Virus record (IMG/VR): IMGVR_UViG_3300037297_000135
Coordinates: 32,001 to 96,000 of that record
Reading direction: 5' to 3' (one strand)
Length of the DNA: 64,000 nucleotides
Source: a virus
Each line of letters opens with the position of its first letter. The first letter of the stretch is position 1. Below, in pieces: positions 1 to 64,000 of this stretch. The notes below the pieces were generated by a model that did no database searches, had not been told where the DNA came from, and saw nothing but the letters and a program-made list of their open reading frames with translations. Position numbers and translations under genes: made by a program.

Positions 1-2
1 AA

Positions 3-185
3 AAAGCTGTAAAATATGGATTTATAGATAGTGATATTTGGGCAAGAGATATTGATGGTATGTTTCCACGTTGGGCAGTTTTAGAGATGTTGAATGATGA
101 ACATGAATTGTTTTGTTTTAAATTAGATGAATTAAGGAAAGAATATGATTCAAAGTTTGATGAATTGAACAAAAAAATAAGTTAA
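3..185 (+). CDS. 3' end of a hypothetical protein running in from the window edge
   Basis: Open frame KAVKYGFIDSDIWARD...KKIS ending TAA at 183-185; start lies outside the window. Confidence 0.6.
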   Translation, partial: KAVKYGFIDSDIWARDIDGMFPRWAVLEMLNDEHELFCFKLDELRKEYDSKFDELNKKIS

Positions 186-213
186 ATTTATATTATATAA
201 TGTATTAAAATAT

Positions 214-618
214 ATGATATGGTATACTAGTTTAAAAGAAATTGGAGAAAGCAATATGAGACAAAACATATTACAAATAATAGATTTATATACAAACAAT
301 TTAGAAATAGCAATTAAAAGTATTTTGCAAAAAAAAGAAGTTGAATTTGAACTTTGTAAAGTGAATTTTAAAATAATTACAAATTGTTGTTATAATATTT
401 TTTATAAATATGAAAATTTGGTGCAAGAAATAAAAAATATTATTGATTGTGAATGTAATTTTTTTAATACGCAAGAAATATTAAAAGCTTTTTTTGGAGC
501 AAATTATTGTATATATAATCATAAATTTATACAATTTAAATCATATATAGTAATGATAAAATTATTGATTTATGATTTATATAATGGTTTAAATAAAACG
601 TTATTGACAATTGAATAA
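214..618 (+). CDS. Hypothetical protein (likely start ATG 256)
   Basis: 134-aa ORF; GGAG at 244-247 precedes ATG 256. Confidence 0.65.
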   Translation: MIWYTSLKEIGESNMRQNILQIIDLYTNNLEIAIKSILQKKEVEFELCKVNFKIITNCCYNIFYKYENLVQEIKNIIDCECNFFNTQEILKAFFGANYCIYNHKFIQFKSYIVMIKLLIYDLYNGLNKTLLTIE

Positions 619-1207
619 AAAAAATATAAAATTAATAAAAATGTTTTATGGAGATAATATGGGAATTAAAGAAGAAAAAACTATTTCAAAAAAAATTGTA
701 TATAGTGCTAGTAATGGATATATAAGTGTTGAAAAACATAATGTTTTAATTGGGGAAATAAATACTGTTAGAGAGGTTGTTAAACATCCACTATCAGCTT
801 CAATGTTGATGCAAGATGGTGAATATGTTTATTTAATAAAACAATTTAGGAAATCAGTTGATAAAATGTTTATTGAAGTTCCAGCAGGTTTGTGTGAATT
901 AAATGAACATCCAAAAGATACAGCAATAAGAGAATGTATGGAAGAGATAAATTATACAGTTACAAATGTTGAATTTGTTACAAAAATACATGGTTCAATT
1001 GGGTTTTCAAATGCATTAAATTATATATATACAGGTCAAAAAGGTATAAAATGCAATGTTGAAAAAGATTTTGATGAAAATATAGAAGTGTTTAAGATTG
1101 AGTTAAAAAAAGCATTAAAACTTGTTATTTCAAATGAAATAACTGATGCTAGAACTCAAAATGCTTTAATGTATTTGGCTTTAAAAAAAGGAATTAAAAT
1201 GTTTTAA
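611..1207 (+). CDS. Nudix hydrolase, ADP-ribose pyrophosphatase (NudF)-like (likely start ATG 659)
   Basis: Nudix box PAGLCELNEHPKDTAIRECMEEINY, IKQFR upstream motif, ITDARTQNAL C-terminal motif; GGAG before ATG 659. Confidence 0.85.
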   Translation: MNKKNIKLIKMFYGDNMGIKEEKTISKKIVYSASNGYISVEKHNVLIGEINTVREVVKHPLSASMLMQDGEYVYLIKQFRKSVDKMFIEVPAGLCELNEHPKDTAIRECMEEINYTVTNVEFVTKIHGSIGFSNALNYIYTGQKGIKCNVEKDFDENIEVFKIELKKALKLVISNEITDARTQNALMYLALKKGIKMF

Positions 1208-1208
1208 A

Positions 1209-1292
1209 GGACATATGCTCGAGTGGTTAAAGAGGACAGACTGTAAATCTGTTATCCAAGTGGTTTCGGTGGTTCAAATCCACCTATGTCCA
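1209..1292 (+). tRNA. tRNA-Tyr(GUA)
   Basis: GGACATA/TATGTCC acceptor, ACAGA-CTGTAAA-TCTGT anticodon arm, long variable region, GGTGG-TTCAAAT-CCACC T arm; no encoded CCA. Confidence 0.95.
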
Positions 1293-1333
1293 TAGTTTCT
1301 CGTATATGTGAATTTTTGGTATATACATTTTTT

Positions 1334-1367
1334 AATACATAAGTTTAAAAGCTTATGTATTTTTTTT
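1334..1367 (+). terminator. Intrinsic terminator after tRNA-Tyr
   Basis: AATACATAAG/CTTATGTATT stem followed by a T run. Confidence 0.7.
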
Positions 1368-1378
1368 ATGAAAAATAT

Positions 1379-1407
1379 TTTACATTTATATTAAGTTGTA
1401 TTATAAT
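1379..1407 (+). promoter_or_regulatory. SigA-type promoter for the glycosyltransferase operon
   Basis: TTTACA-17 nt-TATAAT upstream of 1451. Confidence 0.6.
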
Positions 1408-1450
1408 AATATTATGTAAACTTAATTTTATTTTTTAGGGGAGTAAAGAA

Positions 1451-2470
1451 TTGAATAAAAAAAATATAAACATAGTATATGCAAGGACTATTGATTATGA
1501 TTTTGACCTTCAACAAAGGCCACATCATATAATGAATATACTTGCTGAACGAGGATATGATGTGTCTTGGTTTGATTCTGATTTTTCAGTTAGAAAAAGA
1601 CAAAATAAAATGAGAACTAAAATAAATGATAATTTATATGTGTATTATGATTGGGAAGTTTTTAAAAAAAGATTTGCTAATCCTGATATTTATTTTAGTA
1701 CTTGGTCTAAAAGATATGAAGATTTGGTTGATATCAAACCTAAACTTGGTGTGATTTATGATTCATTAGATAACTTTGAAGAAAACAGTAAAGATGAATC
1801 AATGATGATAAGTAAGTCTGATATTGTTTTAACTACTTCTCAATCTATTTATAGATTAAGGAAAAAGGAACATAATAATGTTGTAATGTGTCCTAATGGT
1901 TGTTTTGAAAATATTAAAATCAAACAATATCCAATTCCGATTGATTTAAAAAAGAATGTTGATATGAATAAACCAATCATATTATTTAGTGGAGCATTAG
2001 CAAGATGGTGTGATATAGAGTTGTTAGAAACAATAGCTGATTTATATCAATTAGTATTTGTTGGAAAACCTTTTGGTGTTCCAAATGTTCCAGATAATTT
2101 TATATATTTGGGATGCAAAACATATGATGAATTACAAATGTATTATCATCATTGTGATATAACATTATTGCCTTTTAATAGGAAACAAGAAGCTTTATAC
2201 AGTGACCCAATAAAAATATATGAATCATTATCACATGGTAAAATTTGTATTTCAACAAAGATTGAAGAAGCTGAAAAATTTGATAGAAAAGTAGTATATG
2301 TATCAAAAAGCAGAGAACATTTTTTACAAAATATAAAAAAAGCTTTAAAGCACAAAGATACGCAAGAGACAAAAGATATATGTATTAAAGAAGCTAAAAA
2401 GCATTCATGGGGAAAAAGAGTTGATATTATAGAAAATTGTATAATGAAATTGGTAAATAAGGAGATTTAA
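1451..2470 (+). CDS. GT-B glycosyltransferase (GT4/TuaH-like)
   Basis: QQRPHHI, IYDSLDNF, SDIVLTTS, YLGCKTYDEL, PIKIYESLSHGKICIST motifs. Confidence 0.85.
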   Translation: MNKKNINIVYARTIDYDFDLQQRPHHIMNILAERGYDVSWFDSDFSVRKRQNKMRTKINDNLYVYYDWEVFKKRFANPDIYFSTWSKRYEDLVDIKPKLGVIYDSLDNFEENSKDESMMISKSDIVLTTSQSIYRLRKKEHNNVVMCPNGCFENIKIKQYPIPIDLKKNVDMNKPIILFSGALARWCDIELLETIADLYQLVFVGKPFGVPNVPDNFIYLGCKTYDELQMYYHHCDITLLPFNRKQEALYSDPIKIYESLSHGKICISTKIEEAEKFDRKVVYVSKSREHFLQNIKKALKHKDTQETKDICIKEAKKHSWGKRVDIIENCIMKLVNKEI

Positions 2471-2471
2471 T

Positions 2472-3503
2472 ATGATTTTAAATAATAGGGATATAAACGT
2501 TTTGTTTTTGAATCCTGCACCCAGTTTAATTAAATATGGAATGTATTGGGGAGCAAAAAAATGTGGTTGTAATGCTGTGCTTTTGACTGATGAAAAAACA
2601 AGGGTTTTTACTGAAAGTCAGCAAGAACAATATAAAAGAATAGAAGCAGCAATTAAAAAATATGATATAAATGTTATATTTTGTGAAGGTTATGGTGGTA
2701 TGAATGCACCAGGAATAATAACACTTTGTAAAAAATATAATGTTCAATATCATCATTGGGCGATTGAAGACCCTGTAACACCTCATATTGGGGAAAATTT
2801 TGCTCGTGTTTCTAATTTTATTTGGACAACAACACAAGAATTTATATCAAAATATGAAAATATGGGATGCAAATCAGATTTATTGTTATTTGGTTGCAAT
2901 CCTGAATTTGATATAAACCCACCAGAAGAAAGATTTAAATCAGGAATATCTATTGTTGGAAGTAATTATGATAATAGATGGAAACAAGCAAAAGAATTCA
3001 TTTTGCCTTTGCTAGAGGATGAATTCGACCCTACAATTTATGGTTGGTGGTGGATGTCTGAAACACAACCATTTAAACTTCAGGATTATGGAAAAGAAAA
3101 ATATTATTGGATGATAAAAGAAGGAACACAAGACCAAGTCTTACCTTATGAATGGCTTCCGATAGTTGTAAATTCATCCAAGATTATGATTGGTTTAAAT
3201 TGTTCTGATGAATCAATAACACAAACATCATGTAGACCTTATGAAACATTATGTTTTGCTTATAATTCTGTATATCTTGCATGGTATACAAAAGCACAGG
3301 ATAGAATATTTGGAGATTATATTTATCAAGCTAAAACAGGTAAAGAAATGGTTGAAAAAGCAAGGATGATTTTAAAAATGACTGATGAAGAAAGACAAGC
3401 AAAAGCAACTAAAGCTAGAGAATGGGTTAGGAATTTTCATAGTTATGAATTAAGATTCCAACAAGTTGCTGAAAAGGTTAAGGAGTTAGATGCAAATGGC
3501 TAA
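2472..3503 (+). CDS. CgeB-like glycosyltransferase (Glyco_trans_1_2 type)
   Basis: HHWAIEDP, LLFGCNPEF, ISIVGSNY, SCRPYET, HSYELRFQQ pattern typical of the CgeB family. Confidence 0.75.
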   Translation: MILNNRDINVLFLNPAPSLIKYGMYWGAKKCGCNAVLLTDEKTRVFTESQQEQYKRIEAAIKKYDINVIFCEGYGGMNAPGIITLCKKYNVQYHHWAIEDPVTPHIGENFARVSNFIWTTTQEFISKYENMGCKSDLLLFGCNPEFDINPPEERFKSGISIVGSNYDNRWKQAKEFILPLLEDEFDPTIYGWWWMSETQPFKLQDYGKEKYYWMIKEGTQDQVLPYEWLPIVVNSSKIMIGLNCSDESITQTSCRPYETLCFAYNSVYLAWYTKAQDRIFGDYIYQAKTGKEMVEKARMILKMTDEERQAKATKAREWVRNFHSYELRFQQVAEKVKELDANG

Positions 3504-3714
3504 TATGCAAAATGGGTATATAGAAAATATTTTTGTATATCATCCACCAAAAGAAGGACAACCAGAAAAATATGAAAGAATTAGAGCTAGTGTAAAAAAT
3601 ATAGCATATATATTTAATGCTGAATGTCCTGAATGTGAAGAATTTTATGAAGCAATAAAAAAACTAAGAGAAGCTGTTTCTTGGGCGAATGCTGCAATAG
3701 CAATAAATGAATAA
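3490..3714 (+). CDS. Acb2/Tad1-hairpin-like small protein (candidate immune-signal sponge)
   Basis: FVYHPPKEGQPEKYERIR...AIKKLREAVSWANAAIAINE resembles the helical-hairpin consensus (A-x-T-K-L-E-E-A-x-M-W-A-N); recognised from memory, not by search. Confidence 0.55.
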   Translation: MQMANMQNGYIENIFVYHPPKEGQPEKYERIRASVKNIAYIFNAECPECEEFYEAIKKLREAVSWANAAIAINE

Positions 3715-3749
3715 TATCAAATTAAATTAAATTAACGGAGGGAATTAAG

Positions 3750-4676
3750 ATGACAAAAGCAACATTAAAAGATACAAAATCAGTAATTTTTCAAGCATAT
3801 AAAGATGTGTTAAATGAATTAGAAAAAAATAGGGTTGTTGATTCTAAACAAGTAAAAAATGATATTATATTGAATAATGCTGACAATATAAAAAGTCCAA
3901 TAAATAAATTAGAAGAATTCGTAAGTGGATTTGATTCTATTTTAGAACAATACAATAATATAAAAGAAGCAATAAAAATAAAGAAAGAAGAGTTAAAAAG
4001 TATTTATGATATAGAAATAAAAACAGGAACTTTAGAAGCACTTATAATTACAATTGAGAAGTTAGAACAAGAGAAAAAAGATAAAGAAAATGAAATCGAA
4101 AAAATGTTTAAAAAAGGACAAGATGATTTAAAAAAGCAATTAGAATATGAAGAAGAAGAAGAAAAACGTAAAATAAGAAAAATGAAACAATTGGAACTTG
4201 ATGAATTAGAAGAAAAAATGAGAGAAAAGCAAAAACAAGTTGATTTAGAAAATGAAAAAAAAGAAGATTTGATAAGATTGAAGTATAAAGAATTGAATGA
4301 AATAATTGAAGATTTAGAAAAAAGAGAAAAAGATGTAATATCAAAAAATGATTTGATTGAAAATTTGCAAAAAGAAATTGAAACTATAAAAAAAGATACA
4401 ATTGAAGATGTTACAAATGAATTGCAAAAAAAGCAAAATGTACAAATAAAAGTAATTGAATCTAAATATGACAATAAAACGAATTTGCTTGAAGAAAAGA
4501 TAAATGACAAAAATGAAAGAATTGAAGAATTAAAAGATGAAAATGAAACTTTGAAAATTGAATTGAAAGAAGCATACAATGAACTTAAAGAATTGGCTGA
4601 AAAAGCTGTTGACAATTCAAAGTCAAATGAATTAGCAGGTGAATTGGGAAAAGCTTTAAGAGCTAAAAATAACTAA
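3750..4676 (+). CDS. Coiled-coil protein, function unknown
   Basis: 308 aa, E/K-rich heptads; GGAGG RBS. Confidence 0.75.
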   Translation: MTKATLKDTKSVIFQAYKDVLNELEKNRVVDSKQVKNDIILNNADNIKSPINKLEEFVSGFDSILEQYNNIKEAIKIKKEELKSIYDIEIKTGTLEALIITIEKLEQEKKDKENEIEKMFKKGQDDLKKQLEYEEEEEKRKIRKMKQLELDELEEKMREKQKQVDLENEKKEDLIRLKYKELNEIIEDLEKREKDVISKNDLIENLQKEIETIKKDTIEDVTNELQKKQNVQIKVIESKYDNKTNLLEEKINDKNERIEELKDENETLKIELKEAYNELKELAEKAVDNSKSNELAGELGKALRAKNN

Positions 4677-4698
4677 TATTAAATTAAATAGGGGAGAA

Positions 4699-4956
4699 TT
4701 GATTATGATTACTGCTGCTGAAGCAAGAGAAAATGTTGATACTTTTAATGAAATGTCTAAAAAATATGATTTAAATGAAAAAGTAGTAATGGATGAAATA
4801 GAAAAAAAATCAAAAAATGGAGAAACACATTTAGATGTAATTTTAAATAATATTGAATTAAGACATGATTTTTTAAAATATTTATGTGCATTAGGATTTG
4901 AATATGATTTAGTTAAATTAGGAGCAATAGAAACTTTAGTGATTAAGTGGGGTTAA
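4699..4956 (+). CDS. Hypothetical protein
   Basis: 85-aa ORF with GGGGAG RBS, operonic spacing. Confidence 0.7.
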   Translation: MIMITAAEARENVDTFNEMSKKYDLNEKVVMDEIEKKSKNGETHLDVILNNIELRHDFLKYLCALGFEYDLVKLGAIETLVIKWG

Positions 4957-4959
4957 AAA

Positions 4960-5559
4960 ATGAATGAAAATATAAATACGGTTGAATATTGGGATAAAAG
5001 ATTTGAAACTCAAAATGGTAAAACAAATTGGGAACTTTGTAACGGATGCAATCAATCAAAAAATTTCATGAAAACAATGATTAATAATTTGCCTGGACAA
5101 TGGATTTCAAAATTAAAGACATCTCACATTTTAGATGTGGGATGTGCTTTAGGAGATGGAACAAATTATTTATATAATAGATTTACAAAGGCTAAAATAG
5201 CAGGATATGATTTTTCGAAAAATGCTGTAAAATTAGCAAAGGAAAAATATCCAGATATAATTTTTTTAAATGAATTGATTAATGGAGAAAAATATGATTT
5301 TGTTTTAATAAACAATGTTTTACAATGTGTTGATGATTACGAAGAATTCATTAAAAGTTTTTTAGATGTTTCAAAAAAGTATATTGTGATAATGGTTCCT
5401 TTAGGAATCGAAGGAACAACAATTGAGCATTTTAATAAATTTGAATTAGAGTCATTTCCACAAGAAATTGGGAAGTTTTATAAAAGAAAACCAAAAATAG
5501 TAACTACTGATAATTGGTATTATAAACAAATCCTGATTAGATATGAAAGGATGGAATAA
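4960..5559 (+). CDS. Class I SAM-dependent methyltransferase
   Basis: ILDVGCALGDG motif I, GYDFS motif II, FVLINNVLQ motif IV. Confidence 0.85.
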   Translation: MNENINTVEYWDKRFETQNGKTNWELCNGCNQSKNFMKTMINNLPGQWISKLKTSHILDVGCALGDGTNYLYNRFTKAKIAGYDFSKNAVKLAKEKYPDIIFLNELINGEKYDFVLINNVLQCVDDYEEFIKSFLDVSKKYIVIMVPLGIEGTTIEHFNKFELESFPQEIGKFYKRKPKIVTTDNWYYKQILIRYERME

Positions 5560-5562
5560 AAA

Positions 5563-5835
5563 TTGGATATAAAATATAAATTAAAACAAATAGAAATGAG
5601 TCTTGAACATCAAAATGAAAATGTAAAAAATTTGGTTGAAAGTATATGTGATGGGATAAGAAAAAAGCTTGAAAAAAATGATTTTTCGTATAACTTTTGT
5701 GTGAATAAAGATAATGAAGTATTTAAAGATATACAAAAGGTTATAGGTATATTTAGAAATTTTGATATAACAATAAACGAATTTAAAGATACAGATAAAC
5801 AAACTATATTTTGTGTATATTTTAATAAGGAGTAA
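5563..5835 (+). CDS. Hypothetical protein
   Basis: 90-aa ORF tightly packed in the operon. Confidence 0.65.
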   Translation: MDIKYKLKQIEMSLEHQNENVKNLVESICDGIRKKLEKNDFSYNFCVNKDNEVFKDIQKVIGIFRNFDITINEFKDTDKQTIFCVYFNKE

Positions 5836-5837
5836 AT

Positions 5838-6851
5838 ATGAATATCTTGATAACATGTGATAGGCTTGATACTTTAGGTGGTCTTGAAGAGCATGTAATA
5901 AACAAAGTACAATATCTTTTAAATAATGGACATAGAGTTCATTTGGATTGCAACGCAATTAGTGAATATTATAAAAATAAAATATCACATAAAAATCTTT
6001 TAATATCATCACCGTGGAGTAATAATTGGGGTGATGTAATAAAAGATATAAATGGTTTTATGCCTGATATTATACATGCACATCCATTTAGTGCTATTGA
6101 CAGAGGTAATATTGTAAGAAGTTATTATTCAAAGGCAAAATTTTTTATAACAATACATGGTGAATATTGTTATACTGTTCCACATTATATATGTGATAGA
6201 ACAGATAAAATAATATTGGTTAATGATAAAATAAAGAATTACAATGACTATAAAACAGTTGTAATACCAAATGGTATTGATACAAAAAGATTTTCAAAAT
6301 CAAAAACCAAAAAAGAATATGATGGGTTAAAGACAAGAATAGCTGTAATATCAAGATTGCAAGATAACAAAGAAATACCTGTTTTTGAATTTTTAAATGT
6401 AAGTAATAGAATAAAATCATATATGCATATAGATATTGTAGGTGATGGCAAATATTTAGATGAAGTAAAAGAAAAAGTAAAAGAAAAAGATGAAAAATAT
6501 GTTCAATACAATATTACAGGTGCGGTTTCAAATGTTGAAATATATATGCAAGAAGCTGATTTGGTTTTGGGTTGTGATAGAGTTGCACTTGAAGCACTTT
6601 GTTGTGGAACTGATGTTTTTTACATGGGTCAAGGACATTGGAAAAATATTGTTACAATTTCAAATTATAAAGATTATATTTTTTCAAACAAAGGCATACA
6701 AAAATATACTGAAAATGAATTAGTTGATAATTTAAGCAGTTTGGTATGGAGTAAAAATTTAGGGAAACAACTTGGATTGTATGATGAAATTCGTAAAAAA
6801 TATAGTTTAGATGCACAAATGAAACAAATACTTGATTTGTATAAAGGGTGA
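5838..6851 (+). CDS. GT4 family glycosyltransferase
   Basis: GGLEEHV, PDIIHAH, ITIHG, VIPNGID, ISRL, IVGDG, ADLVLGCDRVALEALCCG. Confidence 0.9.
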   Translation: MNILITCDRLDTLGGLEEHVINKVQYLLNNGHRVHLDCNAISEYYKNKISHKNLLISSPWSNNWGDVIKDINGFMPDIIHAHPFSAIDRGNIVRSYYSKAKFFITIHGEYCYTVPHYICDRTDKIILVNDKIKNYNDYKTVVIPNGIDTKRFSKSKTKKEYDGLKTRIAVISRLQDNKEIPVFEFLNVSNRIKSYMHIDIVGDGKYLDEVKEKVKEKDEKYVQYNITGAVSNVEIYMQEADLVLGCDRVALEALCCGTDVFYMGQGHWKNIVTISNYKDYIFSNKGIQKYTENELVDNLSSLVWSKNLGKQLGLYDEIRKKYSLDAQMKQILDLYKG

Positions 6852-6856
6852 ATCAA

Positions 6857-6952
6857 ATGGAATATATTTTTTATTTAATTGATGGATTTATAATAGGTAG
6901 CATTTTAAGAATTATTTTAAGAATAATTGCATCAAAATATGAGGGAAATTAA
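6857..6952 (+). CDS. Small hydrophobic peptide (31 aa)
   Basis: Translated by eye: MEYIFYLIDGFIIGSILRIILRIIASKYEGN; abuts the next ORF. Confidence 0.4.
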   Translation: MEYIFYLIDGFIIGSILRIILRIIASKYEGN

Positions 6953-7132
6953 ATGATAATTTCAAAAATTTTAGCTTTATTGATTGGTATGATTATTGTA
7001 TGTATAATTTTAAATTTTATATTTATATTGTTTTTAGGAATTTGTAAATATATAGATTTAATGAGTTGTTTATTTGAATTTATGTTTAAAAAAAATATAA
7101 TTGGATTTAAATATAAAAATAAAGACAAATAA
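6953..7132 (+). CDS. Small membrane protein (59 aa)
   Basis: Translated by eye: MIISKILALLIGMIIVCIILNFIFILFLGICK...; GAGGG RBS, translationally coupled. Confidence 0.45.
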   Translation: MIISKILALLIGMIIVCIILNFIFILFLGICKYIDLMSCLFEFMFKKNIIGFKYKNKDK

Positions 7133-7163
7133 TTTTAATTATTTTAAAGGGGAGTAAAAAAAT

Positions 7164-7916
7164 ATGATACAAATTCTTTGGGCGACTGCAAGGCCTAAAA
7201 TGTTCATTCAAAGACATAAAAATTGGATGAAAAATGCAAGCAAAAAGCATTTTATTCATACATTAGTTGCTGTAAACACAATTGATGAAAAAGACGAAAT
7301 ATTATTGAATTATGATGAAATATCACAAAGGTTACAAGATTATCAAGTAAAAGTAAAAGTAACAGGTGATGAAAATTTAGGTGTTGTTTATCCAATTTAT
7401 GAGCTTTCAAAAGATTTGAAATTGAATGATAAAGATATTGTGATTGTGGTTTGTGATGATGTTGAATGTCCTGAAAATTGGGATGAATATTTAGTTGATG
7501 AATTTAAACTATGGAATGGGGCTTTAATGATTCGTGATGGATATCAACATTATGAATATGATATATCTAAAATGATTTCAAAAAAAATCATACCACCTGC
7601 TGTTTCAATGCCTGTAATGACATTTAAATGTTTAAAGAAATTGAATATGATTATATTTCATCCAGATTATAAACATTATTTTGCGGATAATGAATTGTTT
7701 TTGAATTTGTATGAACTTGGATTGTTGAAAGATGATAGAAATTCAGATAGTGTGATTTTCGAACATATTCATTATTGTACTGGAAAAAGAGCAAGTGATA
7801 AATTGGATGATAAAATCATAGGTTTGGGAAATCAAGATAGAGGAATGTATTTTAAAAGAATAAATTTAGCTGTTCAAGATAGAATAAAATTAAATAGTTT
7901 TGGAGAAAACAAATGA
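7164..7916 (+). CDS. GT-A fold glycosyltransferase (GT2-like)
   Basis: IVIVVCDD DxD-like motif, HYFADNEL, FEHIHY motifs. Confidence 0.7.
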   Translation: MIQILWATARPKMFIQRHKNWMKNASKKHFIHTLVAVNTIDEKDEILLNYDEISQRLQDYQVKVKVTGDENLGVVYPIYELSKDLKLNDKDIVIVVCDDVECPENWDEYLVDEFKLWNGALMIRDGYQHYEYDISKMISKKIIPPAVSMPVMTFKCLKKLNMIIFHPDYKHYFADNELFLNLYELGLLKDDRNSDSVIFEHIHYCTGKRASDKLDDKIIGLGNQDRGMYFKRINLAVQDRIKLNSFGENK

Positions 7917-8230
7917 GATATGTTAAGTTAGGAATACTTTCATATTCAAATGAAAAAGAATACATTGGAAACATTTTGAAAATTGATAATGAAAATTTTA
8001 AATTAATTTGTAATAAAATGAATAAAAATTTGATTAAAGATTTTAAAAAATGTAAAAATGAATTTATATATGCTTTAGAAAAAAAATATGATAAAATAAA
8101 TGATAAACATGATATAAAAGTAATTATATGCTATAATTATTTTAATAAATGGGAATTTGAATTAATCACAAATATTAGAAATTGTAAAAGTGATTTATTT
8201 AAAGTTGATAAAGATTATATTTTAGCTTAG
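7913..8230 (+). CDS. Hypothetical protein
   Basis: 105-aa ORF, ATGA overlap with the upstream gene. Confidence 0.6.
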   Translation: MRYVKLGILSYSNEKEYIGNILKIDNENFKLICNKMNKNLIKDFKKCKNEFIYALEKKYDKINDKHDIKVIICYNYFNKWEFELITNIRNCKSDLFKVDKDYILA

Positions 8231-8234
8231 GAGA

Positions 8235-10154
8235 TTGTTTATGGATGTTGTATTATGTCAATTTGGGAATATGATAGGCGATAATGTTTATTTGCCATAT
8301 TCTATAGGTTGTATTGTGTCTTATTGCAAGCCCAAAACAAAAGATATAAATTATAAGATGTTGTATATTAAAAAGGATATAAACACCATTTTGGACGAAA
8401 TAGGTACACCTGATGTGCTTGCAATGAGTTCATATATATGGAATCATCAATACAATCTCAGAATTGCAAAACTAATCAATATAAAAAACCCTCAAACAAC
8501 AATCATTTTTGGAGGGCATGAGATAAATGGATTTGATAAAGATATATTTCAAAAATATCCATTTATTGATTTTGTTGTGAATGGTGAAGGTGAATATACA
8601 TTTTATAAAATACTTCAATCATTAAAAGGCGAAAATCATTTTTTTTACAACCATACAATTAATATGGGTGGTTCAGCAATGATATTGAAACAAAAAAATG
8701 ATTTTATAGATATAAATGATATACCAAGTCCATATTTAACAGATATATTTGATGATATAATGAAAGAAAAATATAATTTTACAGCATCACTTGAAACAAA
8801 TAGAGGTTGTCCATATCAGTGTTATTATTGTGATTGGGGCAATCATAAGGTAACAAATAAAAAAATGAGATTGTTTAATGAAGACCGTGTAAATGCTGAA
8901 ATAGAATGGTTTGGGAAAAATAAAATAGATTTTGTTTTTGGTTGTGATAGTAATTATGGTTTTTATGGCAAAAGAGATATGAAGTTTATAGATGAAATAA
9001 TTGAAACAAAAAAGACATATGGATTTCCAAATAAATTTCGTGTTTGTTATACTAAAAATAGTGATGAAACAATTTTCAAAATGAATAAAAAATTAAATGA
9101 GTTCAATCTTTCGAAAGGGGCAACAATATCATTTCAAAGTTTTAATAAACAAACATTAAAAGCTGTTAAAAGAAAAAATATGGGTATACAAGATTTTCAA
9201 AAATATATATTAATGTATAACAAAGAAAATATTCCAGTATATACAGAATTAATATTAGGTCTTCCAGAAGAAACATATGAATCATTTAAAGAAGGATTTA
9301 ATATTTTATTAAATAATATGCAACATAGTAATATTGTTGTATATTATTGTCAGGTATTAGAAAATAGTAAATTAAATGAAAAAGAATATAAAGAAAAATA
9401 TGATATAAAAATATCAAAGATTCCAATGTATGCTACACATACAAAATTTGAAAAAGACCAGATATTTGAATATGAAAACATTGTTGTAAAAACAGAAAAA
9501 ATGTTTAGAACTGATTGGGTTTGGTCTTGTATGTTTAGTTGGAGTGTTCAAACATTTCATTGTTTGGGTTTAACTCAATATATAGCTATACATTTAAAAT
9601 ATGTATATGGAATTGAATACAAAGATTTTTATACTAATTTAATATATTTAGAATTTAATAATAGTATTAATTTAATAAAAAATGAATATTTTAAAGTTAT
9701 GCATATATTTAATCAGGTTGCAGTTGAAAAAGGAAGTTTTAAATATATAGTAGATGATATAAATTGGCCGATTGAAGAAGGAAGTTTTCTTCATTTTATA
9801 GATAATTTTGATTTGTTTTATTTAGAAATTGTGGAATTTTTATTTAAAAAATATCCTGAAATCGCAAAAAATAAAGAAATAACTGAATTGATAAATTTTA
9901 ACAAATATATGTTATGTAAATATAATGACAAAATTTTTCATATGAAGATGAATTATTCATTTGTAGATATATTTGAAAAATATTTTGAAACTGGAAAATA
10001 TGAATTTGAAGAATGTAAAAATAGAACATATTATCCAGCAACAAAAAAATATAAAAATTTTAAAGATTTTGCTATAAATGTAGTTTGGTATGGTCGTAAA
10101 GGTGGAAAAACATTTAAGAATTTAAATGATATTAAAGTAGAGTATATTAAATGA
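8235..10154 (+). CDS. Cobalamin-binding radical SAM enzyme
   Basis: N-terminal B12-binding-like domain (YLPYSIG, SSYIWN, IIFGGHE, NGEGE); ETNRGCPYQCYYCDWG CxxxCxxC motif; ELILGLPEET. Confidence 0.9.
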   Translation: MFMDVVLCQFGNMIGDNVYLPYSIGCIVSYCKPKTKDINYKMLYIKKDINTILDEIGTPDVLAMSSYIWNHQYNLRIAKLINIKNPQTTIIFGGHEINGFDKDIFQKYPFIDFVVNGEGEYTFYKILQSLKGENHFFYNHTINMGGSAMILKQKNDFIDINDIPSPYLTDIFDDIMKEKYNFTASLETNRGCPYQCYYCDWGNHKVTNKKMRLFNEDRVNAEIEWFGKNKIDFVFGCDSNYGFYGKRDMKFIDEIIETKKTYGFPNKFRVCYTKNSDETIFKMNKKLNEFNLSKGATISFQSFNKQTLKAVKRKNMGIQDFQKYILMYNKENIPVYTELILGLPEETYESFKEGFNILLNNMQHSNIVVYYCQVLENSKLNEKEYKEKYDIKISKIPMYATHTKFEKDQIFEYENIVVKTEKMFRTDWVWSCMFSWSVQTFHCLGLTQYIAIHLKYVYGIEYKDFYTNLIYLEFNNSINLIKNEYFKVMHIFNQVAVEKGSFKYIVDDINWPIEEGSFLHFIDNFDLFYLEIVEFLFKKYPEIAKNKEITELINFNKYMLCKYNDKIFHMKMNYSFVDIFEKYFETGKYEFEECKNRTYYPATKKYKNFKDFAINVVWYGRKGGKTFKNLNDIKVEYIK

Positions 10155-10462
10155 TTATTGATGAAACTAAATTTTTTGATAAAAATAATATAAAGATAAA
10201 AGAATTTGATATAGTAAAATGTTATCCACATAAAAATGATACAGACCACAATATAGAAATAGGTATAGTTTTAAAAACTAAAGAAAATGGATGTTTTGAA
10301 TATATTTATAGATTAAATACACTTTGGTATGGTAAAAATAGATTGTCAAGTTATTCATATGGGAAATGGAGTTATACTTTATTTGATTTTGATAATAAAA
10401 TAGATTCAAAATATGTTGAAGTAATTGGTAATGCTTTATTAAATGATATAGATGATTTTTAG
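10151..10462 (+). CDS. YopX-like phage protein
   Basis: FFDKNNIKIKEFDIV ... VEVIGN C-terminal pattern. Confidence 0.55.
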   Translation: MIIDETKFFDKNNIKIKEFDIVKCYPHKNDTDHNIEIGIVLKTKENGCFEYIYRLNTLWYGKNRLSSYSYGKWSYTLFDFDNKIDSKYVEVIGNALLNDIDDF

Positions 10463-10474
10463 GAGGATATAAAG

Positions 10475-11695
10475 ATGTTTGAATATGATGTTTGTGTTGT
10501 AGGTTTGGGAAGAGTTGGTTTACCTTTGGCATTAGCTTTTGATAATGCAGGTTTGAAGGTTTTTGGAATTGATTTGAATGAAAAAATATTAAAAAGTATA
10601 GAACATAAAGAAATGCCTTTTAAAGAAAAAGGATGTCAAGAATTGTTAGAGAAATCAAATTTGACTGTATCAAATGAATATGATGAAAATGTATTTAAAT
10701 GTGAAAACATTGTGATTTGTATAGGAACTCCGATTTTGAAAAATCGAGAAATTGATTTTTCATATTTAAAAAATGTTTTAGACAGCTTGATTCCATATAT
10801 ACAAATTGACCAAAATATTATTTTACGAAGTACAGTTAAACCATTATTAAGCGAAAGAATAAAAGAGTATATTGAATCAGAAAAAAATATGAAGTGTGGT
10901 TACGATTTTTATTTCAGTTTTTGTCCTGAAAGATTAGCTGAAGGCAAAGCATTAGAAGAAATTCAAAATTTGCCACAAATTATAGGTTGTGAAGATGATA
11001 AATCTTTTTATAAATCATCAATTTTATTCAGTAAAATTGTAAAAAAGGAAAGTTTGAAAACAACCTTATTAAATGCTGAACTTTCAAAAGTGTTTTTAAA
11101 TATGAGCAGATATGCTTATTTTGGGATAGTTAATTATTTAACTATTTTAGCTGATACATATAATTCAAATATACATGAAATATTGGAAATATCAAACAAC
11201 AATTATCCTAGACCAATTTTATTTGGACCAGGATTAACAGCTGGAACATGTTTAGTTAAGGATTGGAGAATGCCTGATGCTGATACGATGTATAGCAGTT
11301 TCTTTGAAACAATTGATTCAATCAATCAAAATATTATACAATATTTTTTACCAGATATTGAATCTTGTGTGATAAAAGATGAGTCAATTGGTATTTTAGG
11401 TTATACATTCAAAGCGAATTCAGATGATACAAGAGATTCTATTGTTCCGAATATCATAAGATATTTTGAAAACAGATTTTATAAAAAAATTATGATTCAT
11501 GATTCAAATGTAAACATTGAAGATGTACCTGAAGAACATTGTAAATACTTTAAATCATTTGATGAAGTTAAAAAAGCAGATGTTTTGATTATAGCTGTAA
11601 ATCATGATGAATATAAAAATCATATATATTCAAATGAAGTTGTTTTTGACATTTGGAATATAACTAAAAAAAATAAAATAATTCAATATAATTAG
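10475..11695 (+). CDS. UDP-glucose/GDP-mannose dehydrogenase family NDP-sugar dehydrogenase
   Basis: VVGLGRVG Rossmann motif, ICIGTP, ILRSTV, FCPERLAEG, GTCLVKD with catalytic Cys, LGYTFKANSDDTRDS. Confidence 0.92.
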   Translation: MFEYDVCVVGLGRVGLPLALAFDNAGLKVFGIDLNEKILKSIEHKEMPFKEKGCQELLEKSNLTVSNEYDENVFKCENIVICIGTPILKNREIDFSYLKNVLDSLIPYIQIDQNIILRSTVKPLLSERIKEYIESEKNMKCGYDFYFSFCPERLAEGKALEEIQNLPQIIGCEDDKSFYKSSILFSKIVKKESLKTTLLNAELSKVFLNMSRYAYFGIVNYLTILADTYNSNIHEILEISNNNYPRPILFGPGLTAGTCLVKDWRMPDADTMYSSFFETIDSINQNIIQYFLPDIESCVIKDESIGILGYTFKANSDDTRDSIVPNIIRYFENRFYKKIMIHDSNVNIEDVPEEHCKYFKSFDEVKKADVLIIAVNHDEYKNHIYSNEVVFDIWNITKKNKIIQYN

Positions 11696-11712
11696 TAAGG
11701 ATTAATAATAAA

Positions 11713-11985
11713 ATGGTTGTTACGTGTATTGTTAGTATTTTTGAATACGAAGATTTCGAAATAATTTATTGTTTAATTGATGACGAAACTTATGAACTTG
11801 ATATTGATATTGCAATTGGAGATATGATTGATGATGGTTTGTTGTACCCTGATAAAAAATATTGTATAATATTTGATATAGATTATGAAAAAAGTGATTG
11901 GTATGATGATTGGGATATTGTTTTAAATCTAAATCATTTTTTTGAAATTGAATCATTTGAGGAGATTGAAGATGAAGAATTTTGA
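11713..11985 (+). CDS. Acidic hypothetical protein
   Basis: 90 aa, very D/E-rich; AAGGA RBS. Confidence 0.65.
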   Translation: MVVTCIVSIFEYEDFEIIYCLIDDETYELDIDIAIGDMIDDGLLYPDKKYCIIFDIDYEKSDWYDDWDIVLNLNHFFEIESFEEIEDEEF

Positions 11986-12445
11986 AATTGAACATCAAGG
12001 AAAAAAATATTGGGTTTCAAGAAGTTGTGCGGTAAGTGCTTTTGTTAAAGGATTTGATAAAAATGGTGATGAATATGTACTTGCGATAACAAGAGGAAAA
12101 GCTTCACCAGATAATATAGGTAAAAAATGTGTACCATGTGGTTATTTAGATGGAGATGAAACATTATTAGATTGTGTTGTAAGAGAAGTATTTGAAGAAA
12201 CAGGGCTTAAAATTAATAAAGATAAATTTGAATATATAGAATTTAGTGATGATTTAAGCAACAATTATCAAAATATTTCATTTAGATATAAGACTGTAAT
12301 ATTAAGTATTGAAAAGAATATTCCATATATTACAAATATTGAAGAAAATGAAGTTGATGAAGTTAAATGGATAAAACTTGATGATATTGAAAAATATGAT
12401 TGGGCTTTTAATCATTTAGAATTAATAAAAACATATATTTGTTAA
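11942..12445 (+). CDS. Nudix hydrolase (likely start ATG 11972)
   Basis: PCGYLDGDETLLDCVVREVFEETGL Nudix box; WAFNH C-terminal motif. Confidence 0.88.
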   Translation: MKLNHLRRLKMKNFEIEHQGKKYWVSRSCAVSAFVKGFDKNGDEYVLAITRGKASPDNIGKKCVPCGYLDGDETLLDCVVREVFEETGLKINKDKFEYIEFSDDLSNNYQNISFRYKTVILSIEKNIPYITNIEENEVDEVKWIKLDDIEKYDWAFNHLELIKTYIC

Positions 12446-12451
12446 TCATAT

Positions 12452-12526
12452 AGGGGTATAGCTTAATTGGCTTAAAGCGACAGTCTCCAAAACTGTTAGA
12501 TGTCGGTTCGAATCCGACTACCTTTG
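12452..12526 (+). tRNA. tRNA-Trp(CCA)
   Basis: AGGGGTA/TACCTTT acceptor, ACAGT-CTCCAAA-ACTGT, GTCGG-TTCGAAT-CCGAC. Confidence 0.93.
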
Positions 12527-12552
12527 TTCAAATAAAAAAAAGAGGTATTTAA

Positions 12553-12798
12553 ATGAATAATAAATTTGTTTTTGAATGTCCTGAATGCAAGGGGAAAAGC
12601 AAAATTGATTTAACAAGAGAAGAAATTATAAAAACATATATTGGTTCAACAACAGATTGTAGTTATTGTAATGCTTTGTTGCAGATTAGTGAAGATTTAA
12701 CCGTTATAAATTTTGGTAAAAAACTTCAAAAAGCATATGAAAAAATGGGATGCAAATGTACAATTGAAGAAGCAAAAAATAGTTTTATTGAATTTTAA
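12553..12798 (+). CDS. Zinc-ribbon hypothetical protein
   Basis: CPEC...CSYC; GAGG RBS. Confidence 0.7.
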   Translation: MNNKFVFECPECKGKSKIDLTREEIIKTYIGSTTDCSYCNALLQISEDLTVINFGKKLQKAYEKMGCKCTIEEAKNSFIEF

Positions 12799-12802
12799 AT
12801 TT

Positions 12803-12873
12803 GGCGGATTACTCTAGTGGCAGGAGAACCGACTTTCTATCGGTTAACAACAGTTCGATTCTGTTATCCGTCA
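12803..12873 (+). tRNA. tRNA-Glu(UUC), atypical U37
   Basis: GGCGGAT/ATCCGTC acceptor, ACCGA-CTTTCTA-TCGGT, AACAG-TTCGATT-CTGTT. Confidence 0.8.
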
Positions 12874-12877
12874 TTTT

Positions 12878-12951
12878 GGGTCTTTAACTCAGATGGTTAG
12901 AGTGTTCGGTTCATACCCGAATTGTCAGAGGTTCAAGTCCTCTAAGACCTA
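12878..12951 (+). tRNA. tRNA with CAU anticodon (elongator Met or Ile2)
   Basis: GGGTCTT/AAGACCT acceptor, TTCGG-TTCATAC-CCGAA, AGAGG-TTCAAGT-CCTCT. Confidence 0.9.
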
Positions 12952-12963
12952 TTTATACATACA

Positions 12964-13036
12964 GGACATTTAGCTCATTTGGTAGAGCATTCGGCTTTTA
13001 ATCGAAGGGTGCAGGGTTCAAATCCCTGAATGTCCA
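12964..13036 (+). tRNA. tRNA-Lys(UUU)
   Basis: GGACATT/AATGTCC acceptor, TTCGG-CTTTTAA-TCGAA, CAGGG-TTCAAAT-CCCTG. Confidence 0.95.
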
Positions 13037-13048
13037 TTTTGATTGTAG

Positions 13049-13252
13049 GTGAATAAAATGAGATATACAAAAAAGTTATTAGATAAAAGAATATGTGATG
13101 TTGAAAAAAATTGTGATATCACTAAAACTTATAGAGAATGGCTTGAAGATTTAAGTGAACAAATAATTGGTATAAAATTGAATTTTGATTCAATGAATGA
13201 TGATGAATTAAATAATGCAGTTGATGAATTGATTTGGCTTTCATACAAATAA
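13049..13252 (+). CDS. Hypothetical protein
   Basis: 67-aa ORF between tRNA genes. Confidence 0.6.
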   Translation: MNKMRYTKKLLDKRICDVEKNCDITKTYREWLEDLSEQIIGIKLNFDSMNDDELNNAVDELIWLSYK

Positions 13253-13325
13253 GTTGAAGTAGCTCAGTTGGTAGAGCATCGGACTGAAAATCCGAGTGTC
13301 AATGGTTCAATTCCATTCTTCAACA
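13253..13325 (+). tRNA. tRNA-Phe(GAA)
   Basis: GTTGAAG/CTTCAAC acceptor, TCGGA-CTGAAAA-TCCGA, AATGG-TTCAATT-CCATT. Confidence 0.95.
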
Positions 13326-13330
13326 TTTTT

Positions 13331-13444
13331 GCCCCTGTCTGGCGACGTGAAGAATAATTGGTATATTAATGGTTTCAGTATACGTACGGTGCTGTAAGTT
13401 AATATATGGCAAATTCGAGTAACAGTTCGATTCTGTTCGGGGTA
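13331..13444 (+). ncRNA. Atypical tRNA-like RNA (acceptor-like stem + T arm, no D stem, long central hairpin)
   Basis: GCCCC (13331-35) pairs with GGGGT (13439-43); T arm AACAG-TTCGATT-CTGTT; GTATATTAAT/GTTAATATAT 10-bp stem enclosing CAGTAT/GTGCTG. Confidence 0.6.
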
Positions 13445-13464
13445 ATAAATTAATTTAATAAAGG

Positions 13465-13704
13465 ATGATTGAAATTAATATTGAAAATGAAATAAAATTA
13501 TTAATTGAAAAATGCAAAAGAAGAAGAAAAGAACTTGGATTAAGTCAAAGACAAGTTGGAGAAAAAATCGGAAAACATAAAAATGTTATTGAATCAATTG
13601 AAAATTTTAGACATACTCCCAATATAGGTTTGTTTATTTTATATGCTAATGCTTTAGATTTAGAAATAATAATTTCTAAAAAACAATATACAATATTAAA
13701 TTAA
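13465..13704 (+). CDS. XRE-family HTH transcriptional regulator
   Basis: RRKELGLSQRQVGEKIG...IESIENFRHTPNIGLFILYANAL. Confidence 0.88.
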   Translation: MIEINIENEIKLLIEKCKRRRKELGLSQRQVGEKIGKHKNVIESIENFRHTPNIGLFILYANALDLEIIISKKQYTILN

Positions 13705-13715
13705 AAAACAAATAT

Positions 13716-13786
13716 GCGTATGTAATTTAACGGTAGAATATTAGATTACCAATCTAATTGTGAGAGTTCGATTCTCTTCATACGCT
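13716..13786 (+). tRNA. tRNA-Gly with rare ACC anticodon
   Basis: GCGTATG/CATACGC acceptor with T73 (Gly identity), TTAGA-TTACCAA-TCTAA (ACC at 13748-50), GAGAG-TTCGATT-CTCTT. Confidence 0.85.
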
Positions 13787-13798
13787 TTTTTTTATTGT

Positions 13799-13892
13799 TT
13801 TGTATACGCTTGTTTCTAGCGTTTTTATTTATGTAAAACGATACTTTGTTCGATTAAAAAAAACTGTGAAGCTACAAACGAGTCTATACAAA
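13799..13892. repeat. 94-bp imperfect palindromic dispersed repeat, copy A
   Basis: Ends TTTGTATA...TATACAAA; 79/94 ungapped identity (counted by hand) to the reverse complement of 49188-49281. Confidence 0.9.
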
Positions 13893-14003
13893 AAACACCT
13901 TTCAAACTATCTAATTCACTGGGTTTAAACAATATAGACAAACCCTGATAAACACAGGGATTGATTAAATGTATATAATTTTATATGAATAGGGGATAAA
14001 AAA

Positions 14004-14981
14004 ATGAAAATTTTAATTACGGGAGCTTATGGATTTATAGGTTTTCATTTAGCGAATTTTTTATATTCAAAAGGACATCAAATTTGTTTAATTGACAATT
14101 TTTTCAAAAATCAAGATACTGAAGAAGCACATATAATGTATGAAGAATTTGTTTATGACAAAAACATTTGTAGTTTTGATTTAGATTTGACTGATTTTTC
14201 AAATGTTGATTGGGCTTTAACTGAAAAAGAATTTGATATTGTATTTCATTTAGCTGCAATTAATGGAACAGAAAATTTTTATAGAAGGCCAACAAAGATA
14301 ATTGAAAACAATTTTTTAGCTACAATGAATGTTTTAAAAAATATAAAGTGTAAAAAATTTGTGTTTACATCTAGTTGTGAAGCTTATGCAAGCACAGTAA
14401 ATCAAAATATATGTGATATACCAACAAATGAAAAAGTTTTGTTAAGTGTTGAAGATATAATGAATCCTAGATGGAGTTATGGAGGAACAAAGATTTTAGA
14501 AGAATTGTATGTAAAAAACTATTGTACTGAAAACAATATAGATTTTTTAATTTTAAGGTATCATAATATATATGGTATCAGAGATTCACTAAAACATGTT
14601 ATACCAGCATTGTTTAAAAGATGTTTTAGCGAAGAAGATTTTGTGAATATTTATGGAAATTGCACAAGGTCTTTTTTATATATTAAAGATTGTATTGAAT
14701 ATACAATGAGATTGGCAGAATCAAAACATTGCAAAAATGATATATATAATGTTGGAATGCAAGAAGAAGTTTCAATTAAAGAAGTTGTACAAAATATATT
14801 GAGTATATTTAATGTTAATAAGTTGATAAAAATATATGATAAACCAGAAGGTTCGGTTTTAAGAAGATGTCCTGATATGCAAAAAACTATAAATGCAACT
14901 GGATTTAAACCAAAATATAATTTGTATACTGGTTTAAATGAAATGGCTTGGTATTATGAGAAAAAAGGTATTGTGATATAA
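14004..14981 (+). CDS. NAD-dependent NDP-sugar epimerase/dehydratase or decarboxylase (extended SDR)
   Basis: ITGAYGFIG, FHLAA, FTSSCEAY, NPRWSYGGTK (YxxxK), RYHNIYG, RSFLYIKD. Confidence 0.92.
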   Translation: MKILITGAYGFIGFHLANFLYSKGHQICLIDNFFKNQDTEEAHIMYEEFVYDKNICSFDLDLTDFSNVDWALTEKEFDIVFHLAAINGTENFYRRPTKIIENNFLATMNVLKNIKCKKFVFTSSCEAYASTVNQNICDIPTNEKVLLSVEDIMNPRWSYGGTKILEELYVKNYCTENNIDFLILRYHNIYGIRDSLKHVIPALFKRCFSEEDFVNIYGNCTRSFLYIKDCIEYTMRLAESKHCKNDIYNVGMQEEVSIKEVVQNILSIFNVNKLIKIYDKPEGSVLRRCPDMQKTINATGFKPKYNLYTGLNEMAWYYEKKGIVI

Positions 14982-15008
14982 TATACATATATTTTAAAGA
15001 TTGGAGAG

Positions 15009-15488
15009 ATGTTAATGTATGTATTGTTAACACCAAAAGGAAAGTGGAAAATAAATGAACAAGGTGAAAAAATAAAATGGATTCATTTAAAAGGATATAT
15101 AGAAAATCCTCAAGAATATATGTTAAAAGCATATTTCAAAGAAAACTATAAAGATATAATTCAAAATTTAAGAGTAATAAATATAGCTCATAAAGTAAAA
15201 TGTGAAGTAATGTATAAAAATAGTGGATATGATATATATGTACTAAAAACAAATAATAAATATTTTGTTTATTCAGATAGGTATAATGAATTAAAAATAT
15301 ATTGTAATGTATATATGATGAAAGAAATATCAAAAAAAATATTAAAAGAAATAAAAGAAAAAAAAATAAGGCTTGATAATCGAGATTTCAAATTATTGAA
15401 AAAAATACAAGAAGTTAAAAATATTAAAGAATTAAAACAAATAGAAATTAAAAAATTTTTAACATTAAAAGAAACCTATATTATATAG
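15009..15488 (+). CDS. Hypothetical basic protein
   Basis: 159-aa ORF with GGAG RBS. Confidence 0.6.
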   Translation: MLMYVLLTPKGKWKINEQGEKIKWIHLKGYIENPQEYMLKAYFKENYKDIIQNLRVINIAHKVKCEVMYKNSGYDIYVLKTNNKYFVYSDRYNELKIYCNVYMMKEISKKILKEIKEKKIRLDNRDFKLLKKIQEVKNIKELKQIEIKKFLTLKETYII

Positions 15489-15501
15489 GTTTCTTTTATA
15501 T

Positions 15502-16338
15502 ATGAGCAAAACAGAAGAATGTTTTAATATTATTATATTATTTATTTTATTTATTGTAAATAGGGGAGTGAAAAAATTGAATATACCAGAATGGGATAAT
15601 AGAATTTCACCATTGCATTTTAAAAGTGAAATGTTTATTGATTATATTTCACAAATCAAATTATGCATTAAAGAAAAAGCACCGTATTCATGGATTCGTA
15701 TAGGTGATGGAGAAGAGAATGTTTTAGGTCAAGATTATATTTATCCATCAAATAACGTAAGAGCACATGTAAGTTGGTGGAATAATTCAAATTATTGTGG
15801 AACAACATTACCTAATTTAGAATTGCGTGATAGAATGATTGAAGCATATAAAGGTTCAGAAGCAGTAGGATTATTTATTGAACAAAATAGTGTTACAATA
15901 AAAATTTTCAATAAAATAGGGATTCAGCCAAGGCAAATTTTTTATGGATATGATAATGTACATTTGCCTATGAATCCAATATTTGTTAGAATGTTATGTG
16001 AGAATAAAATTTTAGTAGTTGGAGGTGGAAATAGAAATGGACGGAATGGAGAATATTTTGTAAAAAAAATAAAAGAAAAATTGGATATTGATATTGATTT
16101 TGTAAATGGTATAAAATCATATATTGATATTGAAAATTGTATGAATCAAATAAGGAAAAAAGAATTTGATATTGCTTTAGTGTGTGCTGGTGTAAATGCT
16201 AAGGTAATATGTTGGGAGTTGTCCAGAGAAATGAATAAAGTATTTATGGATTTTGGACATGCTTTTGACAATGCTTTTTATGAAGATGAAAAAGGAAATT
16301 ATAAAGATTATTTTTTACTTGACAAAACAATGATATAA
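15502..16338 (+). CDS. GT-D fold-like glycosyltransferase (likely start TTG 15577)
   Basis: WIRIGDGE motif, ALVCAGVNAK, MDFGHAFD; GGGGAG RBS at 15563. Confidence 0.75.
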   Translation: MSKTEECFNIIILFILFIVNRGVKKLNIPEWDNRISPLHFKSEMFIDYISQIKLCIKEKAPYSWIRIGDGEENVLGQDYIYPSNNVRAHVSWWNNSNYCGTTLPNLELRDRMIEAYKGSEAVGLFIEQNSVTIKIFNKIGIQPRQIFYGYDNVHLPMNPIFVRMLCENKILVVGGGNRNGRNGEYFVKKIKEKLDIDIDFVNGIKSYIDIENCMNQIRKKEFDIALVCAGVNAKVICWELSREMNKVFMDFGHAFDNAFYEDEKGNYKDYFLLDKTMI

Positions 16339-16400
16339 TATTAAAATAAATATGTAAAGTCGATATAGGATGTTTTTTCTTAAGTTATTTTCAAATAGGT

Positions 16401-16437
16401 AAAAAAAAAGATTTGTGAATCACAAGTCTTTTTTTTT
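16401..16437. terminator. Bidirectional-type intrinsic terminator insulating the Ro60-like operon
   Basis: A9-GATTTGTG-AAT-CACAAGTC-T9. Confidence 0.8.
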
Positions 16438-16439
16438 AT

Positions 16440-16468
16440 TTGACATATAAATTAATTAATGATATTAT
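16440..16468 (+). promoter_or_regulatory. SigA-type promoter with extended -10 driving the tRNA-mimic array
   Basis: TTGACA-17 nt-TATTAT, with TG at the extended -10 position. Confidence 0.8.
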
Positions 16469-16487
16469 AATTAAAAGAAACAAACTT

Positions 16488-16588
16488 AATGTGATTTTAG
16501 AACTAATAGCTCAATTGTTAGAGCATTAGAATTTTAATCTAAAGGTTAAGGGTTAAAATCCCTTTTTGTTCAACGATAGAATTGCATT
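16488..16588 (+). ncRNA. tRNA-mimic unit 1 (Lys(UUU)-like cloverleaf inside a conserved outer helix; Y-RNA-like)
   Basis: Cloverleaf 16500-16572 (GCTC/GAGC D stem, TTAGA-ATTTTAA-TCTAA, AAGGG-TTAAAAT-CCCTT); outer stem AATGTGATTT/GAATTGCATT. Confidence 0.8.
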
Positions 16589-16636
16589 TTCATTGTTTCT
16601 TTTTCTTAAATAAAAATTTTTAAAAGATAAAAACTT

Positions 16637-16748
16637 TATGTGATTTCAGAATATTAAAATAGCTCAATTGGTAGAGCACAATAATGTGGATATTGATGTT
16701 GTGGGTTCAATTCCTACTTTTAAACAAAAATTCAATTGCAATCGCATA
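16637..16748 (+). ncRNA. tRNA-mimic unit 2 (His(GUG)-like cloverleaf inside a conserved outer helix; Y-RNA-like)
   Basis: Cloverleaf 16653-16725 (CAATA-ATGTGGA-TATTG, GTGGG-TTCAATT-CCTAC, all-AT acceptor); outer TGTGATT/AATTGCA, alternatively TATGTGATT/AATCGCATA. Confidence 0.8.
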
Positions 16749-16786
16749 TGCATTTTATCTTTTATTTAAATATATAATTAGAAACT

Positions 16787-16912
16787 GAGTGTGATTTCAG
16801 AATATTTTTATAGGTTCAAATCCTATTCCCCGCTTAAATATGCGGGGATGGTGCAATTGGTAGACACACTTGAATATAAATCAAGCAAATTAAAATTAAT
16901 AAAATTGCACTC
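16787..16912 (+). ncRNA. tRNA-mimic unit 3: circularly permuted Leu-type tRNA domain inside a conserved outer helix (YrlA-like)
   Basis: Order T arm (ATAGG-TTCAAAT-CCTAT), acceptor hairpin TCCCCGC-TTAAATAT-GCGGGGA, D arm TG-GTGCAATTGGTAGACAC, anticodon arm CTTGA-ATATAAA-TCAAG; outer GAGTGTGATTT/AAATTGCACTC 11 bp. Confidence 0.85.
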
Positions 16913-16939
16913 TTATTCTAATTTTTTAAGGATGGTTTT

Positions 16940-18445
16940 ATGGAAAAATTTAATTTTGATGCAAGTATTCTTCAATTCACGCCAAAAGGGTCATATTACA
17001 ATACTGAATCTGAACAAAATCAAAAAATAACAGAGCAATGGAAAGAGTTTTTGCAATATGATAGATTGCTTTTTGCATTGATTTTGTTTTTACCAACTTC
17101 AGATTATGCTTTTGGAAGAATAAGTCATTTGTTATGTAAAAATAAAACTACTGAGATAGTTTCTAAAGATTTTAAAATAACTAATGATTTTGAAGAGAAA
17201 ATAATATTGAATGGTTTAAGAAAACAACCAATGCCAAGAGCACTAAAGAATCTTTTAATGTTTACAAATGCAAACATTGGAAGAGTGAATAATGCTAAAG
17301 TTCGAAATATAATATTGAAATATATATTTCAAAGGGATTTAAATTCATTGGATTCAATGTGTTGTAATTTTAAAGATAAAATAAAATTGCTTTTGAAACA
17401 TGTATATGGTAAAAAGATTTGGAGGGTTTTAAATGGGAGAAATTTATTTGGTATAACAAATGTGCATGAAAGAGCATTAGATGTTTTGAAGTTTTGTTTC
17501 AACAAATCTTTTGATACAAAAGATTTAAATATGATGAATGCATATATATGTTTAAGAGAATATGCAAAAGAAAATAGATTGGATTCATTTTTAGATTTAG
17601 CTAAAAAATCAAAAATGAACATTGAAATTTTGATAGGCTTTAAAGCTTTATATAAATTAAATATTGATTTAAGTGAAATATATGATGCTGGAAATATGAG
17701 TGAAAAACAAAAGATACAAAAGGTAAGAGCAGTTGAAAGAACTGGAACTAAACAAGATATAAATTATAAAAATTATGATATATATGATTTGTATAAGATG
17801 TTTTATGTAAAATTAACAAACAATGAAACAAATGATATGGATTTGATTGCTGAAGCAATTGAATTTCAATCAAATAAAAAAATGGATATTGATTTAGGTG
17901 AAATTGTAGTGATTATGGATGCAAGTAAATCTATGATTGGTTCCGAAACAAGACCATATCATCCATTTTTAACAGGATTGAGTTTAGTAAGTAAGTTGCC
18001 AAATGTAAAAGATGTAATGTTTGTTGGTGGTGAATATGTTGATACATATTCAAATAATATGCCAAAAGCAATTGTACCAAGTGGAGCAACAAAAATTTGG
18101 GAATCTTTAATTCAAGCTGTAAATAAATATCCTGATACAATTGTTTTGATATCTGATGGTTATGAAAACAATGTAAAAGGATTAACAAATCAAATATATG
18201 AAAAATTAAAAAAAGAAGGTAAAGAATTTAATATTATACATATAAATCCTGTTTTTGCTGCTGAAACAGGAAATGCAAGAAGATTGATAAAAGAAATAAA
18301 ACCATTTATAATTGAAAATTATAGAATGATTAAAACAAATCTTATATTTCAACTTATAATGGATAACAAAGAATTAGCAATCAAGATGTTGTTTAATGAA
18401 TATAAAAAATTAGAAGTTAAAGAATTGAAAAGGTTAAAAGGGTGA
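16940..18445 (+). CDS. TROVE/Ro60-like protein: alpha-helical N-terminal region + C-terminal vWA domain
   Basis: vWA MIDAS elements VVIMDASKSM, T in GATKIWESL, IVLISDGYEN; helical N-terminus with GSYYNT and RVNNAKVRNII; directly downstream of tRNA-mimic RNAs. The TROVE call rests on architecture and context. Confidence 0.6.
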   Translation: MEKFNFDASILQFTPKGSYYNTESEQNQKITEQWKEFLQYDRLLFALILFLPTSDYAFGRISHLLCKNKTTEIVSKDFKITNDFEEKIILNGLRKQPMPRALKNLLMFTNANIGRVNNAKVRNIILKYIFQRDLNSLDSMCCNFKDKIKLLLKHVYGKKIWRVLNGRNLFGITNVHERALDVLKFCFNKSFDTKDLNMMNAYICLREYAKENRLDSFLDLAKKSKMNIEILIGFKALYKLNIDLSEIYDAGNMSEKQKIQKVRAVERTGTKQDINYKNYDIYDLYKMFYVKLTNNETNDMDLIAEAIEFQSNKKMDIDLGEIVVIMDASKSMIGSETRPYHPFLTGLSLVSKLPNVKDVMFVGGEYVDTYSNNMPKAIVPSGATKIWESLIQAVNKYPDTIVLISDGYENNVKGLTNQIYEKLKKEGKEFNIIHINPVFAAETGNARRLIKEIKPFIIENYRMIKTNLIFQLIMDNKELAIKMLFNEYKKLEVKELKRLKG

Positions 18446-18449
18446 TGAA

Positions 18450-19400
18450 ATGGATATTTTGAGTAAATTAGGTTTTAAAAATATAGAATATGATGAAATG
18501 CAAATTGTAGACGAAATGAGTATGATTCCTCTTTTATCAGATGGTTTAAGTAAAAACATTTCATCACCTGAAAATATACAATTTTTTGAAGTTGGAACTT
18601 ATGGTTCAATGGAGTTTAAAAATGCAGATAGCAATACCAACAACTATGGGATTGTGCCATCAAATACAATGATTTTAAACAACAAGGTACAAGTTCAAGA
18701 CCATGCAATGATTGAAGCAGGTGTTGTAAAAGCAGGTACATATAAAAATTTTAGTAATGCGTGTTGTGTTCAAGAAAAACAACATGGATTTTTAAATGGT
18801 ACGAATAAAAATAATGAATATGATATTTTGCCTTTGGGTTTAAGAAGGGCAGCAACAAGAGAAAAATTAAGACAGGATTGCAATTGTGGTAAACTTTGGC
18901 CTGCAATCAGAGAATGGTTAAAAGGTTTTAATTTTATGGAAAGTTATGCTCATTTAGAATATTTTTTTACTCCATTCAAAAAACAATTAGATGATTTTGT
19001 TGCAGAATTTGAACCAGTTAAAAATCAAATAGGAGCAATAATTCTATTTGGCAATATGTTAGCAGGCATAGAAATTATGCCTACAATTGAACATTGGAAT
19101 CATTATTGGAAATGGTTGGTTCGAGGATGTTATGGAGCTGAATTGTTAAAAATACGTGAAATTGGACAAATCGAATTGAAATCAATTTCAATACCAGAAA
19201 TGCCTTTTGACTCAATAAATAATTATTTAAATATGTTAAAAGATACAATTTTAAATAGTTTGAACTTAAACTTTAATGAATTGGGAAGTAAAAACTATGG
19301 TGAAAATCAATTAAAACATAAACTAATAAAAATTGAATCTGGTGGTGGAGATTTGATTTTAGAAAACAATAAACCAATATATTTAAGTTGTGTTTTGTGA
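18450..19400 (+). CDS. DUF6569/ARPP-1-like protein
   Basis: MIPLL near the N-terminus, KVQVQDHAM, NACCVQEKQHG (compare xCVEQGRW consensus), QIGAIILFG-N-MLAGIEI, YWKWLVRGCY; recognised from memory. Confidence 0.5.
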   Translation: MDILSKLGFKNIEYDEMQIVDEMSMIPLLSDGLSKNISSPENIQFFEVGTYGSMEFKNADSNTNNYGIVPSNTMILNNKVQVQDHAMIEAGVVKAGTYKNFSNACCVQEKQHGFLNGTNKNNEYDILPLGLRRAATREKLRQDCNCGKLWPAIREWLKGFNFMESYAHLEYFFTPFKKQLDDFVAEFEPVKNQIGAIILFGNMLAGIEIMPTIEHWNHYWKWLVRGCYGAELLKIREIGQIELKSISIPEMPFDSINNYLNMLKDTILNSLNLNFNELGSKNYGENQLKHKLIKIESGGGDLILENNKPIYLSCVL

Positions 19401-19429
19401 TTGACAAAATGATATTGAAATGATAATAT
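19401..19429 (+). promoter_or_regulatory. SigA-type promoter immediately after the ARPP-1-like gene
   Basis: TTGACA-17 nt-TAATAT with TG extension. Confidence 0.55.
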
Positions 19430-19466
19430 TTATGTGAGACTTCAAAATCAAAATTATAATGAGATT

Positions 19467-19513
19467 AAAAAAAATAAAGAACTTGTTCTTTTCCTCAGTT
19501 CTTTATTTTTTTT
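19467..19513. terminator. Bidirectional-type terminator closing the operon
   Basis: Perfect 17-bp stem AAAAAAAATAAAGAACT/AGTTCTTTATTTTTTTT with a 13-nt loop. Confidence 0.8.
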
Positions 19514-19531
19514 GTCTATGCAATCCATAAT

Positions 19532-19560
19532 TTGACATTGATATAAGGTATTGTTATAAT
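19532..19560 (+). promoter_or_regulatory. Consensus SigA promoter for the GT2-tail chaperone-tape measure operon
   Basis: TTGACA-17 nt-TATAAT, extended TG. Confidence 0.85.
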
Positions 19561-19616
19561 TGTAATATAATTTATTTTTTTTAATTTTTAACTAATTTTA
19601 TAGGGGAGTATTAAAA

Positions 19617-20594
19617 ATGAATAGTAAAACTATAACTATAGGTTGTCCTATATCTAACAGGGCATATCTTATTGAACGATTTTTAAATGGAATTTACAAA
19701 TTAAACTATGATAAAAAATTAATAAAATTATATTTTGTAGTTAACAATTCAAAAGATTCAACATATTCAGATTTAAAAGAGTTTGAAAGAAAACATAAAG
19801 ATGAATATCTAAATATTAAAATTGAAAAATATAAAATCAAATCTGCTAAAGAAGCAAGGGTAACAAAAATAAGATTAAAAACATACAGTAGACTTGCTGA
19901 ATTAAGAAATTATATTTTGTCAAATATTGATACTGATTATTTTTTTAGTTTAGATTCAGATATTATGGTTGATATTAATTTGGATTGTTTGAATAAGCTT
20001 TTAGAAGCTCAAAAAGATATAATTGCTGCTGTAATAAATAATGATAGTATGTTAAGGCCAAATGCAAAATATCCTAAAATTAGAACTAATTTGCTTAAAA
20101 ATGTAGATAAAGGTATAACTCATATATTGGATTGGAAACTTAATGAAATATTTGAAGTTGACCATACTGGAGCAGTATATTTGTTGACAAAAGATGTTTG
20201 CAAAAATGTTCAATATGGGTTTCATAAACAAGGTGAAGATATGGCATTTTGCAATATGGCAAAAGAAAAAGGATATAAAATTTTTGCTCATGGTGGTATT
20301 TTTTTACAACATATAATGAGAGAATATCAATCTTTTTGTATTGAAAATAAATGCCAAAATCCATGTGTTGTGTTGAATAAAAAAATGAAAATTGGTAAAA
20401 ATGAAGATGGAAAACTAGGAGAAGTAAAAAATGATATTGATTTAACATATCAATATAAATTTGTAGATAATGTTAAATATCCTGATTTGGTTGGTTGTGG
20501 AAAATTAAAAAAAGGTGAAAAAGCATTGTTTAATAATGATTTTTATAACCCTTTGGATGATATAAAAGGAGAGAATTTAAATGAAAAAAAGTGA
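19617..20594 (+). CDS. GT2 family glycosyltransferase
   Basis: ITIGCPISNR, LAELRNYIL, YFFSLDSDI DxD motif, DHTGAVYL, GEDMAFC. Confidence 0.88.
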   Translation: MNSKTITIGCPISNRAYLIERFLNGIYKLNYDKKLIKLYFVVNNSKDSTYSDLKEFERKHKDEYLNIKIEKYKIKSAKEARVTKIRLKTYSRLAELRNYILSNIDTDYFFSLDSDIMVDINLDCLNKLLEAQKDIIAAVINNDSMLRPNAKYPKIRTNLLKNVDKGITHILDWKLNEIFEVDHTGAVYLLTKDVCKNVQYGFHKQGEDMAFCNMAKEKGYKIFAHGGIFLQHIMREYQSFCIENKCQNPCVVLNKKMKIGKNEDGKLGEVKNDIDLTYQYKFVDNVKYPDLVGCGKLKKGEKALFNNDFYNPLDDIKGENLNEKK

Positions 20595-21003
20595 AAATAT
20601 TGAAGTTAAAAAAGTTAAAGTAATACAAAAAGAAGCACCCGAAGTTTTGAATGATAATCAAATATATATAGAAGATTTTGGAGTTGTTGAAATAAAACCA
20701 ACAAAATTAAAATATTTTGAGATATTAGGTAAAGCTAAAAATTCAATGTATGGTAATGTTTTGTTGATTAAACAAATGGGGTACAATAATTTGTTGGTTT
20801 ATACAGATGGCAGAGAGATAGTTGAAAATGCTTTAAAAGCTATATTTGATGTGGATGAAATAGATTTTTATGATAATTTAACAACTGTAAATTTAAATAA
20901 AATTATAAAATTAGCTAATGAAGTTAACGAGGTAAAAATTGATGATTTTTTAGAAAATCAAAAAAGGGAAAAGGAGGAAAATCAGAAAAACAAAAAAGCA
21001 TAG
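20581..21003 (+). CDS. Tail assembly chaperone (gpG-like)
   Basis: 140 aa, first of two small ORFs directly upstream of the tape measure gene. Confidence 0.65.
   Translation: MKKSENIEVKKVKVIQKEAPEVLNDNQIYIEDFGVVEIKPTKLKYFEILGKAKNSMYGNVLLIKQMGYNNLLVYTDGREIVENALKAIFDVDEIDFYDNLTTVNLNKIIKLANEVNEVKIDDFLENQKREKEENQKNKKA
20946..20952 (+). promoter_or_regulatory. Candidate -1 programmed frameshift site (T TTT TTA)
   Basis: In-register X XXY YYZ heptamer; the -1 frame is open from 20946 through ORF 21018-21305. Confidence 0.65.
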
Positions 21004-21017
21004 AAATCAGAAAGGGT

Positions 21018-21305
21018 ATGGCTTTAATATGTGCTCATACTGGATATACATATGAAGATTTACGAAATTTAGAATATATATATTATAATGACCTTTTAGA
21101 AGAAGTTGCTTCGAAATTACAATATATGGCGTGCGTAAATATACTTGGTCGAGATTACGCGGATGAAAGTGTTTTTGAATTTGTGGATAAAGCAAATCCA
21201 ATAAATATAGAAAAGATAAAAGAAAATGAAAAAGAAAAGCCTAAAGAAAGAATGACTTTGGACAAATTAAAACAAACTGGTTTAAAGATTGAATTTGTAA
21301 AATAA
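21018..21305 (+). CDS. Tail assembly chaperone C-terminal part (gpT-like)
   Basis: MALICAHTGYTYEDL; lies in the -1 frame relative to the upstream chaperone, just before the TMP. Confidence 0.65.
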   Translation: MALICAHTGYTYEDLRNLEYIYYNDLLEEVASKLQYMACVNILGRDYADESVFEFVDKANPINIEKIKENEKEKPKERMTLDKLKQTGLKIEFVK

Positions 21306-21327
21306 TTCAATCTTTTTTTTATGGGGA

Positions 21328-24300
21328 GTGATGGTTATGGCACAAGAAAAATTGCTTGCTGAAGTAAGGGTTGGATATGGGAAATTGCAAGATGATGTAA
21401 ATAAAATAAATCAAATACTTGGTTTGATTAATCAAGGTAAAAAAGATATACAGATAAATGTAAAATTGCAAGGTTTAGAAGGTGAAAGATTTAGAAAAGT
21501 GCACAATAATATAACTTTAATGGTTCAACAATTTAGTAGGTTGAATCAATTGATTATGAATATAAATAAAAATTCATCGGGTTTAGGTAACTTAGGAAAT
21601 ATTTTAAACAGAACAGTTGGAAATGGCACAGGAACTAAACCAACACCAAATACACAAAATAATTTAGGAACACTTTCAAATGTTCCAGGGAATATAATTA
21701 GGCAATCTGAGAGAACAACACAATCAGGTTCATCAACTTCAACATTGCTTCAAGATGCTCAGGGATTAACAACAAATATTGTTTCAAACGGACAAGGGCA
21801 AATTATATCAAGAACTCAAGAATTAATAAATACAAATACTCAATTTGAAAGAAGTTTAAATCAAATAATAAATGCATATAAAAGTTTAGATTATCAGCAA
21901 CAAAATGATTTGACTAATGTAAGAAATACAATGAATGCATTGACTAATCTTTCAACAAGATATGACCAAAACAGTTCTCAATTTAGAAGAATAATTGCAG
22001 AAAGAGAAAGATTATCTACTGTTGAAAGAAGACTAACAGATGAAATGAACAGACAACCTTTAAATAGATTGATTAATAATTATAGAATGCTTTCAATAGA
22101 ACAACAACGAATGCCTACCAATATTAGAAGAATAATTAATGAATATGATAGATTAATAGCTCAATATAGACAAGAAGGCAGAGCGATTTCGGGATTAGTT
22201 CAACAAAGAAATCAATATCAAAGAGCATTTTCAAGGAGTGTTGCATCTGTTAGAGTTGAAATGCAAAGGATGGAAGAAACTGTTAGGACAACTGGAATCG
22301 GTGAATTTTTAGGGATTGGAAGAGGTAGTGTTTTAGGTTCAGGCGATAGAAGAGCAGGAATATTAAATAAAGTGGCAAATAGTTTTATTTATTCAATGTC
22401 TGCAAATGCAATAAGTCAATTAGGGAATGCAACAAATGAATTAGTTGAAACTAATAAAAATTTTGAATTGGGTTTGATTGAATTAAGTAGAACAATGGAT
22501 AATGTAACAAGTGCTTCAATTGAAAGGCTTGGCCGAAAAGCAATTGAAACAGCATCAGATTATGGTATTGCATTGAAAGAAATTCAAGATGCTCAAACAG
22601 AATTAGCAAGAGCAGGTATAAGCAATGAAGAAGATTTAAAGGCATTAACTGAAACAGTTGCTATAGGATTAAATACAACTGAAATTAAAAATGCTGATGA
22701 AATGGTTAAATATTTAATTTCAACAATCAAACAATTAAATTTAGACATTTCGGATTCAAATACAATTATAGACCAATGGAATTATTTGTCAGATAAATAT
22801 GCTGTACATTCAAATGATTTTGCTGAATCTATTTCAAAATCAGGTGCAGCAAGTAGAAAACTTGGATTAACAATTAAAGATGTAAATAGTTTGACAACTG
22901 TATTGGTTGAAAATACACAAACAAGTGGTCGTGAAGTTGGTAATGCTATAAAGACATTGGAATCTAATTTATTAAGACCTGAAACAGTTAAAACATTAGA
23001 AAGTTATGGAATAGCTGTAAAAAAGAATGCAAAAGAATTTTTAGATTTTAAAACAATAATGACTAATGTAAGTAATGCTTTAAATGAATTTGAATCAAAT
23101 TCTTTAGCTACAGATGAAATATTAAGGTCAATAGGTGGTACATGGAGAAAGAATTGGATTGCATTGTTAACTGATAGTTGGAATGAAATTGAAGAAATAA
23201 ATCGTAAACAAGATGAAGCAATAGGGTATTCAGCTAAAGAAAATGAAAAAGTAATGCAAACATACGCAAAACAAGTCGAACAGCTTAAAGTAAGTTTTTC
23301 AGAATTGGCTGTTGCGATTGGTGATGCTGGATTGTTTGATATGTTGAAAACACTTTCGAGTTTAGTAAATGGTACATTAGGTGTTTTTAGTTCTTTATCT
23401 CCTGAAATGCAAAAATTTTTAATTACAATAGGACAAACTGCTTTGGCTATAAAATTATTAGGTGTGGGAGTTCAAAAAGTATTTAATATTTCTATATTTC
23501 AAAGTATAATGAAAACTTCTTTAGGTATGAAATTATTTAGAAATGTAACTATTGAAACAACAAGAGCACAACAATATTTAGCACAATCTGTTCAGGCAGG
23601 AATAATAACAGGACAGGACTATCAAAGAATATTAACTGGATTAAATACAAATCAAAGAGTTAGAAATTTAAGTGTTGCTGCTGCTGAAAGGCAAGAAAGA
23701 GCTTATGCAATGGCAATGCGTGATACTGCTGCAGCTTCAAACAAAGTACGAATTGCTTCAACAGTTGCAATTGCTGGTGTTTCTATCGCAATTGGTATTT
23801 TAGTTTCAGAAATAAACAAATGGAAAGAAGCAGAAAAAGAAGCAGCTAGACAGATGGAAGAATCAATTGTTGAACATACTAAAAATAGTCAGACTTTAAG
23901 AGAAGCAATTACATATTATAAAGAAAATCATGATTTAGTTAAACAAGATGAAAATGTAAAAACACAATTGATTGAGACTCAAAAAGAGTTGAATGAATTA
24001 TATGGTAAAGAAGCTGAAGGTTTGGATTTTGTAAATGGCAAATATGAAGAAAATATAAAAAAAATAAGCAAATTAAGAAAACAAGAATTGCAAAATTTAG
24101 CTAATGATTTACAAATTCAAGTAGATGCAAATAAAGAAATAGAATTTGCTTTGCCAAAAGCTTCAATTGGGCAAACTGATATATTAGGTTTAGATAAAAT
24201 GGTAATGTTTTTTGATAAAGCACAAAAAATGGGATATAAAGAATATTTAATTGAATTAGAAAAAATGCAAACAATTTTAAGAAGTGGTAATGAAGAACTT

Positions 24301-27300
24301 ATAAGACAAGTTTTCGAAATTGGAGAAGAAGAAGGTTATAATGCAACTGTTGTTAATAAATTGTTAGCTGAAGTACAAAAAAGAATGAATGATGCTAGGC
24401 CTTTGCTTGAAAAAGAAAATGCTTTAATGGAAACTAAAAGAGAAATAATAAGAGATGAAATTTTATCTACAAAAGTATTGAATGAAGAAGAAACAGCTTT
24501 ATATGAAACTATGGTAAAGACTTTTGATGATGTACCTATTGAAAAATATAAAGATAAAATGGAAGAACTTTTAAAAAAGATAAGACAATTTGATACAGAT
24601 ATGAAAGATGGTAAAAAAGCTAATTTTATGGATTTAATTGTTCCAGATATGAATGATTTGGATTTAGAAGGACTTGTAAATAATGTATATCAAGAAATGT
24701 TTAATACATTAGGTGATTCTGTTGGAGATTTTGAGAAAGCAATAAGTGATGCGAAAACAGCTATTCAACAAATGAAATCAGCTCAAGATGAATTAAATTC
24801 AACAGGTAAAGTAACAGAAGATAATTTGATTGCTTTGTTAGAATCTAATTCAAATTTAATAGGAAGTTTGAATGATAGGAAAAAATTACAAGAAGAAATA
24901 AATAAAGTTGTAAAGCAAGAAGCTAAAACAGCACAAGCAGCATATGCAGAAAAATTATTGAGTAGTAGAGCATTTTTTCAAAATATGTTACAAAACAATC
25001 AAATATTATATAACAATTTAGCATCTTTATATGGTGATGATTTAAAAAATTTTAATTCATTAGCACAAGCAAAATCAAAAGTTGAAAGTAGTTTGATAAA
25101 AATAATAGGAAAGAATTGGGAAAGATATTATGATAATCAATTAGATGCTGTAAAAGCTCAAATTAATTTTATGAATGCAACTGCTGCTCAATATTGGATG
25201 TATGGTCGTGGAGCAGAGTTTGAAGCAGAAATGAAAAAATTAAGAACATTAAAAAATACATTACAACAACTATCAAATATTTCAAGTAATATAAAAACAG
25301 TTAATTTTACAGGTGGCAGTTTTTCAATTGGTAGTAGTAGTGGAAGTAGTTCGAGTACAACAAAAAATGATGCTCTTTTAAAAGATAGATATACAGATAT
25401 AAATAATTTAATTAATGAACAAAATGCATTATTGACAATAAATAGAGATAAACAAAAATATTATGAAGGTATGGAAACAGGCTTAAAAAGTAGAATAGCA
25501 TTAATGGAAAAAGAAACAAAATTGCTTGAACAACAAAAAATAAATTATAGTAAACTTGCTGGAACACTTAGGTCTGAAAGAAGTAGTTTAGAAAAAAAAT
25601 TAGCAAACGATGGTGTTAAATTTACTGGTGTTGGTGATGAAAAAATGATTACTAATGCCAAATCAAGAATTGATAGATTAATTAATTTAGTTAATAAATA
25701 TAGAAATTCAACAAGTAGTTCTGGAAAAAAATCATATGAAAATTACAAAAAACAATTAGAAGAATTACAAAACAATATAACTAGATTTAATCAAATACAA
25801 CAACAAGAGCTTGTTCAAACAATTGATAGTTGGAGAAGTATTGATGTTGAAATAAAAAACATTAATGAAAGTTTAAGTGCTTTAAAAATAGAACAAGTAC
25901 TTAAAGGTTTTGTAAAAGCTACTGAAAGATATAAAAGAAGTTTAGAAGGATTAGATTATGAAATTCAGAGATTAGGTGGAGAAACAGAACTTGCCAAAAC
26001 ATCTGATTTAGTAATGGAAAAAGTAAGATTAATTACTGATGAAGTTAAAAATCAAAGATATGCATTAAATAATTTGTTAGCTGAAACAGATGCCAATGTA
26101 ATATCAAGTGATGCATATAAAAATAAACTTGATGAAACTCAAAAAAGTTTAAGACAAAATATTTTAACACTTCAAGAACTTACAAAACAACAAAAAGAAA
26201 ATGCAAAAGCATCTATTTCAGGTTTAGAAAGTAGAATTAATAATATTTTAAATAAAGGTATAGAACTTAGAAAAGAAGCTTTAGAAGAAGAATTGAATCT
26301 TTACAAAGAACATGTTGACAGCATTATACAAGAACGTGAAAGACAGTATGAAGCTGAAGATTTTGAAAAAAATCTTGAAAAAGAATACAAAAACAGACAA
26401 GAACTTGTAAATAAAATCAATAGATTAAATCTTGATTCATCACTTGAATCATATAATAAAAGAAAAGAACTTGAAAAACAACTTCAAGAATTTGATGAAA
26501 AAATATCAGAAATGAAGGAACAAAGACAAAGGGATTTAATAAGACAAAATCTTGAAGACAATGTAACAGCTAAAGAAAAAGAAACAAGTGAAGCTGTAAA
26601 ATTGATAGATGATGAATTTGATATAATCAAACGTAGAGCATTGATTCATGAAACTATAATGTCAGAATCATTTCAAAGTTTACAGGATAAATTACCTGAA
26701 CTCTTTCAAACTTTGGGTGATGGTGTTAATGATTTTTTTACAACATTTGAATCATATGAAGAACATTTTGGTGATACTTTAGGAGATGTTAGTCAAAAAT
26801 TTGTGGATGATATTTTACCTCAACTTCAAAATGCATTTTCAGCAATAGATACATATGAAGAAAGAGCAGCAAAAATGCAAATTCAAAGTTTGCAATTGAA
26901 ATATGACAACACATCAGATAAAGATTTGAGAGCAGCATATAAACAACAAGCTGAATCAATTAGAGAACAATATGGTTTTGAATATGAAAATTTAAGGTTT
27001 GCTAATTTGAATTCAGGATTTTATACAACTGGTGAAACACCAACACAACAAAATGCTCAAAGTGTTTTAGATATTGCAAGTATAACAGCAGACCCAAAAT
27101 TTCAAGAAGAAAAAGCAAAATTAAAGATTCGTGATTTGCAAATTGAATATCCTAGCGCAAATGCAGACAGACAAAAAGAACTTGAAATTCAAGCAAACGC
27201 AATAAGGGATATGTGGGGATGGAGTTTTGAGGATTTGAAGCAATGGGTTCCATCAACGTATGATGAAAAGACTTTAAGGTCTTATGCTGGCGGAATAAAC

Positions 27301-27579
27301 AAAGGACTTGTAACTCAAACAGGCCAATATTTGCTTCATGGTACTTCAAATAATCCTGAATGGGTTTTTACAAATTCACAAATATTTAATTTGATTAAAA
27401 ATCTTGCAACAACAGTTCCTAATATAACTAATAATAGTTTTGGCAATCAAGATGTAATTATTCATATGCCGATTTATGGGAATGTGGATAAAAATACAAT
27501 TCCTTTAATAAAAGAAACAGGGAAAGAAGTTGTAAAAGAATTGAAAAAAGCTTTAAACAAAAAAGGTCAATATAAATAA
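21328..27579 (+). CDS. Tail tape measure protein
   Basis: 2083 aa, helical; TP901-type core (AQTELARAG, DKYAVHSNDFAESISKSG, SGREVGNAIKT); C-terminal YAGG...LLHG..PEWVFT motif. Confidence 0.95.
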   Translation: MMVMAQEKLLAEVRVGYGKLQDDVNKINQILGLINQGKKDIQINVKLQGLEGERFRKVHNNITLMVQQFSRLNQLIMNINKNSSGLGNLGNILNRTVGNGTGTKPTPNTQNNLGTLSNVPGNIIRQSERTTQSGSSTSTLLQDAQGLTTNIVSNGQGQIISRTQELINTNTQFERSLNQIINAYKSLDYQQQNDLTNVRNTMNALTNLSTRYDQNSSQFRRIIAERERLSTVERRLTDEMNRQPLNRLINNYRMLSIEQQRMPTNIRRIINEYDRLIAQYRQEGRAISGLVQQRNQYQRAFSRSVASVRVEMQRMEETVRTTGIGEFLGIGRGSVLGSGDRRAGILNKVANSFIYSMSANAISQLGNATNELVETNKNFELGLIELSRTMDNVTSASIERLGRKAIETASDYGIALKEIQDAQTELARAGISNEEDLKALTETVAIGLNTTEIKNADEMVKYLISTIKQLNLDISDSNTIIDQWNYLSDKYAVHSNDFAESISKSGAASRKLGLTIKDVNSLTTVLVENTQTSGREVGNAIKTLESNLLRPETVKTLESYGIAVKKNAKEFLDFKTIMTNVSNALNEFESNSLATDEILRSIGGTWRKNWIALLTDSWNEIEEINRKQDEAIGYSAKENEKVMQTYAKQVEQLKVSFSELAVAIGDAGLFDMLKTLSSLVNGTLGVFSSLSPEMQKFLITIGQTALAIKLLGVGVQKVFNISIFQSIMKTSLGMKLFRNVTIETTRAQQYLAQSVQAGIITGQDYQRILTGLNTNQRVRNLSVAAAERQERAYAMAMRDTAAASNKVRIASTVAIAGVSIAIGILVSEINKWKEAEKEAARQMEESIVEHTKNSQTLREAITYYKENHDLVKQDENVKTQLIETQKELNELYGKEAEGLDFVNGKYEENIKKISKLRKQELQNLANDLQIQVDANKEIEFALPKASIGQTDILGLDKMVMFFDKAQKMGYKEYLIELEKMQTILRSGNEELIRQVFEIGEEEGYNATVVNKLLAEVQKRMNDARPLLEKENALMETKREIIRDEILSTKVLNEEETALYETMVKTFDDVPIEKYKDKMEELLKKIRQFDTDMKDGKKANFMDLIVPDMNDLDLEGLVNNVYQEMFNTLGDSVGDFEKAISDAKTAIQQMKSAQDELNSTGKVTEDNLIALLESNSNLIGSLNDRKKLQEEINKVVKQEAKTAQAAYAEKLLSSRAFFQNMLQNNQILYNNLASLYGDDLKNFNSLAQAKSKVESSLIKIIGKNWERYYDNQLDAVKAQINFMNATAAQYWMYGRGAEFEAEMKKLRTLKNTLQQLSNISSNIKTVNFTGGSFSIGSSSGSSSSTTKNDALLKDRYTDINNLINEQNALLTINRDKQKYYEGMETGLKSRIALMEKETKLLEQQKINYSKLAGTLRSERSSLEKKLANDGVKFTGVGDEKMITNAKSRIDRLINLVNKYRNSTSSSGKKSYENYKKQLEELQNNITRFNQIQQQELVQTIDSWRSIDVEIKNINESLSALKIEQVLKGFVKATERYKRSLEGLDYEIQRLGGETELAKTSDLVMEKVRLITDEVKNQRYALNNLLAETDANVISSDAYKNKLDETQKSLRQNILTLQELTKQQKENAKASISGLESRINNILNKGIELRKEALEEELNLYKEHVDSIIQERERQYEAEDFEKNLEKEYKNRQELVNKINRLNLDSSLESYNKRKELEKQLQEFDEKISEMKEQRQRDLIRQNLEDNVTAKEKETSEAVKLIDDEFDIIKRRALIHETIMSESFQSLQDKLPELFQTLGDGVNDFFTTFESYEEHFGDTLGDVSQKFVDDILPQLQNAFSAIDTYEERAAKMQIQSLQLKYDNTSDKDLRAAYKQQAESIREQYGFEYENLRFANLNSGFYTTGETPTQQNAQSVLDIASITADPKFQEEKAKLKIRDLQIEYPSANADRQKELEIQANAIRDMWGWSFEDLKQWVPSTYDEKTLRSYAGGINKGLVTQTGQYLLHGTSNNPEWVFTNSQIFNLIKNLATTVPNITNNSFGNQDVIIHMPIYGNVDKNTIPLIKETGKEVVKELKKALNKKGQYK

Positions 27580-27587
27580 TATATATA

Positions 27588-27616
27588 TTGACATAATGTA
27601 TATATATTAATATAAT
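27588..27616 (+). promoter_or_regulatory. Consensus SigA promoter 1 in the TMP-Dit gap
   Basis: TTGACA-17 nt-TATAAT. Confidence 0.8.
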
Positions 27617-27662
27617 ATATATAAGGAACATAATAAACAAATTAACATTTGCATGAAATTAT

Positions 27663-27710
27663 ATAAACCGTGTAAAACTATTTTTTTTTAAAAATATTTA
27701 CACGGTTTAT
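27663..27710. repeat. Perfect 14-bp inverted repeat (terminator or operator)
   Basis: ATAAACCGTGTAAA / TTTACACGGTTTAT, 20-nt spacer. Confidence 0.85.
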
Positions 27711-27725
27711 GTTTTATGTTATAAT
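27697..27725 (+). promoter_or_regulatory. SigA promoter 2; its -35 lies in the right arm of the inverted repeat
   Basis: TTTACA-17 nt-TATAAT with TG extension. Confidence 0.6.
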
Positions 27726-27831
27726 GTATTTGAATGATAAGGAACATTTGGTTATAGGTTAGTAAACAAAAGAACAAAAGAACAAAACACAAATTGTATA
27801 AATATATTTTTCAGGGGAGATAGATATTTAT

Positions 27832-28647
27832 ATGATTTGTGTTTTTTTGTATATTTTTTTTAAAAAAGGAAGTGATATAATGACTGGATTAAATTTTTAT
27901 TTTGATGGTGAATCAAGTGAAGATTATGGGATATATTTGATTCGTGAATCTAATATTGTAAATATTCCATATATACCAGATAAAAAAATAAATGAAGAAT
28001 TTCCAAATTGGTCTAAAAGGCCTTTTTTTTATGATTCAAAATATCAACAATATACGATTAAATTAAGATTTTCAACTTTAGAAAATACTTTAACTGATAC
28101 AAAATTAAATGAAATAGCTTCATGGTTGTTTAAGAATGATTATAAAGAATTTTACAGTGAAGATAATACAGAAAAGATTTTTTATTTAATGGCATCAAGT
28201 AATGTTGATTGTATCAGAACAGTAACAAATGAAGGGTATTTTGATGTTGAATTTAAAAGTTTTTATCCATATGCATTAACAACTGAAGCAACGCCAACAT
28301 ATACAATCACAACAGGAGCAACACCAACAACAGTTGTTTTAGTGAATAATTCAAATGTATATGATTATTATAATCCAGAAATAGAAATAACTGTTGGAGC
28401 AGATACAACAAGTATAAGTATTGTAAATACAAGTGATAGTGATAGAACAACTACAATATCAGGATTGACAGAAAATGAGGTTATATATATAGATAATGAA
28501 AAGAAAAGAATCATTTCAGATACACAAACCTATCCATTTAGTAATTTTAATAAAATTTGGTTAAGATTGATTCAAGGAACCAATAACCTTGATATAACAG
28601 GTAATTGTACAATTGTATTTCGTACACAATTCCCTATATTTACATAA
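27832..28647 (+). CDS. Distal tail protein (Dit)-like (likely start ATG 27880)
   Basis: First gene after the TMP; FYFDGESSEDYGI, YIDNEKKRI, WLRLIQGTNNL are typical of Dit. Confidence 0.8.
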   Translation: MICVFLYIFFKKGSDIMTGLNFYFDGESSEDYGIYLIRESNIVNIPYIPDKKINEEFPNWSKRPFFYDSKYQQYTIKLRFSTLENTLTDTKLNEIASWLFKNDYKEFYSEDNTEKIFYLMASSNVDCIRTVTNEGYFDVEFKSFYPYALTTEATPTYTITTGATPTTVVLVNNSNVYDYYNPEIEITVGADTTSISIVNTSDSDRTTTISGLTENEVIYIDNEKKRIISDTQTYPFSNFNKIWLRLIQGTNNLDITGNCTIVFRTQFPIFT

Positions 28648-28655
28648 GGTGGTGA

Positions 28656-31600
28656 ATGTATATGTTGATTGATAATATAACAGGTTCAAATTATACTTAT
28701 GAAATGTATCTTTGCAAACCTTATGATTCAATGGTTGGATGTACACCAAATCATGAAATATTGGGATGTTTAACAGAATGTAGTGAAATATCATCAGTTA
28801 AAGAAGAGCTTAGAAATGTAAGCGAATTAAATTTTTCAATTAATAAATATTGGAATGATATAGATAGAGATTGGGGAAGTTATAATGCTAAAACAAATGA
28901 AAATTTTGATTTAGTAGTTGATGGATTGTATGTGCTTTTGCAAAAATATATTGATGATACATTGCAAAAAGAAGAATATTTTTATATATGCAATACTAAG
29001 TTCATAGGTGACCAAAGATTGGTTAAAGAAGTTAGTTGTTATTCAAAAGAATATCTTTGGAATAAGATAAAAATTAGAAATTTTACTGATTCTGATACAT
29101 TTAGTACAACTAGAAAAATATACACAGGTGATACGTTTGATGCTGCAACTCCTAGTTTGGGTGGAATAATGGATTATGTGATTCAAGAAAAACTGCAAGA
29201 TACATGGTTTGTGACATATGTTTCTCCTGAAATTGAAAATGTATACAGAACATTTGATTTTAATGAATCATCAATACCTGAAGTAATAAGAAGAATCGAG
29301 GATATGTTTAATTGTATTTGTTTCAAAGATACAGCATATCATCAGTTGAGATTTATTCATTACGATGAATTGTCGTTAAATTCAAATGTTGTAATATCAG
29401 ATAGAAATTTTTTAAATAATATAACAAAAGAAATAAAAACCGATGAAATTGTGACCAGGCTTTATGTGTCTGGTAAAGATGATACTGTAATAAATGGTGT
29501 AAATGTAACTGGAAAACCATATATAGATAATTTTGATTATTTTCATAATTCAACTTATATGAGTGATAGTCTTTATAATGCATTAAATGATTATAATGAT
29601 TTAAAAGAATATTATGAATCTAATAGCACTCCAACATTTAGCGAATTGCTTAGCACATTAACAACTAAACAAACAGAACTTACAACATTGCAAACAGAAT
29701 TATTTAATCTTCAAACAGAATTATATCAACTTGAAGATAACGAAGATTTACTTTTAAAAATTTTAAGGTATATAAATCCAGGTGAATATAATGATGCTCA
29801 TGAATTGACATTAGCTAAAGAAACTGAAATAACAATAAAAGAAACTGAAATAGCAAATAAAGAAGCTGAAATTATTACAATACAAGAGAATATAACTGCA
29901 ATAACATTAGCATTGGAATATTCAGAAAGATTTACAACATCAGAATTAATTGAATTGCAACAATTTATAAACGAAGATACTGTAAATTGTGATACTGATG
30001 ATGATGATGAATTGTATGCTTATGGTGTTGAGGTAATGGGAATAAGAAGTACTCCACCGATTGATTTTACATTGAGTTTAGTTGATTTATATAACACAAT
30101 AGATGGAAGATATGAATGGGATAAAATCGAATTAGGAAATGTAATAAATCTTGAGTTTGAAGATTTTAGTATTTCAACACAACCTAGAATAACAGCAATT
30201 ACACATTCATCTGATAATGATGATTTAAGTTTAACTGTATCAAATAAACCTTTTTTTAATTCTGAATTAGATTATTTAAGTTCGATGATGGCAATTACAC
30301 AACAAAATTCAACATTGTTAAATAATGAAAGAGAAACATATCTTGAATATTCAAATAATGAAGAAAACTTGATTCAATCAGGTGATGAAATTGATACAGA
30401 AAACAATACAATTTCAATGGGTGATGGAACAACATTAACACGTAGAGGTCAATTTTTAAGAGATGTGCTTGAAGCTACAGGTCAAATGAGAATTTTAGGA
30501 GATAGAATTTTATTCACAAGAAATAATTGGGAAGATGAGGATGGTATTTCAGTTGCTATAACAAGTGAAGGAATTTTTTGTGAGAAATTTTTTGCTATCA
30601 CGAATGGTGATGGTTCAGTAGAAATCAATGAAAACAGCATTGTAATTACAGATATGGATTTAACAATGACAACAGCAAGAGATAATACAATTTATTTAAA
30701 TCCTGATATTGGATTCAAAATACTTCAAGGTAGCACACCTACTTTTTATGCTGAAACAGATGGAAGTTTGTATTTGAAAAATGTATATATTCAAAATGAA
30801 GATGGAAGCATATCAATTTCACCTCAATTGATTGATATATTGAACGGTAAAATAAGAGTTAGACATGAAGGTGGAGTTGAAACAATATTAGATGCTTATG
30901 GAATAGAACCAAAGTTTTTAGATTATCATAAAAATTATGTTTGGAATAGTTCGTTTGAAATATTTGACCCTGATACATTAATTCCACAAAATTGGTCTGA
31001 TGGTATTGCATCTTCAACAGCATCATTTCAAGGAACATATTCATGTAAAATTGAAGATGGTGTAACAATTATTCAATCTGATGATGCAGCTATAAATCCA
31101 GATTGGACAAATTATGCAAATGTTCGTGTAGCATTTCAATGTCGTTGTGCGACTGGTGGAGGTGGAGAAATAATATGTTCAGTGTACGATAAAACAAACG
31201 ATAATTATTTCACAATTTGGGATAATAATGGAAATGAATCAACAACATTAACATTTGAAACTCCTGAAACATGGCTTGATTCAAGATTTACGTTTGCTTT
31301 TGACCCTGCTGAAATAGGGCATCCAAGTTGCACAGAATACAAACTTAAATTTTCAAATAATTCTGGAATACATGTTTATTTAGATTGTGTTCAAGCATCA
31401 GTTGATTTTTCTGGAAAATGGGCACAATTATATAAAATAGGGCCATATTCATTAAGTGCTACAGAAATGCCAGATTTTGAATATTGGGTAAATTATTATG
31501 AACAATATATATATGTTCAACCAGATGAACCAGCAACACCACGAGATGATGATTGTTGGATTGATACAGATGCATATAATAGATATGAAGCTTTAAATGC

Positions 31601-31835
31601 TAATGAAGACAAAACTGTTTTGATGTTAGATGAAGAAGTTATAACGTGTACAATTGCAGGTATAACAGTAACATTGCAAACACCTACACAAGATGGATGT
31701 ATTAAATATATTAAAAATATTTCATCAGGTAGTATTACAATTTCAGGTGATTTAGAAAATGGTTCTACTATGAAATTGTTTCCATTAGAATCTATTATTT
31801 TAACATCATATAATAGTACTTGGTATATAAGTTAG
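28656..31835 (+). CDS. Baseplate hub/Tal-like tail protein with coiled coil and C-terminal carbohydrate-binding-like domain
   Basis: Follows Dit; IVTRLYVSGKD, NVTGKPYIDNFDYF, NYVWNSSFE CBM-like motif. Confidence 0.75.
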   Translation: MYMLIDNITGSNYTYEMYLCKPYDSMVGCTPNHEILGCLTECSEISSVKEELRNVSELNFSINKYWNDIDRDWGSYNAKTNENFDLVVDGLYVLLQKYIDDTLQKEEYFYICNTKFIGDQRLVKEVSCYSKEYLWNKIKIRNFTDSDTFSTTRKIYTGDTFDAATPSLGGIMDYVIQEKLQDTWFVTYVSPEIENVYRTFDFNESSIPEVIRRIEDMFNCICFKDTAYHQLRFIHYDELSLNSNVVISDRNFLNNITKEIKTDEIVTRLYVSGKDDTVINGVNVTGKPYIDNFDYFHNSTYMSDSLYNALNDYNDLKEYYESNSTPTFSELLSTLTTKQTELTTLQTELFNLQTELYQLEDNEDLLLKILRYINPGEYNDAHELTLAKETEITIKETEIANKEAEIITIQENITAITLALEYSERFTTSELIELQQFINEDTVNCDTDDDDELYAYGVEVMGIRSTPPIDFTLSLVDLYNTIDGRYEWDKIELGNVINLEFEDFSISTQPRITAITHSSDNDDLSLTVSNKPFFNSELDYLSSMMAITQQNSTLLNNERETYLEYSNNEENLIQSGDEIDTENNTISMGDGTTLTRRGQFLRDVLEATGQMRILGDRILFTRNNWEDEDGISVAITSEGIFCEKFFAITNGDGSVEINENSIVITDMDLTMTTARDNTIYLNPDIGFKILQGSTPTFYAETDGSLYLKNVYIQNEDGSISISPQLIDILNGKIRVRHEGGVETILDAYGIEPKFLDYHKNYVWNSSFEIFDPDTLIPQNWSDGIASSTASFQGTYSCKIEDGVTIIQSDDAAINPDWTNYANVRVAFQCRCATGGGGEIICSVYDKTNDNYFTIWDNNGNESTTLTFETPETWLDSRFTFAFDPAEIGHPSCTEYKLKFSNNSGIHVYLDCVQASVDFSGKWAQLYKIGPYSLSATEMPDFEYWVNYYEQYIYVQPDEPATPRDDDCWIDTDAYNRYEALNANEDKTVLMLDEEVITCTIAGITVTLQTPTQDGCIKYIKNISSGSITISGDLENGSTMKLFPLESIILTSYNSTWYIS

Positions 31836-31845
31836 GGGTGATATT

Positions 31846-33084
31846 ATGAATTTTGATGGAAGTGAAACATTATATGACCTTATACCAGAAGAAACAATTA
31901 CAGATGCTAGTAATGCATACACAAGAAAAAGTTTTAAAACAAATAATTATTGGTATTTATTTACTGGTAATTATTATGTAGATACAATATTTAAAAGTGT
32001 AGATTTATCAACATGGACTGAAATACCATTGCCAGAAACATATGGTGTATATAGTCTTTCAACGTTTTGTATATATGTTGATAGCAATGATGTAATTTAT
32101 GCTGTTTGTCAAGCAAGACAAAGTCCAGCACCATTTACGTATAAAGTATTATATGGAGAATATAATGGTAGTTGGACTTGGGAAATTATTGATTTACCAT
32201 CAAATTATCCGATAACACCGTATATTGTAGTAGATACAAGTGGAACAACACATATAGCAATAGAATTATATAGTATAAATATTTATTATACTGAAAATTC
32301 AGGAGGATGGTCAGCATGGGAATCAATGAATACATATTATGGTGGAAATTCATTGATTACAGGAATAGATATAGATATAAGTAATAATATTTATATTTTT
32401 GGTTCTGAAAGTGATGGTATTGGTGGATATGTTACAGCTTGTTATGTAAAATCTGGTGGTTCATGGACTACTATACCATTTTCAGATAATGGCTTGTATT
32501 CTGCAAATATAGTAACAGAAGATTCAACTGTATATTTTATTTATACAACATATGAATATGTATATTTGGTAAGTGGTACAGGAACAAGTTTATCAAGAGA
32601 GACATTAGTGAATATACCTGGTGTTGTTATCGCTGGTGCAGTTGGTATTTGTCATGATGGAACAAATTTGCATATGATGTATATATATAATGATAGTGGA
32701 ATAATATATACAAAATATATTTATGGAACCCCTGGTGATTTTTCATCTCCAATAAACATGTTAAATGCACCAAGTTATTCGATTTTTGATTATCCTTTCT
32801 TTTACGCTGAGGGTATGTGGGCAGATGCAAACAGATTAATGTGGGCTTGCTCTGGTGCAGGAGAACCATATTATTTTATTATTGGTGAAAATGATGCTAC
32901 ACAAGGCAATGATGAAGAAGAACCAAGTGAATCTGGTGGAAGATTTTATCATTATAATGCTGCTCAAACTGCTTTTAAATTAACTAGAAATATAAAATAT
33001 AATGATTCTGGGACATATAAAATAGCACGAAAAATGTTAAGTTATGGTGATTTAACAGGTGTATTTAAACGTGTTCGTTTTTAA
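31846..33084 (+). CDS. Putative receptor-binding/tail appendage protein (beta-propeller-like)
   Basis: S/T/G/Y/W-rich beta repeats (SVDLSTWTEI, YNGSWTWE, GGWSAWE); tail module position. Confidence 0.55.
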   Translation: MNFDGSETLYDLIPEETITDASNAYTRKSFKTNNYWYLFTGNYYVDTIFKSVDLSTWTEIPLPETYGVYSLSTFCIYVDSNDVIYAVCQARQSPAPFTYKVLYGEYNGSWTWEIIDLPSNYPITPYIVVDTSGTTHIAIELYSINIYYTENSGGWSAWESMNTYYGGNSLITGIDIDISNNIYIFGSESDGIGGYVTACYVKSGGSWTTIPFSDNGLYSANIVTEDSTVYFIYTTYEYVYLVSGTGTSLSRETLVNIPGVVIAGAVGICHDGTNLHMMYIYNDSGIIYTKYIYGTPGDFSSPINMLNAPSYSIFDYPFFYAEGMWADANRLMWACSGAGEPYYFIIGENDATQGNDEEEPSESGGRFYHYNAAQTAFKLTRNIKYNDSGTYKIARKMLSYGDLTGVFKRVRF

Positions 33085-33096
33085 GGGGGTGATAAA

Positions 33097-34017
33097 TTGA
33101 GTTTTATAAAACAAAAACCTGTGTATGTTTTAGATGGAGATTCGGCAACACCTACATTGACTTCTCAAAATATGGGAGAAGTCATTTTTAGTGCTTCTAG
33201 TGACAAAGATTTGTATTTGGGTTATCCAGAAGATGGTTTATGGTACAGGATTTTGAATACAACTAATTATAATTTAAATATAATTTCAGCAACACCAACA
33301 GCACCAGATATATCAACAATAGTAAATTTAACTTCGCATGAAGATAAATTATTAATATCTAATAATAATAATTGGTATGCATTTAGTAGTAATTATTGGA
33401 TGACTGGTGTTTTTGGAAATGTAACAGAAAACAATTATGCTGAATTTGAAAACACAGGATTTTTACAATTTAATGGTTCTGCTGGAAGTTATAATGATGT
33501 GCCTCCAAATCCAATTATAAAATCAAAAGTTGGAGGAAGTGGGGTTCCTACATTAACAACATTTGTAGGGAATATTGAACAATATACTTTTGCTGTGAAT
33601 GATTATGTATATGATAATTTTGAATTTTTACATGAATATGAAGAAGGAACAGATTTTGAAATGCATTTGCATTGGGCGACAAATGGAGTAGATACAACAG
33701 ATAGATATGTAAAATTCGAATATGAATATACAGTTTCAAATTCAGCAGCTACACCAACTTTTTATCAATTCCCATCATCAACTGTTATTTCAGCAGAAAT
33801 TATGATTCCTGCAAATACTCCAGACAAAACACATATAAAAAGTACAATTGGTTTAGAAGATGGTACAGGTCTTAAAATTGGTGCTATATTGGCATATAGA
33901 TTAAAACGTATATCAGCTTCAGGAACAGCACCTTCAAACAATCCATTTGTTTTGCAGGCAGGATGTCATATAAAACAAGATACTGGTGGTTCGCGAACGA
34001 GATATACAAAAACATAG
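33097..34017 (+). CDS. Putative tail fibre/structural protein
   Basis: T/S/G-rich beta protein in the tail module; FEMHLHW motif. Confidence 0.5.
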   Translation: MSFIKQKPVYVLDGDSATPTLTSQNMGEVIFSASSDKDLYLGYPEDGLWYRILNTTNYNLNIISATPTAPDISTIVNLTSHEDKLLISNNNNWYAFSSNYWMTGVFGNVTENNYAEFENTGFLQFNGSAGSYNDVPPNPIIKSKVGGSGVPTLTTFVGNIEQYTFAVNDYVYDNFEFLHEYEEGTDFEMHLHWATNGVDTTDRYVKFEYEYTVSNSAATPTFYQFPSSTVISAEIMIPANTPDKTHIKSTIGLEDGTGLKIGAILAYRLKRISASGTAPSNNPFVLQAGCHIKQDTGGSRTRYTKT

Positions 34018-34029
34018 TGAGGGATTTGT

Positions 34030-34515
34030 ATGTTGAATTTTTTAATAAATATATTGTCAAATAATACATATAAAATAAATATTGAAGCAATTGGCAACAA
34101 AAGTTTATTCAGTATTTATGCTTCTTTATTTGCATATTTATATAGTAGTTTTGATGAAATTATTGCAATATATACAGTTTTAATATTAATTGATTATATA
34201 TTAGGAATGATATTTTCTATGAAAAACAAAACATTTTGTATTAAAAAAGGATTTTTAGGTGCAGTAAATAAATTGTTGTGTTTTACAGTTATAATAGTTG
34301 CTATGCTTTTAGATTATTTGATGATGCATTTGTCAAATAAATATGGAATTGATATTAAAATAAATTATATCGCAATATTAACTTCAATTTTTTTAATTGT
34401 GAACGAAGGTTCAAGTATAATTAGGAATTGGAAATGTTTAGGAATTGAAACTCCTTTTTATTTAAAAGGAGTTTTTGATTTTTTAAAAAATATAAAGAAT
34501 ATAAACAAAAAGTAA
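34030..34515 (+). CDS. Phage holin (Phage_holin_4_1 type)
   Basis: Transmembrane segments; LIDYILGM, KKGFLGAVNK, IVNEGSSIIRNWKCLGIETP. Confidence 0.85.
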   Translation: MLNFLINILSNNTYKINIEAIGNKSLFSIYASLFAYLYSSFDEIIAIYTVLILIDYILGMIFSMKNKTFCIKKGFLGAVNKLLCFTVIIVAMLLDYLMMHLSNKYGIDIKINYIAILTSIFLIVNEGSSIIRNWKCLGIETPFYLKGVFDFLKNIKNINKK

Positions 34516-34601
34516 AAAATATGTATTTGTATTCAAATTTGAAGTTATGTAAACTAAATGTTATAATATTTATATAATATTTTAATAGGGGAGTTACAAA
34601 T

Positions 34602-35057
34602 ATGAATAATTTATGTAATGATGTTCAAGTATGTTCATCTAAAATTGTAGAATTTAATTTTATCAATATATATGAAATATCAGGTTATGAAAAGAGTATG
34701 CAATTTCAAAATGAAGTAACCTTTAAAACAACTTTAATAAAAGATTCTTTGGTTGAATTGCTTGTCAGCTTAAAGTTAAAAGACAAACAACCAAGTTCAA
34801 AAAATGTAAAAACTGAAACTATTTTTAGAATATTATTATTATCTAAATTTAATATTGATAAAAGTAAATTTGAAAAAGTTTCAAATGATGATAATAATGT
34901 AAAGATTGATGAAGATGTTTTGAAGAAAATGTTGAATATGTCTTTAACTTTAATTTCAGCAAAACTATCAATTTTATCTTCTTTAATGAATTTTGGTAGT
35001 TTGCAAATACCTGTGATATTAGATGCAGATAAAATAATGGTAAATCATAATGAATGA
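34602..35057 (+). CDS. SecB-like chaperone (tentative)
   Basis: 151 aa; four beta strands then helix LKKMLNMSLTLISAKLSILSSLMNFGSLQIP, matching the SecB-like pattern; own promoter TTGAAG-17-TATAAT at 34539-34567. Confidence 0.4.
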   Translation: MNNLCNDVQVCSSKIVEFNFINIYEISGYEKSMQFQNEVTFKTTLIKDSLVELLVSLKLKDKQPSSKNVKTETIFRILLLSKFNIDKSKFEKVSNDDNNVKIDEDVLKKMLNMSLTLISAKLSILSSLMNFGSLQIPVILDADKIMVNHNE

Positions 35058-35547
35058 TGGGAAAAGATTTGAAAACGATATAAAAAAATCTATTGGAGAT
35101 TTGTGTTTTTATCAAAGAATATATGACCAACCTTTTGATTTTTCATCAACTAAAACAAGATTCACCAAACAAAACCCATTTGATTGTTTTGTTTTTGCAA
35201 AAAGAATTTTGTTTTTATTTGAGTTAAAATCAACAAAACAGAAATCAATATCAGTTCAAAGAACTAAAAAAAATAGTGGAAATATAAAACTTCATCAAAT
35301 AGAAGCATTATCAAAAGCTTTTCGTTTTAAATTTATTGTTCCAGGATTTTTAATTAATTTTAGACTTGAAGAAAATTTTTGTTATTTTCTTCGAATAGAT
35401 AAATTTTTAAAAATTTTAAGTTTTACAAGTAAAAAAAGTATTAATATTAATGAAGTTAAACAATATGGGAATGAAATAAAAAATCGTAAATTAAAAACAA
35501 ATTATAGATATGATTTGCATAATTTTTTTGCACTTTATTCATTTTAG
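35050..35547 (+). CDS. recU: RecU-type Holliday junction resolvase
   Basis: GKRFENDI, NPFDC, LFELKST, IKLHQI. Confidence 0.8.
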   Translation: MNDGKRFENDIKKSIGDLCFYQRIYDQPFDFSSTKTRFTKQNPFDCFVFAKRILFLFELKSTKQKSISVQRTKKNSGNIKLHQIEALSKAFRFKFIVPGFLINFRLEENFCYFLRIDKFLKILSFTSKKSININEVKQYGNEIKNRKLKTNYRYDLHNFFALYSF

Positions 35548-35566
35548 TTAATTTTTTACAAGCAGA

Positions 35567-35696
35567 TTGCTTTTTGATATAAAAAGCGATTTGCTTTTTG
35601 ATATAAAAAAGAGTTTGCTTTTTGATATAAAAAGCGATTTGCTTTTTGATATAAAAAAGAGTTTGCTTTTTGATATAAAAAAGAGTTTGCTTTTTT
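35567..35696. repeat. Tandem 24-bp repeat, 5 full copies + partial (iteron-like; candidate origin)
   Basis: TTGCTTTTTGATATAAAAAGCGAT (A) / TTGCTTTTTGATATAAAAAAGAGT (B) in order A,B,A,B,B starting at 35567, 35591, 35615, 35639, 35663. Confidence 0.95.
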
Positions 35697-35767
35697 GGTT
35701 AACATAATATATAATTATTATTACATTATTAAATTAATATTATTTTTATATTAATAGGGAGGATTAT

Positions 35768-37885
35768 ATGTTACACTTTCATACTGGAAAATATAAAGTA
35801 AATCCTTACGAAAAAGCTGTTGAAATTAATTTTTATAAATATGATGTTGAACAGGTTAAAGCTGAAGTTATTCATAATATTTTATTAATTGATTTGAGTT
35901 GGTCAATTACATATGAATTGCATAAAATGAAAGAATCGTTAAAACAAATACTTAAAAAACTTAAAGGATATGTTTCAATTATTTGTTATGCTGGACATGG
36001 TCAATCATATATTCTTTTTGAATCAGTTGAATGCAATAAAACCTCATACAAAATGAATAGTGTATATGAAAAGATTGAACATATGGAAACTATTGGTTTA
36101 ACTGTAATGTCTGAACCACTTCGGAAATCGCTTGAAATTCAAAACAAACTAAATAAAATAGTTGATATGACTAATGTGATTTTGTTCACTGATGGTTGTA
36201 TTGTAACATATGATATTGCAAAGGAAGAAAAAAATTGTTTTGATATAGTTGATACATTAAACAAAACCAGTTGTATTGTTTCTACAATTGGATTTGGTCA
36301 ATATTACGATAAAACATTTCTAAAAAGAATTTCAAAACAAGGATATAATTGTCATATAGATGACATAAAAGAGTATAAAGAGGTTGTAAACAATATCATA
36401 AACAACTCAAAATACAAAACCAAAAGCAAAATTTTAAAATCAGAAAATATAAAAATGATGAATTTAACAACTGGTGAATGCGGATATTCATTAAATGTTT
36501 ATCCTCAAAATATTGTTGCTGTTATTTCAGATACTTTAGATTTTGAATGTGAAATTAAATTACAGAAAAAGATACCAGATGAAGTAGATAACTTTTATTA
36601 TGTATTAGCTAAAGAATATCTTACAAATGATGAAATCGATTTTTATGAAAGCATTGTTCGTACAAAATTAGGTGATATTGCTTTGTTCAAAAAAACTAAA
36701 GATTCATATAGTTTTATTGAAAAAGGCAATGCATTAAAACTTGTAAACGAATGTATTCAAAATGAAAAATCAAGGTTTAAAGATGGTAGGAAATTCATAA
36801 TTGAAGATGATAATGAAAATGATTTTTCTGTGCTTGATGTTATATCAAGTATAATGCAAGATAAAGAATCAAAATTATATTGGAATAGAAACACAGAATA
36901 TCATCGTATTGGATTAAAAACAAATAAAAAAGATGATGGTTTAGAATTTATAAAGAATCCAAATAAAGAATTGTTTCCAATTATAGATTGTGCTATATCA
37001 GATTCAAAATTAAATATTAACGTTAAAGTAAAATATGATGGAAAAGTTGTAAATTCAAAAAAAAGTTTGAATGGAAATGCAAATATATTTAGACAATATA
37101 ATTTGATAAATAATGGGAACTTAAATGTAAGATATTTATATACTGAGTTATCAGATGAATTATATAAAAAGTTAAAAGAAAATAGAATTAAAGTAATAAT
37201 ATATAATATTGAAGCTGAAATCCCAGTATATAGAATTGATTTTGATGGATTGAAAACAGCAAATAAAAGAATATTGAATTCATTATCTAGAGATGAATTA
37301 ATTAATTCAATGTTAAAAGTTAAAGAATTAAAATGTCAACAAAATATATTAAATAAAGAAATAAAAGATTTGCTAGGTGTTGATGATAAATTAGAATACG
37401 TTGAATCTATGAGTGAGATTGAAAAACAAATCAGAAGAGAACTAAGCATTGATGAAAATGGAACATTCAGAATGGATGTAGAGAAAAGTGATGAAGAGTA
37501 TGAAGTATATAAAGCTACACATTTAGAATGGTCTGTAAAGATTAATGAAAAAGATTGTAAAGAAAGATATAAAAATGATGTTGAAAAAGCAATGGGGAAT
37601 TTTGATAAAAAAGTAAAGATTAATTTATTAATCAAATTTAGAGAACAAATAAGAAAACAAATAAGACAAAACCAATTTAAAATTAATTGTATAAGAATAG
37701 CATCAGCAATGATGAATAGACCAATATTTGCTTTTGATGCTGTAAATGAAAAATATAAAAAATCAATTTGCAAAATAACAAATAGAAATATGATTGTTGG
37801 TGAAAAGGTTGAAATAGCTACAAAAATATTTGATAATACAATTTTTACTCAAAAAAAATGGAATCAATTATTAAAATGTAACTAA
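35768..37885 (+). CDS. vWA-domain protein, function unknown
   Basis: ILLIDLSWS (DxSxS), LTVMSEPL, VILFTDGC, TIGFGQYYD. Confidence 0.75.
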   Translation: MLHFHTGKYKVNPYEKAVEINFYKYDVEQVKAEVIHNILLIDLSWSITYELHKMKESLKQILKKLKGYVSIICYAGHGQSYILFESVECNKTSYKMNSVYEKIEHMETIGLTVMSEPLRKSLEIQNKLNKIVDMTNVILFTDGCIVTYDIAKEEKNCFDIVDTLNKTSCIVSTIGFGQYYDKTFLKRISKQGYNCHIDDIKEYKEVVNNIINNSKYKTKSKILKSENIKMMNLTTGECGYSLNVYPQNIVAVISDTLDFECEIKLQKKIPDEVDNFYYVLAKEYLTNDEIDFYESIVRTKLGDIALFKKTKDSYSFIEKGNALKLVNECIQNEKSRFKDGRKFIIEDDNENDFSVLDVISSIMQDKESKLYWNRNTEYHRIGLKTNKKDDGLEFIKNPNKELFPIIDCAISDSKLNINVKVKYDGKVVNSKKSLNGNANIFRQYNLINNGNLNVRYLYTELSDELYKKLKENRIKVIIYNIEAEIPVYRIDFDGLKTANKRILNSLSRDELINSMLKVKELKCQQNILNKEIKDLLGVDDKLEYVESMSEIEKQIRRELSIDENGTFRMDVEKSDEEYEVYKATHLEWSVKINEKDCKERYKNDVEKAMGNFDKKVKINLLIKFREQIRKQIRQNQFKINCIRIASAMMNRPIFAFDAVNEKYKKSICKITNRNMIVGEKVEIATKIFDNTIFTQKKWNQLLKCN

Positions 37886-37932
37886 TAAATATTTATTTTA
37901 TTTTAATTAAAAATATAGGGGAGTAACTAAAA

Positions 37933-38847
37933 ATGAATAATATAAAAAATACTAAAAGTACTTTTCAATTAAGAGGTATAATTTCAGGATTAGAAGGAAA
38001 CAAAAAGAATTTTGGTTATGAATGCGGAGTATTAGATAAAGGTAATTCTGCTGGCAAAGAATATAATAAAATAAGATTTTATATTCAAACAAGTAAAAAC
38101 AATAAAATTCCTGTTGAACTTTTTGGCATAGTTAAGGAAAAAGTTTGTTTTTATTCAAAACAAAAAAAAGATTCTAAAATGATTCCGTGGAACAATCGTC
38201 TTACAGCTAAAATTGAAGGTTATGAATATATTATTGCTGAATTTGATTTGATTGAAAAAATCAAAAAAGATTTTAAAGATGGTAATAGTGTATTTGTAAA
38301 TGGTGAGTTTCAATTTAGTGAATATGAAGATAATCAAGGGAACAAAAAAAATCAAACCAGGTATTTGATTAAAACAATCTATTCAACAAAAGAAGATTTG
38401 ACAAATGATGATTTTGAAAAAAAAGATTTTGAAGAAAAAAACACATTTCAACAAGAAATAATTATAAATTCTGTAGATGAAGTTGTTGCTGATAAAAAAA
38501 CATATGTTAATGCTTATGTGCATGATTTTAAAGGAATTCATAATACAACTTTTGTTATAGAGTCTAATAAAGATACTCAAAAACTAAAAAATAGTTTTAA
38601 AACATTAAGACTTGGTGATTTTATAAAGATTCATGGTGTTATAAATTATCAGGTTGAAAAATACATGAAAAAAGGTGGAGATTGGGGAGATGAACCAATT
38701 ATTAATGTAAACAAATCATTAGAAATAAAAGGTGCTGACCCTGCTACGCTTGAAAGAAAGATGTATACTGAAACTGATTTAATAGTAAAAAAAGAAAATG
38801 TTCCAGATAACTTAGAAGAAGAAAAAAAATTAGGATTTAAATTATAA
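37933..38847 (+). CDS. Putative single-stranded DNA-binding protein (tandem OB-fold-like)
   Basis: STFQLRGII, VFVNGEFQFSEY, FIKIHGVI; precedes the AAA ATPase as in the SPbeta-type replication module. Confidence 0.6.
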   Translation: MNNIKNTKSTFQLRGIISGLEGNKKNFGYECGVLDKGNSAGKEYNKIRFYIQTSKNNKIPVELFGIVKEKVCFYSKQKKDSKMIPWNNRLTAKIEGYEYIIAEFDLIEKIKKDFKDGNSVFVNGEFQFSEYEDNQGNKKNQTRYLIKTIYSTKEDLTNDDFEKKDFEEKNTFQQEIIINSVDEVVADKKTYVNAYVHDFKGIHNTTFVIESNKDTQKLKNSFKTLRLGDFIKIHGVINYQVEKYMKKGGDWGDEPIINVNKSLEIKGADPATLERKMYTETDLIVKKENVPDNLEEEKKLGFKL

Positions 38848-38894
38848 ACAATTATTTATTTTATTTTAATTAAAACATAGGGGAGTAACTTAAT

Positions 38895-39935
38895 ATGAGT
38901 TTAAAAGACTTAAAACCACATGTGGTTTCTACAAACATGGAAGAATATATCCAGATTATTGTTGGTGTGCGTAAAACAGGTAAAACTACTTTGTTTAAAA
39001 ATTTGGTAATTGAAAAATATGGTTCTCCAAACGCTGGTTTGTTATTGGCTTTTGAAATGGGATATAAAGCATTAAATGATGTAGTTCCAATAGATGTAGA
39101 AGATTGGAGCCATTTTGAAAATTTAATTGATGAGTTGGTATATAGTAAAGATGAAATGCCATACAAAATCATAGGTATAGATACTATTGATGAAATGGTT
39201 AATATGGCCGAACAATATACAATTAAATTTTTCAATAGAAAAGCTGATATAGATAAAAGAGCTGCAACAATCAATGAAGCAGGTGGAGGATATAACAGAG
39301 GAAAACAATATGCAATATCAATTTTGCGAAATGCTTTAAACAAACTTCAAAAAGCAGGATATGGAATATTTTTAATTGGACATTCAAAAGAGAAAAAGAA
39401 AAAGACCACTACAGGTGTTGAATATGTTCAATTAAGTTGTAATCTTACAGATGATTACAACGATGTATTACTTAATTCTGCTGACTTCATCACATTTTTA
39501 ACTACTGAAAAAACAGTTGAAGGCACTGCATTAACCAATGAACAAGTGTTCATGAATTTCAGGGGATATGAATTTGATTGTGGGTCAAGATTGTACAATG
39601 TACCCAAAAGGATTGAGTATGATGTTAAAAAATATATTGAAGTCTTTGAAAGTGCTGTAAAAGAATTAGTCAGTGAAAAAGGTAAAAATTTTGAAGAAGT
39701 TAAAGAACAACAAAAAATAGAAAATAAAGAAAAAGCAAAAAAAGAAATTGAAAAAATAAAAGCTAAAGAAATGTCTGAAATCATATTTTTGATTAAAGGG
39801 CAAATGAAACAAGGACTTCAAAACAATACACTAACAACTGATGCTATCAATGAATTGTTAGCAAAATATGACCTTAAATCTCCTGATGATTTGAAAGATA
39901 AAAATATTGCTGTTGAAATTTTAAACAGTTTGTGA
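38895..39935 (+). CDS. AAA_24/Sak4-like ATPase (ssDNA annealing/recombination)
   Basis: Walker A GVRKTGKT, LAFEMGY, IIGIDTIDE Walker B, LIGH. Confidence 0.85.
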   Translation: MSLKDLKPHVVSTNMEEYIQIIVGVRKTGKTTLFKNLVIEKYGSPNAGLLLAFEMGYKALNDVVPIDVEDWSHFENLIDELVYSKDEMPYKIIGIDTIDEMVNMAEQYTIKFFNRKADIDKRAATINEAGGGYNRGKQYAISILRNALNKLQKAGYGIFLIGHSKEKKKKTTTGVEYVQLSCNLTDDYNDVLLNSADFITFLTTEKTVEGTALTNEQVFMNFRGYEFDCGSRLYNVPKRIEYDVKKYIEVFESAVKELVSEKGKNFEEVKEQQKIENKEKAKKEIEKIKAKEMSEIIFLIKGQMKQGLQNNTLTTDAINELLAKYDLKSPDDLKDKNIAVEILNSL

Positions 39936-40068
39936 TTTGATTTTGAACAAAAAAAATGTATCTGTTGAGTAGTTGAAATGTGATTTTATATATAACAGAA
40001 AAACACTTTTTAAATGGTTATCTAATTAATAGAGTTTTTTATATGATTTTATATGTAAATATTTTAAG

Positions 40069-40150
40069 ATTACAGTATGAAAGCAAAAAAAATATTGCTC
40101 ATTACCTCCCAGTATTTGATATTGATATTGTAAAACTTTCATACTGTAAT
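40069..40150. repeat. Perfect 15-bp inverted repeat in a 300-bp intergenic region
   Basis: ATTACAGTATGAAAG / CTTTCATACTGTAAT, 52-nt loop containing ACCTCCC. Confidence 0.85.
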
Positions 40151-40239
40151 TAAATTTTATTACAGCATCATAATATTTTACAAATATACTAATTTCACAA
40201 TTCATTTAAGCATATTTGTGAAGAAAGGAGATATTTTTT

Positions 40240-40644
40240 ATGTGGATAGAAACAAAAAAAATTTTTTATGATTTGATTGAAAAACATTTTGGACAAAATA
40301 TTAATTTAATACAAAATTATTCAATTTCAAATATAAAAAAAACTATATTGGCTGAACAAAGAATATTAACAAATAAAGGGCAACAAATACAAATAACTGC
40401 AAATGCTAGATTAAATTTAGAAGTAAAAAATAATTTAGATAATACAATAAAAACAATTGAAAAAATATTTATTAATCAAGAATATGAATATGGAAGATAT
40501 AAAATTGGAACAAATATTTCAAATATAAGAGAATATAATGATTTAAATGGGAAAGAACCTGTTAATATTTGTATTAATATAGATATTGAATATAGAAAAA
40601 ACACAATGATTGAAGATGAAAAAAATGAAAAAAACAATACATAA
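40240..40644 (+). CDS. Hypothetical protein
   Basis: 134 aa, AAGGAG RBS. Confidence 0.65.
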   Translation: MWIETKKIFYDLIEKHFGQNINLIQNYSISNIKKTILAEQRILTNKGQQIQITANARLNLEVKNNLDNTIKTIEKIFINQEYEYGRYKIGTNISNIREYNDLNGKEPVNICINIDIEYRKNTMIEDEKNEKNNT

Positions 40645-41113
40645 ATATAAATGCAAAATTTGTAAATCATTGATTGAGCCAAATGATTTGTTTGTAGTCA
40701 ATCATATAACAAAAAGCGGAAACAAATCAATTCAAAGGTTTCATGAGGATTGTTATAAAAAGCAACAAATAAATAAAAAAGAAAAAGACAAATTTTACAA
40801 ATACATAGAAGACAATTTTTTTAATATTTGTATACCGACATTGTTTTTTGCTGATATATCAAAAATCAAAGGGAATTGTAGCTACAATGATATATTAGAT
40901 TGTTGTATAGATATTGATTTAATAGGCATTATAAGCAAAAAAGATTTTAAAAATGATAGAGTGAAAACAAAATATATAATTGAAGTAATAAAAAGCAATA
41001 TAAATAAATATATGGATAAAAAAATGAAAATGGATATGGAATACTATATTTCACATAATTTTTTAGATAGAAGCAAATATAAATATAAAACTTCTATGGA
41101 TTTGAATATATAA
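40610..41113 (+). CDS. Zn-finger protein upstream of the helicase (possible loader/replication factor)
   Basis: CKIC...HEDC; position equivalent to the gene between ATPase and helicase in SPbeta-type modules. Confidence 0.55.
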   Translation: MKMKKMKKTIHKYKCKICKSLIEPNDLFVVNHITKSGNKSIQRFHEDCYKKQQINKKEKDKFYKYIEDNFFNICIPTLFFADISKIKGNCSYNDILDCCIDIDLIGIISKKDFKNDRVKTKYIIEVIKSNINKYMDKKMKMDMEYYISHNFLDRSKYKYKTSMDLNI

Positions 41114-41129
41114 ATTAGGGGATAACAAA

Positions 41130-41450
41130 ATGATTTTTAATTTTATTTTAATTATTTTTGCTCATTATATTTTAGACTATCCATTACAAAGCGATTATTT
41201 AGCAATAACTAAAGGTAAAGATTGGTATAGTTTATTAGCACATAGTTTGATATATGCATTAGGTATTTCGTTATGTTTATATTATATAGAATGTTTTGAA
41301 ATATGGAAGTGTTTTATATTAATAATTAGTCATTATATTATTGATTATAAAAAATCACATGCAATAGATAAAAAAAAATCAAATACAATATATTTATATA
41401 TAGACCAAATATTACATATATGTATAAATATAATTTTAATTTTTATATAA
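41130..41450 (+). CDS. DUF3307-like membrane protein
   Basis: AHYILDYPLQ, LLAHSLIY, SHYIIDY, IDQILHI. Confidence 0.8.
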   Translation: MIFNFILIIFAHYILDYPLQSDYLAITKGKDWYSLLAHSLIYALGISLCLYYIECFEIWKCFILIISHYIIDYKKSHAIDKKKSNTIYLYIDQILHICINIILIFI

Positions 41451-41464
41451 ATTAGGGGATAACA

Positions 41465-42892
41465 ATGTTAAAAGATGTAGCTAATGAAGGAATCATAATT
41501 GGGTTTATATATAGATTCCCTGAATTGTTAAATGAATATATGGAATTAATAATACCTAAATTTGATTTCACAAATCAAGAGGTTTATTTTTTATATAAAA
41601 TTTTAATGGAATCATATATTGAATATGGACATTTAGATAAAACAAGTATAAGTATTTATATTTCAACATTGGATGATGAAAACAAAGCATTATGGAAACA
41701 AGTTAAAGGATTTGAAACTTTAAACAAACTTGCTGAAATTTCAAAATCCATTGAAACATTTGAAATAGCGTATAAAAAACTGAAAGTTTTTAATGTTTTA
41801 AGGCATTTAGACAAACAAGGATTCAATGTTAAAGATAACCTGGATAAATTCAAAAATAAAGATGCTGATTTCATAATTAAATTTTATGAAAATCAATTAG
41901 TTAAATCTGTTAACTATGTAAAAAATATAAATGATTCTGAGCTTTTGGGAAAAGATATTTTAAAAACATATGAAAAACTTAAAGAAACACCTGAAATTGG
42001 TATTACAATTCCATTCCCTATTATTGATTCAATAACTCGTGGATGGAGAAAAAACACTATATATGCTCATGCAATGCATAGTGGATATGGTAAAAGTAGA
42101 TTGATTTCAAATATACTTTCAAACATATCAATTTTCAATCAAATACCTGTTTTATTTTGTGTGAATGAACAAAACAAAATGGAAATTGAATTAATGATAC
42201 TTACGTGTGTTGCTAACAATATGTTCGCTAAAGAACATGGAATTTTAATAAATGAAAGTGATATAGCATTAGGGAATTTGAAAGATAAAGCAGATGAAAT
42301 CATGATAAAAGCTGCTAAATATATAGAAAAAAATACAAAATTGTATTTTTATGAAATGCAAATATGGGATTTAAATTCAATCAAAATGATACTTAAACGA
42401 AACAAATTCAAAGGTATAGATTATGCTGTAATAGACACTTTTAAAGCAATGAGAGGGATATACAACAATGGTATGAGTGATTGGATGCAGTTTGTTCATA
42501 CTGCTGAAAAACTTAAAGAAATTATAGGTTCAGAAAAAAAAGGTGGTTTAGATATGGGTTTATGGATAACCCTTCAAATGACAGATGATTCATTGATTTC
42601 AAAATTGATGAACAGCACAAGTTTAGCAACTGGCAAACAAGTTAAACATCATTTGGATTATTTGATGTTATTCAGACCTATTACAAAATCAGAAAAAGAT
42701 AAAATAAAAGTTATGATATCAATGCCCAATAATGCATTTAATGGTACTGAAATGGAACTTAAAAAAGACAAACAATATTATCTTGGTGTGGTTGATAAAA
42801 ACAGAGGTGGAAGAGATAAGCAACAAATTATATATGAAGTTGATAAAGGTTCTATGATTTTTAAAGAACTTGGATATGCAATAAATAATTAA
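41465..42892 (+). CDS. dnaB: Replicative DnaB-like helicase
   Basis: Walker A HSGYGKS, VNEQ, VIDTFK, ITLQM, DKNRGG. Confidence 0.88.
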   Translation: MLKDVANEGIIIGFIYRFPELLNEYMELIIPKFDFTNQEVYFLYKILMESYIEYGHLDKTSISIYISTLDDENKALWKQVKGFETLNKLAEISKSIETFEIAYKKLKVFNVLRHLDKQGFNVKDNLDKFKNKDADFIIKFYENQLVKSVNYVKNINDSELLGKDILKTYEKLKETPEIGITIPFPIIDSITRGWRKNTIYAHAMHSGYGKSRLISNILSNISIFNQIPVLFCVNEQNKMEIELMILTCVANNMFAKEHGILINESDIALGNLKDKADEIMIKAAKYIEKNTKLYFYEMQIWDLNSIKMILKRNKFKGIDYAVIDTFKAMRGIYNNGMSDWMQFVHTAEKLKEIIGSEKKGGLDMGLWITLQMTDDSLISKLMNSTSLATGKQVKHHLDYLMLFRPITKSEKDKIKVMISMPNNAFNGTEMELKKDKQYYLGVVDKNRGGRDKQQIIYEVDKGSMIFKELGYAINN

Positions 42893-42903
42893 AGGAGGAT
42901 TGT

Positions 42904-43911
42904 ATGTCTGGTTTAGATTTAAAAACATATATAAATGATAATCATATATATAAAATTTTAAAACATTTAGAATGTAATGATATAAAAGAACATCCTAAAT
43001 ATTTTTCATGCAGCAATCCTGATGGAGATAACCAAAATGCAATAATAGTATATAAAAATACATTAAATGTTGAAAATTATACAAGACCTGAATTTAATGA
43101 TTATTATATTAAAGATATAATCTCTTTAGTTGAATTTATATTAGATATAAATTATTACAAAGCAATTAAAATTATTTGTGAAATATGTGGTTTTGATTAT
43201 TATAATCTTGGGAATTCAAATAGTTCATTGCTAACTATAATCAAAAATATAGAAACAAATAATTTTGAAACTGAAGAAAAATTCATTGAATTAAATGAAA
43301 ATATTTTAGATATATATGAAAAAACTCCTACAAAAAAATGGATTGATAGTCAAATAAATTATGAAGCACATGAAAAATTCAATATACGTTTTGATTTGTT
43401 TTCTGAAAGAATAATTATTCCTATTTACGATGAAATTGGGAATCTAATAGGAATCAAAGGCAGGTCTTTAAATGATAATGAAGATAACAAATATGTGTAT
43501 TTATATGAATGTCCAAAAAGCAAAATACTTTATGGACTGTATCAAAATTATCATAACATAAAAGCTCAAAACCATGTGATTATAGTTGAAGGTGAAAAAT
43601 CGGTAATCAAATTATATGGTTTTGGATATCGAAATGTTATAGCAATTGGTGGAAAATATCCTTCAAAACATCAAATCGAAAAGATATTGAGATTAGGAGT
43701 TAAAAATATAACACTTGCTTTAGATAAAGATGTAAGCAATAAAGAAATTAAAAATATATGTAAAAAATTTGATATAGGCTTGGAATTTTTAAACATTGAA
43801 TATTTGTATGATACTTATAACTTCATGAATAAAAAAGATTCACCATCAGATGATATAAATATATTCAAATTACTATTAGATAAATTCAGGTATAAATATG
43901 TATCTATATAA
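42904..43911 (+). CDS. dnaG: DNA primase (Toprim)
   Basis: RIIIPIYDEIGNLIGIKGR, IIVEGEKS, LALDKD. Confidence 0.88.
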   Translation: MSGLDLKTYINDNHIYKILKHLECNDIKEHPKYFSCSNPDGDNQNAIIVYKNTLNVENYTRPEFNDYYIKDIISLVEFILDINYYKAIKIICEICGFDYYNLGNSNSSLLTIIKNIETNNFETEEKFIELNENILDIYEKTPTKKWIDSQINYEAHEKFNIRFDLFSERIIIPIYDEIGNLIGIKGRSLNDNEDNKYVYLYECPKSKILYGLYQNYHNIKAQNHVIIVEGEKSVIKLYGFGYRNVIAIGGKYPSKHQIEKILRLGVKNITLALDKDVSNKEIKNICKKFDIGLEFLNIEYLYDTYNFMNKKDSPSDDINIFKLLLDKFRYKYVSI

Positions 43912-44173
43912 ATTTTTAGGAACCAAAGATGAAGTTTTATATATTGGGAAAACGAATAATTTGAAACATAGGTTCAACAGTCACAAACAAGATAAATATT
44001 GGTGGAATGAAATAAAAAAGATTGAATTCACTCAAATAAATAATTTTTTAGTAGACATATATGAAAGATTTTATATAAACTATTATAAAGCTAAATACAA
44101 TGTAAAAGATTCAAATATGAAATATAAAGAATTTAATTTAAAACTTTTAAAATGGAGTGAATTTAATGATTAA
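43898..44173 (+). CDS. Small GIY-YIG nuclease
   Basis: YLYKF...LYIGKTNNLKHRFNSH...ERFYI. Confidence 0.8.
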   Translation: MYLYKFLGTKDEVLYIGKTNNLKHRFNSHKQDKYWWNEIKKIEFTQINNFLVDIYERFYINYYKAKYNVKDSNMKYKEFNLKLLKWSEFND

Positions 44174-44435
44174 AAATTTAATGTGTTTGATTTTTATATT
44201 GGGCATTTGTTATTTTTTTCAAACTCAGTTTGAATATGCATATTTGATTGAAATTGGTTTGATTTTGATTTTGACTTATTTTTACGTAGATTCAATAAAC
44301 AAAGAAAAAAAATCAATTAAAAAAGTTTTTGAATGTTTTAAAGAACTTTATGAAGGTGTTGAAGGTTTTGAAAAATCTGAAAAAAACAAAGAAAAACTTT
44401 TAAAAATATATAAAAATATAAAAGAAAAAATATAA
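44157..44435 (+). CDS. Small membrane protein
   Basis: Two hydrophobic segments followed by a charged tail. Confidence 0.6.
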   Translation: MNLMIKNLMCLIFILGICYFFQTQFEYAYLIEIGLILILTYFYVDSINKEKKSIKKVFECFKELYEGVEGFEKSEKNKEKLLKIYKNIKEKI

Positions 44436-44439
44436 ATTA

Positions 44440-44605
44440 TGGTACATAGTTTATCTGGTTAAAACAGTTCAACCTCTATTTAATTGACGAATTAAAAAAT
44501 GTTGAAAAGAAGTGAGAAAGTAAATTATAAATAACAAAATTAAATTAACGTGATTTGGATTGAATTATTTATTGAATTTACGATGTTCAAGTCCTCACTG
44601 TGCCA
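44440..44605 (+). ncRNA. Expanded tRNA-like RNA with inserted hairpins
   Basis: TGGTACA/TGTGCCA acceptor, GTTT/AAAC D stem with TGGTT loop, TTCAAC/GTTGAA stem, GTGAG/CTCAC stem, G-TTCAAGT-C T loop, about 90 extra nt forming hairpins. Confidence 0.65.
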
Positions 44606-44631
44606 TTTTGTTTGAATAGGGGAGATTTAAA

Positions 44632-44820
44632 ATGTATGATAAAAAATTAATGAAAGAAGCAATTATATGTAGCATGTGCCATAAATATATGATTGAAGGT
44701 GAAGAATGTATGTATCACCCTTATGGAGTTACATGTAAACCTTGTTGGATAGAATGGAGACATACATTTGTATATCCTGGTTTGAATAATATTATATATG
44801 ATATTTATAAGAAAAAATAA
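44632..44820 (+). CDS. Small Cys/His-rich protein
   Basis: CSMC...CKPC; GGGGAG RBS. Confidence 0.6.
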   Translation: MYDKKLMKEAIICSMCHKYMIEGEECMYHPYGVTCKPCWIEWRHTFVYPGLNNIIYDIYKKK

Positions 44821-44837
44821 ATTTTAGGGGAATAACT

Positions 44838-45440
44838 ATGAAATTAATAATTTTAGAAGGCATTGATGGTTCTGGAAAATCAACCTTAGCAATGGCATTA
44901 TACAATATGTTTGTTTCAATGAAGTTAAAAGCATTAGTTGTTCGTGAACCAGGTGGAACTATTGTTGGAGAGCAAATACGTAATATACTCTTAAATAAAA
45001 ATAATAATATTTCAAAAAAATCACAAGCTTTATTGTTCTTTGCTGCAAGAGAAGAATTATATCAATATTTAGACCAAAACAGTAATTACGATTTTGTTAT
45101 TTTTGACAGAAGTCATTATTCGACTTTAGCGTACCAGGTTAAAGTTTTAAAAAATATTGATTACAATATATATAAATCACTTCTTAATAGAAAATATATT
45201 AAATTGGAATCATTCATTATATTTTTAAACAATTCACCAAATTATATACTTAAACATACAAATAAAAAATTTGATTTAAAAGATACATATGAATCAAAAG
45301 GCATAGCATTTCAACATAAACTTTTTCAAGCATATCAAGAAATATTTTCTTTAAAAAGTAATGTATTATATTTATCTGGATTTGATACAGATACAAATTT
45401 AGAAAAAGTAAAAGAATATATGAATTTAAATAATATATAG
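44838..45440 (+). CDS. tmk: Thymidylate kinase
   Basis: LEGIDGSGKST, REPGGT, LLFFAAR, FDRSHYSTLAYQ. Confidence 0.93.
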   Translation: MKLIILEGIDGSGKSTLAMALYNMFVSMKLKALVVREPGGTIVGEQIRNILLNKNNNISKKSQALLFFAAREELYQYLDQNSNYDFVIFDRSHYSTLAYQVKVLKNIDYNIYKSLLNRKYIKLESFIIFLNNSPNYILKHTNKKFDLKDTYESKGIAFQHKLFQAYQEIFSLKSNVLYLSGFDTDTNLEKVKEYMNLNNI

Positions 45441-45453
45441 GGGATGACAAATT

Positions 45454-45612
45454 ATGAAAATTAAAGCAATCCAAACAGATAAAAAGAAAAGTTACTGTAA
45501 ATATTGTGGAACCTGGACAATAAATAAAAGAGGATGCATAAATATAAATCACAATTATTATCAAAAGAAAAATGCTAAAAAATTTAAATCTGAAGGTGAT
45601 AACGATGAATGA
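45454..45612 (+). CDS. Small basic Cys-containing protein (52 aa)
   Basis: Translated by eye: MKIKAIQTDKKKSYCKYCGTW...; GGGGA RBS. Confidence 0.45.
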   Translation: MKIKAIQTDKKKSYCKYCGTWTINKRGCININHNYYQKKNAKKFKSEGDNDE

Positions 45613-47218
45613 AAAAATAAATAATATAAAAACTCATATTATAAATATGCATCCAATATTAAAAGAAATAGTAGAAAATCGCAAAATTGATACACCGATA
45701 AGTTTTTTTTCACCTAATTTATCAGTATTTTGTGAAAATAAAATGAGCAATATAATAGCAGCATCATATATTGTAAAAGATGGGATAAAGTCAAATAAAA
45801 GATTTTCAATTTATTATGATGTTGATGTTGATGGAATAACAGCAGGAACCATAATGTATCAATATTTAAAATGTTTTGATATTGATTCAAATATAATCAT
45901 AAACAAAGGAAAAGACCATGAAGTTGATATAAACAAAGTACCAGAAGATACAGAAATATTAATAATTGTAGATTCTCTTTTAAACAACTATGAAAAATAT
46001 TATGAATTAGCAAACAAAGGCATAAAAATCATAATACTTGACCATCATGAAGTTGAACAATATCCAGACCACAAAAATGTGGTATTGGTGACAAGCAACA
46101 AAAATTATGAAAACAAATATCTCTCAGGTGCAGGAGTAGTATATAAATTTTGTCTTGAACTTGATGGTCTTTTTGAAACATATTATAGTTGTAATTTTAT
46201 GGATTTAGCTGCTTGTGGAATCATAGCAGATATTATGTCAATGAAATCACTTGAAAATCGTGCAATATGTCGATATGGGTTTGAAAATATAAGAAATGAA
46301 TTTTTAAAATATCTTTTAAAAAATAATGAATTCGATTCAAAATTTGTAAGTTGGACATTAGCACCTTTAATTAATAGTTTAAATAGAGCAAATAAAAACC
46401 AGTTGGCTATTGATTTGTTTTTATGTGAAGATAAAAATAAATTAAAAATATTGATTGAAAAAGCTAAAATACATAAAAATACACAAGATAAAATAGTTGA
46501 AAAAATAATTAAAAACGAACAAAATAGTTTTTTTGGCTTGAACTATCAAAACAAAAAATATAAATTTTTATCAATTCAAATTCCACTTGAATATCAAAAT
46601 TATACAGGTTTAATAGCAAATAAAATTTTAGATATATATAACAAACCAACTATAGTTACAGCTTTTAATGATGAAGAAGGAAAGTATTGCGGTTCAATGA
46701 GAGCAAATGGAATCAATTTCATGGAAGAAATTAACAACTGTTTAATTGATAAAAATGATTATTGCAAAGGGCATATAGAAGCTGCTGGAATAAAAATTGA
46801 TGTATTAAATTGGAATAGGTTCATAAACAATTTAAAAAGAAAAGATTTCAAACAATTGGAAGTTAAAAAATATGATTTTGAATTAAGTTTTGAAGATATA
46901 TCTAAAAAACTTGCTGAAAATGTAAAGTTTTTAAATCGTATAACAGGAAAAGATTTTCCATTAATCAAGTTTAAATTGTCAAATATAATGATTGATAAAA
47001 TTCAAATTTTAAAAGATAAACATATAAAATTTGAATACAATGAAGTGATATTTTTAAAATGGAAAGACATATCACTTTTTGAAAAATATAAGCAAAACAA
47101 TAATCTTGTGCTAGAAGTTATCGGAGAATTAACTTTAAACAAGTTTGCTGGACAAACAAGTATTCAATTCGTAATAGATGAAATAACTAAAATTGATACA
47201 TTGAATTTCAGAATATGA
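45572..47218 (+). CDS. recJ: RecJ-like DHH ssDNA exonuclease (likely start ATG 45605)
   Basis: YYDVDVDG, IVD, ILDHH, SGAGV, IADIM, GSMR, GHIEAAG. Confidence 0.92.
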   Translation: MLKNLNLKVITMNEKINNIKTHIINMHPILKEIVENRKIDTPISFFSPNLSVFCENKMSNIIAASYIVKDGIKSNKRFSIYYDVDVDGITAGTIMYQYLKCFDIDSNIIINKGKDHEVDINKVPEDTEILIIVDSLLNNYEKYYELANKGIKIIILDHHEVEQYPDHKNVVLVTSNKNYENKYLSGAGVVYKFCLELDGLFETYYSCNFMDLAACGIIADIMSMKSLENRAICRYGFENIRNEFLKYLLKNNEFDSKFVSWTLAPLINSLNRANKNQLAIDLFLCEDKNKLKILIEKAKIHKNTQDKIVEKIIKNEQNSFFGLNYQNKKYKFLSIQIPLEYQNYTGLIANKILDIYNKPTIVTAFNDEEGKYCGSMRANGINFMEEINNCLIDKNDYCKGHIEAAGIKIDVLNWNRFINNLKRKDFKQLEVKKYDFELSFEDISKKLAENVKFLNRITGKDFPLIKFKLSNIMIDKIQILKDKHIKFEYNEVIFLKWKDISLFEKYKQNNNLVLEVIGELTLNKFAGQTSIQFVIDEITKIDTLNFRI

Positions 47219-47219
47219 G

Positions 47220-47552
47220 GTGATGTACATGTTTTACTGTCCAAATTGTAAAATATTTAAAGATGATGAAGATTTTAAATTTGATGAATTTAACAATATA
47301 ACTAGTCTTGTTAACCCAAGAGATGGTTATGGAAGAATGATAAGGCATATGGTTTGCCCTAACTGCAAATACATTTTATCTGGATATATACATGAATGCA
47401 GATATGAAAAAGATTATTTTGTTTATATAGTTGAACTTTATTCAGAAAATAAAATATGGGATATTGAAAAAGTTATAGATTTAGTAAAAGAAAATTTTGA
47501 AAAACTGGAAATTGATTTTACTGATTTTAAATTTAAAAAGGATGTGATATAA
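47220..47552 (+). CDS. Zinc-ribbon hypothetical protein
   Basis: CPNC...CPNC. Confidence 0.65.
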   Translation: MMYMFYCPNCKIFKDDEDFKFDEFNNITSLVNPRDGYGRMIRHMVCPNCKYILSGYIHECRYEKDYFVYIVELYSENKIWDIEKVIDLVKENFEKLEIDFTDFKFKKDVI

Positions 47553-47824
47553 TGAATAAAACAAAGAAAAAATTCATTTTTAAAAAAGAATGGGAAGAAT
47601 TTCGGAAAACAGGATTGCTTTGGTTAACAAATACAATTTTACAGGTTTTTGGATGGAGTTTAGTTGTTACAGTAAATACAGAAACAAATGAAATTTTAAA
47701 TGCTTATCCTGCAAGAAACAAATATAGAGGTTTTGATAAAAAATCAATACATCAAAATGTTGGTCAAATATATGAATATCTTGAAAATAATTTGGAAGAT
47801 ATCAAAGAGGATTTAAAATGTTAG
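47552..47824 (+). CDS. Conserved phage hypothetical protein
   Basis: WEEFRKTGLLWLTNTILQVFGWSL. Confidence 0.7.
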   Translation: MNKTKKKFIFKKEWEEFRKTGLLWLTNTILQVFGWSLVVTVNTETNEILNAYPARNKYRGFDKKSIHQNVGQIYEYLENNLEDIKEDLKC

Positions 47825-47988
47825 TGATTTGTAAATGTGGATGTGTTTTTTGGAAAGTTTTAAAAATCAATCCAACTGACATAACAGGTATATCAATGTA
47901 TTATATGATATGTGAAAATTGTAGTTGGATTTTTAAATATAGATACGATTTATGTGATTCAAAAATAAAAATAGAAAATATAGTATAA
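47818..47988 (+). CDS. Small Zn-finger protein (56 aa)
   Basis: Translated by eye: ICKCG...CENC; GAGG RBS. Confidence 0.5.
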   Translation: MLVICKCGCVFWKVLKINPTDITGISMYYMICENCSWIFKYRYDLCDSKIKIENIV

Positions 47989-48009
47989 AGTGAGTGATTA
48001 AAATGGAAG

Positions 48010-48351
48010 GTGATTAAAATGGAGGGTGATTCAATGAATATCAATGAAAATAGTGGACAAATAAACATTGCAAAAAATAATTCGATTATATCAACTGAAC
48101 AAAATTTGATTTTTGAAAAAAACGATGAAACCGAAACTGCAATAGCAATCAAACTTGATAAAGGTTTGTCGAGACTTGTTTTAGAAAAACTTGAAACTTA
48201 TTTTGTTATAAAAGGCAAATACAATCAGGCTTATGAAATTTGTTTTATTTTAAAAAATGATTACAAAAATCATGATTTAGACAAATTAACTGAAACAATC
48301 AAAAAATATAAATCAGTTTTGCCAATACTATTAAATCAAATCAATGAATAA
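48010..48351 (+). CDS. Hypothetical protein
   Basis: 113-aa ORF, GGAGG/GAAGG RBS options. Confidence 0.6.
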   Translation: MIKMEGDSMNINENSGQINIAKNNSIISTEQNLIFEKNDETETAIAIKLDKGLSRLVLEKLETYFVIKGKYNQAYEICFILKNDYKNHDLDKLTETIKKYKSVLPILLNQINE

Positions 48352-48460
48352 AAAATCTGCTTTTAGGGTTTTGATATTTTTTATGTTTTCTGTTGTTTTT
48401 ATATTTTTTTGCATTGGTATTTTAATAGGTATTTTTTTAATGAAATTTAAGGTGATTTAA

Positions 48461-48712
48461 ATGAATAAAGATTTAATTATACATCCATTTGAAACAGTAA
48501 TAGAAGCTTTAGAAATAAATGATAAAACATTAGATGAATTATCACTTGAATCAAATATACCAATTGAAAAATTACAACATCAAAAAACTATTGGTTCATT
48601 TGCTTATGATTTAAAAAAACTAACAAATTTAAGTATTGAATTTTGGACAAATTTGCAAAATCAATATGATGAAGAATTAAAAACTTCACAAAAGGATGAT
48701 TTAAATGGATAA
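48461..48712 (+). CDS. HigA-like HTH protein (orphan antitoxin-like)
   Basis: IIHPFETVIEAL...LTNLSIEFWTNLQNQYD matches the HigA/VapI HPG-E...FWLNLQ..YD signature. Confidence 0.7.
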   Translation: MNKDLIIHPFETVIEALEINDKTLDELSLESNIPIEKLQHQKTIGSFAYDLKKLTNLSIEFWTNLQNQYDEELKTSQKDDLNG

Positions 48713-49181
48713 AAGAGATACAACATATGATTATTTAGCGAATATATGCCATGAACTTGTTATGGCGATTCGCAAGCTTAACGATGAAAAAGATTTTGAT
48801 ATAAAATATGCTGATTTGTCAGATGAAGAAAAAAACAGAGTTTCAAATTTAATAAAACGAATTTTATACAATCCAGAAATCACAGCCAAAAAATTACATA
48901 ATGAATGGATTGAAGAAAAAGCAAAAGATGGATGGATATATGGTGAAAAAACAGATAGAGATAAAAAAATACATGCTTGTATGGTTGAATACGAACAACT
49001 TAATTTTTTTCAACAACTAAAAGATAAAATTTTTATTGAAACTGTAAAATTTTATATTGAATATTGGAAACAAGAATTTTTAAATGAAAAAGCATCAATA
49101 AATTATATAAATCGAAAACTTTGGAACAACATCAATTATACAAGATGTAGAACCAAAGAATGGTTGATTGAAACCATATAA
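48705..49181 (+). CDS. RyR-domain protein
   Basis: HNEWIEEKAKDGWIYGEKTDRDKKIHACMVEYEQLNFFQQLKD. Confidence 0.85.
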   Translation: MDKRDTTYDYLANICHELVMAIRKLNDEKDFDIKYADLSDEEKNRVSNLIKRILYNPEITAKKLHNEWIEEKAKDGWIYGEKTDRDKKIHACMVEYEQLNFFQQLKDKIFIETVKFYIEYWKQEFLNEKASINYINRKLWNNINYTRCRTKEWLIETI

Positions 49182-49187
49182 ATTCAA

Positions 49188-49281
49188 TTTGTATAGACTA
49201 GTTTACAGCTTCACAGTTTTTTTAAACTGAACCAAACATCGTTTTGCATATTTAAAAACGCTACAAATGAGCGTATACAAA
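49188..49281. repeat. 94-bp imperfect palindromic dispersed repeat, copy B (inverted relative to copy A)
   Basis: Reverse complement aligns ungapped to 13799-13892 with 15 mismatches. Confidence 0.9.
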
Positions 49282-49378
49282 ATCATATTTCAAACACTTG
49301 ATTTTACTGGATTTCACGGTTCAAAAACTCCAAAATCAAAAACCTTGAAGCTCAGTTATATAGCAAATTCTAAATTTT

Positions 49379-49996
49379 ATGGAGATTCATATGAAAAAAG
49401 AAACTTTAGATTACAAATTAAAATATTATCCATCAAATATTAAAATATTTCAAAAAAAACCAATTGCATTTTCAAAAGTTTTTGAAAAGGTTATGTTTTT
49501 TAAAGATAGTGACCATGAAAACGAATTCAACAAATTCAAAGGTTCAATTGGGCATATGAACAGGTTTATATCAAGATATGAAAATCTGAAATGGTATGAA
49601 GCTCAAATGAGCATTATTGAGTTGTTGAATGTATATATGTGTCCAGTTGGATGGTTAAGACGATTTGCTTGTATCAATGAAAAATGTAAAAATTTTAAAA
49701 ATGAGGAATGTATAAATTGTTTGGATGATGAAATGAAGATTTTTACATTATATGATACAATGTTTAATTTTACACAAAAAACAACTAAATTTGCTGAAAA
49801 AATATATTCAATAATGAAAAGGATTAAAGCTGAAGAAGATACTGGACTTGATTTTTTGTTTTGTACATTGGTTCGAAATAAATATAAAAAATATTTTGTA
49901 ATGGATGGAAATTCAAGATTGCTTTCATTTGCAATACGTTGTAAAGATAAAAGTAATTTATATGATTCAATTAAATGTTATATAGGGGAGAAATAA
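49379..49996 (+). CDS. Hypothetical protein with ParB/Srx-like C-terminal motif
   Basis: YFVMDGNSRL resembles the ParB/sulfiredoxin DG-x-H/S-R motif. Confidence 0.45.
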   Translation: MEIHMKKETLDYKLKYYPSNIKIFQKKPIAFSKVFEKVMFFKDSDHENEFNKFKGSIGHMNRFISRYENLKWYEAQMSIIELLNVYMCPVGWLRRFACINEKCKNFKNEECINCLDDEMKIFTLYDTMFNFTQKTTKFAEKIYSIMKRIKAEEDTGLDFLFCTLVRNKYKKYFVMDGNSRLLSFAIRCKDKSNLYDSIKCYIGEK

Positions 49997-50490
49997 AAAT
50001 GAATGAAATTTATAATCATGAACGTAAAAGTGAATTATTTGTTCGTGGAATTGATTACATAGATGTTGCTGTTTCAGGTGTTATGCTTTTTAAAAATCAA
50101 ATATGCATGTTAAAACGCAAAACACCACCTGAAATTAATTCATGGTGCTTGCCAGGTGGCAAGGTGAATCATGATGAAACAGTTCAAGAAGCAATAAAAA
50201 GAGAATTTCAAGAAGAAATAAATGCTGATACTAAAAATTTTAAAATCATAGATATTTTAGGAGTTTCAAATTATATTATTCCAGAAAAAAAATACCATTG
50301 CAATACAACTATTTTTTTAGTCAAATGTACTGGAAATTTTTTAAACAATGAATCTAAAAAACATTCAAAAATTGGATTTTTTGATTTTAATGCATTGCCT
50401 GGTCATATTGCTGCATCATCTAGGGATGCATTGATGTATTATTTCAAATATTTAAATGAAAGGACGAATATTAATGAAACAAGGAATTGA
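49975..50490 (+). CDS. Nudix hydrolase (likely start ATG 49999)
   Basis: PGGKVNHDETVQEAIKREFQEEINA. Confidence 0.88.
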   Translation: MLYRGEIKMNEIYNHERKSELFVRGIDYIDVAVSGVMLFKNQICMLKRKTPPEINSWCLPGGKVNHDETVQEAIKREFQEEINADTKNFKIIDILGVSNYIIPEKKYHCNTTIFLVKCTGNFLNNESKKHSKIGFFDFNALPGHIAASSRDALMYYFKYLNERTNINETRN

Positions 50491-50923
50491 TTATATTGGT
50501 GTTAGTGTTACAGGATTGCTTTTAAAAGATAAAAAGGTTTTACTTTTATATAGAAACAAATCACCTGAAAAAGATAAATTTGGTTTGATTGGTGGTCGAA
50601 TTGAATTAAATGAAACTGCTGAAGATGCAATTATTCGAGAAACAAAAGAAGAAATTGGAGTAGATATTGAAATTGTTAAAATGTTAGGTGTTACAAATCA
50701 GATAATCAAAAAAGAAGGAACCCATTGGGTTTGTATAAACTATTTGATAAAATTGTGCAATGAAAATGATGAACCAAAAAATATGGAACCAAACACCCAT
50801 AAAGAAATGAAATGGTTTGATTTTAAATATTTGCCAGAAAATTTATCTTTAACAGCACAACAGGCTTTAAATGATTATATGTTGACTATTCCGATTATTC
50901 AAGAATTTTTTAATTTGAAGTGA
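50456..50923 (+). CDS. Nudix hydrolase (likely start ATG 50474), paralog of the upstream gene
   Basis: IGGRIELNETAEDAIIRETKEEIGV; shares GIDYI-V-V-G and EP/ES-H features with the upstream gene. Confidence 0.9.
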   Translation: MKGRILMKQGIDYIGVSVTGLLLKDKKVLLLYRNKSPEKDKFGLIGGRIELNETAEDAIIRETKEEIGVDIEIVKMLGVTNQIIKKEGTHWVCINYLIKLCNENDEPKNMEPNTHKEMKWFDFKYLPENLSLTAQQALNDYMLTIPIIQEFFNLK

Positions 50924-50930
50924 GGTTTTT

Positions 50931-51161
50931 ATGGAAAGTTTTTTAAAATTTTATGATTCAATACGTGAAGAATACGGTTTTTGTTTAAATATTTCACAAT
51001 CTAATATATCTGATTGGAATATTAAAATTGTGTATAAAAAAACACATTCAAGACATGGTGAAACAGTTTTAGATATCCAAAACTGTGATGTTGAATATGT
51101 TTTTGCAAAAGCACAGGTTTTGTTGAAAGAATATATGAAAGATATATATGGAGGATATTAA
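50931..51161 (+). CDS. Hypothetical protein
   Basis: 76-aa ORF, GAGG RBS. Confidence 0.7.
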   Translation: MESFLKFYDSIREEYGFCLNISQSNISDWNIKIVYKKTHSRHGETVLDIQNCDVEYVFAKAQVLLKEYMKDIYGGY

Positions 51162-51501
51162 AATGGAATGTCATTCTTGTAGAAAACAAGATTTAAATTT
51201 TTACAATACTTTGTGTGTTGATTGTTTTAACAAATTAAAGAATAAACAAGACAAAGATTTCAAATATATAAAAGATGCATGGTCAAATCCATATCATTGT
51301 TTGAATGCTATTTTAACATATTTAAAAATATGTGACAAAGCATTTTACGATGAAGTTGAACCTAAAAAAGACGATGAACATTTTTTCAATGAGCTTGCAG
51401 ATTTACATATACTTTTGGAAGTTTATTTTTCAAAAAATGATTATCAAAAAATATTAAAAAATAGAAAAGCAAAATTCATACAAAAAATAAAAGAGGATTA
51501 A
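51148..51501 (+). CDS. Hypothetical protein, Zn-finger plus possible MazG-like motif (likely start 51163)
   Basis: CHSC...CVDC; FNELADL. Confidence 0.55.
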   Translation: MEDIKMECHSCRKQDLNFYNTLCVDCFNKLKNKQDKDFKYIKDAWSNPYHCLNAILTYLKICDKAFYDEVEPKKDDEHFFNELADLHILLEVYFSKNDYQKILKNRKAKFIQKIKED

Positions 51502-51505
51502 AAAA

Positions 51506-51592
51506 ATGGATGACCATACAGATGCTACTTTAAAATTAATATGTTGTATTTTAGCAATCATATTTGGTGCAATATTACATAAATGTACTTGA
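51506..51592 (+). CDS. Tiny hydrophobic peptide (28 aa)
   Basis: MDDHTDATLKLICCILAIIFGAILHKCT; GAGG RBS. Confidence 0.35.
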   Translation: MDDHTDATLKLICCILAIIFGAILHKCT

Positions 51593-51597
51593 ATTAT

Positions 51598-51671
51598 GTG
51601 GGTATAGCTTAATTGGACAAAGCAATAGATTTCTAATCTATTGAATGGGGGTTCGAATCCCTTTACCCATA
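51598..51671 (+). tRNA. tRNA-Arg(UCU)
   Basis: GTGGGTA/TACCCAT, ATAGA-TTTCTAA-TCTAT, GGGGG-TTCGAAT-CCCTT. Confidence 0.93.
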
Positions 51672-51675
51672 TTGA

Positions 51676-51749
51676 GCGAGTGTATTCGAATTGGCATAGA
51701 AAACGGATTTAAAATCCGTGTTTTGAGGGTTCAAATCCCTCCACTCGTA
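51676..51749 (+). tRNA. tRNA-Leu(UAA) with short variable loop
   Basis: GCGAGTG/CACTCGT, ACGGA-TTTAAAA-TCCGT, 5-nt variable region, GAGGG-TTCAAAT-CCCTC, A73. Confidence 0.88.
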
Positions 51750-51795
51750 TTAATTAAATTGAAAGGAATTATATTTTTTAGAGGATTAATTAGTT

Positions 51796-52545
51796 ATGAA
51801 AACAAATATTTTATACAATGAAGATTGTTTAATTGGTATGCAAAAAATAGAAAACAAATCAATCGATTGTATTTTTTGTGATTTGCCTTTTGGTATAACA
51901 AAAAACAAATGGGATAATATAATTGATTTTGATTTGCTTTGGAATCAATACAAAAGAATAATAAAAGATAGGGGCATTATATTATTGTTTGCTTCTACAC
52001 CTTTTAACTACATGTTATATAATTCAAATCCAAAAATGTTTAAATATGAAATCATAATTGAATATTCTCAACCAACAGGGTTTTTAAATGCAAATAAAAG
52101 GCCTTTAGTTTCACATGGTTATATTATGGTGTTTTACAAAAAACTTCCTATATATAATCCAATTAAAACAACAGGTCACAAAAAAAAATCAGTTCCAAAT
52201 AGAATTGTAAACAGTGAAAATTATAATTATTGCAAATCAAATTCATACTGTAGTACTGAAAGATATCCAACAACTATTCAAAGATATGCAAAACCAACAT
52301 ATCCAAAACATCCAACTGAAAAACCATTTGAGTTATGTGAAGATATAATTAAAACATATACAAACAAAAATGATATTGTTTTAGACAATTGTTTTGGTTC
52401 TGGTACAATTCCTTTAGCTTGTTTAAAAAATGGACGAAAATATATAGGTTTTGAAATTAAAAAAAAATATTATGATATAGCGTATGATAGATTGCTTGAA
52501 TTTAAAAGGATTTATATAGATATGGTGAATAAAACAAATGAATAA
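51796..52545 (+). CDS. DNA methyltransferase (N6-A/N4-C, beta class)
   Basis: IFCDLPFG catalytic motif, HPTEKP, VLDNCFGSGT SAM-binding motif. Confidence 0.9.
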   Translation: MKTNILYNEDCLIGMQKIENKSIDCIFCDLPFGITKNKWDNIIDFDLLWNQYKRIIKDRGIILLFASTPFNYMLYNSNPKMFKYEIIIEYSQPTGFLNANKRPLVSHGYIMVFYKKLPIYNPIKTTGHKKKSVPNRIVNSENYNYCKSNSYCSTERYPTTIQRYAKPTYPKHPTEKPFELCEDIIKTYTNKNDIVLDNCFGSGTIPLACLKNGRKYIGFEIKKKYYDIAYDRLLEFKRIYIDMVNKTNE

Positions 52546-52748
52546 ATAAAATAACCTAACATCTTTAAAGATATTAGGCTATTTTACATAATAAATTGGC
52601 TTTTTAAACAATTTGTTTTTCATCTTTCCATTTTTATTATATATTAAATTATTTTATTTGTAAATGTTATTAAAGAAATTTATTAAAAATTTTAATAACA
52701 GATTTTTATTTTATTTTTATTAAAATCTATTTTAATAGGGGATTAATT

Positions 52749-55700
52749 ATGAAAACATATACTGTATTTCATCTTCATGATGAACATTCAAATTGCAATG
52801 GTTATTATGATTCAATTACACCATTTAAGGAATATTTAAAACTTGCAAAAGCTCAAAATATGAATGCAATTGCCTTATCGAATCATGGCAATATCTTTGA
52901 ATGGGTTCAAAAAAAACAGGCCTGCGATAAATTAAATATTAAATATATACATGGTATTGAAACTTATATGGATATAATTGATATGGGTAAACAATCATTT
53001 CATATAGGTCTTTATGCGAAAAATTATGATGGTGTTATGGAATTGAATAGACTTGCTTCAAAATCAACTTTAAAAGATGGTCATTTTTACAAAACTCCTA
53101 GGATTTATTTTTCTGAACTTAAACAAACTAGTAAAAACATAATCATTACTACTGCTTGTTTACAAAGTGCATTATGGCAATTAAGAAAATTTGAAAATTT
53201 TACAAATGAAATTTTAGAATTTTTATCAAGTATATCTGATAGAAGCTTTCTTGAAATACAATATCACAATCATATCGAACAAATCGAATACAATAAACTT
53301 CTTTTATCATATTCAAAAAAATACAAAATCCCTTTAATTGCTGGAACTGATACTCATAGTGCAAATTCATATTATGCTGAATGTAGAAAAATACTTCAAA
53401 AATCAAATAATTCATATTATGGTAATGAAGATAGTTTCGATTTAACCTGGAAGACATATGATGAATTGATTGAATGTTTTAAACAACAAAATTCAATACC
53501 AGAAATTGAATTTTTAAAAGCAATTGAGAATACAAATGTTTTAGCTAATATGGTTGAACCATTTGAATTGAATTATGAATTTAAATATCCAGGATTATAT
53601 AAAAATCCTAAAGAAAAATTTTTAGCTGCTGTAGATAGAAATTATAAAACCAAATTAAATAAAGGCATAATAAAAGAAAATCAGGAATATATTGATAGGC
53701 AAAAAGAAGAACTTGAAGCAATTGAAAAACAAGGAATGGAAAGCTTTTTATATTTTATGCATGAATTAGTTGAATATTGTAAAAAAAACAATATTATATA
53801 TGGAAGATGTCGTGGTTCTGTAGGTGGTAGTTTGATTGCATATATACTTGATATTATAGACCTTGACCCAATTAAATTCAAAACCATTTTTTCAAGATTT
53901 TGTAATGCTGACAGAATATCTTTAGCTGATATAGATATTGATTTTGCACCTGAAGACAGGGGGAAAATATATAAATATATAATTAATCGTTTTACAACCC
54001 GAAATACTGCATATATATCACAATTTGGTAAATTAAAAGACCGTGGAACATTAGATGTTTTAGGTCGTGGATTAGATATGCCTTTAGATGAAATTAAAAT
54101 CATCAAAGATGAATATGAAACATTGCTTTTTGATTATAAAAAAATCATTCAAGAATCTATAAACCTGGAAGAACATAAAATAGAAAATGATATAGATAAC
54201 CATGAAAAATTTGTTGTAATAATTAATGATATTATTATTATAGCAAAATTAAACATATTATATGATAACTATATCAAGTTAAAGGAAAAATATAAAGATG
54301 TGTTTTATTATTTTGATGGGCTTAAAAATACTATTATCTCAAAAGGCAATCATCCTGCTGGAATAATTGGTTCTCCAATTGATTTAATTCAACATATTGG
54401 AGTTTGGTACAAAGATGGAGATGAAAACTTTCCTGTTTCTGTTTGTTCAATGAAACCTATTGAATCTTTAAATTTTTGCAAATTTGATATCTTAGGTTTG
54501 AAAATGATGGGAATAATCAAAGATACATATAAAGATATAGGAATAAAATATCATAAGTCTCACGAAATGAATTGGGAAGATAAAAATATATTTGATGAAA
54601 TCATTCAATCAAAAGTTGGATGTTTTCAGTTCGAAGGAGAATATGCATTTGAACAATTGAAAAAATTCAAACCTCGAAATATATTTGATATTACGCTTGT
54701 TACTGCTGCCATTCGTCCATCAGGTGCTAGTTATCGCGATAAGCTCTTAAACCGTGAATTCAATCGAAATCCATCTAAAGAAATTGATGAATTGTTAGTT
54801 GATAATTATGGATATATTGTTTATCAAGAAGATACAATCAAATTTCTTCAACAATTTTGTGGGTTTTCAGGAAGTGAAGCAGATACAATCCGTAGAGCAA
54901 TAGGAAAAAAACTTTTAGATGTGATAAAAGATAATACAGAAAAAATAACAAAAGGATATCAATCAACTTTAAAAAAGGATTTTGAAACAGCAAAAAAAGA
55001 AATTACAGAATTTTTAAAAATGTTAATCAATGCATCTAGATATCAATTTGGATACAATCATGCATTAGGATATACTTTGAATACATGTACAGGTATATAT
55101 TTAAGACATTATCATCCTGTTTCATTTGTCAAATCATATTTAAATCGTGCTGATAAAAATGAAGATTATGTAGATGGTTTTAATTTAGCTCAATTAAAAG
55201 GCATTAAAATTGAAAGTATTTGTTTCAAATATTCATATGGCAAATACATATACGATGAAAACACTAAAACCATGTATAAAGGTTTGAAATCAGTGAAATA
55301 TATAAACAATATTTCAGATGAAATTTTAAATGATTTATACAATCAAAAATACCAAAATATTTCAGATGTTTTTGAACGTTTTTTAAATCACTTTAATAAA
55401 AAACAAATTGGAATTTTGATTGATTTAAATTATTTCAAAAATTTTGGGAACCCAAATTATTTAACTGAATGTTTTAAAATATTTCAAAAATATTTTGGCA
55501 AAAAACAATTCAAAAAAGATGCATTGCTTGAAATTGAAAAGACCTGGTTTGAAAAAATACCTCATAAAAAAACCGATAAATTGTATAAGGGATTTGATTC
55601 AAAAGATTTGATTAACTATATAATCAAAAATGCATTAACAAAAAAATCATATGATTATTTCGATTTGTTGAAAAAAGAATTTGAATATTTTGGATATGTG

Positions 55701-55955
55701 CATACAAAATTAAAAGCCCATAAAGATTTGGTTATGGTTTTAGATATAAAAATTAAAAATTCTGTTAGAGTTCATGTTTGTTACGTAAATTCTGGTGTTC
55801 ATAAAACTTATACAATCTATAAAAATAAATTTTATAAACACCAGAACTATGACAACATATATTTTAATCCAAGATTTAAAATTTTTGACTTAATATACAT
55901 TAAGTCAATTGAAACAAATAAATATGGTACTTTTTTAAACAGCTTCATGTTTTGA
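52749..55955 (+). CDS. dnaE: DNA polymerase III alpha subunit (family C)
   Basis: PHP domain FHLHDEHS, LSNHG, GTDTH; GRCRGSVGGS; LADIDIDF; KFDILGL; VYQE; YQFGYNHA. Confidence 0.96.
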   Translation: MKTYTVFHLHDEHSNCNGYYDSITPFKEYLKLAKAQNMNAIALSNHGNIFEWVQKKQACDKLNIKYIHGIETYMDIIDMGKQSFHIGLYAKNYDGVMELNRLASKSTLKDGHFYKTPRIYFSELKQTSKNIIITTACLQSALWQLRKFENFTNEILEFLSSISDRSFLEIQYHNHIEQIEYNKLLLSYSKKYKIPLIAGTDTHSANSYYAECRKILQKSNNSYYGNEDSFDLTWKTYDELIECFKQQNSIPEIEFLKAIENTNVLANMVEPFELNYEFKYPGLYKNPKEKFLAAVDRNYKTKLNKGIIKENQEYIDRQKEELEAIEKQGMESFLYFMHELVEYCKKNNIIYGRCRGSVGGSLIAYILDIIDLDPIKFKTIFSRFCNADRISLADIDIDFAPEDRGKIYKYIINRFTTRNTAYISQFGKLKDRGTLDVLGRGLDMPLDEIKIIKDEYETLLFDYKKIIQESINLEEHKIENDIDNHEKFVVIINDIIIIAKLNILYDNYIKLKEKYKDVFYYFDGLKNTIISKGNHPAGIIGSPIDLIQHIGVWYKDGDENFPVSVCSMKPIESLNFCKFDILGLKMMGIIKDTYKDIGIKYHKSHEMNWEDKNIFDEIIQSKVGCFQFEGEYAFEQLKKFKPRNIFDITLVTAAIRPSGASYRDKLLNREFNRNPSKEIDELLVDNYGYIVYQEDTIKFLQQFCGFSGSEADTIRRAIGKKLLDVIKDNTEKITKGYQSTLKKDFETAKKEITEFLKMLINASRYQFGYNHALGYTLNTCTGIYLRHYHPVSFVKSYLNRADKNEDYVDGFNLAQLKGIKIESICFKYSYGKYIYDENTKTMYKGLKSVKYINNISDEILNDLYNQKYQNISDVFERFLNHFNKKQIGILIDLNYFKNFGNPNYLTECFKIFQKYFGKKQFKKDALLEIEKTWFEKIPHKKTDKLYKGFDSKDLINYIIKNALTKKSYDYFDLLKKEFEYFGYVHTKLKAHKDLVMVLDIKIKNSVRVHVCYVNSGVHKTYTIYKNKFYKHQNYDNIYFNPRFKIFDLIYIKSIETNKYGTFLNSFMF

Positions 55956-56801
55956 ATTTAATTTTTCTAAAATACTCTTTGAATTGGTTGAAACATACAA
56001 CTTAGTAGTTTCAATACTACTATGCCCTAAAACATCTTGTAATTCAAACACATTAAGTATATCACTGTTGTCACTTGCAAATTTACGCCTTGTTGAATGA
56101 ACACACACTTCAAAAGGCTTTAAAGCTTTATTCAAAGTTGATTTATTCATGGGTTTGTTTTTACTAAATCGCCCAAAAAAAACATAGTTGTTTGGACTTA
56201 ACTTTTGTTCCTTTATCCAATTTTGAAGTTTTTCAAAAATATAATCCTTAAAATATAAAATCCTTACATTTTCACCTTTACCAATTAATAAACCTGTTTT
56301 AACAACATCTTTAACTTTTAAATTTAAAAGCTCTTTTTTCCTCATTCCAGTATAAACTAATGTTTCAACCATTAATTTATTTTTTTCTGAAATATTTGAA
56401 TTTAATATTTTTTCAAATATTTTTTTAGGCATAGGCATTTTTTTTGATTTTGGTATGTTGATATATGGTGTTTTAATTATATTTTTTGACAAATATCTTT
56501 CTTTTGTCAAAAAATTCATAAAATCTTTTAATACAATGAATTTATATTTTATTGTTGTATTTTTGTTTCTTAAAACATTCCTGCAATGCAATATATATTC
56601 ATTGTTACAAAATTCCTTTCCTTGTGTGATTAACAATTCTATATATTCTATAAAACTGTTAATCACACTTGTATATGTTTTTATAGACTCAATTGAAGCA
56701 CCAAAAACTTCTTTTGTATTTATATATTTTGTCAAATATTTCTGTTTTTTTGAAACTAATTTTTCCATTATGATTTCAATATCTGTTTTTTCTTTTTCCA
56801 T
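55935..56801 (-). CDS. Tyrosine recombinase/integrase (XerC/D-like)
   Basis: YTGMRKKEL, GKGENVR, HSTRRKFA, LGHSSIETTKLY (R-K-H-R-H-Y). Confidence 0.92.
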   Translation of the reverse strand: MEKEKTDIEIIMEKLVSKKQKYLTKYINTKEVFGASIESIKTYTSVINSFIEYIELLITQGKEFCNNEYILHCRNVLRNKNTTIKYKFIVLKDFMNFLTKERYLSKNIIKTPYINIPKSKKMPMPKKIFEKILNSNISEKNKLMVETLVYTGMRKKELLNLKVKDVVKTGLLIGKGENVRILYFKDYIFEKLQNWIKEQKLSPNNYVFFGRFSKNKPMNKSTLNKALKPFEVCVHSTRRKFASDNSDILNVFELQDVLGHSSIETTKLYVSTNSKSILEKLNSKHEAV

Positions 56802-57027
56802 TTTTAACCCTCCTAAAAATATAAAATGTTAATTCAACAATTGTTGCTATTATAAAAAATGAAATTAAAATCCATAAAAAACTTTGTTCTTTGTAAAAGA
56901 ATATTTTACCTATACCACTAAAAAATATTCCACTAATCAAATATATTGCAATTTTTTGTATATTTTTGCTTTTTTTAAATTTTTTAGCATTTTCAAAAAG
57001 TCCATATCTTATGTTATCAATCTTCAT
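56776..57027 (-). CDS. Small membrane protein
   Basis: Two TM segments; overlaps neighbours. Confidence 0.6.
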   Translation of the reverse strand: MKIDNIRYGLFENAKKFKKSKNIQKIAIYLISGIFFSGIGKIFFYKEQSFLWILISFFIIATIVELTFYIFRRVKNGKRKNRY

Positions 57028-57292
57028 TTTTATTCATCCTCCAATTGCATTTATTTATATCTTCAATTTTATTAGTTTTCAACCATTTTTTAAAATCATC
57101 AGTCAAGTAAAATTTACTTCCACCCATCAATTTATTTTCTTTATACACCACATTTTTTTCTATCAGCAAATCTCTAACTACACTCATTGTATATACATCT
57201 TTTCCAAAATCCTCTATTGTTCCATATTCATTTTCTTGAATTTTTTTTACTGCATTCATACTATTTTCACCAAATACCATTATATCCTCCAT
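57017..57292 (-). CDS. Hypothetical protein
   Basis: 91-aa ORF on the coding strand of this block. Confidence 0.65.
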   Translation of the reverse strand: MEDIMVFGENSMNAVKKIQENEYGTIEDFGKDVYTMSVVRDLLIEKNVVYKENKLMGGSKFYLTDDFKKWLKTNKIEDINKCNWRMNKNED

Positions 57293-57384
57293 CCATATTT
57301 TTTTGAATCTTTTTTTTCAAATATATCATGCACATTTTTTAACACACATATCCCAAAAATCCATATAAAAAAAAACACAATCAT

Positions 57385-57870
57385 TTACTTAACCACCTCT
57401 TTTTCTATTGCTTCATTAAGCATTTTTTTGTATTTTTCAAATTCTTTTGATTTATACCTATTATGAAACAAATAATCTTTATTGATTATTAAAATGGATG
57501 TAAACATCCATTTTACAATACCACCAGGTAACATCACTCCAAAATATTTGCATAACAAATAAAATTCATAATTTGTTATTGTATAGTTTGTATATTTGTT
57601 TATAAGTATATCAAAATTTATACTTGTAGACACTTTTTCATATTCTTTTTTTGTTTGTTCAAAAAAATCGATTTTTTCAAATTTTACATTTTGTTTTTGA
57701 AAAATCAAAATATTTTTAATTTTTTTAGGTCTTTCTTTTTTAAAAAGATATATTTTGTTTTGTCTGTTTTTTAAGACAATATGTTTTTCATATACCTTAA
57801 AAACTTTGCAAAATATTCTTTTATCTTTTTTTATCAAATTTACAAACTCACCTTCAACTAACATCTTCAT
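57385..57870 (-). CDS. Hypothetical protein
   Basis: 161-aa basic ORF overlapping the upstream gene. Confidence 0.6.
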   Translation of the reverse strand: MKMLVEGEFVNLIKKDKRIFCKVFKVYEKHIVLKNRQNKIYLFKKERPKKIKNILIFQKQNVKFEKIDFFEQTKKEYEKVSTSINFDILINKYTNYTITNYEFYLLCKYFGVMLPGGIVKWMFTSILIINKDYLFHNRYKSKEFEKYKKMLNEAIEKEVVK

Positions 57871-58726
57871 CTTTATCTTCCCAATCTCTTACTTCATAAT
57901 TAAATATTCCACGTATATTTAATTTTTTACTATATCCAATATTATAATTATACGCTTTGTGAAAGCCTTCACCATATTGGCGTTGGTTTGAAAAATATCC
58001 TATATCATATAACAATTTGGGATTGTTTTTTAATCTTTTAATGAATTTTTCATGTTCATATCCACGAATCCTCATTAATTTTAACAATGCATAAAATGTC
58101 GATTTGTTATGACTGAATTTTTTATAATCAACTTCAAGAAAATCCATAATTCTATCTGCATTTTGAATTGATTTTTCATAATTAGGTATATTCAAAACAC
58201 CTTTTTTTGATGCATCCAGTATGACATGTGACATTGGTCTATTTGCCAACAGCACAATTATTACAGCTAATGGTATATCTTTGTATTTGTTTTGGAAACC
58301 TTGTGCTATTTCATAATTCTTTTTCCCTTCTTTTAAATATGATTCAAAAAAGTCTTTCAATTTCCAACTTCCATTACAGTCATTAATTCTTCTCATATCA
58401 TTTGCATTAATATTTGGGTTTAATTGAAATACAATTGGTAATTGTGGATATTTATCAGACCCTTTATGTTTTTTGTTATATATCTCTAGTGCTTTTTTTC
58501 TATTTCCACCATCATAAATCATTATCTTACCCTCTTCGATTTTACATATACACACAGTTTCGATGTACCCTTCTTCGAAACTGTGTACAAGTTCATTTAT
58601 TTTATGTGGATTTTCACTTCTATTATATTTATGATTTTCAAAAGCATCAAAATTAAATGATTTATATGTCACAACCTTACTTTTTTCCACATCTACAATT
58701 TTTTTCAATTCTTGATATTCAGTCAT
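57854..58726 (-). CDS. ParB/Srx-like N-terminal domain protein
   Basis: NRSENPHKINELVHSF...IMIYDGGNRKKAL. Confidence 0.55.
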   Translation of the reverse strand: MTEYQELKKIVDVEKSKVVTYKSFNFDAFENHKYNRSENPHKINELVHSFEEGYIETVCICKIEEGKIMIYDGGNRKKALEIYNKKHKGSDKYPQLPIVFQLNPNINANDMRRINDCNGSWKLKDFFESYLKEGKKNYEIAQGFQNKYKDIPLAVIIVLLANRPMSHVILDASKKGVLNIPNYEKSIQNADRIMDFLEVDYKKFSHNKSTFYALLKLMRIRGYEHEKFIKRLKNNPKLLYDIGYFSNQRQYGEGFHKAYNYNIGYSKKLNIRGIFNYEVRDWEDKDEDVS

Positions 58727-59469
58727 TTTTTACACTCCTTAATATTATATTCTTCTAAACCTATTGTTTCTGGTTCTTCATTGTATTCATCATACGATTT
58801 TTCTATAATTGTATCATGTATATCACTTTCAAAATCTACAAATTTAATATTGTACCAATTCCCTCCTTTCGGTAAAACCGAAACAAACTTCATTGAATTT
58901 ATTTTATTCAATTGTGCTTCTTTTGTGTGTTCAGTTCTAAATATTTTTTCAATTTCATTTGCTAAAATTGCTTTAATTTCTGTGATTTTTAACGAGTCAA
59001 TATATTTAAGCTTTTCACTATTCAAAATTTTTTCAATCTTAAAAACATATCCATCTTTATGATTTTCTAAGATATATTCTTCAAATTTTTCCGAAGATAT
59101 ATTTTTAATACAATGAACAAATTCATCGTATTTATCTACATGGATTGAGCAACTATCTATAAGTATTTGTTTTAATTCTTTAATTTTATTCATTCTTAAA
59201 TCTAAAAAATCAAAAACAAACAATACGATTTCACCTAAAGTCTTTTTTTCGCCTAAATACACAAATTCTTTTTCAAAAATATTTTTGTTGACCATGAATG
59301 AATTAAATAAACTTTCAATCAATTCATCATTAATCATTGAAAATCCAAAATTTTCATAGATGCTTTTGATTCCAGATAGCATGAAGTTAAAATCATTTTT
59401 GTCTTCTTGTTGCAAATTTTTTGTTAATTCTTCAACTTTTGTCATATTATACATTTTTTTATTCCTCAT
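58723..59469 (-). CDS. Hypothetical protein
   Basis: 248-aa ORF. Confidence 0.7.
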   Translation of the reverse strand: MRNKKMYNMTKVEELTKNLQQEDKNDFNFMLSGIKSIYENFGFSMINDELIESLFNSFMVNKNIFEKEFVYLGEKKTLGEIVLFVFDFLDLRMNKIKELKQILIDSCSIHVDKYDEFVHCIKNISSEKFEEYILENHKDGYVFKIEKILNSEKLKYIDSLKITEIKAILANEIEKIFRTEHTKEAQLNKINSMKFVSVLPKGGNWYNIKFVDFESDIHDTIIEKSYDEYNEEPETIGLEEYNIKECKK

Positions 59470-59484
59470 TTCATATATTTTTGT

Positions 59485-59661
59485 TTATTTTCTTTCTTTT
59501 ATATTCACTTCATTACTAGCATATGGTTCTATTGCTATATTCCCATATGGCATATTTATTTCAATTGTTTTATCTTTTTTTATTTTTACATTTACTTCAA
59601 AATCTTCATCAACACAAACTAATTTATATGTTGTATTAATATCTAATTCTATTTTTTTCAT
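59485..59661 (-). CDS. Hypothetical protein (58 aa)
   Basis: Translated by eye: MKKIELDINTTYKLVCVDED...; GGGAG RBS. Confidence 0.5.
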   Translation of the reverse strand: MKKIELDINTTYKLVCVDEDFEVNVKIKKDKTIEINMPYGNIAIEPYASNEVNIKERK

Positions 59662-59726
59662 TTTCTCCCTCTTTTCTTTTTTTGAATTTTAAAATCTTTT
59701 CATTCATAAAAATCAATCCCCTTTAA

Positions 59727-60146
59727 TTATATAAATTTATTCAGTTTTATTATATCAAAATCATCAATTGTATTATTATATTTTATTATTGAAAAATATT
59801 TTTTATTAATTATAATTTTAATATTTTCAGTATAATTACTTATTAAAATAAATTTTAAATAATATTTTTCATCTAATTCATTATTTAAAAAATCTTCTTC
59901 CTTAAAATTATCATCTTCTATATCTATTTGGAAATCAAATTTGTTATTTCTATATTTTTTTAAAATTTTTATATCGACATTTAAATCATCATATGTTTTA
60001 TACATTTTTTCTAAACTTTCAATTTTTAAATTTATAAAATTTTCTATTTTATTTTCATTAGTTTGATATCGATTAACATAAAAAAATATAGCATATGAAA
60101 TCAATATTAAACTAAATATCAAATACATTATATTTATTTTTCTCAT
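59727..60146 (-). CDS. Protein with N-terminal membrane anchor
   Basis: MRKINIMYLIFSLILISYAIFFYV. Confidence 0.6.
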   Translation of the reverse strand: MRKINIMYLIFSLILISYAIFFYVNRYQTNENKIENFINLKIESLEKMYKTYDDLNVDIKILKKYRNNKFDFQIDIEDDNFKEEDFLNNELDEKYYLKFILISNYTENIKIIINKKYFSIIKYNNTIDDFDIIKLNKFI

Positions 60147-60160
60147 GAAATCAATTCCTT

Positions 60161-60502
60161 TTATTTTTTTATTTGTCTAAACAACAATTCATTTTCAAAA
60201 ACCGACATCATAAAATGATTTTTTATTTTTTGTGTGTTTATCGAGTTATACCAACTTGGTGAAATTGTTTTACAATCATACAAAATTGAATATGGTATCG
60301 AATCTTTTTCATTAATTTTTATCCAATTTACTAAAGCAAATGGTTTACCTTCTGAAAAAGCACCATGCAAAAGCAAATCGTTCCAAATCAACAATATTTG
60401 ATTTGTGATTTTTACTTTGATATATTTGTTATTCAAATCATTTTTCAATTTTACGATGTCTAAAACTTCAAAAGCAGATTTTATATTTATATTGTATTCC
60501 AT
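60161..60502 (-). CDS. Hypothetical protein
   Basis: 113-aa ORF, GAGGGG RBS. Confidence 0.65.
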   Translation of the reverse strand: MEYNINIKSAFEVLDIVKLKNDLNNKYIKVKITNQILLIWNDLLLHGAFSEGKPFALVNWIKINEKDSIPYSILYDCKTISPSWYNSINTQKIKNHFMMSVFENELLFRQIKK

Positions 60503-60528
60503 TTTATTCCCCTCATATTTTACATATA

Positions 60529-61221
60529 TTATACATTATCTCTATTTGTTTTAAAACCTCTTATTGTTTCAATTATATCAAAATCATCATTCATTTTATT
60601 TAAATTTTGATATGCTTGCCGATTGTCTCCATCAATCAGCATACATATGCAGCTTTTCAGATTTTCAATCTCCATTTTTTGCTCAATCAGTATTTCAAAC
60701 ATCCCATATATCCCTAATTCACTTAACTTTTGTTGCATGAGTTTTTTGATTTTTAAATCTTTTTTCTTTTGTTCCTGTTCCAGTTTTTTTACTGTTTCCA
60801 ATCTAAATTCAAGCAATTCATCGTACCAATCTTCAAAACCATCTGTATCTTCAATTTCCCAACAACCATCATTTAGCCATTGGTTTTTCAAATTTTCTAC
60901 TTGTTTAGGTGTTTTTTCTTGATGCAATGCCATTGGTCTTAAAATCAATTTACAGTCATTGCAATACATGTATTCATTATTAAATTCATCATCCCATATT
61001 TTCAAATGTTTTTTACATTCTGGACATTTGGGATAATTTTTTTCTAGCTCTTCTTTCAATTCAATTTCATCAAACATATCTTTATTTAGATTATGTGCTA
61101 AAACTTTTACTTGTGTTCCACCATACCAATGTCGCAATATATCACGACATTGGGCATCATATTCATCTGTTTTGTCTTCAAAACTTTTAAATGGTCTTTC
61201 TTTCATTTTTATTGGGTTCAA
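60529..61221 (-). CDS. Hypothetical protein with Zn ribbon and coiled coil
   Basis: CPEC...CNDC. Confidence 0.7.
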   Translation of the reverse strand: MNPIKMKERPFKSFEDKTDEYDAQCRDILRHWYGGTQVKVLAHNLNKDMFDEIELKEELEKNYPKCPECKKHLKIWDDEFNNEYMYCNDCKLILRPMALHQEKTPKQVENLKNQWLNDGCWEIEDTDGFEDWYDELLEFRLETVKKLEQEQKKKDLKIKKLMQQKLSELGIYGMFEILIEQKMEIENLKSCICMLIDGDNRQAYQNLNKMNDDFDIIETIRGFKTNRDNV

Positions 61222-61226
61222 TCAAA

Positions 61227-61844
61227 TCACTCTCCTCTAATTAATTCTTCTATGCTTATTTCATTTTTTAAATATTTTTTTATTCTTGTTTTTCCATTGC
61301 TATCAAAATTATCACATATTTTTTCTTTTTGTCCGTCTTCTTTGATTACATAAAAATATCTATAATCATTTTTCCAACTGCCTGCTTCTCTTTCTTCAAT
61401 TATATCTCCTACTTCAGCAAAATATTTTCCTGAAACTGTTACTTCTTTTTTACCATATGTTTTATCCAAATCAAAAAATTCTCTTTCAAAATTACCTTTA
61501 TCATTTAATTTGATTTTTGCTGCATATGGTATACCTTTTCTTGAATCATTTGTTACTTCAAAATTGAATTCAAATTGTTTTGATTTTATATTTCCATTAT
61601 TTTTATTATTTAAAACCATTTTTTCACAATATTCATTTAAATCTACTTTATATATATCTTCAACAACCATTTTTATTTCTTCTCCATATCCTATTATTCC
61701 ATGCCAACTAAAATATTCATTTAGAATATTATCTTTAGACATTTTGTTAATTCTTTCATCATTCGAATTGTCATTTTCTTCTAAACCCATTCTTTTTCTA
61801 ATTGCTTTAAGAATATATTCAGGATATTTAATTTCTTCTTTCAT
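61227..61844 (-). CDS. Hypothetical protein
   Basis: 205-aa ORF, AAGGAG RBS. Confidence 0.7.
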   Translation of the reverse strand: MKEEIKYPEYILKAIRKRMGLEENDNSNDERINKMSKDNILNEYFSWHGIIGYGEEIKMVVEDIYKVDLNEYCEKMVLNNKNNGNIKSKQFEFNFEVTNDSRKGIPYAAKIKLNDKGNFEREFFDLDKTYGKKEVTVSGKYFAEVGDIIEEREAGSWKNDYRYFYVIKEDGQKEKICDNFDSNGKTRIKKYLKNEISIEELIRGE

Positions 61845-62158
61845 TTTTTATCATTCTCCTTTTTTTTAATATTTTTATCAATTTCCATCTTGCATTCTTT
61901 ACAAATTGTATAATATTCATTATCTTCACCAATTTTATTTTTTTTAAATTGGTGACCACAATATTCACAAAAAAATGTTTCTGTGATTTCATAGGCATTT
62001 GAAGCTGTTTGATTTATTTTAACATTTTTGTTTCCAGAAATATAAATTGCTGTATTGTTTGTATTATGCCAAATTAAAAAAATAATTCCATTAAATTTTA
62101 TTTCTATTGCACCTTTTATGTTAAATTTACCAATACTTTGATTAATTTTTAATTCCAT
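61841..62158 (-). CDS. Hypothetical protein with C-terminal Zn ribbon
   Basis: CEYC...CKEC; GGAG RBS. Confidence 0.65.
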   Translation of the reverse strand: MELKINQSIGKFNIKGAIEIKFNGIIFLIWHNTNNTAIYISGNKNVKINQTASNAYEITETFFCEYCGHQFKKNKIGEDNEYYTICKECKMEIDKNIKKKENDKK

Positions 62159-62194
62159 AAAATCACTCCATTATATTTATTTTTTTTTAAACAA

Positions 62195-62266
62195 TACGTC
62201 TAACAGGAATCGAACCTGTAGCTCTTGATTCGTAATCAAGTATTTTATCCATTAAACTATAGACGT
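62195..62266 (-). tRNA. tRNA-Arg(ACG)
   Basis: Reverse complement: ACGTCTA/TAGACGT, CTTGA-TTACGAA-TCAAG, ACAGG-TTCGATT-CCTGT. Confidence 0.92.
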
Positions 62267-62277
62267 TTTTATAAATT

Positions 62278-63084
62278 TTAAATATAATGCTTTGCCTGGA
62301 TTATATATTTAAAATCATTCAATTCTTTTTGATATGATGAATTAAATTCTTCAATCGAATGAATTTTATCTCTCATAATTGAAGCATTGTTCATCAAAAC
62401 ATATCTATCATTGTATTTTTTAAAAAATCCAATATCATATCCTGATTCATGATTAATCCTGATAATTTTTAAAATATTTGTTTCTTCATATGAATCAAAA
62501 TATTCATTTATATTTTTTTGAAATGTTTTTTCATCTGACAACAACAATGCTTTATTTAGCATATGATTGTAAATCCTTTCAAATTCATACAAATACAATT
62601 CTGCCTGTTCACGAATTGCATTGCAATCATACATATTCATACCATTATACAGCAAATCGTATGTGATATATACATTTTTATCTATTAGACTTTGAATGTA
62701 TTGCTCGTATGAGTTTTCATGTTTTTCATTGTTTTTGAAAACATAATCCTTCATTTTTATAAAATATATATCTTTGATTGCAATCCTTAAAAATTCAAGC
62801 CTGTGAACAGCTTTAATTCTTTCTTTTTCTGGAATGATTTTCCCTAAATTCAAAATACCAGAATATGCATTTTTTAAATATATCAAAATATATTTTTGCT
62901 CAATTTTGATTATATAAAAATCATAATTCATTGTTCTTTCAATTAAAAAATTTTCAAACCATTTTAAAGCTGATTCAAAACTATCAGCTTCAATTTTACA
63001 AATTTCTTTCGCTTCATTAGACAACAACATATATTCTTTCATCCTCAAAACCCTCCATTTTATTTGATTTTTTGACATAGTCAA
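62278..63084 (-). CDS. Hypothetical protein
   Basis: 268-aa ORF; GGAGG before the internal ATG (MKEYM) suggests a later start. Confidence 0.7.
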   Translation of the reverse strand: MTMSKNQIKWRVLRMKEYMLLSNEAKEICKIEADSFESALKWFENFLIERTMNYDFYIIKIEQKYILIYLKNAYSGILNLGKIIPEKERIKAVHRLEFLRIAIKDIYFIKMKDYVFKNNEKHENSYEQYIQSLIDKNVYITYDLLYNGMNMYDCNAIREQAELYLYEFERIYNHMLNKALLLSDEKTFQKNINEYFDSYEETNILKIIRINHESGYDIGFFKKYNDRYVLMNNASIMRDKIHSIEEFNSSYQKELNDFKYIIQAKHYI

Positions 63085-63216
63085 ATTTCGCTCAAAAACA
63101 TACCTAGAATTGATTCAAATTTTAAAGGTAAAATTACTCTCAAACTTTTTTTTAATAGATTTAAGATATGGTTTTGTTTGAATCTTTTGACAAATATTCA
63201 AATTTTATTATTTTAC

Positions 63217-63248
63217 TATAGAATATAGAAAATTTTCTATATTCTATA
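63217..63248. repeat. Perfect 32-bp palindrome
   Basis: TATAGAATATAGAAAA|TTTTCTATATTCTATA, no loop. Confidence 0.9.
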
Positions 63249-63284
63249 TAAAACAACAAAAACAAAAGTTTGATTCAGGTTTAA

Positions 63285-63665
63285 CTAATTGTATTCTAAT
63301 TCTTTGAATTTATCCAGAAATTCAGATAAATATATATTTTGGTATTTTTTAAACATTGAAGATATTTCAAGTTCAATATTTGCTATTGTATATTTATCTG
63401 GAATTTCACAAACAAAATAACTTGATGTATCGTCTAGTTGTGCATATATACAACTATTTTTGGTATAAAAATCTATGATTTTTACTCCATCTTTGTAATG
63501 TGCAACTTCGAAATTTTGATTGATTTCGAATGATGGTTTTGACGTTTGAGCTTGTTGGTGTTGTTGTTCGCTACATGATACGAAAACCATAGCAGCAATA
63601 GGAATCAAAACACATAAAGCACATAAAATTGTAAAATTGATTTTTGATATTTTTTTTGTTTTCAT
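63285..63665 (-). CDS. Putative lipoprotein
   Basis: Basic N-terminus, hydrophobic core, FVSC lipobox-like site followed by a Q-rich linker. Confidence 0.6.
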   Translation of the reverse strand: MKTKKISKINFTILCALCVLIPIAAMVFVSCSEQQHQQAQTSKPSFEINQNFEVAHYKDGVKIIDFYTKNSCIYAQLDDTSSYFVCEIPDKYTIANIELEISSMFKKYQNIYLSEFLDKFKELEYN

Positions 63666-63684
63666 TTAAAAACACTCTCCTTTT

Positions 63685-63996
63685 TTATATTATTTCAATA
63701 TCTGTAATTTTTACTTTTATGGAATCTCTGTTTATGATTGTGTCATATACATTCCCATGTATATTTTTTATAACTTCATATTCTCCGACAGTTTCAAAAA
63801 CATAATTTGTATATTCAGTTGGGTTTCCATCTTCATATTTTGTAGGAAAACTATAACTTCCTTTTAAAACTTTATCATGTTTTCCTATTTCCAAATCAAA
63901 AACAGCATCATCAAAATAATACTCTATCCCTAATATTTTTATATCTTCATGAATATCATCCAACATATATTCATTTCCTATTTTTATTTCTTCCAT
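63685..63996 (-). CDS. Hypothetical protein
   Basis: 103-aa acidic ORF at the window edge. Confidence 0.6.
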   Translation of the reverse strand: MEEIKIGNEYMLDDIHEDIKILGIEYYFDDAVFDLEIGKHDKVLKGSYSFPTKYEDGNPTEYTNYVFETVGEYEVIKNIHGNVYDTIINRDSIKVKITDIEII

Positions 63997-64000
63997 TTTT

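What the first reader, a model, noticed from the sequence alone, without database searches (positions are those of the whole stretch)
16488..16748. Lys- and His-like cloverleaves that look deliberately non-translational
Seen: units 1 and 2 keep perfect D stems (GCTC/GAGC), 5-bp anticodon stems and T stems. They have weak acceptor stems (a T-T mismatch in unit 1; all A-T with a terminal A-A mismatch in unit 2) and no CCA, and unit 1 has T loop TTAAAAT instead of TTCRA. All three units have A at anticodon-loop position 32 (ATTTTAA, ATGTGGA, ATATAAA), where tRNAs normally have a pyrimidine. A normal tRNA-Lys(UUU) is encoded separately at 12964. Known: tRNA-Lys(UUU) is the target of PrrC and of the PARIS effector AriB. 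Inference: these are shape mimics or decoys rather than decoding tRNAs, and the shared A32 is a selected feature.
Basis: partly seen in the sequence, partly recalled or inferred. Interest (0 to 1): 0.7.

Follow-up and report, generated by a model that had tools for sequence, protein, structure and literature searches.

The report
tRNA look-alike RNAs beside phage Ro60
The two "tRNA-Lys" and "tRNA-His" genes are most likely not decoding tRNAs but the tRNA-shaped heads of small Y-RNA-like RNAs that partner a hidden Ro60-type ring protein encoded just downstream, a variant of the Ro60/Y-RNA particle that recurs in over a hundred uncultured phages.

Summary
Both cloverleaves exist (Rfam tRNA 69.5 and 53.9 bits), with weak acceptor stems and A32. 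All 13 other tRNAs of this 130-kb, 24% GC phage have a pyrimidine at 32. "No CCA" is uninformative, because no tRNA gene here encodes CCA.

Context decides the reading. Units 1 and 2, plus a circularly permuted third unit, each sit inside the same closing "handle": outer helix, ACUU internal loop, inner helix UGUGAUU/AAUYGCA, and UUYAGA junction. They follow one promoter and precede a 501-aa ORF whose model matches only Ro60/Rsr full-length (Z 13.5-16.5), then an ARPP-1-like ORF.

This RNA array + Ro60-like + ARPP-1-like module recurs widely: 215 non-redundant handle units in 67 loci, with strong covariation. In relatives:
- Near-identical cloverleaf bodies carry different "anticodons", including UUA where TAA is the main stop.
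- A34 occurs in 32%.
- A32 occurs in 53-74%, against 8% in ordinary tRNAs.
- U33 and R37 are kept.

So "non-decoding mimic" is supported. "Decoy for PrrC/AriB" is untested. A32 is enriched but not invariant. An opposing point is that 22 of 34 relatives encode CCA.

Earlier notes of this scan report similar Ro60-like/handle-RNA systems on at least 13 other genomes. I rate it a new variant of a known kind.

The parts
16400..16438 (.). Hairpin (19-nt arms, 95% complementary, A-run/T-run flanks) that closes the upstream transcription unit
   Evidence: the repeat finder I19; sequence
16440..16468 (+). Sigma-70-type promoter TTGACA-17-TATTAT with TG before the -10; presumed start of the RNA array / Ro60-like operon
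   Evidence: 11 of 12 matches; consensus match only, not shown to be active
16473..16499 (+). Unit 1 handle, 5' side: outer helix 16473-16483, internal loop ACTT 16484-16487, inner helix 16488-16499 (AATGTGATTTTA)
   Evidence: RNAduplex mapping; z = -5.6 against shuffles
16500..16572 (+). Unit 1 cloverleaf, Lys-like (UUU). Loop AUUUUAA (A32), U.U at 5:68, A73, U19:A56 elbow, no CCA
16577..16603 (+). Unit 1 handle, 3' side: inner helix 16577-16588 (TAGAATTGCATT), loop 16589-16592, outer helix 16593-16603
   Evidence: the repeat finder I4
16621..16652 (+). Unit 2 handle, 5' side: outer helix 16621-16632, loop ACTT 16633-16636, inner helix 16637-16645 (TATGTGATT), junction TCAGAAT
   Evidence: z = -6.0
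16653..16725 (+). Unit 2 cloverleaf, His-like (GUG). Loop AUGUGGA (A32), A1.A72, all-A/U acceptor, C73 but U at -1 (no G-1)
16737..16764 (+). Unit 2 handle, 3' side: inner helix 16740-16748 (AATCGCATA; AATTGCA at 16733-16739 is an alternative register), loop 16749-16752, outer helix 16753-16764
   Evidence: the repeat finder I5
16776..16923 (+). Unit 3, same handle: outer 16776-16783/16916-23, ACT loop, inner 16787-97/16902-12. Permuted core 16810-85: T arm, 7-bp GC acceptor capped TTAAATAT, 3-bp D stem, AUAUAAA arm. Handle replaces variable arm.
   Evidence: ARAGORN calls tRNA-Tyr(AUA) only on the doubled module
16940..18445 (+). 501-aa Ro60-like protein: helical TROVE-like ring plus vWA domain with MIDAS D327-x-S329-x-S331
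   Evidence: AF2 pLDDT 87. Foldseek top 12 hits all Ro60/Rsr/TROVE. VIA Z 13.5-16.5 over about 400 residues, next vWA-only hits Z <= 9.9. No Pfam TROVE hit
18450..19400 (+). 316-aa ARPP-1-like (PF20208) protein; starts 4 nt after the Ro60-like stop
   Evidence: Pfam E = 3e-15. Same position in 99 of 107 related loci. Confident model with no informative PDB match

Best explanation
Units 1 and 2, with the permuted unit 3, are three Y-RNA-like noncoding RNAs, not decoding tRNAs.

Anatomy. Each RNA has two parts:
- A conserved closing handle formed by its 5' and 3' ends: an outer helix of 8-12 bp, an internal loop carrying (G/A)ACUU, an inner helix UGURAUU/AAUYRCA, and a UUYAGA junction.
- A tRNA-shaped head.

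Inferred mechanism.
- The array is transcribed from the promoter at 16440, probably on one transcript with the two genes that follow.
- The handle is the binding site of the Ro60-like ring protein (16940-18445).
- The head imitates tRNA (L-shape elbow, U-turn anticodon loop) so that the particle engages some tRNA-recognising host or phage factor. Known Y RNAs tether or gate Ro60 in this way, for example towards PNPase.
- The three 'anticodon' letters carry no codon meaning.

Shown: the structures, their covariation, the synteny, the Ro60 fold, and the lack of constraint on the anticodon.
Inferred: RNA-protein binding, processing, and the identity of the factor engaged.
For: 1. Shared handle. 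The exact motif TGTGATTTYAGAA occurs only at the three units in 64 kb. Long leader/trailer helices surround each unit and are absent from the 13 ordinary tRNAs.

2. Ro60 fold of the downstream ORF, with an intact MIDAS motif.

3. Recurrence.
- Close loci whose upstream sequence was read all show an array of handle units upstream on the same strand.
- There are 215 non-redundant canonical units in 67 loci, with a median of 4 per array.
- An ARPP-1-like gene lies directly downstream in 99 of 107 loci.
- The handle persists from 24% GC phages to GC-rich Myxococcota loci.

4. Covariation.
- Cognate leader/trailer duplexes average -18.4 kcal/mol against -7.7 for non-cognate pairs.
- On 27 clamped cloverleaves, 97.5% of cells are paired against 79.5% when shuffled (0 of 500 shuffles reach it) and about 40% when slid.
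- 25 of 28 pairs show changes on both sides.

5. Heads are interchangeable: full cloverleaves 31, acceptor-less D+AC+T cores 44, short modules 85, permuted ones including a YrlA-type order in L164.

6. No decoding constraint.
- L151 and L152 differ at 1 of 49 body sites but read UUA and UAU.
- L119 and L161 differ at 5 of 49 body sites but read AUG and UGA.
- Positions 34-36 are the fastest region, at 0.57 per site, against 0.30 for the linker.
- UUA heads sit in loci where TAA is the main stop.
- A34 is found in 11/34 clamped against 7/118 ordinary tRNAs; nonsense anticodons in 6/34 against 2/118.

7. The loop frame is kept: U33 in 27/27, R37 in 27/27, A38 in 21/27. Unit 1 keeps the elbow through U19:A56.

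8. Unit 2 lacks G-1.

9. Precedent in papers.
- YrlA Y RNAs mimic tRNA and lie next to Ro60 (PMC4201824).
- Thermus phage phiLo has two Y-like RNAs upstream of its Ro60, and these bind PNPase (PMC12135203).
- Listeria phage CKA15 has three abundant ncRNAs upstream of an Rsr-like gene (PMC12282133).
- For phage Bas63 it was suggested that some annotated tRNA genes are Y RNAs of its Ro60-like gp130 (PMC11482910).
Against: - No RNA data: neither the ends of the transcripts nor their binding to the protein are shown.
- Unit 1 is a high-scoring tRNA (69.5 bits, third best of 12 in the window) with the LysRS identity set (UUU, A73), so charging cannot be excluded.
- 22 of 34 clamped relatives encode N73-CCA followed by AAA(C) (alignment). 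This looks like selection for a mature-tRNA-type 3' end, and could mean the heads are released or charged.
- Sequence models do not recognise the family: Pfam TROVE gives no hit on the protein, Rfam Y_RNA/YrlA gives no hit on the RNAs, and the YrlA motif GNCGAAN0-1G is absent.
- The unit detector used a motif regex, so conservation of ACT and of the junction is partly built in. It also has a background of 82 hits in 219 kb of control sequence, against 321 in 160 kb upstream.
Confidence: 0.75

Rival explanations
1. Decoy or bait for tRNA-targeting defence nucleases. The handle-held cloverleaves present anticodon loops that soak up, inhibit or report host anticodon nucleases such as PrrC-, AriB-, colicin E5- or retron-type effectors. 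The hypervariable triplet reflects an arms race.
For: - Positions 34-36 change faster than any other region, including the presumably free linker (0.57 against 0.30 per site), while U33, R37 and A38 are kept.
- The three heads in this window are Lys(UUU), His(GUG) and Tyr-like (AUA). These isoacceptor classes are hit by known nucleases: PrrC and AriB for Lys (PMC12409363, PMC11464382) and colicin E5 for His and Tyr (my own knowledge).
- The authors of the AriB study consider it possible that overexpressed viral tRNAs act as AriB inhibitors (PMC12409363).
- The Ro60-like gp130 of Bas63 counters a defence system (PMC11482910).
Against: - No nuclease or defence gene is linked to the module here.
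- The composition at positions 34-36 (T > A > G, with C rare) is what neutral drift in AT-rich genomes would also give.
- 85 of 215 units carry only short modules of 45 nt or less, with no tRNA-like core.
- The 17 close pairs used for the rates are few and not independent.
Confidence: 0.2
2. Genuine decoding phage tRNAs (a second tRNA-Lys and the only tRNA-His). Their complementary leader and trailer are just a processing signal, for instance for RNase III, and A32 makes them resistant to host anticodon nucleases, as described for other phage tRNAs.
For: - Both units pass the Rfam tRNA gathering score by a wide margin.
- U33 and R37 are present, and unit 1 keeps the elbow pair and has the Lys identity elements.
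- The phage has no other tRNA-His.
- CCA is encoded in 22 of 34 relatives.
- Phage tRNAs with altered anticodon loops or stems that escape nucleases are documented (PMC10264068, PMC12409363).
Against: - Orthologous units switch anticodon freely, and some read UUA where TAA terminates genes.
- A34 is found in a third of them.
- Unit 2 lacks G-1 and has an A.A at 1:72.
- The same handle encloses a permuted tRNA with a capped acceptor (unit 3), acceptor-less cores and short modules without a tRNA-like core.
- The units are strictly linked to a Ro60-like gene, while the 13 ordinary tRNAs have no such flanks.
Confidence: 0.1
3. Decaying duplicates of tRNA genes, or a repeat or mobile element with terminal inverted repeats, without function.
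For: - Weak acceptor stems.
- Unit 1 is 79% identical over 66 nt to the ordinary tRNA-Lys.
- Tandem arrangement with about 150-nt spacing.
Against: - Compensatory changes maintain all helices across 27 to 215 units.
- The elbow pair is kept through a double change in unit 1.
- The position before the Ro60-like gene is conserved over wide phylogenetic and GC ranges.
- The outer helices differ in sequence between units, unlike copies of one mobile element.
Confidence: 0.02

Closest known systems
Bacterial and phage YrlA-type Y RNAs with Ro60/Rsr (Chen et al. 2014, PMC4201824; Rfam YrlA)
   Same: - Small RNAs encoded next to, and on the same strand as, a Ro60-fold gene.
- The 5' and 3' ends form a long stem with an internal loop.
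- The distal module mimics tRNA.
- Unit 3 has the T arm, capped acceptor, D arm order of YrlA, and a perfect 7-bp acceptor like the RNase P-cleaved M. smegmatis YrlA.
   Different: - No Rfam hit, even at E <= 10, and no GNCGAAN0-1G motif.
- A different conserved handle: GACUU loop, UGUAAU helix, UUCAGA junction.
- Units 1 and 2 are complete, unpermuted cloverleaves with a full anticodon arm, joined to the stem through the acceptor end.
- Arrays reach up to 6 detected units with interchangeable heads.
- The protein is not detected by Pfam TROVE.
- There is a constant ARPP-1-like partner gene.
Thermus phage phiLo Ro60 with Yrl1/Yrl2 (PMC12135203; PDB 9KOP, 9L5Y)
   Same: - A phage Ro60 homologue preceded by Y-like RNA genes.
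- 9KOP is the best VIA match of the model: Z = 16.5, 403 residues aligned, rmsd 5.0.
   Different: - About 12% sequence identity.
- The phiLo RNAs were identified by the CGAA-bulge motif and are described as stem-bulge-stem Y RNAs; the passages I read do not describe them as cloverleaves.
- Those passages mention no ARPP-1-like partner.
Nuclease-resistant phage tRNAs (T5 tRNA-Lys against PARIS AriB, PMC11464382 and PMC12409363; anticodon-loop variants, PMC10264068)
   Same: - A phage-encoded extra tRNA-Lys(UUU)-like gene beside an ordinary one.
- An altered anticodon loop.
   Different: - Those are charged, decoding tRNAs without a closing handle or a Ro60 partner.
- T5 resistance maps to positions 39 and 41, not 32.
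- Here the anticodon is not conserved among orthologues.
Earlier notes of this scan: handle-tagged tRNA mimics beside Ro60-like genes in other phages (e1-5972937, e1-3416712, e1-5459201 and others)
   Same: The same logic is reported on at least 13 other genomes (AI notes, unchecked by me): a Ro60-fold protein plus an array of small RNAs that share a closing handle and carry tRNA parts, one of them with UUA in the anticodon position.
   Different: - Those notes describe an ACAGCAA/CAGC-box handle, whereas here the junction reads UUYAGA after a UGUGAUU helix.
- I did not test whether the two handles are homologous.

Membership tests
Canonical decoding tRNA | Cloverleaf that scores above the Rfam tRNA gathering threshold | tested here: met
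   69.5 and 53.9 bits against a threshold of 29
Canonical decoding tRNA | Anticodon conserved among orthologues and meaningful in the genome's genetic code | tested here: not met
   Orthologous clamped units switch triplets at 0.57 per site against 0.13 for the body. UUA heads occur where TAA is the main stop. A34 is found in 11 of 34
Canonical decoding tRNA | Pyrimidine at position 32, U33, purine at 37 | tested here: inconclusive
   U33 and R37 are present, but A32 occurs in all three units, against Y32 in the 13 other tRNAs of the genome. A32 is rare in tRNAs but not forbidden
Canonical decoding tRNA | Fully paired 7-bp acceptor; for bacterial tRNA-His, G-1 paired with C73 | tested here: not met
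   U.U at 5:68 in unit 1. A.A at 1:72 and U at -1 with C73 in unit 2
Canonical decoding tRNA | Aminoacylation and use on the ribosome | not testable with these tools
   Needs charging assays or tRNA sequencing
Y RNA in the broad sense (Ro60 partner RNA) | Encoded beside a Ro60-fold gene, on the same strand | tested here: met
   The array ends 16 nt before the ORF. The ORF has a full-length Ro60 fold. The arrangement recurs in 67 or more loci
Y RNA in the broad sense (Ro60 partner RNA) | 5' and 3' ends form a conserved stem with an internal loop or bulge, supported by covariation | tested here: met
Y RNA in the broad sense (Ro60 partner RNA) | Physical binding to the Ro60 protein | not testable with these tools
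YrlA family (Rfam YrlA; Chen et al. 2014) | Match to the YrlA covariance model and the GNCGAAN0-1G motif | tested here: not met
   No Y_RNA or YrlA match at E <= 10. There is no CGAA anywhere in 16440-16940, and the motif occurs in 5 of 215 related units
YrlA family (Rfam YrlA; Chen et al. 2014) | tRNA-like domain in the permuted order T arm, capped acceptor, D arm, with the Ro stem in place of the anticodon stem | tested here: not met
   Units 1 and 2 are unpermuted, with an anticodon arm. Unit 3 is permuted but keeps an anticodon arm, and the stem replaces the variable arm. One relative (L164) has the YrlA order
Ro60 / TROVE protein (for ORF 16940-18445) | HEAT-like helical ring followed by a vWA domain with a MIDAS motif | tested here: met
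   The top 10 VIA hits are all Ro60 (Z 13.5-16.5, 396-413 residues aligned, rmsd 4.6-5.2), followed by vWA-only hits at Z <= 9.9. D327, S329 and S331 are invariant
Ro60 / TROVE protein (for ORF 16940-18445) | Recognised by the Pfam TROVE profile or by a sequence-profile search of the PDB | tested here: not met
   No TROVE hit at E <= 0.1. The profile search of PDB gave only a weak vWA hit, E = 1.4

The most novel reading that the evidence does not exclude
The arrays are libraries of Ro60-held tRNA baits. Each handle presents a tRNA head whose anticodon loop evolves under diversifying selection to capture, inhibit or redirect a particular host tRNA-targeting immune nuclease or other tRNA-reading factor. 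The Ro60-like ring and its ARPP-1-like partner would dispose of, or repair, what is caught. This would be a general, programmable RNA-based counter-defence of phages, and it would mean that many 'odd tRNA genes' in phage genomes are mis-annotated.
Probability: 0.2. Interest if true: 0.85.

Novelty: new variant of a known kind. Interest (0 to 1): 0.62.

Why it matters
- Annotation. tRNA finders annotate these units as tRNA-Lys, tRNA-His or suppressor tRNAs. Counting them as decoders distorts analyses of phage tRNA content, codon compensation and stop-codon recoding.
- An expanded system. The module (array of handle RNAs + cryptic Ro60 + ARPP-1-like protein) widens the Ro60/Y-RNA system to a large, so far wholly uncultured phage clade, and to some Myxococcota and other genomes.
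- A new kind of head. The tRNA-mimic head can be a complete cloverleaf whose anticodon is free to vary.
- A route to function. What the tRNA-like domain of bacterial Y RNAs is for has been open since 2014. These arrays offer natural variants (full, acceptor-less, permuted, hairpin-only heads on one handle) with which to test it.

Tried and rejected
- blastn of the array against 50,697 phage records gave no match. tblastn of the Ro60-like protein gave one uncultured phage at 23% identity. No cultured relative is therefore at hand.
- An exact scan of viral contigs for the 14-mer TGTGATTTCAGAAT gave more than 116 single hits with no repetition per contig. I took these as chance matches and did not use them.
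- Rfam at E <= 10 over 16380-16960 found only the two tRNA hits and noise, with no Y_RNA or YrlA.
- Pfam, NCBIfam and PHROGs gave nothing for the 501-aa ORF. A profile search of PDB sequences gave only a marginal vWA hit.
- The ARPP-1-like model (pLDDT 92) had no Foldseek hit at E <= 0.001, and VIA-wide Z <= 5.5 on small sub-structures only. Its fold and role stay open.
- RtcB, RNA_ligase (PF09414) and PolyA_pol/CCA-adding enzyme (PF01743) are absent from the phage genome, which CheckV rates 100% complete. The T4 Rnl1 search rang in no control genome, so it says nothing.
- My first two loose regex detectors of units were too permissive and were discarded. The stricter detector still has a background of 82 hits in 219 kb.
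- I considered and set aside the idea that the handle is a bulge-helix-bulge site for circularising a permuted pre-tRNA, as in red-algal nuclear genes. The same handle encloses unpermuted cloverleaves and short modules without a tRNA-like core, and I did not look for a splicing endonuclease. This was not formally tested.
- I rejected the readings of an att-site remnant or tandem-duplication debris for unit 3. Its flanks are in register with units 1 and 2, and its helices are intact.
Full report
**What is there**

The window lies in a single-contig virus record of 130,483 bp and 24% GC, rated 100% complete by CheckV.

ARAGORN and Rfam both call tRNA-Lys(UUU) at 16500-16572 (69.5 bits) and tRNA-His(GUG) at 16653-16725 (53.9 bits).
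- GCTC/GAGC D stems.
- 5-bp anticodon and T stems.
- U.U at 5:68 in unit 1.
- An all-A/U acceptor with A1.A72 in unit 2.
- T loop UUAAAAU in unit 1.
- A at position 32 in both units.

Three qualifications follow from comparing all 15 tRNA genes of the genome:
- None of them encodes CCA, so its absence here means nothing.
- All 13 others have C or U at position 32, so A32 is a real peculiarity of this array.
- Unit 2 has C73 but U at -1, so it lacks the G-1:C73 pair that defines bacterial tRNA-His.

In unit 1 the unusual A56 is matched by U19 in the D loop. The elbow pair is kept by a double change, which shows that the tRNA shape is under selection.

**The units are not free-standing genes**

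A motif, TGTGATTTYAGAA, occurs exactly three times in 64 kb, once before each of three units spaced about 150 nt apart. Each unit is enclosed by long complementary flanks (repeat finder I4, I5, I9; RNAfold).

Mapped precisely, every unit has the same layout:
- An outer helix of 8-12 bp.
- A small internal loop whose 5' side reads ACU(U).
- An inner helix of 9-12 bp built on UGUGAUU/AAUYGCA.
- A UUYAGA junction.

Leader/trailer pairing is 4 to 6 standard deviations better than shuffled sequence for the three units, and unremarkable for the 13 ordinary tRNAs.

The third unit (16776-16923) is a circularly permuted tRNA:
- It runs T arm, 3' acceptor strand, 8-nt cap, 5' acceptor strand (a perfect 7-bp GC-rich stem), D arm with a 3-bp stem, then an anticodon arm with loop AUAUAAA.
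- The handle sits where a long variable arm would be.
- ARAGORN recognises it as tRNA-Tyr(AUA) only when the module is doubled.

A consensus sigma-70 promoter (16440-16468) follows a strong hairpin (16400-16438). No terminator-like site separates the array from the next ORF.

**The neighbour is a cryptic Ro60**

The ORF at 16940-18445 (501 aa) has no Pfam, NCBIfam or PHROG match. It belongs to a large family of about 505-aa hypothetical proteins from metagenomes (174 hits).

An AlphaFold model built on 30 homologues has pLDDT 87. Its best 12 Foldseek hits are all Ro60/Rsr/TROVE structures, aligned over the full length. With VIA-align the ten Ro60 entries score Z 13.5-16.5 over about 400 residues, well above the next hits, which cover the vWA domain only (Z <= 9.9). 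The MIDAS motif DxSxS is invariant.

The next ORF starts 4 nt later and matches Pfam ARPP-1 (E = 3e-15). Its confident model has no informative structural match.

**The module recurs**

Searches with the protein alignment gave 25 viral, 80 metagenomic and 19 genomic loci.
- In the close loci whose upstream sequence was read, the roughly 1 kb upstream of the Ro60-like gene holds an array of small units with the same handle. Its consensus is outer helix - GACUU - NN - UGUAAU - UUCAGA - head - AUUACA - loop - outer helix.
- I extracted 215 non-redundant canonical units from 67 loci, with a median of 4 per array.
- The detector has a background: 82 hits in 219 kb of coding control against 321 in 160 kb upstream. 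It also builds in the ACT and junction letters. The helices, however, are independent evidence.
- Cognate leader/trailer pairs fold at -18.4 kcal/mol on average, against -7.7 for leaders paired with trailers of other units.
- An ARPP-1-like ORF directly follows the Ro60-like gene in 99 of 107 loci with enough sequence.
- The handle, including RACU and UUCAG, is still recognisable before distant homologues (about 25% identity) in GC-rich Myxococcota contigs and the Minicystis rosea chromosome.

**Structure of the clamped cloverleaves**

I aligned units 1 and 2 with 25 clamped full cloverleaves from other loci (A2).
- RNAalifold recovers the outer helix, inner helix, and the D, anticodon and T arms. 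25 of 28 pairs show changes on both sides.
- With the pair-counting tool, 97.5% of cells are paired, against 79.5% in shuffles (0 of 500 reach it) and about 40% when partners are slid. The covariation score is 0.53 against 0.18.

**Do they decode?**

The comparative evidence says no.
- Within A2, U33 is invariant, position 37 is always a purine and A38 is kept in 21 of 27. The three anticodon positions have the highest column entropies of the molecule.
- Among 17 close pairs (body divergence <= 20%), positions 34-36 differ at 0.57 per site. This compares with 0.13 in stems, 0.08-0.24 in the other tRNA loops, and 0.30 in the linker between acceptor and handle.
- L151 and L152 differ at 1 of 49 body positions but read UUA and UAU. 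L119 and L161 differ at 5 of 49 but read AUG and UGA.
- UUA is the commonest triplet among ARAGORN-called clamped heads (6 of 34). In those loci TAA is the main stop codon, and it often terminates the adjacent Ro60-like gene.
- A34, which in bacteria is normally confined to tRNA-Arg(ACG), occurs in 11 of 34 clamped heads against 7 of 118 ordinary tRNAs from the same loci. Several of those 7 are themselves clamped units of distant loci that my detector did not cover.
- The same handle also carries acceptor-less D+anticodon+T cores (44), short modules of 45 nt or less (85), other long modules (53) and permuted heads, one of them (L164) in the classical YrlA order.

A processing signal for ordinary tRNAs would not be expected to enclose such a range of heads. 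The simpler reading is that the handle is the constant, protein-binding part and the head is the variable effector part, as in Y RNAs.

**A32**

A32 is enriched but not invariant.
- It occurs in 18 of 34 clamped heads against 10 of 118 ordinary tRNAs (Fisher p = 8e-8).
- It occurs in 20 of 27 sequences in the full-cloverleaf alignment.
- It occurs in only 26 of 74 tRNA-like cores in the wider set, where C32 is commoner.

It does not show what A32 does.

**What speaks the other way**

- Unit 1 is a very good tRNA by score and carries the LysRS identity set (U35, A73).
- 22 of 34 clamped heads in other phages encode N73-CCA, usually followed by AAA(C). That is hard to explain unless a mature-type 3' end, or recognition of CCA (for example by RNase P), matters.
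- M. smegmatis YrlA is cleaved by RNase P and receives CCA while remaining a Y RNA (PMC4201824), so this is compatible with the Y-RNA reading. It also leaves room for release or charging of the heads.
- There is no expression or binding evidence.

**Comparison with the known**

- YrlA-type Y RNAs are tRNA mimics encoded beside Ro60 in more than 250 bacteria and phages (PMC4201824).
- Thermus phage phiLo has two Y-like RNAs upstream of its Ro60 that bind host PNPase (PMC12135203).
- Three abundant ncRNAs lie upstream of an Rsr-like gene in Listeria phage CKA15 (PMC12282133).
- For phage Bas63 it was suggested that some annotated tRNA genes are Y RNAs of its Ro60-like gp130, which counters a defence system (PMC11482910).

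The present system works like these but is not a member of the YrlA family:
- It has no Rfam match at E <= 10.
- The GNCGAAN0-1G motif is absent.
- The handle is different.
- The heads are complete and unpermuted.
- The units form arrays.
- The protein is invisible to the TROVE profile.
- There is a constant ARPP-1-like partner.

Earlier notes of this scan describe similar handle-RNA/Ro60-like systems on at least 13 other genomes. I did not test whether their ACAGCAA handle is homologous to this one.

**Verdict**

- The interpretation 'non-translational tRNA mimics' is supported by context and comparative evidence, at about 0.75.
- The specific decoy role against PrrC or AriB is an untested sub-hypothesis, at about 0.2. 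Its one piece of support is that the anticodon triplet is the fastest-evolving part of an otherwise conserved RNA, which neutral drift could also explain.
- Ordinary decoding tRNAs remain possible, at about 0.1.

Noticed in passing
window 13331-13443: Unannotated tRNA-like element. A GCCCC...GGGGT closing stem encloses about 100 nt, ending in a T arm (AACAGTTCGATTCTGTT) identical to that of tRNA-Glu at 12849-12865. ARAGORN finds nothing here, whether searching for intron-containing tRNAs, tmRNA or at a relaxed threshold.
   Followed up: partly
window 16319-16438: A promoter-like site (TTGACA-17-TAAAAT, 11 of 12) is followed about 55 nt later by the strong hairpin at 16400-16438. This could be a short independent transcript (small RNA or peptide) just before the array.
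   Followed up: no
window 13716-13786: tRNA-Gly with anticodon ACC (A34) in an otherwise ordinary, unclamped cloverleaf with U32. A34 outside Arg-ACG is unusual.
   Followed up: no
related loci, e.g. L119:2695-2770, L152:2210-2285, L210:605-680: Most clamped cloverleaves of other phages encode N73-CCA followed by AAA(C) before the 3' strand of the handle (22 of 34). The window's units do not. A conserved internal CCA in an RNA that seems not to decode is unexplained.
   Followed up: partly
L164:564-660 (metagenome contig SDBT01099369.1): One handle unit carries a head in the classical YrlA order: T arm, capped acceptor, D arm, with the handle in place of the anticodon stem. It links this family to YrlA-type architecture.
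   Followed up: partly
L224, L225, L227 (Minicystis rosea CP016211.1, about 8.26 Mb), L228: Distant homologues of the Ro60-like gene (about 25% identity) in GC-rich Myxococcota genomes are preceded by long runs of ordinary-looking tRNA genes. The last tRNA-like unit before the gene is held in a very stable handle (-33 to -57 kcal/mol) with the same RACU and UUCAG/UACAG letters.
   Followed up: partly
window 18450-19400: The ARPP-1-like protein gives a confident model (pLDDT 92, mixed beta-sheet and helices) with no informative match among solved structures. [quoted passage not shown]
   Followed up: partly
window 1451-16338: The array is flanked upstream by a run of glycosyltransferase and sugar-nucleotide genes: a GT-D-like ORF at 15502-16338, a nucleotide-sugar epimerase-like ORF at 14004-14981, and a UDP-glucose dehydrogenase-like ORF at 10475-11695. 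Ordinary tRNA genes are interspersed among them.
   Followed up: no
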